A stretch of 32,000 bases of DNA from Candidatus Moranella endobia PCIT (lineage in GTDB: Bacteria > Pseudomonadota > Gammaproteobacteria > Enterobacterales > Enterobacteriaceae): NCBI RefSeq assembly GCF_000219175.1, contig NC_015735.1, positions 240,001-272,000 of the forward strand. The letters run 5' to 3'. The position numbers were made by a program, and so were the translations under genes. The notes below the pieces were generated by a model. It was not told the DNA's origin. It searched no databases and saw only the letters and a program-made list of their open reading frames with translations. Positions 1 through 32,000 of the stretch are shown piece by piece (within the stretch, counting starts at the first letter, position 1; the number at the start of each line of letters is the position of its first letter).

Positions 1-97
1 CCATGTTGTTATAATGAAATTTTGATTGTTTCTATGCCGTTATAATCATCAAATTCCACATATTTTTTACTGATTAGGTTAAAATAAAACATCAACT

Positions 98-2917
98 ATG
101 TACCAAATACAGAAAAAAAATACGTTAATTTTGGTTGATGGTTCTTTTTACCTTTACCGTGCCTATCATGCCTTACCGTCGTTGAATAATATCGCGGGGG
201 AACCAACAGGGGCAATGTACGGCGTATTGAATATGCTTAAAAGCTTGCTTATACAATACCAACCAAGTCATGTAGCGGTAGTATTTGATACCAAGGATAA
301 AACCTTTCGTGATCAATTATTCGAGCATTACAAATTACACCGACCAATAATGCCGGAAAATCTGCGCAAGCAGATCACACCACTGTATGATATGGTTAAA
401 GCAATGGGATTGCCTATACTGTCTATCAGTGGCATTGAGGCTGATGATGTTATAGGTACATTGGCTATAACAGCGGCGCGCGACGGTTGTGATGTCCGGA
501 TAATCACTGGTGATAAAGATATAGCACAGCTGGTATCGTCTAAAATTACCATGACTAATACCTTGGCAAATACCATTATAGGTCCAGAAGAAGTAAAAAC
601 TAAATTTGGTGTACCGCCAGCACTTATCATCGATTATCTGGCGCTAATGGGTGACAGAGCTGATAATATTCCTGGTGTGATGGGAATAGGTAAGAAAACA
701 GCGCAGATACTTTTACATGAAATAGGTGGGCTGGAAACCATATATCAACAGCTTGATAGCATTAGTATCTTGTGCTGTCGCGGCGCCAAAAACATTGCCA
801 CCAAACTCGAGCAACAACGTGATTTAGCGTTCCTTTCCTACCAGTTAGCCACTATTAAAACCGATGTGGTACTGGATTTATCCTATTATCAACTAACGGT
901 AGAAGAACCACAATACAAACTGTTAAGACTATTATTCCAACGTTATGAATTTAAACGCTGGCTTAGCGACTTGAACACTGGTAAATGGCTACAAAAAACT
1001 GATAAAAATGCCGTTACTACGCCGTCACCCTGGGCTGCTACTCGACCAGTAGCTGCTGAAGATCCAAGTGAAGTAATATCAACAGTAAGTTATTCTCAAA
1101 TAACCGATATGGCGACGCTTGACAGTTGGATTAACATGATTCACAACAATGGTGTATTCGCTTTCAATACTGCAACTGACGGACTGGATACTATGACAGC
1201 CAACCTGGTGGGACTATTTTTTGCGGTGAAACCAGGTAAGGTAACCTATCTGCTGTTGGGGCAAGATTATCTGAATGAGCCGCACAAGCTTGACCAAACA
1301 GCGGTCTTAACAGCGCTGAAACCGATACTAGAAGACCCAACTATCAGCAAAATAGGCTTTAATCTCAAGTTTGATCAAGGAATTTTAAATCAATATCACA
1401 TTCATTTGGCTGGTATTACATTCGATACCATGCTTGAATCTTACGTTCTGAACAGCGTCGCTGGTAAACACGATATTGCCAGCATTGCGAAACGTTTTTT
1501 ACAGTACACTACCGTGAACTTCGACAAGATAGCTGTTGACCAATACAAGCTGATGTTTAATCACAGTGCGTTAGAACAGACCATAACTTACGCCGCCCAC
1601 GCGGACATAATACTACGTTTGCATCAAACGTTATGGCCGCGCCTTGAGCAGGCAGCGGAACTAAAAAAGGTTTTTGAGCAAATTGACATTCCCCTAGTAC
1701 CAGTACTATCGCGCATCGAGCGCAACGGTGTGCTAATTGATGAACAACTTCTTGCCAAATATTCGGTGGAGCTGACCAACCGCCTGGAAGAGCTGGAACT
1801 TGAAGCACATAAGCTAGTAAAAAAACCGTTCAATCTTACATCCACAAAACAGCTGCAGGCAATTTTATGCGATAAAAAGCAGAAATTGCAAACAATGAAA
1901 CAATACCTGGCAGATACTTCTTTCAATAACAACAAAGAAGAACAAGGAAAAAAAGAAGCGCAAGCCAATATGATACTAGTGATGCTAGCTTATGCGTTGC
2001 AAAAGTTGATTGCGGAATATCGTATTATAGCCAAACTTAAATCAAACTATACCGATAAATTGCCAAAAATGATCAATAAGTTATCGAACCGTATTCACAC
2101 TTCATATCATCAAGCAATAACTGCTACTGGCCGCCTATCTTCGAGCTATCCAAATTTACAGAATATCCCAGTGCGCAATAATGCTGGGCGACGTATCCGG
2201 CAAGCGTTTATTGCACCGCCAGATACGCTTATATTGGCAGCTGATTATTCACAGATTGAGCTACGCATTATTACGCACCTATCAAGTGATCCTGGTTTGT
2301 TAACTACGTTTGCCGCCGGTAAAGATATTCATCGTGCCACTGCAGCGGAAGTATTCGGTCTACCATTTGAGAACGTTACCCAAGATCAGCGACGTCGCGC
2401 AAAGGCTATTAACTTTGGCCTGATTTACGGCATGAGTGCTTTTGGCCTATCGCGTCAGCTATCAATACCGCGATTAGCAGCACAGAAATATATTAATCGT
2501 TATTTCCAGCGGCATCCTGGCGTTTTGGAATATATGGAACTTACCCGCAGACAGGCTACTAGCAAAGGCTATGTCGCGACTATGGAAGGTCGTCGGATTT
2601 ATTTACCTAATATTAATTCTCGTAACAGCATACGCAAGAAAAGTGCGGAGCGCGCAGCTATAAATGCACCTATACAAGGCACCGCTGCCGATATAATTAA
2701 AAGGGCGATGATTGCGGTCGATAGTTGGCTGCAACAGGAAGCACCGCCTATTCGTATGATTATGCAAGTTCATGATGAACTAGTTTTTGAGGTGCATAAA
2801 AATGCGGTAGAAAACGCCAAAGCACGGATTCAGGCACTAATGGAAGGATGTTTTGCACTGGATGTGCCGCTGCAGGTAAAAGTTGGTGTCGGTGAAAATT
2901 GGGCTCAAGCACACTAA
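98..2917 (+). CDS. polA: DNA polymerase I (5'-nuclease plus Klenow-type polymerase; 3'-5' exonuclease motifs substituted)
   Basis: The 939-aa ORF is collinear with E. coli Pol I. It has the 5'-nuclease N-terminus (ILVDGSFYLYRAYHA), polymerase motif A (DYSQIELR), motif B (RRRAKAINFGLIYG), motif C (QVHDELVFE) and the C-terminus GENWAQAH. A TGnTATAAT-like extended -10 lies at 7-15 upstream. Confidence 0.97.
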   Translation: MYQIQKKNTLILVDGSFYLYRAYHALPSLNNIAGEPTGAMYGVLNMLKSLLIQYQPSHVAVVFDTKDKTFRDQLFEHYKLHRPIMPENLRKQITPLYDMVKAMGLPILSISGIEADDVIGTLAITAARDGCDVRIITGDKDIAQLVSSKITMTNTLANTIIGPEEVKTKFGVPPALIIDYLALMGDRADNIPGVMGIGKKTAQILLHEIGGLETIYQQLDSISILCCRGAKNIATKLEQQRDLAFLSYQLATIKTDVVLDLSYYQLTVEEPQYKLLRLLFQRYEFKRWLSDLNTGKWLQKTDKNAVTTPSPWAATRPVAAEDPSEVISTVSYSQITDMATLDSWINMIHNNGVFAFNTATDGLDTMTANLVGLFFAVKPGKVTYLLLGQDYLNEPHKLDQTAVLTALKPILEDPTISKIGFNLKFDQGILNQYHIHLAGITFDTMLESYVLNSVAGKHDIASIAKRFLQYTTVNFDKIAVDQYKLMFNHSALEQTITYAAHADIILRLHQTLWPRLEQAAELKKVFEQIDIPLVPVLSRIERNGVLIDEQLLAKYSVELTNRLEELELEAHKLVKKPFNLTSTKQLQAILCDKKQKLQTMKQYLADTSFNNNKEEQGKKEAQANMILVMLAYALQKLIAEYRIIAKLKSNYTDKLPKMINKLSNRIHTSYHQAITATGRLSSSYPNLQNIPVRNNAGRRIRQAFIAPPDTLILAADYSQIELRIITHLSSDPGLLTTFAAGKDIHRATAAEVFGLPFENVTQDQRRRAKAINFGLIYGMSAFGLSRQLSIPRLAAQKYINRYFQRHPGVLEYMELTRRQATSKGYVATMEGRRIYLPNINSRNSIRKKSAERAAINAPIQGTAADIIKRAMIAVDSWLQQEAPPIRMIMQVHDELVFEVHKNAVENAKARIQALMEGCFALDVPLQVKVGVGENWAQAH

Positions 2918-3042
2918 ATGCATGTATCGTGACTAAGATTACAGCATATTCAAATTAATATAAATTTTTTTGCTGTCATTTGGTCATCCACCTGAAATTT
3001 TGCAAACACTATTACTTGCACAAAGATAAAAATATATTAGCT

Positions 3043-4077
3043 ATGCTTAAAATTAGCGCTGAAATAATAAATAGCCCGTCATCTACTAATAGCTCGTCCG
3101 AGTTGGCGTCGTTTTTGCCCAGTAGATTTAGCGTTGCGCCGATGCTAAACTTAACAGATCGTCATTGCCGTTTTTTTTTGCGACAACTAAGTCGCCGCGC
3201 CTTGCTGTATACAGAAATGGTGACGACGGGTGCCTTGTTGCATGGAAAAGGAGATGATTTAATCTTTAATGAGGAGGAGCATCCTTTGGCACTCCAACTA
3301 GGAGGCAATGAACCGAAAGAGCTGGCACGCTGCGCGAAAATAGCACAACATATGGGCTATGACGAAGTTAACTTAAATGTTGGTTGCCCCTCCGCACGAG
3401 TGCAAAACGGACGTTTTGGTGCCTGTTTAATGGCCGAAACAGCACTAGTAGGGGATTGTATCGCCGCCATGCGCGAGGCAGTATCGTTACCTATCACAGT
3501 AAAAACCCGTATTGGTATAGATATGCAGGATAGCTATGAGTTCCTCTATGAGTTCATCGATACCTGCGCTACTAAAGGTGGCTGCCAGAAGTTTATTATC
3601 CACGCACGCAAAGCCTGGCTTAACGGTTTAAGCCCTAAAGATAACCGTAAAATTCCGCCGCTTGATTATGAAAGGGTGTATCGATTAAAGCATGATTTCC
3701 CGTTGCTACAGATAGTAGTAAACGGCGGAATAACTACTCTGCACGACGCTATAACCCATCTTCAGCAACTTGATGGGGTCATGATTGGCCGCGAAGCTTA
3801 CTACAATCCTGGTCTGCTAATGCGGGTTGACAGCGAGTTATTTAGCGCATTTGATCCATTGCCAACTCAAGCGGCCGTGATTAACGCTATGTTACCTTAT
3901 ATAGAATACGAACTATTACATGGCACTACTCTGATTAAAATTACCCGTCACATGCTTGGGCTATTTCAGGGAATGCCTGGTGCCAAGCATTGGCGGCGCT
4001 ATTTAAGCGAATATGCTAACCACCCTGGCGCGGATACTGATGTATTGATTAAAGCTCTATCCTACATACAGCGTTAA
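3043..4077 (+). CDS. dusA: tRNA-dihydrouridine synthase A
   Basis: The ORF is collinear with E. coli DusA (RFSVAPMLNLTDRHCRFF, YTEMVTTGA, NLNVGCPS, HMLGLFQGMPGAKHWRRYLSE). ATG 3043 fits the ortholog N-terminus better than the TTG at 2980 used by the ORF track. Confidence 0.93.
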   Translation: MLKISAEIINSPSSTNSSSELASFLPSRFSVAPMLNLTDRHCRFFLRQLSRRALLYTEMVTTGALLHGKGDDLIFNEEEHPLALQLGGNEPKELARCAKIAQHMGYDEVNLNVGCPSARVQNGRFGACLMAETALVGDCIAAMREAVSLPITVKTRIGIDMQDSYEFLYEFIDTCATKGGCQKFIIHARKAWLNGLSPKDNRKIPPLDYERVYRLKHDFPLLQIVVNGGITTLHDAITHLQQLDGVMIGREAYYNPGLLMRVDSELFSAFDPLPTQAAVINAMLPYIEYELLHGTTLIKITRHMLGLFQGMPGAKHWRRYLSEYANHPGADTDVLIKALSYIQR

Positions 4078-4144
4078 ATTCAACCTGCTGCTTAATGTAC
4101 TGAAAACTGAAAATAACAAATAAATATAAATCAAGCTGTTTTGA

Positions 4145-4227
4145 TACCCGAGACGAGATTTGAACTCGTACAGCCCAAGGCTAAGGGATTTTAAATCCCC
4201 TGTGTCTACCAATTCCACCACCCGGGT
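4145..4227 (-). tRNA. leuZ: tRNA-Leu (anticodon UAA), long variable arm
   Basis: The reverse complement reads ACCCGGGTGGTGGAATTGGTAGACACAGGGGATTTAAAATCCC...GTTCAAATCTCGTCTCGGGTA, close to E. coli leuZ. The anticodon loop is TTTAAAA. The 3' tail after the discriminator is TCA, so CCA is not encoded. Confidence 0.9.
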
Positions 4228-4260
4228 ATAGACTACTCTGGTATAGGGTATATAAAACAT

Positions 4261-4334
4261 TGGAGGCGCGTCCCGGAGTTGAACCGAGGTGGACGGATTT
4301 GCAATCCGCTGCATGGCCACTCTGCCAACGCGCC
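4261..4334 (-). tRNA. cysT: tRNA-Cys (anticodon GCA), CCA encoded
   Basis: The reverse complement reads GGCGCGTTGGCAGAGTGGCCATGCAGCGGATTGCAAATCCGTCCACCTCGGTTCAACTCCGGGACGCGCCTCCA. The acceptor stem is GGCGCGT/ACGCGCC and the anticodon loop is TTGCAAA. Order and orientation match the E. coli cysT-leuZ pair. Confidence 0.92.
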
Positions 4335-4360
4335 GGTATCACTTTTTAAAAAAGTGTGTA

Positions 4361-4400
4361 ATTATGTCTTGCCTGAGCAGCCATGGCAAGATTTTTTTTA
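4361..4400 (-). promoter_or_regulatory. Candidate sigma70 promoter with upstream A-tract for the cysT-leuZ tRNA operon
   Basis: The minus strand reads TAAAAAAAATC-TTGCCA-(17 nt)-CATAAT. The -10 hexamer ends 26 nt upstream of the mature tRNA-Cys 5' end. This is a motif match only. Confidence 0.4.
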
Positions 4401-5022
4401 GTTTAGTAAGTGGAATAGTTGCCTCACAACTAATCCATATGCTGACATTAAATATATATCTGATACCGAACACTATTCCGCTTATACCTTTTGCCATGGG
4501 ATATTGGACTAAGTGGTGTTTTCCGGTCTCGCTGGCAAATGCTTAACCAGAAATAAGCTATGAATAAGCTCACCCTTCCTCAAACCTACAAAGTGAAATA
4601 GTGAATTAACATCCCAATAATTTTCCTAGATTGGAAAAAAAACATGTCAATCTAGGATATCAGAATAAGTAAAGTTTTGCGTAAACCGCGTGCTATCGGT
4701 GGAATCGTTAGTTGCACATCTCGCTTGTTCATCATATAATAAATATTTTGTTATTATGCGATTAATACGGTTTAATCGGTCAACTAATCGCTTTGTAGCA
4801 GATACCCACCATACGCTAATTTTCAAGTAAGAACGATAAACACAACAGGATACAAACCAGTGATTTTACAAATTCATAATACAACTGGTTAAGTCTGCTC
4901 GCATATGGCAGCAAATATTGATCGTGTGCGCCCAGTTGCTGAATGATAGCCATAAAATAAAGGTATACTAATACTTTATTCGTATTTGGAATTACATTCA
5001 CTTTCAAACCGTGCGGATTAAC

Positions 5023-5928
5023 ATGCAATCTTTTGATCCCAAAACATTTCAGGGTCTTATTTTTACACTCCAAAATTATTGGTCTCTTCAAGGCTGCACC
5101 ATCGTACAGCCAATCGATATGGAGGTTGGAGCGGGGACTTCACATCCTCTAACCTGTTTGCGAGCACTTGGCCCTGAACCAATTGCTGCCTCTTATGTGC
5201 AACCTTCTCGCCGTCCTACCGATGGCCGCTATGGGGAAAATCCCAACAGATTGCAACATTATTACCAGTATCAGGTAATCATCAAACCTTCACCGGAGAA
5301 TATTCAGGAATTATATCTTGGCTCACTGCAAGAAGTTGGCCTAGATACCACCATTAACGATATACGTTTTGTAGAAGACAACTGGGATAACCCAACATTG
5401 GGAGCCTGGGGTCTTGGCTGGGAAGTATGGTTGAACGGTATGGAAATGACGCAGTTTACCTATTTTCAGCAAGTTGGCGGGCTAGACTGCCGGCCAGTAA
5501 CGGGAGAAATTACCTATGGTCTTGAGCGTCTTGCTATGTATCTGCAAGAAGTCGACAGCGTGTATGACCTGGTATGGAGCAATGGCCCACTAGGCATTAC
5601 TACCTATGGTGACTTCTTCCATCAAAATGAAGTAGAACAATCCACCTACAATTTTGAATACGCAGACGTTGGTTTTCTGTTCACATGTTTTGAACAATAC
5701 GAAAAAGAAGCGCAAACCATGCTTGCATTAGAAAAACCACTGCCTCTTGCAGCCTATGAGCGCATACTTAAAGCGGCGCACAGTTTTAATTTGCTGGAAG
5801 CACGCCAGGCGATTTCTGTCACGGAGCGCCAATGTTATATTATGCGCATCCGTACTTTAACTAAAGCCGTTGCTGAAGCCTACTACAGTTCACGAGAAGT
5901 ACTTGGTTTCCCCATGTGCAAAAAATAA
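5023..5928 (+). CDS. glyQ: Glycine--tRNA ligase alpha subunit
   Basis: [20 protein letters not shown]... is near-identical in layout to E. coli GlyQ through to ...GFPMCKK. ATG 5023 aligns with the ortholog start. The ORF-track start at 5011 is a GTG extension. Confidence 0.97.
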
Positions 5929-5953
5929 ATCAGGAGCAAGTAAAAAAAACGAG

Positions 5954-8023
5954 ATGATTCAAAAAACTTTTTTAGTAGAAATCGGCACGGAAGAACTACC
6001 GCCGAAGGCTTTGCGTGTTTTGGCTGAAGCATTCGCTACTCAAATAAACATTGAATTTAATTCAGCCAGCGTTAACCACGGCGAAGTTAGTTGGTTTGCC
6101 GCGCCCAGGCGACTAGCTGTCAAGGTTTCCGGGATAGACTGCCACCAGGCGGCTAATCGATACGTTGAGAAACGCGGTCCTGCCATTTTCCAAGCGTTCG
6201 ACGCCGCTGGTAATCCTACTAAAGCTGCCAAGAGTTGGGCAAATAGTTGCGGCATTACGCTCGATCAGGCGGAACAGCTAACAACCGAGAAAGGAGAATG
6301 GCTGGTTTACCGTGACCGGTTGATTCAGCCTTGGCCTAACTTTTTAACTATGGTGATCAGCGCGCTTAGTAAAATACCGATACCTAAAATTATGCGCTGG
6401 GGCGAAAATAATAACCAATTCATTCGCCCAGTACACACAGTGACAATGTTACTTGACGAAAGTGTGATTCACGGTAAAGTGCTTGGTGTTAACGCTGCCC
6501 GCATTCTTCATGGCAACCGTTTTATAGGAGAATGGGAAATTCATCTAGAGCATGCTGAACATTATCCGCAAGTTCTGCTGACGCGTGGCCGGGTAATAGC
6601 TGATTATTGGCAGCGTAAAGACATAATACGCCGGAATGTAGCAGTAGCAGCCAAAAGGTTAGGTGGTGTGGCTGATTTAAGTGATGACCTGCTAGAAGAG
6701 ATCACTTCGCTGGTAGAATGGCCTGTAGTGCTTACTGCTAGCTTTGAAGAAAAATTTCTGGCTGTACCAACAGAGGCACTAGTTTATACCATGACAGTTG
6801 ACCAAAAATACTTTCCAGTGTATGACTATGCTGGCAAACTAATGCCAAAGTTTATCTTAGTTGCAAATATAGAGTCGACAGATCCGCAAAAGATTATTAA
6901 TGGCAATGAAAAAGTTTTGCGCTCACGTTTTACTGACGCGGAGTTTTTTTTCAATACCGACCGAAAAAAACGGTTGGAAGAGCGTCTTTCTAGCTTAGAT
7001 ACAGTGTTATTCCAAAAACAGCTTGGCACTATGCGAGATAAGAGCGATCGAATTGAATCCTTAGCAACTTGGGTAGCAGCCCGTATTGGCGCAAATGTGC
7101 AACAGGCAGCGCGCGCTGGTCGGTTGTCAAAATGCGACCTAATGACAAAAATGGTGCTGGAATTTACTGACATACAGGGTGTGATGGGCATGTATTACGC
7201 ACGCTATGATCAAGAACCAGAAACAGTCGCACTGGCGCAAAAAGAACAATACCAACCGCGATCTTCTAAAGATGCGCTACCCACCACGCTAGTGTCATGC
7301 GCGGTAGCCATTGCCGACAAGATGGACACGCTAGTCGGTATTATCGGTATCGGCCAGCATCCTAAAGGGGATAAAGATCCATTCGCTATGCGCCGTGCCG
7401 CACTTGGTGTGTTGCGTATTATAGTAGGAAAACAGCTACCACTTGACTTAAAGATGTTAACGGAAGAAGCGGTACACCTATACCTTGACAAACTGAACAA
7501 TAATCAGGTGGTAAATGACGTTATTGATTTCATGCTCGGCCGTTGCCAAGCTTGGTATCAAGATCAGGGACATAGAATTGACACTATTCAAGCGGTGCTA
7601 GCACGTCGCCCAACCAGACCCATGGATTTTGACGCAAGGGTACGCGCGGTTAGCTATTTTAGACAATTAGAGGAAGCAGCTGCACTAGCTACAGTTAACA
7701 AGCGAGTATCTAATATTTTGGCGAAAGCTGTTGATCATCCCATCAACACAGATATGCAAGTATCGTTACTTTATGCTCAAGCAGAGATTACGCTAGCAAC
7801 CAAGTTGGGGATATTGCGTGAAAAACTACAGCCAATGTTCGAGGATGGTTTATATCAGGATGCGCTCGTAGCGATGGCGGCGCTGCATCAGCCTATAGTT
7901 GAATTTTTTGATAATGTGGTGGTTATGTCAGAGGATAAGCAGATCAGAATAAACCGCCTGACATTACTTGCACAGTTACGTGAACTATTCTTACAGGTTG
8001 CCGATATTTCGCTACTGCAATAG
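5954..8023 (+). CDS. glyS: Glycine--tRNA ligase beta subunit
   Basis: [20 protein letters not shown]... is collinear with E. coli GlyS to the C-terminal ADISLLQ. The ORF-track start at 5870 overlaps the glyQ 3' end and is an artefactual extension. Confidence 0.97.
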
Positions 8024-8233
8024 ATCAAAGTAGAAGTGCTGTAATATTTATTTATTCTACATGCCATTATTACATGACATTGTTGGTTTTATCTCTTAAT
8101 AATATTATTAGCTCACAGGAATACTATGCCAGTTACATATTCTGCGAACGGAAAAGTAAGTAACTATTGTTTTGATTTCGATAGCTTATTGTTTTGTTCA
8201 GTAGACGCCATAACCAATTCTATCTAGTTAACG

Positions 8234-8335
8234 CTACCCACTGCTAGTATTTTCTAGATGCTCAATAGCCAGCGCAGTAATGATGCCTAATGCGCAGGCC
8301 AACAGCGTGCCTAAAATCCAGGTAAAATACCACAT
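8234..8335 (-). CDS. cydX: Cytochrome bd-I oxidase small subunit CydX (33 aa)
   Basis: This ORF is absent from the supplied ORF track (too short). The minus strand encodes MWYFTWILGTLLACALGIITALAIEHLENTSSG, versus E. coli CydX MWYFAWILGTLLACSFGVITALALEH... It starts 16 nt after the cydB stop and is preceded by GGAG. Confidence 0.85.
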   Translation of the reverse strand: MWYFTWILGTLLACALGIITALAIEHLENTSSG

Positions 8336-8351
8336 TTTCTAGCTCCTTTAC

Positions 8352-9497
8352 TCAATAAAGCGAATGCGTATTTTGTTCAATATGCTCTTTGGTAATGCGA
8401 CCGAACATTTTGTAATAGCACCAAATGACATATAACAGCACAATAGGCAAGAATATGCTTACTACTACTGTCATAACTTTCAACGTTTCATAGCTAGATG
8501 TAGCGTCCCATAAGGTAAGGCTAGCCTTAGCCATCGTACTTGATGGCATTATGAATGGGAATAAAGTTATTCCTGTGGTCAATATGATGCAAGTAACGGT
8601 TAATGAGGAACAAATAAAAGCCCAGGCACTACATCCAATTCGGCTAAATAAGATAGTTAGCAGTGGCAGTAACACGCCCAGCATCGGCACAATCCATAAA
8701 GTATGATAATATTGGTAATTAGCCATCCAAGCTCCGGCTTGATGCACTACTTCTTTATTTAACGGGTTTGACTGTGCGACTCGATCGATCACAGAGGTCA
8801 CGGTAAAACCTTCTATGCTGTTAACAACCCAAATACCAGCTATCAGGAACGTCAGTAAGGTAACCAAAGCGGTAATTTGGGTAATAACGCGCATCTTCAA
8901 CTGCAAATCACCGCTAGTGCGCATTTGAAGATATGTACCACCCTGAGTCAGGAACATCATAAGACTGACAATACCCGCCAGTAGGCTAAATGGGTTAATT
9001 AACTGAAAAAAATTACCACTGTAATACAAACGCATATACTCATCTAAGTAAAATGGTACGCCCTGCAGTAGGTTACCAAAAGCTACCCCAATCACCAACG
9101 GGGGAATAAAACTACCAAGGAAGATGCCCCAATCCCAAAGATTACGCCAGCACTCATTATCAATTTTAGATCGGTAATCGAAACCAACCGGACGGAAAAG
9201 AAGCGATACTAGTAACAAAATCATGGCGATGTAAAAGCCAGAGAATGCTGCAGCATAAACCATGGGCCAAGCAGCAAACATTGCACCGCCAGCCGTGATC
9301 AGCCACACCTGGTTACTGTCCCAGTGCGGTGCAATAGTATTGATCATAATCCTCCGTTCAAGATCGTTGCCGCCAAACAGACGCATTAACATGCCAACGC
9401 CCATATCAAATCCGTCGGTGACTGCAAAGCCAATTAGCAACAAACCAATGAGTACCCACCAAACAAAACGCAATACTGCATAATTAAACATAGTCAT
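8352..9497 (-). CDS. cydB: Cytochrome bd-I ubiquinol oxidase subunit II
   Basis: This is a 381-aa polytopic membrane ORF directly downstream of cydA. Its start (MTMFNYAVLRFVWWVLIGLLLIGFAVTDGFDMGVG) and end match the CydB layout. Confidence 0.95.
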   Translation of the reverse strand: MTMFNYAVLRFVWWVLIGLLLIGFAVTDGFDMGVGMLMRLFGGNDLERRIMINTIAPHWDSNQVWLITAGGAMFAAWPMVYAAAFSGFYIAMILLLVSLLFRPVGFDYRSKIDNECWRNLWDWGIFLGSFIPPLVIGVAFGNLLQGVPFYLDEYMRLYYSGNFFQLINPFSLLAGIVSLMMFLTQGGTYLQMRTSGDLQLKMRVITQITALVTLLTFLIAGIWVVNSIEGFTVTSVIDRVAQSNPLNKEVVHQAGAWMANYQYYHTLWIVPMLGVLLPLLTILFSRIGCSAWAFICSSLTVTCIILTTGITLFPFIMPSSTMAKASLTLWDATSSYETLKVMTVVVSIFLPIVLLYVIWCYYKMFGRITKEHIEQNTHSLY

Positions 9498-9508
9498 TCG
9501 CTACTGTC

Positions 9509-11074
9509 TTACAGTGAAATAGAGGATACTGACGATTGTTCAAAATGGTAGTTACCGGTTTTTAAACTGCTAGGCCCTAAACGCGCGAATTTGAACATCA
9601 GATACATTTCAACAGCCAAAAAAAATGTGTACAGCCCGCAAATCAACACCATCGAGAACAGTATATCGCCTGTTGTTAGAGTGGAGTTGGCAATTGCAGT
9701 GGGTAGAATTTCACCGATAGCCCAAGGCTGGCGACCGTACTCGGCGATAAACCAACCAGATTCGATAGCAATCCATGGCAACGGCATTCCATAGATCATA
9801 GCACGGTGTAGCCAACGGTACTGACCAATACAATTAAACAATATAGTCCAGCAACAGACGCCTAGCATTAGCAGCATCAGTAAGCCACAACCAACCATGA
9901 TCCGAAAGGCAATATACAACGGCACTACGCGGGGGATGGAATCAATGGTTGCTTGTAGAATATGCTGTTCGCTAGCTTGGTTAATATTATCAGTATATTG
10001 TTTAAGCAGCAACCCATAGCCTAGATCCTGTTTAGCATGGTTAAATGCTTCGCGCACAGTAGTATCAGTGCTGCCTTCACGCAGCTGCTGTAGTAAATTG
10101 TAGGCATTAATCCCATTGCGGATACGCAACTCATGTTGTACCATCAGATCTTTCAGGCCTATGATCTTACGATTCGTAGATCGTGTGGCGATAATACCCA
10201 AAGCGTAAGGGATGCGCACTGCGAACTGGTTAGTCTGTTCTTTTTGGTTCGGTAAACAGAACAACGTAAATGATGCAGGTGCCGGTTCGGTGTTCCATTC
10301 CGCCTCAATAGCAGCTAACTTGGTTTTTTGCACATCGCCCATTTTATAACCGGATTCATCCCCCAACACTATGACTGACAACACTGCTGCCATACCAAAG
10401 GAGGCGGCGATGGCGAAAGATCGTTTAGCAAAAGCAAGATCGCGTCCTTTCAGCAAATAGTAAGAACTGATACCAAGGACGAACATTGCTCCGGTGCAAT
10501 ATCCAGCTGCTACAGTATGCACGAATTTAACCTGCGCTACTGGATTCAGAAACAAATCAGTGAAGTTGACCATTTCCATGCGCATGGTTTCATAGTTAAA
10601 ATCCGCCGCGATGGGATTTTGCATCCAGCTATTGGCAACTAGTATCCACAGGGCAGAAAGATTAGAACCAAGCGCCACCAACCAGGTTACGATCATATGT
10701 TGCACTTTGCTAAGTCGGTCCCAACCGAACAGGAATAACCCGATAAAAGTTGATTCAAGGAAAAAAGCCATCAAACCTTCGATAGCAAGCGGGGCGCCGA
10801 AAATATCGCCAACATAGTAGGAAAAATATGACCAATTAGTACCGAACTGAAACTCCATAGTAAGACCAGTAGCTACACCGAGTGCGAAGTTGATCGCGAA
10901 CAACTTGCCCCAAAACTTGGTCATATCTTTATATATATTTTTACCTGATAGTATATACACCATTTCCATAATAGCGAGCAAAAACGCCAGACCAAGCGTA
11001 AGCGGTACAAATAGAAAATGGTACATCGCCGTTAAAGCAAACTGTAATCGTGATAGTTCTACGACATCAAACAT
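9509..11074 (-). CDS. cydA: Cytochrome bd-I ubiquinol oxidase subunit I
   Basis: [28 protein letters not shown]... is collinear with E. coli CydA, including the Q-loop region and the GRQPWAI motif. Confidence 0.97.
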
Positions 11075-11310
11075 GATAATTCCTTGCTACTTTCAAGCAG
11101 GATCAACCTGTGCCGCTTCAAACAAGATCCAAGAGAATATAAAGAAAGGCACGATGAATAAATAAAACACAGGCTTTATTTATTATTAACTTTAAATAAT
11201 AATAAGTTGTTAGTTTCTGGAAGCAATCATAACTGTTTGAGGTAATGTATTGGATATAATTATTATATCTGATATACACAAAACTTGTTCCATAACACAT
11301 TCTAGCATGT

Positions 11311-11407
11311 TTAATAATGCCGTTTTGCAGCTAATCATTAATTAATTGGGGGGTAACCATTAATTAAACTTACACTCGTGGACTATATATAGTAATTATA
11401 TTATAAT
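11311..11407. repeat. Left copy of a perfect 97-bp inverted repeat (partner at 13348-13444)
   Basis: I reverse-complemented 11311-11407 by hand. It equals 13348-13444 at all 97 positions, and identity stops abruptly at both ends. It contains a G6 run and an AT-only sub-hairpin (TTAATTAAT ... ATTAATTAA). Confidence 0.95.
11379..11407 (+). promoter_or_regulatory. Candidate sigma70 promoter for tRNA-Leu(CAA), lying wholly inside the inner end of the inverted repeat
   Basis: The motif is TGGACT-(17 nt)-TATAAT. The -10 hexamer forms the last 6 nt of the repeat and ends 11 nt before the tRNA 5' end. This is a motif match only. Confidence 0.35.
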
Positions 11408-11418
11408 ACAATTTCAGT

Positions 11419-11503
11419 GCCGAAGTGGCGAAATTGGTAGACGCAGTTGATTCAAAATCAACCACCTGCTGGTATGCCGGTTCGAGTCCGGCCTTCGGCA
11501 CCA
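11419..11503 (+). tRNA. leuX: tRNA-Leu (anticodon CAA), CCA encoded
   Basis: GCCGAAGTGGCGAAATTGGTAGACGCAGTTGATTCAAAATCAACC...GCCGGTTCGAGTCCGGCCTTCGGCACCA matches E. coli leuX almost exactly outside the variable arm. Confidence 0.93.
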
Positions 11504-11739
11504 TATCTGCAGATCTACTTCGATCTTTTCAGAAATTACGCTCAACTATTGCTGAGTCGTTTACGTGGGTCACTTGTTGTTTAGTGCTACCTAACTAAGC
11601 GCGCCTACTATATATATTACGAATACATAAAAAAAGCTTAAACAACAAACATGAGATTTTTTGCATGTTAATGGTTTGTGGCACGGTTCATTCTACGTTT
11701 TGAATTTGTTCGCGCATTTGTTCAGTAAGTACTTTAAGT

Positions 11740-12555
11740 TCAATCGGCTGATGCAGTTACGCTGGTATTGACCGATTTTGCAGCTAGCGTGTTCGACTCG
11801 CGGTGCAATTCCTGCATTATAAAATCAAGTCTGCGACCTACCGCTTCTGGTTTGTTCAAAATATGGTAGGTTTCTTTAACATGGGTATCGATGCGATCCA
11901 GTTCCTCGGCGATGTCTATCCGTTGCGCTAAAATCACCAATTCCTGCTCTATACGGTTACTATCCAACTTAACTTGGGCTTCCTGAAGTTTGTTCAGCAG
12001 CTTTTCGCGTTGCCAGACTAGTACTGTCGGCATCTGTTGGCGCACCTTGGCTGATTCTGCACTGACACCAGCTAATCGTTTTTCTATTAGTTTCTTAAGA
12101 GCCTTGCCTTCAGTTTCACGGGCGCTGATAAGGTCTTTGCAAGTCGCGTCCAACTCCAATAGTAATTCGGCGCTGATCGTGTCTAACTCCTGCTCGGTCG
12201 TGGACATGACGCCCGGCCATCGTAAAATTTCTAGTGGTTCGATTGTACCTTCTTCTTGGCTTTGTATTTTAACCCACTTAGCGGCTGCAATCACTTGTTT
12301 TGCAAGTGTTTTATTGATGATTAAGGTACTTTGTACATTAGGATTAACGTAAAAGTACAGATTACATTCCACTTTGCCTCGAGTAAGACACAAGCGTATA
12401 CGTTCACGAATAGCTTGCTCCAGAAAAATCAATTGTTCTGGCAGACGTATGTAGGTTTCCAAATAGCGATGATTAATGGAACGTAGTTCCCAGGCGGCAT
12501 TGCCCCATATGCCTGTAATTTCACGCCGGGCAAAAGCAGTCATACTTCTAATCAT
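11740..12555 (-). CDS. yicC: YicC-family stress-induced protein/endoribonuclease, 3' end frameshifted (full-length frame would run to 11688)
   Basis: MIRSMTAFARREITGIWGNAAWELRSINHRYLETY... is collinear with E. coli YicC up to ...VTASA. One extra nucleotide near 11745 then shifts the frame. The conserved tail IELKVLTEQMREQIQNVE-stop is readable in the +1 frame down to 11688. Confidence 0.88.
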   Translation of the reverse strand: MIRSMTAFARREITGIWGNAAWELRSINHRYLETYIRLPEQLIFLEQAIRERIRLCLTRGKVECNLYFYVNPNVQSTLIINKTLAKQVIAAAKWVKIQSQEEGTIEPLEILRWPGVMSTTEQELDTISAELLLELDATCKDLISARETEGKALKKLIEKRLAGVSAESAKVRQQMPTVLVWQREKLLNKLQEAQVKLDSNRIEQELVILAQRIDIAEELDRIDTHVKETYHILNKPEAVGRRLDFIMQELHRESNTLAAKSVNTSVTASAD

Positions 12556-12679
12556 AGGCTGACCAATTTATTTAACATTCCTGTGATTATCATCCCGCTA
12601 CTCAAGACAAGATCAGATAAATCTTGTAGTCCGCGTATAATGCGGCATAGCTAACCAATCATTGACAAACAGGACCTAT

Positions 12680-13359
12680 TCTTAGGCCCTCAGCAGAAAT
12701 AACCTATCGCAAGTACGACCGGTAATAATTACTAGCAATTTTATTCAACATACCGAAAATCGGTATTAATAGCATGTGGTAAAATGCGCGTACTATGTAC
12801 TGCGTCGGTGGATAAGGGTGTGCCGCCTTTAAAAAAGGCGGCAAGGGCTGGATTACTGCTTAATATGGTATGTTACCATGTGCAACCCATACTCGCAATA
12901 CCCGAGAAGCAGCGAAAGGCAAGCAAGGTTGCCAAACTATGGAAATAAAGCATCTTATCGCACGCTCGCTACGTGCTTGCTGCTGTAGATTTACACAAAA
13001 ATGGACGTATAGACAGCAATAATTGCTCAATTACCTGGACTTGCTTAGCGCTGGCTGATACCTTAACCAGCATAAAGAAAAAATCAGTTGAATATTAATC
13101 CGATGAGAGGATGCGGCGCAGCAATTTCGTTAGGTATAGTTGCTGGGGAAGCAGTGTGCGATTTGGAATATATAGACGATTGAGTAGCAGAAACTACTAT
13201 TAATGTAGTAATGTTTGAAGATGGTCGCTTGATCGAAGTGCAAGTGACTGCCGAATGTAAGCCTGTTAGTACACAAGAATTTATTGTTTTGCTGACCGCT
13301 GTGGTATTTATAGTCGGATAAAAGCACAAAAAGCAGCGCAGGCCGCGATTATAATATAA
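12680..13359 (+). pseudogene. rph: RNase PH pseudogene (multiple frameshifts and in-frame stops)
   Basis: Fragments in shifting frames match E. coli RNase PH in order: QVRPVIITSNF, SVLIACGKMRVLCTASVDKGVPPLKK, GWITA[26 protein letters not shown], [14 protein letters not shown], and the C-terminal KAQKAAQAA. It is divergent from yicC, as in E. coli. Confidence 0.88.
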
Positions 13360-13444
13360 TTACTATATATAGTCCACGAGTGTAAGTTTAATTAATGGTT
13401 ACCCCCCAATTAATTAATGATTAGCTGCAAAACGGCATTATTAA
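13348..13444. repeat. Right copy of the perfect 97-bp inverted repeat (partner at 11311-11407)
   Basis: See the left copy. The inner end abuts the expected rph stop position, and the outer end stops 2 nt before the rsmH ATG. The outer part (GATTAGCTGCAAAAC...) may be a trace of the mraZ 3' end, but the similarity is weak. Confidence 0.95.
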
Positions 13445-13446
13445 CT

Positions 13447-14400
13447 ATGTCAGATAATTATTTACATACCACTGTTTTGCTAAATGAAGCGGTACATGGT
13501 TTAAACCTACGACCTGATGGCATCTATTTTGACGGAACCTTTGGGCGTGGCGGGCATTCGCGGTTAATTTTATCAAAGCTTAATGCACAAGGACGACTAT
13601 TTGCTATAGATTGTGATCCGGCGGCAATTGAAGCGGCACAGACCATCGATGATACACGTTTTACTATTGTCCATAAGCCTTTTTCCGCAATGCTGGATTA
13701 CATAGCAGAAAGAGATCTTGTTGGTCAAATTGACGGTATTTTGCTAGATCTAGGCGTCTCTTCGCCGCAAATCGACGATCCAGCACGTGGTTTTTCATTT
13801 ATGCGCGACGGACCACTGGATATGCGTATGGATAACACAAGCGGGCAGTCAGCCGCGCAGTGGCTAGCACAAGCGTCAGTGGACGAGATAAGCTGGGTTC
13901 TAAAGACCTTTGGCGAGGAGCGTTTCGCCAAACGCATAGCACAGGCAATCGTCGCAAGAAATCGCCAACGACCTCCTATAACACGGACTCTAGAACTAGC
14001 AGCCTTAATTACCAAGGCCATTCCGTTTCATGATAATCGTAAGCACCCTGCAACGCGCAGTTTCCAGGCGATTCGGATCTATATCAATTGCGAGCTAGAA
14101 GAGATCGAACGGGCTCTCAACTGCGCGTTGCAGGGGCTGGCCCCATACGGCAGATTAGCAGTTATAAGCTTCCATTCTATAGAGGATCGGTTGGTGAAAC
14201 AGTTTATCTATCAGCACAGCTACATACCGCAGGTGCCGGTGGGTATACCACTAACAGAAGCGCAAATATCCGCGCAATACCAGCATTGGCGCCAATTGAA
14301 AATTTTAGGGAAAATACATCCTTCGGCGCAAGAAATTACAGATAACCCACGTGCGCGTAGTTCGGTGCTAAGATTAGCAGAGAAATTGTCTAAAACATGA
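13447..14400 (+). CDS. rsmH: 16S rRNA (cytosine1402-N4)-methyltransferase
   Basis: [39 protein letters not shown]... is collinear with E. coli RsmH (MraW). ATG 13447 matches the ortholog start. The ORF-track start at 13417 lies inside the inverted repeat. Confidence 0.95.
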
Positions 14401-14666
14401 TCGATAGAAAACATTATCACTTAGTTGGAAGCATAGGTAAAGATATATTAAATAATGGCAAACTGCCCGCGCTATTACTGATTGCGGTTCTCGCCTCATC
14501 GAGCTTGGTAGTTATAACCACCTACCAAACCAGGCGGCTAACAGTTGAACGTGAGCAACTGCTTCTAGAACAGAATATATTAGATATCGAGTGGCGTAAC
14601 CTGATCCTAGAAGATAATGTTATTAGCGATCAAAGTCGCTTTGAGTTTGTCGCCACTGAGCAGTGA
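14397..14666 (+). CDS. ftsL: Cell division protein FtsL, shortened at both termini relative to E. coli (89 aa)
   Basis: [12 protein letters not shown]...[43 protein letters not shown] matches the FtsL TM and coiled-coil region. The start overlaps the rsmH stop, as in E. coli. A stop lies where E. coli continues KLQMQHVDPSQENIVVQK. Confidence 0.85.
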
Positions 14667-14935
14667 CCAAGACCATATTTAGATTAGTCGCAAGAAAAAT
14701 ATTGTGCTTCCACCTTAAGTGATCGTACTTTATCCGCTTTGATCGACCTTAGTCGCAGTCGCAAATACTGATTTATGACAAGTAGGCTGAAAAAAAATTG
14801 CTATTACTTACAGTTTAGTTATAAAAATAGCATTTGAAAGCAACCTATACTGCGATCTTTAGCGCTTGAATCTAATCATAAATTATTGGCAAAATAAGCA
14901 CAATTAGTCCGCAAACTGATAATAAATAGCGATAC

Positions 14936-16711
14936 ATGAAAGCCGCAGCATGCATGACCACTCTGAAACGCCAGGCGGCTAATAATACCAGACTTGGCGG
15001 TTGGCGTTTTACTGTTCTGTATAGTTGCATCCTACTAGCGTTGATCGGTATGACAATCAGGTTAGCCTATCTACATATCATTAATCACGATCAACTGGTA
15101 CGTGAAGGAGATATGCGCTCGCGGCGTGTGCAGCAAATTCCTACCATGCGTGGTATGATAAGCGACCGAGTCGGACGTCCTCTGGCAGTAAGCGTGCCAG
15201 TTCACGCTATCTGGGCAGATCCGCAACAGTTGACAAAATACTATAGCAGTATGAGCACAAACTTACGCTGGAAAGCGTTTTACGATGTGCTTTCTCTCTC
15301 TTATGATCAACTGTTATCGCGCATGCATACTAATTCTACAAGGCGCTTTGTCTATTTAGCGCGCCAAGTTAATCCTAATATTAGCGATTATATCCATAAA
15401 CTTAACCTGCCAGGTATTTATCTTCGACAGGAGTCACGTCGCTATTATCCCGCTGGTCATTCAACAGCGCATCTTCTTGGCGTGACCAATATTGATAGTC
15501 AGGGTATTGAAGGTATTGAAAAAAGTTTCGACAAGTGGCTAACCGGCCAACCCAACGAGCGAATGGTGCGCAAAGATCGTTTTGGCAAGATCATAGAGAA
15601 TATATCTTCGGTCGCCCGCCAGACCACGCATAATCTGTCGCTAAGTATTGACGAACAGCTGCAGGCATTGGTGTATCGTGAGCTTAATCAAGCCGTTGCA
15701 TGCAATCGTGCCGAATCTGGCACATCAGTTTTGGTGGATGTCAATACTGGCGAAGTGCTAGCAATGGCCATCAGTCCTTCTTACAACCCCAACAATTTAG
15801 TTGGCACCAACATGGATATAATGCGTAATCGTGCTATTACCGATAGTTTTGAGCCAGGTTCAACAGTAAAGCCAATGGTGGTCATGACAGCACTGCAGCG
15901 TAGATTAGTGGGGGAAAACAGCCTACTTAATACATTACCTTACATGATTAGTAGTCACCAAATTAAGGATGTAGCGCGCTATGCTGAATTGTCCATGACA
16001 GGAATTTTGCAGAAATCTAGTAACGTTGGTGTATCTAGGCTTGCGTTAGCAATGCCATCTTCGTCGCTAGCAGAAACTTACTCTCGCTTTGGATTGGGTA
16101 AAGCGACCCAGTTGGGGCTGATTGGGGAACGCAATGGCGGCTTATGTTCCCATAACCAACGTTGTTCTGACATGGACAGAGCGACTTTTTCTTACGGTTA
16201 CGGTCTAATGGCTACACCGTTACAATTAGCACGCGTATATACTATTATTGGCAGCATGGGTGTTTTACGCCCGCTGTCTATCACCAGGATAAATCCACCA
16301 GTGATAGGAGAGCGTGTGTTTCCGGCGTCGCTAGTACGTACGGTAGTACACATGATGGAAAGTGTGGCGCTACCAGGTGGATGTGGTAATAAAGCTACAA
16401 TCAATGGTTATCGTATCGCTATTAAAACTGGTACCACTAAAAAATTGGGGCTAAATGGCCATTATATCAATAAATATGTGGCCTATACCGCTGGGGTAGC
16501 GCCAGTTAGTAATCCGCGGTTTGCACTAGTGGTCGTTATAAATGATCCGCAGGGCGGCAAATACTACGGAGGAGCAGTTTCCGCGCCAGTATTTAGCACA
16601 ATTATGGGCAGCATTCTGCGGACAAAGCACATAGAACCAGATGCGCTGCGGAAACCTAGTAAAAAATTCGCCATAGTCGTAAAGACTAATACAAAAAAGA
16701 AGGTATTATAG
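14936..16711 (+). CDS. ftsI: Peptidoglycan D,D-transpeptidase FtsI (PBP3)
   Basis: The ORF is collinear with E. coli FtsI. The active-site motifs STVKP, SSN and KTGT are all present. Confidence 0.96.
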   Translation: MKAAACMTTLKRQAANNTRLGGWRFTVLYSCILLALIGMTIRLAYLHIINHDQLVREGDMRSRRVQQIPTMRGMISDRVGRPLAVSVPVHAIWADPQQLTKYYSSMSTNLRWKAFYDVLSLSYDQLLSRMHTNSTRRFVYLARQVNPNISDYIHKLNLPGIYLRQESRRYYPAGHSTAHLLGVTNIDSQGIEGIEKSFDKWLTGQPNERMVRKDRFGKIIENISSVARQTTHNLSLSIDEQLQALVYRELNQAVACNRAESGTSVLVDVNTGEVLAMAISPSYNPNNLVGTNMDIMRNRAITDSFEPGSTVKPMVVMTALQRRLVGENSLLNTLPYMISSHQIKDVARYAELSMTGILQKSSNVGVSRLALAMPSSSLAETYSRFGLGKATQLGLIGERNGGLCSHNQRCSDMDRATFSYGYGLMATPLQLARVYTIIGSMGVLRPLSITRINPPVIGERVFPASLVRTVVHMMESVALPGGCGNKATINGYRIAIKTGTTKKLGLNGHYINKYVAYTAGVAPVSNPRFALVVVINDPQGGKYYGGAVSAPVFSTIMGSILRTKHIEPDALRKPSKKFAIVVKTNTKKKVL

Positions 16712-16717
16712 GCATTT

Positions 16718-17547
16718 ATGTATGAACTTGAATAATTCGTAATCAGCTTGATGCCCACCATGGTTAAGATGGTTAAGCTAGAGCTAGCTATAATACTACT
16801 CAGGCATTGCCGCTGTCAGGGCACAAGCATAATGAATGACATTCGATAATAAGAGGAACCATTCAAAAGCAGCTATCGGCGCTGACTGGTATTTTATTAC
16901 GCATCCTTTAATCGACTCGTTTTGTACTTGTAACAAGACAAAACCACCCGCACCATCTGGATCATATCCACCCTAGTCAATACAATAATACCATCTGCAT
17001 ACCAAAATAAGTTCAGTACTTATTCTTATAAAGAAGATCACTGACCACAGTTGATCGTAGTGTATTGTTATTGGTCAATGACTAACTACTATCTATCATT
17101 CATTACCGCTTGCACGAAATAATCACTGGCTTTGTACAGGCTCTTAAATAAGCGACAGATAGTGCCTTAAGTCTTGAAGTATTTCACACATACAGTAAGT
17201 AGTAGTAGATCCTATTAAAATAGTTTAATGGATCTGATCGTGCTAAAGGTGGCTAGTTTTGCTAAAGATGCTACAGTAGTAGCAGGCCAGGCTAAGCCAT
17301 ACCACTCGCCAGTAAAATATGGCGCTTGTAGTTTATCTAACTAACCGTCCCCATTCTCCGGTAAAATAGCCAAGATCCAGTCTTAAGGCCAGGAGATAAC
17401 CGCTGTGATTCTACCCTACTCCCTACTGTCAGGTTTTCAGATGATCTGTAGTCTAACTAACCTGGTGAGAAAGAAGTGGCTAGAGAGTTAACGTAGTACC
17501 GCAATCGACAAGTGGTGCGCGAGTTACAGGAGAAAGCACCATGTTAG
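16718..17547 (+). pseudogene. Collapsed murE-murF remnant (about 0.83 kb where about 2.8 kb is expected)
   Basis: The position is syntenic, between ftsI and mraY. The 5' end shows weak nucleotide similarity to the murE start (TCGTAAT...). The 3' end reads [12 protein letters not shown]-stop, matching the MurF C-terminus (..VVRALQENGTC) and overlapping the mraY ATG. No long ORF lies between. Confidence 0.7.
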
Positions 17548-18623
17548 TATGGCTGAACGAATATTTGGTTCAATTTTATTCATGGTGTAACGTTTTTTCT
17601 AACCTTACGTTCCGTACAAGCAGCAGCTTACTGACTTCGTTGTTCCTATCACTGTGGATCGGACAACACCTGATTATCAGGCTACAAAAACTACAAATTG
17701 GGCAGGTAGTGCGAAATGAAGGACCTAAATCTCATTTTCGCAAACGCGGTACGCCAACCATGGGCGGATTGATGATTCTAACGTCGATCACTCTTGCGGT
17801 GATAATCTGGGCATATCAGGCTAACCCCTATGTATGGTGCGTGCTATTTGTTCTGGTGAGTTACGGCATAGTGGGATTTATCGACGACTATCGTAAAGTG
17901 GTGCGCAAAGACACTAAGGGACTTAGTGCACGCTGGAAGTATTTCTGGCAGTCGGTTATAGCACTGGCGGTGGCGTTCACCATATTAGCGGCTGGAACAG
18001 AAACAACGGTTACCCAGCCAATGGTGCCATATTTAAAACAGGTTTTACCCCAGCTCAGGCTGAGGTATATGCTTTTAACTTACTTCGTTATTGTCGGCAC
18101 TAGCAATGCCGTAAATTTAACCGACGGTCTGGACGGGCTTGCTATTATGCCTACTGTATTTGTTGCCGCAGGTTTAGCTATAGCAGCGTTAGCAACCGGT
18201 AACATAAATGTAGCTGGCTACCTGAACATTGCTTACGTTAGCTTAGCCGGAGAGTTGGTTGTAGTCTGTGCGGCTATTATCGGTGCCAGTCTAGGTTTTT
18301 TGTGGTTCAACGCATATCCCGCACAAGTATTTATGGGCGACGTCGGATCGCTGGCACTAGGTGGAGCACTAGGCACCATTGCTGTATTGCTACATAAGGA
18401 ATTTTTGTTGTTGATTATGGGTGGTGTGTTTGTTTTAGAAGCATTATCGGTCATTTTACAGGTAGTATCGATTAAATTACTCGGTCAGCGCATGTTACTT
18501 ATGGCTCCTATTCATCACCATTATGAATTGAAAGGATGGCCAGAGCCGCGCGTTATCGTGCGCTTATGGATTATGTCGCTGATATTAGTCCTTCTTGGAT
18601 TGGCAACGCTAAAAGTATGGTAA
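17541..18623 (+). CDS. mraY: Phospho-N-acetylmuramoyl-pentapeptide transferase
   Basis: [14 protein letters not shown]... is collinear with E. coli Mra[26 protein letters not shown] and PIHHHYE are present. GGAG lies 8 nt upstream of the ATG. Confidence 0.97.
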
Positions 18624-18625
18624 TC

Positions 18626-18949
18626 ATGCTGTACTATAATTTAAGTGAGTTAGTGTATGAACATTGCGGCGACAACTGGCTAAAAAACGCCCAAGCAAAC
18701 AACATTGTTAGAACGGAAGCGGTATTGTATGACAATAACGGTATTAAGTATCAGCTAATATCAATATCACTACGCATGAGATCTTAGCTGCTCTTAGTTG
18801 CTACAAAGCAACCACACCACATGGTGGTATTTATGGTTTGTATTAGATTGATGCGCATACTGCAATATGTCTAGAAGCATCAAAGCTCACTGATAAACTA
18901 GAGCAGTGTACATATGCACCATTTTCGCAATGTTAAAGTGCTAGTTTAG
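18626..18949 (+). pseudogene. murD: Probable murD remnant (421 bp gap where about 1.3 kb is expected)
   Basis: The position is syntenic, between mraY and ftsW. Protein similarity is very weak (M.YY at the start, F.N.K.L.-stop at the end versus FARLAKELG-stop). There are many stops in all frames. Confidence 0.5.
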
Positions 18950-19044
18950 ATTTTTATTACATTGCTTATGCAGTATCGGCTTAATAAGCGCATTATCGGG
19001 CTGGTATTAATTATCTATCTGGAGCAGTGGAGTGGGTATTAAGA

Positions 19045-20184
19045 ATGCACAAAACGGAGGCACAGACCTATTTACTATATGATCGTACGCTGCTATTGCT
19101 AACTATGGGACTAGTTGGTATAGGTTTGGTAATGGTTATCTCTACATCTATGCCCATTGGTGTGCGACTATCGGAAGATCCGTTTTATTTCGCTAGGCGC
19201 TATGCGTTTTACCTTGGTCTGGCTGTTGTACTGTCACTGGTCACTCTTGGAATACCGATGGCTAGTTGGCAGCGCGGCAGCTCATTAATCTTACTTATTA
19301 CCTTGATTATGCTGCTGTTAGTGCTCATTGCCGGCCAGTCAGTCAACGGCGCCGTTCGCTGGCTAGCACTCGGGCCGTGGCGTATCCAACCAGCAGAATT
19401 GTCCAAGCTAGCTTTATTTTGTTATTTAGCCAGTTATCTCGTACGCAAAGCAGAGGAAGTACGCACTAATTTCTGGGGTTTTTGCAAACCAATAGGAGTG
19501 ATGGTGCTGCTGGCTATATTACTGCTAGCGCAGCCAGATCTTGGAACAGTATTGGTGCTATTTATCACTACCCTGGCGATGCTATTCCTAGCTGAAGCTA
19601 AAATATGGCAATTTTTACCGATTATTGGTACCGGTATTTTAGCAGTTATGTTACTTATTATAGCAAAACCGTACCGTAGACGACGCGTAACATCATTCTT
19701 AAACCCATGGGATGATCCTTTTGGCAGAGGTTACCAACTTACTAACTCACTAATAGCGTTTGGTCGTGGCGAGTTGTGGGGGCAAGGTCTTGGCAATTCG
19801 ATACAAAAATTTGAATATCTAACTGAAGCCCATACCGACTTTATTTGCTCCATTTTAGGTGAAGAGTTAGGTTATTTCGGCGTGTTATTGGCGCTGCTGA
19901 TGGTATTTTTAGTGGCGTTTCGTGCTATGTCCATCGGCCGTAAAGCACTAGCAATCAACCAAATATTTTCGGGTTTTCTAGCATGTTCTATCGGAATTTG
20001 GTTTAGTTTCCAGACTATGGTCAATGTAGGCGCCGCCGCTGGAATGCTTCCCACTAAAGGTTTGACACTGCCATTTATCAGTTACGGTGGCTCTAGCATG
20101 CTCATTATGTTAACGGCAATTGTACTTCTGATTAGAATAGATTTTGAAACACGCCTGGCAAAATTACAAGCGTTTGTAAGGTGA
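19045..20184 (+). CDS. ftsW: Lipid II flippase / SEDS peptidoglycan polymerase FtsW
   Basis: [23 protein letters not shown]... is collinear with the short form of E. coli FtsW through [12 protein letters not shown]. The upstream region resembling the long-form N-terminus contains a stop. GGAG lies 12 nt upstream of ATG 19045. Confidence 0.94.
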
Positions 20185-20189
20185 CTACG

Positions 20190-21254
20190 ATGAAGAAAAA
20201 TAACATGCGGTTAATAGTGATGGCCGGGGGCACTGGCGGGCATGTGTTCCCAGGACTTTCGGTCGCTAATCACCTGATGGCACAGGGTTGGCAGGTTAGA
20301 TGGCTCGGTACGGCCGATCGCATCGAAGCCAGTTTGGTACCGAAGTACGGCATTGACATCGACTTCATCCGCATTGGCGGCCTACGTGGTAAGAGTATAA
20401 CAGCACAAATTATGGCACCGGCACACATCTTGCGTGCCTGGCTTCAAGCGCGGCGAATTATGTACGCCTGGAGGCCAAATGTGGTGTTAGGAATGGGTGG
20501 CTATGTTTCCGGACCAGGCGGTTTGGCTGCCTGGAGCTATGGCATCCCGGTGGTACTGCATGAACAGAATGGCATTGCCGGTTTAACTAACCGCGCCCTA
20601 GCAAAGATAGCGAGAAAAGTACTACAAGCTGTTCCCGGCGCATTCCCTCATGCTGATGTAGTGGGCAACCCGGTGCGACATACAGTAATAGCGCTACCGG
20701 AGCCAGAATTACGCTTTCGCGAACGCACTGGTCCTATTAGGGTCTTGGTGATAGGAGGTAGTCAAGGCGCTCAGTTACTGAATAAAACTATGCCAGCTGT
20801 CGCTGCCCGCTTAGCTGGTACCTTAACCATTTGGCATCAAGTTGGCAAAGGAGCGCTAACTGAAGTAAATCGGGTCTACGCTGCTACCGGACAGCAACAT
20901 AAAGTGGTGGAATTTATTGAAGACATAGCAACAGCCTATGCCTGGGCGGATATTGTGGTTTGTCGAGCTGGTGCACTGACGGTGAGCGAAATTGCTGTTG
21001 CCGGTTTACCAGCGTTATTGATCCCTTTTACTCATAAAGATCGTCAGCAGTATTGGAATGCTAGGCTGTTGGATAAGGCCGGCGCGGCGACAATTATCGA
21101 GCAGCCAGCTTTTACAGCCGAGCTAGTTAGCAACGTTCTAGCAGGCTTGGATCGTACTATGTTGCTGACCATGGCGCAGCGCGCCAGGACTGCGGCTATT
21201 ATTGACGCAACGGAGCGGGTTGCGCGCGAAGTGGTAGCTGCTGCGCACCACTAA
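20190..21254 (+). CDS. murG: UDP-GlcNAc:lipid I N-acetylglucosaminyltransferase
   Basis: [23 protein letters not shown]... is collinear with E. coli MurG. AGGTG lies 7 nt upstream of ATG 20190. Confidence 0.96.
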
Positions 21255-21278
21255 ACCTAAACATGACCATCGTAATTT

Positions 21279-21880
21279 ATGAATGAAGTGATCAAACAAC
21301 GTACTGTTAATATAACACCACTAGCTAAATTGCGAACTGTTGTTCTAAACATTAGAATTGGTGGTGCTGGTATGCGAGGGATCGCAGAATTACTAGTAAA
21401 CTAGTGATATCAAATTATTTGAGCAAATCCAGCACCGAACGCGATGACACAGCTATTGACTAATCTTGTCGTACAAATTTATTTTAACCATCGTCCGTAG
21501 AATCTCCACAATGCGAGTGTGGTGGTGTATAGCACACTATTACCTCGATAACCCAGATTTTGGCTGCTATTATTTGATCAACGTCAATGGTAAAACCGGC
21601 GAAGTAATATTGGTAGCAGTTTTCGGCCACCATCCCACCAAAGTGAAAGCAAAAAATTAAAGCAGCACGCGCCAACTGGCAGGACAGTCTGATACTTCGC
21701 TAACGTTCTGTCATGTGGGTGGTGTGAATCTGTTGATCATGCTGGAAGTTTCTTCTGTCGGCGAAGCAGCGATTCCTGGTGCCGACAGTTACTTGCGCTG
21801 TGCATAAGCATAACTATACGTTGACGTGGTAAGGGGAATACTATGCAAGTGCAGCAATAAGCATATAGGTCTTAACAGAC
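21279..21880 (+). pseudogene. murC: murC pseudogene with large internal deletion, stops and frameshifts
   Basis: Ordered fragments are TPLAKLRTVV..IGGAGMRGIAELLVN-stop, MTQLLTNL..IYFNHRP-stop, VNGKTGEVILVAVFGHHPTKV and LLIMLEVSSVGEAAIPGADSYLRCA-stop. They match E. coli MurC near residues 1-95 and from about 340 onward. The central part is missing. Confidence 0.85.
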
Positions 21881-21914
21881 AAGGATTTAGTGTGAAGCAG
21901 GGGCGCTTGCACCG

Positions 21915-22203
21915 AAAATTACTCGTAAACTAGCGGATAGTCGGTTGCTGCAGTACGCTGGAACGATGAGGTAAGTTATACATCTGTTGTTTGACGGAAG
22001 TGGCCATTTGTTCAACGTTCCAGCGTCACATAGCTTTGCACGTTCTAGAAGTTTATCCAGTTTGTCGTCTCCAGCAGACTAAGAACGATAAAACTATATC
22101 AGCTGCGTGCGCTATTAATCTGGCTTAGCCAGTGGTTGGGTGACGGTTGATATCGAGCCGACAAATTCATTAGCAACAGAAGTTGGTATAGGCATAACAA
22201 TAA
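21915..22203 (+). pseudogene. ftsQ: ftsQ remnant (3' part only); no ddlB remnant recognised between murC and ftsQ
   Basis: The fragments AAVRWNDE and LLFDGSGHLFNVP match FtsQ ..[29 protein letters not shown]...EVG matches ..SYVDLRYDSGAAVGW just before the ftsA ATG. Stops occur throughout. Confidence 0.65.
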
Positions 22204-23457
22204 ATGATCAAGATGATGGATAAAAAATTAGTAGTAGGATTGGAGATTGGCACAGTTAAAGTAGCCGTGCTAGTAGGTGAAGTACTTGCTGATGGTCTGA
22301 TGAATATTATCGGTGTCGGTAGTTGCCCATCTCGCGGCATGGACAAAGGTGGCGTTAAAGATTTGGAAGCAGTGGGAAAATGCGTGCAACAAGCTATCGA
22401 TCAAGCAGAACTGATGGCAAACTGCCATATTTCATCAGTGTATCTTGCTCTATCTGGCAAACAGATTAGCTGCCAAAATGAAATAGGTATAGTACCTATT
22501 TCCGCAGCAGAAGTAACGCAAGAAGATGTAGAAAATGTGGTGCATACTGCTAAATCCGTACGAGTACGCGACGAGCACCGTATATTGCATGTAATTCCAC
22601 AGGATTACGAGATTGATTACCAAGAAGGAATAAAAAACCCCGTTGGTTTGTCAGGAGTACGAATGCAAGCCAAAGTTCACCTGATTACCTGTCATCAGGA
22701 TATGGCCAATAACATTATTAAAGCAGTGGAAAGTTGTGGGCTAACAGTTGACCAATTAATCTTTGCCGGTTTAGCATCAAGCTATGCGGTATTGACAGAA
22801 GATGAACGTGAATTGGGTGTATGCTTCGTGGATATAGGCGGTGGCACTATGGACATAACTGTATATACAGCCGGCGCGCTCCGCCACACGCGCGTAATTC
22901 CCTACGCCGGTAACTTGGTTACTAACGACATTGCTTATGCCTTTGGCACGTTGCCAATCGACGCTGAAGCAATTAAGGTTAATTACGGCTGCGCGTTGGG
23001 ATCAGTTATCAATAATAACGAAAGCGTTGAAGTACCGAGTATCGGCGGACGACCGCCACGTAGCCTCCAGCGCCATACTCTGGCTGAGGTAATTGAGCCG
23101 CGTTATACCGAGCTGTTGAATCTAGTGAATGAGGAAATTTTGCAACTGCAGAGGCAGTTGCGTGCACAGGGAGTCAAGCACCATCTAGCAGCTGGCATTG
23201 TGCTTACCGGAGGTGCGGCGCAAATCGACGGCCTGGTAGACTGCGCACAGCAAGTATTCAATCATCAGGTGCGTATTGGCCAGCCGCTAAATATTAGCGG
23301 TATACCGAATTATGCGCAGGAGCCCTATTATTCGACTGCCATTGGGTTAATGCATTACGGTCAAGATTCATTAAATGGTAAATTGGAGATAGGAAAAAGA
23401 ACGTCGGTTAGCAAATGGTTTAAACGTTTCAGTGAATGGCTACGCAAAGAATTTTAA
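22204..23457 (+). CDS. ftsA: Cell division protein FtsA
   Basis: MIKMMDKKLVVGLEIGTVKVAVLVGEV... is collinear with E. coli FtsA, including the C-terminal amphipathic helix ...WFKRFSEWLRKEF. Confidence 0.97.
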   Translation: MIKMMDKKLVVGLEIGTVKVAVLVGEVLADGLMNIIGVGSCPSRGMDKGGVKDLEAVGKCVQQAIDQAELMANCHISSVYLALSGKQISCQNEIGIVPISAAEVTQEDVENVVHTAKSVRVRDEHRILHVIPQDYEIDYQEGIKNPVGLSGVRMQAKVHLITCHQDMANNIIKAVESCGLTVDQLIFAGLASSYAVLTEDERELGVCFVDIGGGTMDITVYTAGALRHTRVIPYAGNLVTNDIAYAFGTLPIDAEAIKVNYGCALGSVINNNESVEVPSIGGRPPRSLQRHTLAEVIEPRYTELLNLVNEEILQLQRQLRAQGVKHHLAAGIVLTGGAAQIDGLVDCAQQVFNHQVRIGQPLNISGIPNYAQEPYYSTAIGLMHYGQDSLNGKLEIGKRTSVSKWFKRFSEWLRKEF

Positions 23458-23535
23458 TGATGGTCAAATAATACAATACTAAAACAAGCTGATCTGAAAC
23501 GCTTACGAAGCGCCCGGTCCAACATGGAGAAAATT

Positions 23536-24705
23536 ATGTTTGAACATTTGGAATTAACTAACGATGCTGTTATTAAAGTAATTGGCATCGGAGGTGGCGG
23601 CAGCAACGCTGTCGAGCATATGGTACGCCAGCATATCGAAGGTGTTTGCTTCTTCGCAGTAAATACCGATGCACAAGCATTGCGTCAGACAACTGTTAGC
23701 CAGACCATTCAGATTGGCAGTGGTATTACTAAAGGATTAGGGGCAGGCGCGAATCCCGAAGTTGGCCGCCACTCAGCAGAAGAAGACCGTGAAAAACTTA
23801 GTGATGCCATTGAAGGCGCTGACATGGTGTTTATCGCCGCTGGTATGGGTGGGGGGACCGGTACGGGAGCAGCGCCGGTGGTTGCTGAAGTTGCAAAGGA
23901 TCTGGGTATTCTTACTGTGGCAGTAATAACTAAGCCGTTTCACTTTGAAGGTAAAAAACGTATGGTGTTAGCAGAGCAAGGAATTGATGCCCTCTCTAAG
24001 CATGTTGACTCGCTTATCACTATTCCTAATGATAAGCTGCTGAAAGTCCTGGGTCGCGGTATTTCGCTGCTGGACGCATTCGGCGCTGCCAATGACGTAC
24101 TAAAAGGAGCAGTACAGGGTATTGCTGGGCTTATCACTCGTCCTGGCTTGATGAACGTCGACTTTGCTGACGTTCGTACCGTCATGTCGGAAATGGGCTA
24201 CGCCATAATGGGTTCAGGCGGGGCTTGCGGAGAAGATCGCGCCGAAGAAGCTGCTGACATGGCAATTTCTAGCCCACTGCTGGAAGATATTGATCTATCA
24301 GGCGCTAGAGGAGTCTTGGTGAATATTACTGCCGGCTTCGATCTACGGCTGGAAGAATTTGAGACCGTTGGTAACACTATTCGCGCTTTCGCTTCTGATA
24401 ACGCCACAGTGGTAATAGGTACATCGCTAGATACGGATATGAACAACGAACTTCGCGTTACCGTCGTCGTGACCGGAATCGGCATGGATAACAACTCGGA
24501 CATGACGTTATTAACCAAATTAACCAATAAGCAAAGTAGAAATTCTATCTTAGATAAAAACTACTACGTTCATCCGATAGGTACGTCTTCTATCGCTCAA
24601 AAAAAACAAACATTATCTAATGCGGTCAATGAACAACACTCCCATGGGACGAAAGAACCTGACTATTTGGATATTCCCGCTTTTCTTCGTAAACCGGCAG
24701 ATTAG
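23536..24705 (+). CDS. ftsZ: Cell division GTPase FtsZ
   Basis: MFEHLELTNDAVIKVIGIGGGGSNAVEHM..GGGTGTGAAPV.. and the C-terminal DYLDIPAFLRKPAD are present. GGAGA lies 5 nt upstream of ATG 23536. The ORF-track start at 23524 adds 4 residues that are not conserved. Confidence 0.97.
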   Translation: MFEHLELTNDAVIKVIGIGGGGSNAVEHMVRQHIEGVCFFAVNTDAQALRQTTVSQTIQIGSGITKGLGAGANPEVGRHSAEEDREKLSDAIEGADMVFIAAGMGGGTGTGAAPVVAEVAKDLGILTVAVITKPFHFEGKKRMVLAEQGIDALSKHVDSLITIPNDKLLKVLGRGISLLDAFGAANDVLKGAVQGIAGLITRPGLMNVDFADVRTVMSEMGYAIMGSGGACGEDRAEEAADMAISSPLLEDIDLSGARGVLVNITAGFDLRLEEFETVGNTIRAFASDNATVVIGTSLDTDMNNELRVTVVVTGIGMDNNSDMTLLTKLTNKQSRNSILDKNYYVHPIGTSSIAQKKQTLSNAVNEQHSHGTKEPDYLDIPAFLRKPAD

Positions 24706-24717
24706 CTCGTTTCAGTA

Positions 24718-25623
24718 GTGATTAAACAGCGCACATTAAAACGTATTGTGCAAGCCACCGGTGTGGGGTTACACACTGGTAAAAAAGTCATCCTGACACT
24801 ACTTCCTGCATCTGCAAATACTGGTGTTATCTATCGTCGAATCGATTTAAACCCACCAGTAGATTTTCTTGCAGACGCACGATTGGTGCGCGAAACTACG
24901 CTGTGCACCTGTTTGGTGAACGAGCATAATGTGTGTATTTCAACCGTTGAGCACTTGAACGCAGCGCTAGCCGGGTTAGGAATCGACAATATCATTGTTG
25001 AAGTAGATGCGCCGGAAATTCCAATCATGGACGGCAGCGCTAGCCCCTTCGTTTGTTTACTACTAGATGTTGGCATTGAGGAGCTAAATTGCGCCAAAAA
25101 GTTTTGGCGGATAAAAAAGCCGGTGCGTGTCGATAATGGGGAAAAATGGGCTCAGCTGACGCCGTATAATGGCTTTACACTAGATTTTACCATCGATTTC
25201 CAACATCCTGTGATTAATGCCAGCTCGCAAAATTATTTTCTAAATTTCTCCACCTATTCTTTCATTCTTCAGATAAGCCGCGCGCGCACTTTCGGTTTTA
25301 TGCGCGATATCGAGTACCTGCAATCTATTGGCCTAGCACTAGGTGGTAGCTTCGATTGCGCGATTGTGGTCGATGAATACCGGGTGCTAAATGATGATGG
25401 TCTGCGCTTTGACGATGAATTTGTGCGTCATAAAATGCTCGATGCCATCGGTGACCTGTTTATGTGTGGCCATAATATCATTGGCGCATTTACCGCCTTC
25501 AAGTCTGGCCATGCTATGAATAACAAGCTGTTACAGGCAGTTTTTGCGAGTAAAGATAACAGTGAACTAGTGACCTTCGAGAACGAGGAGGCATTGCCGA
25601 TGAAGTTCAACTTGACTTACTGA
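24718..25623 (+). CDS. lpxC: UDP-3-O-acyl-GlcNAc deacetylase (GTG start)
   Basis: (V/M)[23 protein letters not shown]... is collinear with E. coli LpxC. The zinc and catalytic residues are in place ([30 protein letters not shown]). Confidence 0.96.
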
Positions 25624-25699
25624 TTTATGTTTATGGGCAGCGTTAGCCGTTAGTTTTCTCGTTCCTATAACTTTAACTGTAGTACTATCGGTACTATCT

Positions 25700-26170
25700 C
25701 TATCCGGCTAGTTTCGCGAGTAGTTCCAGCGTATTTTTTAATTTACCTTCGCTACGTGCAGCCACATGGCGAATAGAAATGGCACTATTTGCGCTCAAAT
25801 AACGTGGTTTTTCAACAAGTTTTTGCGCGTTCAATTCTGGTGTTATTGCTAATCCAGGGTTAATTCTGATGTCGATAGACGACAATGATGGTAGAATTTG
25901 CGCTCTTAACACGGATAATAATTGATATTGTTCATATCGTAATCGTATCTGCCAACTGGCACTGGCAGTTTCTAACACCATTACACCCTGGCGTATATTG
26001 GCAACGCGACACCAGGGACGCAGTGGTACCGGCAGTAGAGCGTTGACCGTACGGTTAAGCTTCAGCAACATAATAGCCCGCTGCTGAATTTGCAATAGGG
26101 ATGATACACGGCTAGTTTCTGTTGTCTCGAGAAACAGGCGGTAGATAGGAAACGGACGACTAGATCGCAT
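25700..26170 (-). CDS. dciA: DUF721 / DciA-like protein (putative replicative helicase operator)
   Basis: The core PWCRVANIRQGVMVLETASASWQIRLRYEQYQLLSVLRAQ...IDIRINP resembles the DUF721 signature (..H..VA..R.G.L.L...S..WA.RLRY....LL..L) as I recall it from Vibrio and Pseudomonas DciA. Those genes also sit between lpxC and secA. The start is placed at the second Met (MRSSRP). Confidence 0.6.
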   Translation of the reverse strand: MRSSRPFPIYRLFLETTETSRVSSLLQIQQRAIMLLKLNRTVNALLPVPLRPWCRVANIRQGVMVLETASASWQIRLRYEQYQLLSVLRAQILPSLSSIDIRINPGLAITPELNAQKLVEKPRYLSANSAISIRHVAARSEGKLKNTLELLAKLAG

Positions 26171-26415
26171 AACACAACACTCCAACAGAATATATTATTG
26201 GTAATTAACTTAGTTAACGCCACGTTGGCTAAATTTATTATTTGCCACCTATTAGTGCTTGCTAGATGGCTAATACCATCTGCTGTAGTATCGCTAACCT
26301 GAGCGTAGTGGTATCATTCTGGCGGAGGCGGAACGGCAGGTAATATATAATCGCTCGCGGCCGTCTCGATATTAATTACTGTCGCTGCTATGATTAGATG
26401 TGAATAACAAGAACT

Positions 26416-28977
26416 ATGCTAGCAAAATTACTTACCAAAATATTTGGTAGCCGTAACGATCGTATCATACGTTGTATGAACAAGATAGTGAACGTTATCA
26501 ACCAAATGGAACCTGTGATGGCAACATTACGCAACGAACAGCTTTCGGCTAAAACCGTCGAATTCCGTGAGCGTATAATCAAAGGGGAAACTGACGATAG
26601 TCTTCTGCCGGAAGCATTCGCAGTAGTGCGAGAGGCCAGCAAACGCGTTTTTGGTATGCGTCATTTTGATGTGCAATTGATAGGCGGTATAGTGCTTCAC
26701 AAGTGTTGCATCGCAGAAATGCGTACTGGTGAAGGTAAAACCTTGACTTCAACGTTGCCGGTTTACCTTAACGCCCTAAGCGGTAAAGGTGTGCATGTGG
26801 TTACAGTTAACGATTACCTGGCACAACGCGATGCAGCGAACAACCGTCCATTGTTTGATTTCTTGGGACTGAGTGTCGGAATCAACCTACCTTGTTTGCA
26901 GTTATCTGCCAAACGTGCCGCTTATGCCGCCGATATCACCTATGGTACCAACAACGAATACGGTTTTGATTATCTGCGCGATAATATGGCTTTTACTCAG
27001 GAAGATCGAGTGCAACGTCAATTAAATTACGCGCTGGTAGATGAAGTAGATTCCATACTAATTGATGAAGCCCGCACCCCCTTAATTATATCAGGCCAGG
27101 CGGAAGATAGCTCAGATCTGTATCGACAAGTTGATCAACTTATCCCAAATTTGATTCGCCAAGACAAAGAAGATTCCGATAGTTTTCAGGGAGAAGGTCA
27201 CTTCTCGGTAGATGAGAAATTACGCCAGGTTACCCTGACCGAAAGAGGGTTAGTGTTGATTGAGGAGTTGCTAGTGACAGCTGGTCTCATGAAGGAGGGG
27301 GAAACGCTCTACTCACCAGCTAATATCATTCTAATGCATCATGTTAATGCCGCCCTGAGAGCTCACATGCTATTCGCCCGCGATGTAGATTACATCGTTA
27401 AAGATGGGACCATCATCGTTGTCGATGAACATACCGGACGTACCATGTCAAGTCGCCGATGGTCGGATGGGCTGCACCAAGCTATAGAGGCTAAAGAAAA
27501 CGTGACGATCCAGAATGAAAACCAGACGCTGGCGTCCATTACTTTTCAGAACTACTTCCGCCTTTATGAGAAACTAGCTGGTATGACCGGAACTGCAGAT
27601 ACCGAAGCTTTTGAGTTTCGCTCCATCTATAAACTAGATACTATCGTTGTACCCACCAACCGTCCTATGATCCGTAAGGATTTGGCAGATCTGGTATACC
27701 TAACTGAAAATGAAAAAATCAACGCTATTATAGCGGACATACAATCCTGTACCAAGCGTGGTCAGCCAGTTCTAGTAGGTACCATGTCTATTGAAAAATC
27801 GGAGTTAGTTTCCGGTGATCTGAAGAAAGCCGGTATTCCACATCAAATACTAAACGCCAAATTCCACGCTATGGAGGCAGATATTATCGCCCAGGCTGGC
27901 CAACCTGGTGCGGTAACCATTGCCACCAATATGGCTGGACGCGGTACCGATATCTTGCTTGGCGGCAGTTGGCAGGCGGAAATAGCAGCCCTAGAAACAC
28001 CAGAACAGCATAAAATAGACGCTATTAAGAAAGCTTGGCAGCACCGCCATAAGGCAGTTGTGGCAGCTGGCGGCCTGCATATCATCGGTACCGAACGTCA
28101 TGAAGCACGTCGAATAGATAATCAGTTGCGCGGTCGTTCTGGCCGCCAGGGAGATACTGGTTCATCCCGTTTTTATCTGTCGATGGAAGATACTCTGATG
28201 CGTATTTTCGCGTCAGCTCGATTCTCGAGTATTATGCGAACACTTGGTATTAAACCTGGCGAAGCAATAGAACATCCTTGGGTCAATAAGGCAATTGCTA
28301 ATGCCCAGCGTAAGGTAGAACATCGTAACTTTGATATACGTAAGCAACTATTAGAATATGATGACGTTGCTAACGATCAGCGCCAGGCAATCTACACCCA
28401 GCGCCGCGAACTTCTTGACGTCGTTGATATTAGCGAGACCATCAAAATCATCCGCGCAGATGTGCTGAAAAAAACGTTAGATCACTACATCCCGAATGAC
28501 CTGGAAGAAAAGTGGGATATGCTTAGCTTAGAGAAGTGCTTGCAGGATGATTTTGATTTAAATATACCTATTGCCAAATATTTGGAAAATGAGCTGTACC
28601 AGCATACAGGTACACTGGGCGAGTACGTGCTTGAGCATCTTATGGTGCAGTATCAACTGAAGGAAGAGATCGTTGGTAGCAACATCATGCGTAATTTCGA
28701 GAAGAGCGTTATGTTGCAAACACTAGATTCACTGTGGAAAGAACATCTAGCAGCAATGGAATACTTGCGTCAGGGCATCCATCTACGCGGCTATGCGCAA
28801 ATAGATCCGAAACAAGAATACAAGCGCGAAGCTTTTACAATGTTCGCCAATATGCTGGAATTGCTGAAATATGAAGTGATCAGCACCCTAAGCAAGGTAC
28901 AGGTGCGCCGGCCGGAAGATGCAGTTGCACTCAGCAACTGTGCAAAAGAGGATGAAAGGCTATACAGCCGCAGCTAA
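26416..28977 (+). CDS. secA: Preprotein translocase ATPase SecA, lacking the C-terminal linker and zinc-finger tail
   Basis: [16 protein letters not shown]... is collinear with E. coli SecA through ...[17 protein letters not shown]. It is 853 aa versus about 901. The stop occurs about 48 residues before the expected end. Confidence 0.96.
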
Positions 28978-29078
28978 GCAAAAATGCAAAGGTAGAAGAA
29001 CTAACTCTAGTTGTAGGAGGACAGCCAGCCGCATATTTTGGCGCAATAAACCTTTTTTTTACTGTTACCCAAAATTTG

Positions 29079-29102
29079 GCACTGTGGCTGGCGGCACAGT
29101 GC
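29079..29102. terminator. Hairpin between convergent secA and nifJ (possible terminator)
   Basis: GCACTGTG-(8 nt)-CACAGTGC forms a perfect 8-bp stem. The minus strand follows it with CAAATTTTGGG, a short T-run. The plus strand has no T-run after it. Confidence 0.3.
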
Positions 29103-29126
29103 AAGTGCAATTGTGCCTATACCCCA

Positions 29127-32000
29127 CTAGGCAGAAATATTGCCTTCTGACGTTTCATCAGAGGTGTCTGTCTTACCTGACATCCGTGCTAGAAACTCAT
29201 ATTTTTGCTGTAATTCTTTTTCCGTCGATTTATGCAAAGTGGCAGCGATGTCCGGCTGTTTAATATTAAGTAGGCGGAAACGCTGCTCGTTAAGCAGCGT
29301 AGCAGCAAGATTGCTTGAGGGCGGACGTGAATTTAGCATTAGTGGTAATTTTCCTTTATCCCTGAAACGGGGATCGAAGCGGTATAATGGCCAGAAGCCA
29401 GTGGCTGTAAGTTGTTGCATTTGAGTATGGCTAAGCGCAAGATCATAGCCATGCGCTTCGCAGGGGCTATAGGCGATAATCAAAGATGGTCCTGGATATG
29501 ATTCGGCTTCTTGAATGGCTTTTACAGTACCATTAAACTGTGCTCCTAAGGAAATTTGCGCTACATAAACATGACCATACATCATCATGCTAACGCCAAG
29601 ATCTTTGCTTGCCTTGCGTTTGCCTTGTTCACAGAATTTGGTAACTGCGCCTAGCGGTGTTGCTTTAGATTGTTGTCCACCAGAATTGGAATAACATTGA
29701 GTATCCAGCACTAGTACATTGACGTTTTCAGTCATGCTCATTACATGGTCCAGACCGCCAAAACCAATATCATATGCCCACCCGTCGCCTCCAATCAACC
29801 AGATAGATTTATCCACTAAATAATTAGCATCCTGCTTCAACTGACGTACAGAGGCATCATCCGAATTACCTAGCAGATCGCGTAATTCACTGATTTGCCG
29901 CCGTCGTTCTTCCACAGGTATATTGGAGGTACGCAACTCAGAAACAAGAGTTTCTGGCAGTAACCCTTTATGTATATCTAGCAGGCGCAATACTCGCCGG
30001 CGGTGCTGATCCAAAGTTAGGCGAAAGCCCAGGCCAAATTCAGCATTATCCTCAAACAAAGAATTAGCCCAGGCTGGCCCGCGGCCTTTTGCGTTTGTAG
30101 TATATGGTGTTGTTGGTAGGTTACCGCCATAGATAGAAGAGCAGCCGGTGGCATTAGCGATCAGTAAACGGTCCCCATAAAGCTGAGTTAGCAGCTTAAT
30201 ATATGGAGTTTCGCCACAACCCGAACAGGCGCCAGAGTATTCGAAAAGAGGGGTAATTAGTTGTGATGTGCGGAGATCAATTTTTGCCAGCATACGGGTA
30301 TCAATTTCAGGTAGGCTAAGAAAGAAATCATAATTGATTTTCTCTGTTTCTAAATGCGCTAGCCGCGATGCCATATTAATGGCTTTTATTTTAGGTTGTT
30401 GTCTATCTTTAGCTGGACATACTTCGACACACAACTGGCAGCCAGTACAGTCTTCTGGCGCAACTTGGAGTACATACTTATGGCCGCGCATATTGCGGGA
30501 TTTTACTTCTAGGCATGACATGCTTGGCGGCGCTTTATCTAATGTCTGCGGCGGAACGACTTTAGCGCGAATAGCGGCGTGGGGACAGGCAGCCACGCAA
30601 TAGTTGCACTGGGTACATAACGATGGTTCCCACAGTGGTATTTTTTCGGCGATATTGCGTTTTTCCCATTGCGTGGTGCTAATTGGCCAGCTTCCATCTG
30701 GTGGCAATGCTGAAACTGGCAGTGCGTCACCTAAACCTGCGAGCATAGCGGCGGTAACGAATTTGACAAAATTAGGCGCCGCTTCTGATACTACCGGTGG
30801 GCGCAAGTGACTTGCTGTTTCGACTGCTTTGAGCGGTACTTGAAATAAAGCATCGCTAGTCGCAGCTAGTGCCTGCCAATTAGACCTTATCAGTTCTTGT
30901 CCCTTACTACTGCTATAGTTTGTAACCACTGCTTGTCGCAGGGCACTTAACGTCTGATCCGGCGGTAAAATACCAGACAGCTGGAAGAAAGCCATTTGCA
31001 TAACAGTGTTAATACGTGTCTGAAGCTTATATTTGCTGGCTATCTGCTGGGCGTTGATTACATAAAAACGTGCCTTGCGCTCATTTAGTATTGCCTGCAC
31101 CTCTCTGGGGAGTAAAGACCAGATTTCGTTGGCATCTTTAGGTGTATTCATGAGGAAAATACCGCCGGTCCGCAGGTGTTCTACAATGTGATACTTTTCG
31201 ATAAATTGCGATTGGTGGCAACCAATAAAATCTGCCTGGCCAACTAAATAGGCCGCATGAATTGGTTTCTTGCTGACCCTAAGATGAGACACGGTTAATC
31301 CACCAGCTTTCTTTGAATCGTAAACAAAATAGCCCTGGGTGAAATGCGGCGTCATATTGCCGATGATCTTTATAGAGTTTTTGGTTGCCGAGACCGATCC
31401 ATCGCCGCCCAAACCGTAAAACAGTGCTTCCAAAAGGAAACTACGCGGCCGCGTTGCTTTGGTTAATGGCAACGAAAGATGGGTAACATCATCATAAATG
31501 CCGACAGTAAAACGCGGCCGCGGTGCTACCTGCGCTAACTCGTTAAATATCGCCAATACACACGGTGGATCGAACTCTTTGGAAGATAGACCAAATCGGC
31601 CGCCGATGGTCAGTGGTAGTTTATTTATTTCGCCCCGGCTGTAGGCTTCCGCTAGTGTAGTTGTAACTTCAAGATATAGCGGTTCCGCCTGTGCTCCTGG
31701 CTCCTTGGTTCGGTCTAGCACCGCAATAGATTTTACCGCTTGGGGCATAATTTCTAGCAGATGGCTAGCAGAAAATGGCCTGAACAGTCGTACTTTGATT
31801 AATCCTACTTTTTCACCGTTGGCTAGCAATGTATCAATAACTTCTTCACAGGTACCAGCAGCTGATCCCATAACGATAATTATACGATCGGCATGAAGAT
31901 GGCCATAATATTCAAAAGGCTTATAGTGCCTGCCGGTGGCAGTAGCGAAGGCATCCATTGCTTGCTCCATCTTGCGATAAGCATTGTTATACCATGGGTT
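29127..32000 (-). CDS. nifJ: Pyruvate:flavodoxin/ferredoxin oxidoreductase (YdbK/NifJ family), 5' end outside the window
   Basis: The ORF is collinear with E. coli YdbK from about residue 240 to the C-terminus. It has two 4Fe-4S motifs (CTQCNYCVAACPH, CTGCQLCVEVCPA) and the TPP region GGDGWAYDIGFGGLDH. The frame stays open through 32000 (..NPWYNNAYRKMEQAMDAF). Confidence 0.95.
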   Translation of the reverse strand, partial: NPWYNNAYRKMEQAMDAFATATGRHYKPFEYYGHLHADRIIIVMGSAAGTCEEVIDTLLANGEKVGLIKVRLFRPFSASHLLEIMPQAVKSIAVLDRTKEPGAQAEPLYLEVTTTLAEAYSRGEINKLPLTIGGRFGLSSKEFDPPCVLAIFNELAQVAPRPRFTVGIYDDVTHLSLPLTKATRPRSFLLEALFYGLGGDGSVSATKNSIKIIGNMTPHFTQGYFVYDSKKAGGLTVSHLRVSKKPIHAAYLVGQADFIGCHQSQFIEKYHIVEHLRTGGIFLMNTPKDANEIWSLLPREVQAILNERKARFYVINAQQIASKYKLQTRINTVMQMAFFQLSGILPPDQTLSALRQAVVTNYSSSKGQELIRSNWQALAATSDALFQVPLKAVETASHLRPPVVSEAAPNFVKFVTAAMLAGLGDALPVSALPPDGSWPISTTQWEKRNIAEKIPLWEPSLCTQCNYCVAACPHAAIRAKVVPPQTLDKAPPSMSCLEVKSRNMRGHKYVLQVAPEDCTGCQLCVEVCPAKDRQQPKIKAINMASRLAHLETEKINYDFFLSLPEIDTRMLAKIDLRTSQLITPLFEYSGACSGCGETPYIKLLTQLYGDRLLIANATGCSSIYGGNLPTTPYTTNAKGRGPAWANSLFEDNAEFGLGFRLTLDQHRRRVLRLLDIHKGLLPETLVSELRTSNIPVEERRRQISELRDLLGNSDDASVRQLKQDANYLVDKSIWLIGGDGWAYDIGFGGLDHVMSMTENVNVLVLDTQCYSNSGGQQSKATPLGAVTKFCEQGKRKASKDLGVSMMMYGHVYVAQISLGAQFNGTVKAIQEAESYPGPSLIIAYSPCEAHGYDLALSHTQMQQLTATGFWPLYRFDPRFRDKGKLPLMLNSRPPSSNLAATLLNEQRFRLLNIKQPDIAATLHKSTEKELQQKYEFLARMSGKTDTSDETSEGNISA

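Follow-up and report, generated by a model that had tools for sequence, protein, structure and literature searches.

An old inverted duplication beside leuX in Moranella endobia whose arms have evolved in concert, probably by gene conversion

Candidatus Moranella endobia is a gammaproteobacterium that lives inside Tremblaya in the citrus mealybug. In the part of the chromosome of strain PCIT considered here (the window: 32,000 nt, positions 240,001 to 272,000 of NC_015735.1, numbered below from its first letter), two copies of a 97-nt sequence face each other across a short block of genes. What keeps the two copies alike? They could be the ends of a segment that inverts, the two sides of a stem, the termini of a former mobile element, or the trace of a recent accident; alternatively, they could be old and be copied onto each other. 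The best explanation of the locus as a whole, and one that we regard as probable, is the last, in which the repeat is an old inverted duplication that arose when the block was inverted and whose arms have been kept alike by conversion.

Positions 11311-11407 are the exact reverse complement of positions 13348-13444, with 97 of 97 nucleotides pairing in blastn, as a preliminary description of the locus had claimed, and the distance between the two arms is 1,940 nt. A repeat search of the window extended the pair to 11301-11407 and 13348-13454 (107 nt at 96% complementarity). The next-best inverted pair was 30 nt long at 80%, which agrees with the claim that this is the sole long repeat in the window. 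A second pair, of 87 nt, has its right arm at 4489-4575. The left arm (11311-11407, no strand assigned) lies between the upstream region of cydA and leuX, with its inner end 11 nt from the 5' end of the tRNA. The right arm (13348-13444, likewise unstranded) occupies the entire gap from the end of the rph remnant to 2 nt before the rsmH ATG at 13447, where its outer end had been placed before. Outward of these perfect arms the likeness continues imperfectly. On the right, 13445-13454 (plus strand) is CT plus rsmH codons 1-3 (ATG TCA GA) and is native rsmH sequence; on the left, 11301-11310 (unstranded) carries the rsmH start in a decayed but ATG-containing form, reading CATGCTAGAA on the minus strand in the window and CTATGCTAG in the Moranella of another mealybug, Planococcus ficus. 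In P. ficus the left extension CTAGCATAG and the right extension CTGACATAG match in register at 8 of 11 positions.

The repeat is real. It is present in the independently assembled genome of M. endobia PCVAL (CP003881.1, 99.93% identical to the window), for which a published genome-wide table of repeats of at least 20 bp lists it as MIR14/MIR15, the left arm being position 1 of that entry. The table has these two copies of the sequence and no third, and the entry has never before been interpreted. Exact look-ups with the FtsL and PolA proteins found PCVAL alone, and those with CydA, YicC and the PCIT form of YicC found no contig. In diverged form the repeat also appears in two independent assemblies from P. 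ficus, which are Logan contigs built from RNA-seq (not DNA) runs SRR16213284 and SRR16213285. These two assemblies differ from each other by 1 nt in 12.5 kb and align collinearly with the window, to which they are about 91% identical (about 9% diverged). They contain both arms (contig L002, 11118-11209 for the left and 9293-9378 for the right) at the same junctions, around a block in the same orientation. The occurrence of the same repeat, in the same place and orientation, in the Moranella of P. ficus is new here, and the repeat is thus an old local duplication, already in place when the Moranella of P. citri and that of P. ficus parted.

This comparison bears directly on the simplest alternative, that the repeat is a recent one-off scar or an assembly artefact whose arms no longer interact. 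A very recent duplication would indeed be expected to have perfectly identical copies. But the same junctions hold the repeat in a lineage about 9% diverged, the differences between the species are common to both arms, and two independent assemblies of the P. citri symbiont contain it. Unless the P. ficus contigs are erroneous, this possibility is refuted by them, and we find it scarcely credible.

The genes in and around the block are those claimed for it: tRNA-Leu(CAA), a frameshifted yicC and a dead rph, set between cydABX and rsmH-ftsL-ftsI. The tRNA gene leuX (11419-11503, plus strand) is found by ARAGORN and by Rfam (59.4 bits), corresponds to trnL2/MPC_041 in PCVAL, and is identical between the window and P. 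ficus at 83 of 85 positions. The yicC gene (11740-12555, minus strand; YicC/YloC endoribonuclease family) is a 271-aa open reading frame whose C terminus is cut short by one additional nucleotide, G at 11746. PCVAL and P. ficus do not have this G, and their protein is intact at 287-288 aa; the shortening in PCIT has already been reported (PMC3620526). Divergent from yicC, as in Escherichia coli and Sodalis, is the rph pseudogene (12692-13347, plus strand), an RNase PH remnant with tblastn matches in three frames and in-frame stops, the query having been an E. coli RNase PH sequence that serves as a guide only. No open reading frame of at least 80 aa lies on the plus strand of the rph region, and the C-terminal ...AQKAAQAA of the remnant stops at the boundary of the right arm. 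The yicC-rph region is homologous to yicC-rph of Sodalis endolongispinus.

Both flanking operons read away from the block, again as described, cydA, cydB and cydX to the left and rsmH, ftsL and ftsI to the right. The first gene on the left, cydA (9509-11074, minus strand), points away from the left arm, which its upstream region (11075-11310) adjoins. On the right, rsmH (13447-14400, plus strand; TIGR00006, 384 bits) is the first gene of the dcw cluster, which here is without mraZ and its native promoter; Sodalis has mraZ-rsmH. Homology to Sodalis rsmH starts exactly at the ATG at 13447, with ATGTCAGAAAATTAT in Sodalis against ATGTCAGATAATTAT here. An upstream in-frame ATG at 13417, within the right arm, was rejected as the rsmH start, both because it is missing in P. 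ficus and because the Sodalis homology runs from 13447.

Given that the repeat is old, the manner in which the arms differ between the species is informative. In 9 of the 84 ungapped arm columns, both P. ficus arms agree with each other yet differ from both PCIT arms; 4 other columns set a single P. ficus arm apart, and 1 is different in all three. Two indels, one of 7 nt and one of 1 nt, also distinguish both P. ficus arms from the PCIT arms. Without conversion, 0.29 shared sites would be expected (P of about 3e-11), and the chance of the arms staying identical would be about 5e-7. Within genomes, the arms differ by nothing in PCIT, by one homopolymer base in PCVAL and by about 6% in P. ficus. 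(The PCVAL difference, G6 against G7, may be a 454 homopolymer error.) Thus, since the species split, the arms have not been independent, and substitutions and indels from one arm have been copied to the other. The 9 shared substitutions and 2 shared indels bear out the earlier suggestion that the copies still recombine, or did so until very recently; with P. ficus as the one outgroup lineage, they leave the direction and number of conversions unpolarised and allow unequal rates in the two lineages.

The rate at which the arms change separates copying from constraint. Between the species the arm has diverged by 14.3%, compared with 14.4% for both the cydA upstream region and the rph remnant and with 5-5.5% for yicC and rsmH. 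Because the arm diverges at the neutral rate while the arms share their differences, concerted evolution by gene conversion, not sequence constraint, accounts for the pattern. The locus thus has the properties of a concertedly evolving inverted duplication: an inverted pair on one replicon, copies that predate speciation but are closer within than between genomes, and an identity that purifying selection does not explain, the arm being at 14.3% against the neutral 14.4%.

The same numbers can be set against selection on pairing, in which the arms of a read-through transcript would fold into a long stem, as the sequences around rRNAs do for processing, or the DNA would form a cruciform, and the paired changes would be compensatory. 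Nine double changes have indeed preserved complementarity, and a 43-kb contig from P. ficus RNA covers the whole locus, so that read-through transcripts probably exist. Compensatory evolution should, however, run much slower than the full neutral rate that the arm shows, and the shared 7-nt and 1-nt indels fit copying naturally, rather than independent compensation. Moreover, in P. ficus 5 differences are left unpaired and the arms have an additional indel, yet the locus has not been lost. Rfam matches the tRNA alone and no other family over the window locus. We therefore consider an explanation by pairing highly improbable.

How would copying between the arms take place? Conversion probably proceeds within the chromosome through homologous recombination by RecA, RecG and RuvABC. 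M. endobia is reported to keep recABCGJ, ruvABC and priAB (PMC3620526; PMC4479817), none of which is inside the window. In this mechanism copy-correction would be a by-product of having two close homologous tracts, with no dedicated device, and conversion might sometimes be accompanied by crossover, which could invert the block on occasion.

An active flip-flop would build on this last step, with RecA crossover between the arms maintaining both orientations of the 1.9-kb block in the symbiont population and altering, with or without regulatory consequence, which strand is read towards cydAB or dcw. Several observations are favorable to it. With 97 perfect nucleotides, the arms have the length that RecA recombination needs; conversion, which is often linked to crossover, clearly occurred; and inversion would be nearly neutral because leuX would meet an identical promoter arm afterwards. 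In Tremblaya PCIT, moreover, a 7,032-bp segment between 71-bp inverted repeats has been reported both ways (quoted in PMC3620526). The inversion proposed in the preliminary description was nevertheless not seen at the level of assemblies, since PCIT, PCVAL and the two P. ficus assemblies all share one orientation. The block also has no conserved promoters to swap and no recombinase, and the arm sequence evolves neutrally. Active flip-flop thus seems unlikely.

A more elaborate form of this idea would have the cassette flip without a recombinase in living populations. Here the leuX promoter in each arm would let the tRNA be expressed either way, and orientation would set read-through into the promoter-less rsmH-dcw cluster and cydAB; in a variant, the arms would pair in read-through RNA as a 97-bp stem that is cleaved to free the tRNA-containing loop. 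If true, this would amount to a phase-variation device driven by RecA in an intracellular genome of 538 kb, but we think it very unlikely.

These proposals depend in part on promoters. As described before, the motif TGGACT-17-TATAAT is found in both arms, facing inward. In the left arm (11379-11407, plus strand) it has 10 of 12 consensus matches, its -10 box stops 11 nt short of the mature tRNA 5' end, and it is probably the leuX promoter, an assignment made by consensus matching only. A leuX promoter within the repeat remains reasonable, as P. ficus also has the TATAAT -10 box, at the same 11 nt from the tRNA; it does not, however, conserve the TGGACT -35 box and the 17-nt spacer. The -35/-10 spacer there would be 13 nt, and the right arm of P. 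ficus has a deletion of the TGGAC part. In the window the right arm repeats this promoter-like site (13348-13376, minus strand), directed into the block and antisense to the rph remnant, where it is probably a passenger of the duplication. In the region as a whole, 6 promoter-like sites were found against 7.4 +/- 2.9 expected from shuffles, which is no excess.

The further suggestion that inversion would swap promoters of the yicC/rph divergent region is not supported, as positions 12560-12680 contain no promoter-like site and the sole TATAAT there (12636) is deleted in P. ficus. Nor does the locus resemble a promoter whose activity depends on orientation, as the arm promoter points inward in both arms and none lies at 12560-12680. 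A site-specific invertase switch was rejected as well, as the block has no recombinase and its neighbors are cydA and rsmH.

In principle the arms could also derive from a mobile element, either as the terminal inverted repeats of a composite transposon, IS pair or MITE that has since decayed or as what an island inserted at leuX left behind. Inverted repeats do surround a block that adjoins a tRNA gene, and Sodalis-allied symbionts go through an IS-rich stage. But the whole genome holds two copies only, and open reading frames of at least 40 aa in the block yield no Pfam domain except YicC, in accord with the earlier remark that no transposase or recombinase is present, which leaves the block without a transposase or integrase domain. 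Its genes are ordinary chromosomal ones, with yicC and rph divergent as in Sodalis and E. coli, and the outer end of the arm runs into the rsmH coding sequence. The arm had no match in 72,556 plasmids, and a pattern of its conserved core had none in JGI metagenome contigs; two copies with no transposase and no such matches do not make an IS, composite transposon or MITE. Similarly, a tRNA-associated island is not indicated: the repeat is inverted and sits 5' of leuX without overlapping the tRNA, no integrase accompanies it, and it does not repeat the 3' end of the tRNA directly. We regard a mobile relic as very improbable.

If the arms are an old duplication kept alike by conversion, where did the duplicated sequence come from? 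The anatomy of the locus suggests that the repeat is the former divergent spacer between leuX and rsmH, duplicated when the block was inverted. The ancestral unit would have been about 110 nt long, with the promoter and leader of leuX at one end and the first rsmH codons at the other. Its inner end would be native to leuX, with the -10 box 11 nt before the tRNA and the leader, and its outer end native to rsmH, with the start codon and about 5 nt. Such a unit can adjoin both genes in one arrangement alone, leuX <- unit -> rsmH, and the block leuX-yicC-rph has therefore most likely been inverted once. Staggered breaks or replication template switching could have duplicated the spacer at both ends of the block. 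As a consequence of the duplication, leuX would have retained its promoter, in the left arm, and rsmH its immediate 5' flank, in the right arm. The arrangement before inversion was not found in any genome compared; in a scan of genome contigs with RsmH, whose patterns matched conserved motifs, the 80 loci kept belonged to Shewanella and other distant taxa, with neither Sodalis nor Moranella among them. In S. endolongispinus leuX is not beside yicC, and thus the block is no ancestral unit there.

The preliminary description had proposed an older and longer duplication for another reason, a match to the rsmH start, TATATCAGATA, outside the left copy. That match is due to chance (local alignment P=0.27 against dinucleotide shuffles), and TATATCAGATA falls inside a 28-nt stretch missing from the P. 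ficus relative. The repeat does nonetheless continue for about 10 nt in register, into the rsmH start codon. Two other sources of the arm were also set aside as chance resemblances. The resemblance to the 3' end of mraZ from S. endolongispinus is correctly spaced relative to the ATG, yet its P was 0.075. For the alaE-mraZ spacer P was 0.013 when the PCIT arm was used, and 0.70 and 0.95 when this was replaced by the two arms of P. ficus.

In general, then, the repeat adds a small new example of a process already known, with no sign of a genetic switch, and it leaves what is known of symbiont genome evolution unchanged. Its interest lies elsewhere. First, conversion is shown between species, on Moranella's own chromosome and after the lineages of P. 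citri and P. ficus had parted; in the P. citri lineage it was very recent, and the tract concerned is shorter than 100 nt and evolves neutrally. According to an earlier proposal, the recombination activity by which duplicated loci of Tremblaya stay identical comes from Moranella, and the authors of that proposal held such recombination to be now attenuated or inactive. The repeat offers a small, clean marker for recombination activity in a highly reduced genome. At about 2.3 kb the locus is of a size for PCR, and conversion tracts and any inversion could be tracked across mealybug populations. Second, if the proposed origin is right, an essential promoter can outlive a rearrangement through duplication at the breakpoints.

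Several known systems share parts of this anatomy. Hin, Gin, Cin and the FimB/FimE element fimS are site-specific invertible promoter switches, and like the Moranella locus they have inverted repeats around a segment with promoter-like sequence. The Moranella arms differ in being 97 nt long rather than 9-30 nt and in evolving neutrally, with no recombinase and no orientation variants seen. With respect to origin, the staggered-break model in Drosophila produces an inversion flanked by inverted copies of the sequence at one breakpoint, and as in the history suggested for Moranella each copy has one native and one novel junction. That model is eukaryotic, whereas the Moranella case is drawn from anatomy, and template switching could equally have produced it.

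The nearest comparison lies in the same genome. MIR16 of M. endobia is a 4,023-bp duplication of an rRNA region that is likewise inverted (Lopez-Madrigal et al. 2013, PMC3620526); its copies are identical in both strains and have been described as under concerted evolution, credited to recABCGJ/ruvABC (PMC3620526). MIR16 is, however, 40 times longer, its copies are 230 kb apart, and it carries functional rRNA and tRNA genes. Its concerted evolution was inferred from identity in one species, whereas that of the 97-nt repeat is shown between species and in a short, non-coding tract. The 7,032-bp segment of Tremblaya princeps PCIT (TIR11, PMC4479817), from the same mealybug, also has a short perfect inverted repeat (71 versus 97 nt) around a block of a few kilobases in a tiny genome, and neither repeat has an adjacent recombinase. 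That segment occurs in both orientations in the PCIT population and in one only in PCVAL (McCutcheon & von Dohlen 2011, quoted in PMC3620526), whereas the Moranella block has been seen in a single orientation; Tremblaya is without recombination genes of its own, and Moranella has them. Finally, repeats in Portiera of whiteflies (PMC3673631) and, as is generally known, in plastids likewise undergo conversion, and sometimes inversion, via homologous recombination without a dedicated recombinase. Plastid repeats are 10-30 kb long and flip at high frequency, and those of Portiera occur in large numbers, in connection with a polymerase that has lost its proofreading, in contrast to the single 97-nt pair of Moranella. 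In Portiera and plastids, as in Moranella, paralogous copies are closer to each other within a genome than to their counterparts between species.

A search of the whole window for inverted repeats returned a single long pair, 11301–11407 and 13348–13454 (107 nt, 96%, spacer 1,940 nt), whose core, 11311–11407 and 13348–13444, is an exact reverse complement (97/97 by blastn); the next best inverted pair is only 30 nt at 80%. Between these two arms lie the tRNA-Leu(CAA) gene leuX (11419–11503), yicC on the minus strand (11740–12555, 271 aa with the YicC N- and C-terminal domains), and a plus-strand remnant of the RNase PH gene rph (~12692–13347), which has in-frame stops and aligns to E. coli RNase PH in three separate reading frames, a comparison that serves as a guide only. 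To the left of the left arm, cydA, cydB, and cydX read leftwards, and to the right of the right arm, whose end is separated by 2 nt from the rsmH ATG at 13447, rsmH, ftsL, and ftsI read rightwards. Re-analysis thus bears out the preliminary description of the locus, including its statements that the window has no other long repeat and, for the block between the arms, that there is no recombinase or transposase gene, none being found among the domains there. The rsmH ORF call begins at an in-frame ATG at 13417, inside the right arm, which would add 10 codons (13417–13446). This is not the real start because the ATG is missing in the related symbiont discussed below and lies upstream of the start of Sodalis homology.

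Two features of the surroundings may be mentioned. Cumulative GC skew, examined over 8000–14000, has its minimum at ~13 kb, at the block, and follows the switch in gene strand from cydAB (minus) to dcw (plus); we do not take it as a replication origin because the skew farther left is not negative. The dcw cluster retains ORFs only for rsmH, ftsL, ftsI, mraY, ftsW, murG, ftsA, ftsZ, and lpxC, and is without mraZ, murE, murF, murD, murC, ddlB, and ftsQ (an observation placed at 14666–14936, 16711–17541, 18623–19027, and 21254–22204). Such losses fit the reported host–symbiont mosaic peptidoglycan pathway of the Moranella system.

One further Moranella-like lineage (93–94% protein identity) came up when YicC and RsmH were used as queries; it is represented by Logan contigs of SRR16213284 and SRR16213285, the former listed under Planococcus ficus by a survey covering public RNA-seq data (PMC13340311). 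Reverse-complemented, the P. ficus contig is collinear with the window at ~91% nucleotide identity, and cydA (leftwards), arm, leuX, yicC (leftwards), rph remnant, arm, and rsmH follow one another in the same order and orientation; two independent assemblies differ at 1 of 12,548 positions. Since the same repeat, its arms now diverged, stands at the same place, it is older than the separation of the two symbiont lineages. An assembly artefact or a recent scar absent from relatives, both considered in the preliminary description, is thereby ruled out. The two contigs (43 and 17 kb), from runs surveyed as RNA-seq, are unbroken across spacers, pseudogenes, and both arms, which implies either that read-through transcription is pervasive or that DNA was carried over into the libraries.

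We aligned the PCIT arm (both copies being identical) with the left and right P. ficus arms over 84 ungapped columns. Seventy columns are constant, and in nine the P. ficus arms are alike and both unlike PCIT; two single out the left and two the right P. ficus arm, and in one all three differ. Two indels are also common to both arms of a lineage: a single base in a G run, and a 7-nt ATTATAT present in both PCIT arms and missing from both P. ficus arms. Under independent evolution of all four arms at the local neutral rate, the expected number of such “two against two” sites is 0.29, versus the nine observed (P ~3e-11), and the chance of the two PCIT arms staying identical is ~5e-7. Nor is the arm conserved: its divergence between species, 14.3%, equals that of the cydA upstream spacer (14.4%) and the rph pseudogene (14.4%), and is far above that of yicC (5.0%), rsmH (5.5%), and the tRNA (2.4%). 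Neutral drift between species together with identity within a genome is, as judged from these alignments, the signature of gene conversion, and not of selection on the sequence. As a formal alternative, selection for pairing, in an RNA or DNA stem, could keep the arms complementary, but the arm diverges at the neutral rate, and the indels common to both arms also speak against it. The 97-nt repeat is therefore a real, ancient, two-copy inverted duplication homogenized by gene conversion. The four or five private differences suggest that the last homogenization in P. ficus took place some time ago; in the P. citri lineage homogenization was very recent.

The second M. endobia strain from P. citri, PCVAL (CP003881.1, which also encodes the FtsL of the window), matches the window at 99.93% identity over 20.3 kb and has the block in the same orientation. 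Relative to PCVAL, one extra G at 11746 gives a truncated YicC, exactly the shortening reported for PCIT by Lopez-Madrigal et al. in 2013 (PMC3620526). Six of the 15 differences over the 20.3 kb (4397–24666) sit in the 2.1-kb region of arms plus block (11311–13444), at 11347, 11746, 11935, 12883, 12884, and 13277, a clustering probably due to relaxed constraint on both the rph remnant and the decaying yicC. Two compensating A-run indels, at 5919 and 5942 in the glyQ/glyS overlap, match a between-strain glyQ length difference reported in the same paper. The PCVAL arms differ by one base at 11347 (left arm G7, right arm C6), which is either a mutation awaiting conversion or a 454 homopolymer error. 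Owing to this extra base (G7 in the left arm of PCVAL, G6 in that of PCIT), the catalogue of all PCVAL repeats of at least 20 bp (Lopez-Madrigal et al. 2015, PMC4479817) splits the repeat into MIR14 (43 bp) and MIR15 (60 bp), at 52338–52435 and 54375–54471, context “-/-”. The repeat is thus already catalogued, but without discussion there. The search for further copies of the 97-mer proposed earlier finds only this pair in that catalogue, and the repeat is therefore a two-copy local feature.

How the duplication may have arisen is suggested by its anatomy. The arms are similar in register for ~10 nt past the perfect core. Because this extension corresponds on the right to the beginning of rsmH (CT ATG TCA G) and on the left to a decayed copy of it (CT ATG CTA G in P. 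ficus, 8/11 in register), the repeat unit appears native to rsmH at its outer end. The TATATCAGATA flank match, previously cited for an older, longer duplication, is at chance level (P = 0.27) and sits in a PCIT-specific 28-nt stretch. In the left arm, the TATAAT at the inner end stops 11 nt short of the mature tRNA, in both species alike, and both P. ficus arms run on as TATAATACT, so the ancestral unit took in at least this tRNA-proximal stretch. On its inner side, the right arm adjoins the closing codons of the rph remnant (...AQKAAQAA), a novel junction. One unit natively contiguous with both the 5′ side of leuX and the rsmH start points to a former arrangement leuX ← unit → rsmH. From this ancestral state, one inversion of the block would have left the unit duplicated at both ends, through staggered breaks or template switching; our searches found no genome with the former arrangement. 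In Sodalis endolongispinus, mraZ directly precedes rsmH, and homology with the window starts exactly at the rsmH ATG (ATGTCAGAAAATTAT in Sodalis versus ATGTCAGATAATTAT in the window), indicating that mraZ and the native promoter were lost in Moranella. Descent of the arm from Sodalis mraZ or its upstream spacer was rejected, the similarity being only at chance level.

The inward-pointing TGGACT-17-TATAAT promoter noted in both arms is a real match (10/12 positions), in a region whose count of promoter-like sites does not exceed that of shuffled sequence (6 versus 7.4 ± 2.9). P. ficus retains neither the −35 box nor the spacer, which there would be 13 nt, with TTGTGG-16-TATAAT as an alternative. 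Since the −10 box and its position, and only these, are conserved between species, the leuX promoter likely lies at the inner end of the left arm. The preliminary description also had inversion swap promoters from the divergent yicC/rph region (12560–12680). No promoter-like site was found there, and its only TATAAT (12636) is deleted in P. ficus, leaving promoter swapping without support; no outward-facing promoter-like site was found in the arms.

Gene conversion between inverted repeats can bring a crossover that inverts the block, and such an inversion should be nearly harmless. All four assemblies (PCIT, PCVAL, and two of P. ficus) have one orientation. Of the earlier proposal that the copies still recombine, the conversion part is upheld by the nine shared substitutions and two shared indels, but the flip-flop part is not. 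It is unlikely that both orientations detectably coexist, and that the block is a functional inversion switch is more improbable still. Searches for plasmid and metagenome matches to the arm found none.

A second inverted repeat (87 nt, 78/87 complementary, arms 4,906 nt apart) brackets polA-dusA-tRNA-Leu(TAA)-tRNA-Cys. Its right arm is at window 4489–4575, which is 14392–14478 of L088, a sequence that reaches upstream of the window start; its left arm (L088 9399–9485) lies ~420–500 nt before the window and 55 nt upstream of the eno ATG. The central 40 bp, identical between the PCIT arms, are MIR13 of Lopez-Madrigal et al. 2015 (PMC4479817). P. ficus has a recognizable right arm as well, and three outer sites group it with the PCIT right arm, the PCIT left arm being different there. 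In layout this second pair resembles the 97-nt repeat, with short inverted arms enclosing a block that ends in an arm-facing tRNA gene.

The setting was already known: M. endobia retains recABCGJ, ruvABC, and priAB, and its 4-kb inverted duplication has been called under concerted evolution by the Lopez-Madrigal group (PMC3620526). The present analysis contributes two new points: between-species evidence that conversion acted on a neutral tract shorter than 100 nt and, we infer, the reading of the repeat unit as a duplicated divergent leuX/rsmH spacer. A similar block flanked by short repeats occurs in the partner symbiont, Tremblaya PCIT, where a 7,032-bp segment lies between 71-bp inverted repeats and has been reported in both orientations (quoted in PMC3620526).

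Follow-up and report, generated by a model that had tools for sequence, protein, structure and literature searches.

The division and cell wall (dcw) genes of Candidatus Moranella endobia PCIT form a cluster that raises the question of how a bacterium obtains UDP-MurNAc-pentapeptide when its locus has retained the enzymes that consume this precursor and lost those that make it. The locus lies in the window analyzed here, a stretch of 32,000 nucleotides (positions 240,001 to 272,000 of NC_015735.1). A sequence-only reading of the window had claimed that the consumers were kept and the makers lost, and this was borne out by the intact mraY, murG, ftsW and ftsI genes and by the decay, assessed by tblastn and HMM searches, of the intervals in which the ligase genes would lie. 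With the consumers present and the makers gone, the makers must come from elsewhere. The favored answer, with a probability of about 93%, is a split pathway in which the symbiont supplies the membrane steps and genes transferred to the host supply the soluble steps; the absence of the ligases from the rest of the genome is taken from the literature.

Features of the dcw locus and its upstream region (window coordinates).
Feature	Position	Strand	Details
rph (RNase PH) pseudogene, where mraZ and its promoter would be	12748..13300	+	three fragments in different frames; TIGR01966 colinear positions 22-68, 62-100, 182-218
inverted repeat, right arm, 97-107 nt	13348..13454	.	adjoins rsmH and contains its start codon; left arm at 11301-11407
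rsmH (16S rRNA m4C1402 methyltransferase), intact	13447..14400	+	TIGR00006 384.5 bits, cut-off 154; 66.5% to E. coli over 313 aa
ftsL, shortened, 89 aa	14397..14666	+	NF008040 103 bits, cut-off 96
ftsI (PBP3 septal transpeptidase), intact	14936..16711	+	NF011685 994.8 bits, cut-off 737; STVK/SSN/KTG present
non-coding remnant replacing murE and murF	16712..17540	+	829 bp (E. coli, 2822 bp); GC 0.41; each forward frame with 12-29 stops
mraY (phospho-MurNAc-pentapeptide translocase, lipid I formation), intact	17541..18623	+	TIGR00445 454 bits, cut-off 192; 74% to E. coli
non-coding remnant replacing murD	18624..19026	+	~403 bp; GC 0.375; faint murD trace
ftsW (SEDS septal glycosyltransferase), intact	19027..20184	+	NF008042 677 bits, cut-off 493; 69.6% to E. 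coli; D297 present
murG (glycosyltransferase, lipid I to lipid II), intact	20190..21254	+	TIGR01133 364 bits, cut-off 250; 71.5% to E. coli
murC pseudogene	21276..21804	+	frameshifted; residues 14-87 and 329-426; tblastn E 1.5e-17 and 7e-10
remnant replacing murC 3' end, ddlB and ftsQ	21805..22203	+	marginal ftsQ traces only
ftsA, intact	22204..23457	+	NF007009 796 bits, cut-off 409; 82.5% to E. coli
ftsZ, intact	23536..24705	+	TIGR00065 451 bits, cut-off 295; GGGTGTG and T7-loop N207/D209/D212 present
lpxC, intact	24718..25623	+	TIGR00325 461 bits, cut-off 187; zinc and catalytic H79/H238/D242/H265 present

Intactness was judged by end-to-end matches to NCBIfam equivalog models at their curated cut-offs, and motif residues were compared with those of the E. 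coli proteins. RsmH, FtsI, MraY, FtsW, MurG, FtsA, FtsZ and LpxC matched their models end to end and far above the cut-off, the scores of MraY, MurG, FtsW and FtsI being 1.3-2.4 times the curated values. Every catalytic or motif residue checked was conserved, among them D115, D116, D267, H325 and H326 (the HH motif) of MraY. The earlier description of the whole set from rsmH to lpxC as full-length with catalytic motifs holds, on scores and checked residues, for these eight genes but not for FtsL, which is trimmed at both ends. Relative to the E. coli protein FtsL is missing 15 N-terminal and 17 C-terminal residues, and the tblastn alignment runs beyond the stop codon to E. coli residue 115. 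Shortening of FtsL in Moranella has been noted previously, and ftsB (as ygbQ; outside the window) is listed as shortened (PMC3620526). The divisome set at the locus comprises ftsZ, ftsA, ftsL, ftsW and ftsI, with ftsQ absent. As a minor reading, the loss of the FtsL C-terminal tail together with ftsQ may reflect co-adapted trimming of the FtsQLB complex.

The trimmed FtsL, the loss of ftsQ and mraZ, and an rsmH that no strong consensus promoter faces could be taken to mean that the retained genes are themselves pseudogenes, decaying more slowly than their neighbors, and that no wall is made. This is exceedingly improbable. The nine retained ORFs (~9.6 kb in total) are stop-free and keep their catalytic residues, whereas the interleaved DNA (~2.2 kb in total, and lower in GC) carries 4-29 stops per forward frame in each of the three gaps. 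The retained proteins are 66-82% identical to their E. coli counterparts, with no internal stops. Moreover, a peptidoglycan layer was found at the Moranella periphery by D-Ala nanoSIMS and click labelling, muropeptides were identified by LC-MS/MS, and cefsulodin had an effect (PMC6838666). The pathway genes are described in the same paper as 'present and expressed' (Figure 1B legend, PMC6838666).

Remnants of the lost genes were sought by tblastn with E. coli proteins and by profile HMMs derived from 22-26 dcw loci of Enterobacterales. As judged from these searches, only murC is recognizable as a clear pseudogene, while murD, ftsQ and the tail of murF appear as faint traces. The murC pseudogene has an internal deletion of ~240 codons (residues ~89-328) and was matched by six colinear profile-HMM pieces. 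The murD trace lies at 18647-18727 and covers residues 305-332 (profile HMM E ~0.001; tblastn E 0.008, residues 305-331). The marginal ftsQ traces at 21975-22208 are colinear (profile pieces 139-156, 225-244 and 252-268, each E ~0.1), and the sole trace of murF is a marginal match to its last 12 residues at 17509-17544 (E 0.36). Neither tblastn nor profile HMMs detected a signal for murE, ddlB or mraZ at this locus; mraZ is thus missing upstream of rsmH, as had been noted before, and the rph pseudogene stands in its position. NCBIfam models run on single gap fragments found rph and no mur fragment, tblastn and the custom HMMs being more sensitive. Rfam at gathering thresholds placed three tRNAs in the window and left the gaps empty.

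The gap lengths given by the sequence-only reading were accurate. Those between ftsI and mraY (829 bp) and from the murG stop to the ftsA ATG (949 bp) are exact, and its 421 bp from the mraY stop to ftsW is the upper end of a range of 382-421 bp set by the choice of ftsW start (19006 ATT, as in GenBank, 19027 GTG or 19045 ATG). Its statement that all interleaved genes persist as stop-riddled stubs stands in part: the intervals are filled with stops, but most of the genes are eroded past recognition, and 'stubs' is too generous a word.

The fraction of the E. coli interval length that remains in the three decayed intervals is 0.294, 0.289 and 0.290 (~29%). The rph pseudogene, by contrast, retains ~93% of its length. 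If the equal shrinkage is no coincidence, selection might have been lifted from every soluble Mur and Ddl gene of the cluster at roughly the same time, in a single event, when import of enzymes encoded by the host had become possible. This is a tentative and rather unlikely reading; if true, remnant length would provide a rough clock for dating the hand-over to the host against other pseudogenes. Neither this reading nor the one on FtsL trimming alters the identity of the system.

Short intervals would also be seen if the gaps were assembly collapses, or if the ligase genes had moved elsewhere in the same genome. Nothing within the window supports either possibility, and a second genome is available for comparison: CP003881, of Ca. 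Moranella endobia PCVAL (538,203 bp; PMC3620526). Window positions 7541-28623 align with CP003881.1 as a single colinear block of 21,083 bp at 99.943% identity, and in this separately sequenced genome the three gap lengths are identical despite 12 differing positions. The murC remnant, internally deleted and frameshifted, still occupies its ancestral position, a sign that it decayed there. In addition, loss of the soluble steps from the Moranella genome is stated in three papers (PMC6838666, PMC8331144, PMC12176269). Collapse or relocation is hardly credible.

Ten of the 12 differences from PCVAL are substitutions in 21 kb. PCVAL and PCIT are known to differ by 262 substitutions, or ~0.05% (PMC3620526); the agreement between these values supports the identification as Moranella endobia. 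The PCVAL record also contains exact copies of the MraY and RsmH proteins of the window. The window carries the Moranella endobia dcw cluster. Its yicC has a 1-bp insertion relative to PCVAL and its secA a single substitution. Half of the differences (6 of 12) fall in non-coding DNA, which makes up 21.6% of the sequence and is therefore enriched for them (P = 0.028), and two of the 12 lie in the murC remnant. As a separate observation, the matches listed in a search of genome contigs with MraY all came from other Gammaproteobacteria, the closest among them being Erwinia and Winslowiella (77-78%), and included neither Moranella nor Sodalis; their loci were used solely for building the profile HMMs.

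Upstream of rsmH, the inverted repeat has a core of 97 nt that is 100% identical between the arms and can be extended to 107 nt at 96%. It was considered as a source of a dcw promoter and rejected, as the best sigma-70-like site inside it faces away from rsmH. The promoter scan found no strong consensus promoter facing rsmH; overall, the scan barely exceeds its shuffled control (44 sites vs 35 +/- 4.7). Two further ORFs that might have seemed unusual were set aside. The dciA ORF between lpxC and secA is normal in Enterobacterales without DnaC (PMC5109545), and the PFOR ORF at 29127-31970, which could be mistaken for a truncated gene, merely runs past the end of the window.

The split pathway is already known: the feature is real, its interpretation is correct, and it is no independent case. 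The resemblance to the mealybug/Moranella mosaic pathway that had been pointed out earlier proved to be identity, the window being that very system, as its match to PCVAL shows. Loss of the soluble wall-precursor enzymes from Moranella was reportedly described by Husnik et al. 2013 (Cell). Moranella no longer has the soluble precursor enzymes, for which Planococcus citri carries transferred genes, and itself encodes the last steps (PMC12176269). Among the transferred genes of the host are murA-F and ddlB (PMC5664097). That the retained Moranella genes are all membrane- or periplasm-associated, and hence the division into soluble and membrane steps, was made explicit by Bublitz 2019 (PMC6838666). 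As to the sources of D-Ala and D-Glu, the same authors found alr and murI to be absent from all partners (PMC6838666). What is added here is descriptive, namely which genes leave traces, what fraction of each interval is left and what lies upstream of rsmH. Moreover, the published pattern of the pathway split can be recovered from raw sequence alone.

On the site of precursor synthesis the locus is silent, as it shows only the incapacity to make the substrate. The transferred Mur enzymes might therefore act in the insect cytoplasm, building UDP-MurNAc-pentapeptide that would be carried across five membranes to Moranella MraY. We know of no transporter for UDP-linked muropeptides, which counts against this. 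Precursor import has been called 'formally possible' (PMC6838666). Nevertheless, murF is a host gene only, and MurF protein was localised to the Moranella cytoplasm, which the immunostaining fills while being absent from Tremblaya (PMC6838666). On these grounds the authors regarded precursor import as unlikely, and we consider it very unlikely. Import of mRNA in place of protein is also formally possible according to the same authors (PMC6838666).

The setting of the split pathway is a nested one, with Moranella endobia, a gammaproteobacterium, residing inside Tremblaya princeps, which is housed in bacteriocytes of Planococcus citri, the citrus mealybug. The soluble-step genes, ftsQ and mraZ were lost by large deletions and frameshifts, leaving ~29% of the ancestral interval length as non-coding spacer. 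Purifying selection kept MraY for lipid I, MurG for lipid II, FtsW and FtsI for septal polymerisation and cross-linking, and FtsA, FtsZ and FtsL for the divisome. According to the literature, the soluble steps are catalyzed by products of bacterial genes, murA-F and ddlB, that were horizontally transferred to the insect nucleus. Host Mur proteins would be imported into the Moranella cytoplasm; direct evidence concerns MurF alone, and the others would follow the same route by extension. The precursor would then be made inside the symbiont and passed to the symbiont-encoded membrane enzymes. For the function of the wall, which we infer, the authors of PMC6838666 suggest host control of symbiont division. 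An animal nucleus supplies bacterial cell-wall enzymes to a bacterium that lives within another bacterium, a close parallel to organelle evolution; this was reportedly established by Husnik et al. 2013 and was put to experimental test by Bublitz et al. 2019 for the same genome.

The P. citri/Moranella mosaic pathway (Bublitz 2019, PMC6838666) concerns the same organism and locus, with no difference of substance. With the E. coli order mraZ-rsmH-ftsL-ftsI-murE-murF-mraY-murD-ftsW-murG-murC-ddlB-ftsQ-ftsA-ftsZ-lpxC as reference, the retained genes share the order and orientation of the canonical Enterobacterales cluster and are colinear with E. coli from rsmH to lpxC. Seven of the 16 genes (mraZ, murE, murF, murD, murC, ddlB and ftsQ) are, however, missing or decayed in Moranella, the position of mraZ is taken by the rph pseudogene and an inverted-repeat arm, and dciA is found in place of secM between lpxC and secA.

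Among other insect symbionts, Aphidinae Buchnera have a reduced divisome that lacks FtsQ, as at the Moranella locus (Buchnera gene set, PMC10591338). Unlike Moranella, most of them still encode murA-F themselves (97% of the genomes in Table 1, PMC10591338). The transferred genes of aphids, amiD and ldcA, serve wall recycling, whereas those of the mealybug serve precursor synthesis. In moss chloroplasts and the Paulinella chromatophore, Mur enzymes that are bacterial in origin but encoded in the nucleus are directed to a compartment derived from an endosymbiont, as in the mealybug, and a role in division control has likewise been suggested (PMC6838666). The plastid and the chromatophore are, however, organelles with established import machinery, whereas the mealybug acquired its transferred genes from bacteria that are not related to the symbiont, and five membranes have to be crossed.

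The gene layout was drawn from an open reading frame map combined with NCBIfam scans. The window (G+C about 0.44) opens with polA, dusA, two tRNA genes, glyQ and glyS, followed by the minus-strand genes cydB and cydA, then by tRNA-Leu(caa) and by yicC, which is again on the minus strand. The division and cell-wall (dcw) genes rsmH, ftsL, ftsI, mraY, ftsW, murG, ftsA, ftsZ and lpxC run on the plus strand. An additional open reading frame separates lpxC from secA, after which a pyruvate:flavodoxin oxidoreductase gene extends beyond the window end.

Coordinates of features in and around the dcw cluster
Feature	Position	Strand	Observation
Block colinear with PCVAL	7541-28623		99.943% identity
Left repeat arm	11301-11407		ends 12 nt ahead of tRNA-Leu(caa)
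yicC insertion	11746	-	single base, relative to PCVAL
rph pseudogene	12748-13300	+	about 93% of length retained
Right repeat arm	13348-13454		ends with the rsmH start codon
ftsL-ftsI spacer DNA	within 14397-14935		about 220 bp, GC 0.34
ftsI-mraY gap	16712-17540		829 bp; E. coli 2822 bp; ratio 0.294
mraY-ftsW gap	18624-19026		382-421 bp by choice of start codon; E. coli 1396 bp; ratio 0.289
murD remnant	18647-18727		residues 305-332
murG-ftsA gap	21255-22203		949 bp; E. coli 3270 bp; ratio 0.290
murC remnants	21276-21804		shifted frames
murC substitutions	21290, 21598		relative to PCVAL
DciA open reading frame	25700-26185	-	161 aa

All nine named dcw genes gave end-to-end NCBIfam equivalog matches, well over the curated cut-offs. 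Global alignment of the retained proteins with those of the E. coli dcw locus (L001) gave 66-82% identity and zero internal stops. Catalytic motifs had been reported in the sequence-only reading, and every residue checked is conserved: S307-T-V-K, S359-S-N and K494-T-G in FtsI; D115, D116, D267 and the H325-H326 motif in MraY; D297 in FtsW; G105-GGTGTG, N207, D209 and D212 in FtsZ; and H79, H238, D242 and H265 in LpxC. The same reading took all nine genes to be full-length, which holds for all but FtsL. FtsL (89 aa) is shorter than its E. coli counterpart by 15 residues at the N terminus and 17 at the C terminus; its stop codon follows the position matching E. coli residue 104, and the homology extends beyond it to residue 115. 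Loss of this C-terminal tail coincides with that of ftsQ. The spacer following ftsL, 15 bp in E. coli, contains unexplained AT-rich DNA.

Three intervals between the retained genes are decayed. The lengths of 829 and 949 bp claimed for two of them were confirmed, and the 421 bp claimed for the third falls within the measured range. Each forward frame in these gaps contains 4-29 stops. Gap G+C is 0.34-0.43 and that of most neighboring genes 0.44-0.53, the shortened ftsL (0.415) being the sole neighbor within the gap range. The equal shrinkage, to 0.29 of the E. coli length, may be coincidence or may point to near-simultaneous inactivation of the soluble Mur genes; chance may account for it because, as murC shows, decay proceeded via a few large deletions.

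Remnants were sought by tblastn with E. coli proteins and by profile HMMs, built from 22-26 Enterobacterales dcw loci, against six-frame fragments of the gaps. murC is unmistakably a pseudogene: tblastn recovers its residues 1-88 at 51% identity (E 1.5e-17) and its residues 329-426 (E 7e-10), and about 240 codons are deleted in between. One faint piece of murD was found (E about 1e-3), as were three colinear pieces of ftsQ just upstream of ftsA, each insignificant alone. The last 12 murF codons may survive, overlapping the mraY ribosome-binding region. Neither search gave a trace of murE, ddlB or mraZ, in keeping with the claimed absence of mraZ upstream of rsmH. The description of the lost genes as stop-riddled stubs thus suits murC; the remainder is featureless spacer.

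MraY is identical to the protein in CP003881.1 (538,203 bp), where gene order is the same, and RsmH is likewise an exact match. This record is Candidatus Moranella endobia strain PCVAL, which differs from PCIT (CP002243) by 262 substitutions genome-wide (PMC3620526). The colinear block contains 10 substitutions and two single-base indels, and the published rate of about 0.05% agrees with that in the window, which therefore comes from M. endobia, most probably strain PCIT. Gap lengths are the same in these two independently produced sequences, and assembly collapse is therefore ruled out as their cause. The membrane and divisome genes that remain are constrained, and their neighbors have decayed in place. 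Non-coding DNA makes up 21.6% of the sequence yet holds six of the 12 strain differences (P = 0.028). Of the three substitutions in the 12-kb dcw region, two hit the murC remnant, as expected if constraint on it is relaxed. The yicC insertion causes a frameshift close to the 3' end (271 aa; 288 aa in PCVAL) and reflects either genuine variation between the strains or an error in sequencing one of them.

Upstream of rsmH the sequence has been rebuilt. An rph (RNase PH) pseudogene occupies the place of mraZ as three fragments in different frames, colinear with TIGR01966, and its retained length makes it look much younger than the mur remnants. An inverted repeat (97 nt perfect, 107 nt at 96%) flanks a 1.94-kb segment of tRNA-Leu(caa), yicC and rph. 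The left arm has a promoter-like site (TGGACT-17-TATAAT), and a promoter scan found no convincing promoter directed at rsmH. Since Moranella keeps recA, the segment could invert, and it is likened to a 7-kb segment that inverts in Tremblaya; its orientation is equal in the window and PCVAL.

The frame between lpxC and secA has a DciA domain (PF05258, E 1e-13). E. coli has secM there, and no secM was detectable. The 2013 genome paper was puzzled by the lack of dnaC and dnaT. DciA explains the missing dnaC, because Enterobacterales without DnaC ancestrally and normally use a helicase loader of the DciA type (PMC5109545).

The sequence-only reading correctly proposed a split pathway with soluble steps supplied from elsewhere, as the decayed and kept genes and the literature agree. 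The feature is real and already known: the locus belongs to the published Moranella/Planococcus citri system and is not an independent case. The tests proposed earlier (genome searches, expression, D-amino-acid labeling, muropeptide mass spectrometry and immunolocalization) have all been published for it. murF is present as a host gene only, LC-MS/MS finds muropeptides, nanoSIMS and click chemistry confine D-Ala incorporation to the Moranella periphery, and cefsulodin widens the periplasm (PMC6838666). According to this literature, the pathway is completed by host-encoded enzymes of foreign bacterial origin, and MurF at least gets into the symbiont cytoplasm. Import of finished precursor, the main mechanistic rival, is very improbable: anti-MurF staining inside Moranella (PMC6838666) argues against it, an argument that covers the MurF step and leaves room for import at the others. 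The other Mur enzymes may be imported too, and the wall may serve host control of symbiont division. The loss of ftsQ is not special to Moranella, because Aphidinae Buchnera share the same FtsQ-less gene set (PMC10591338).
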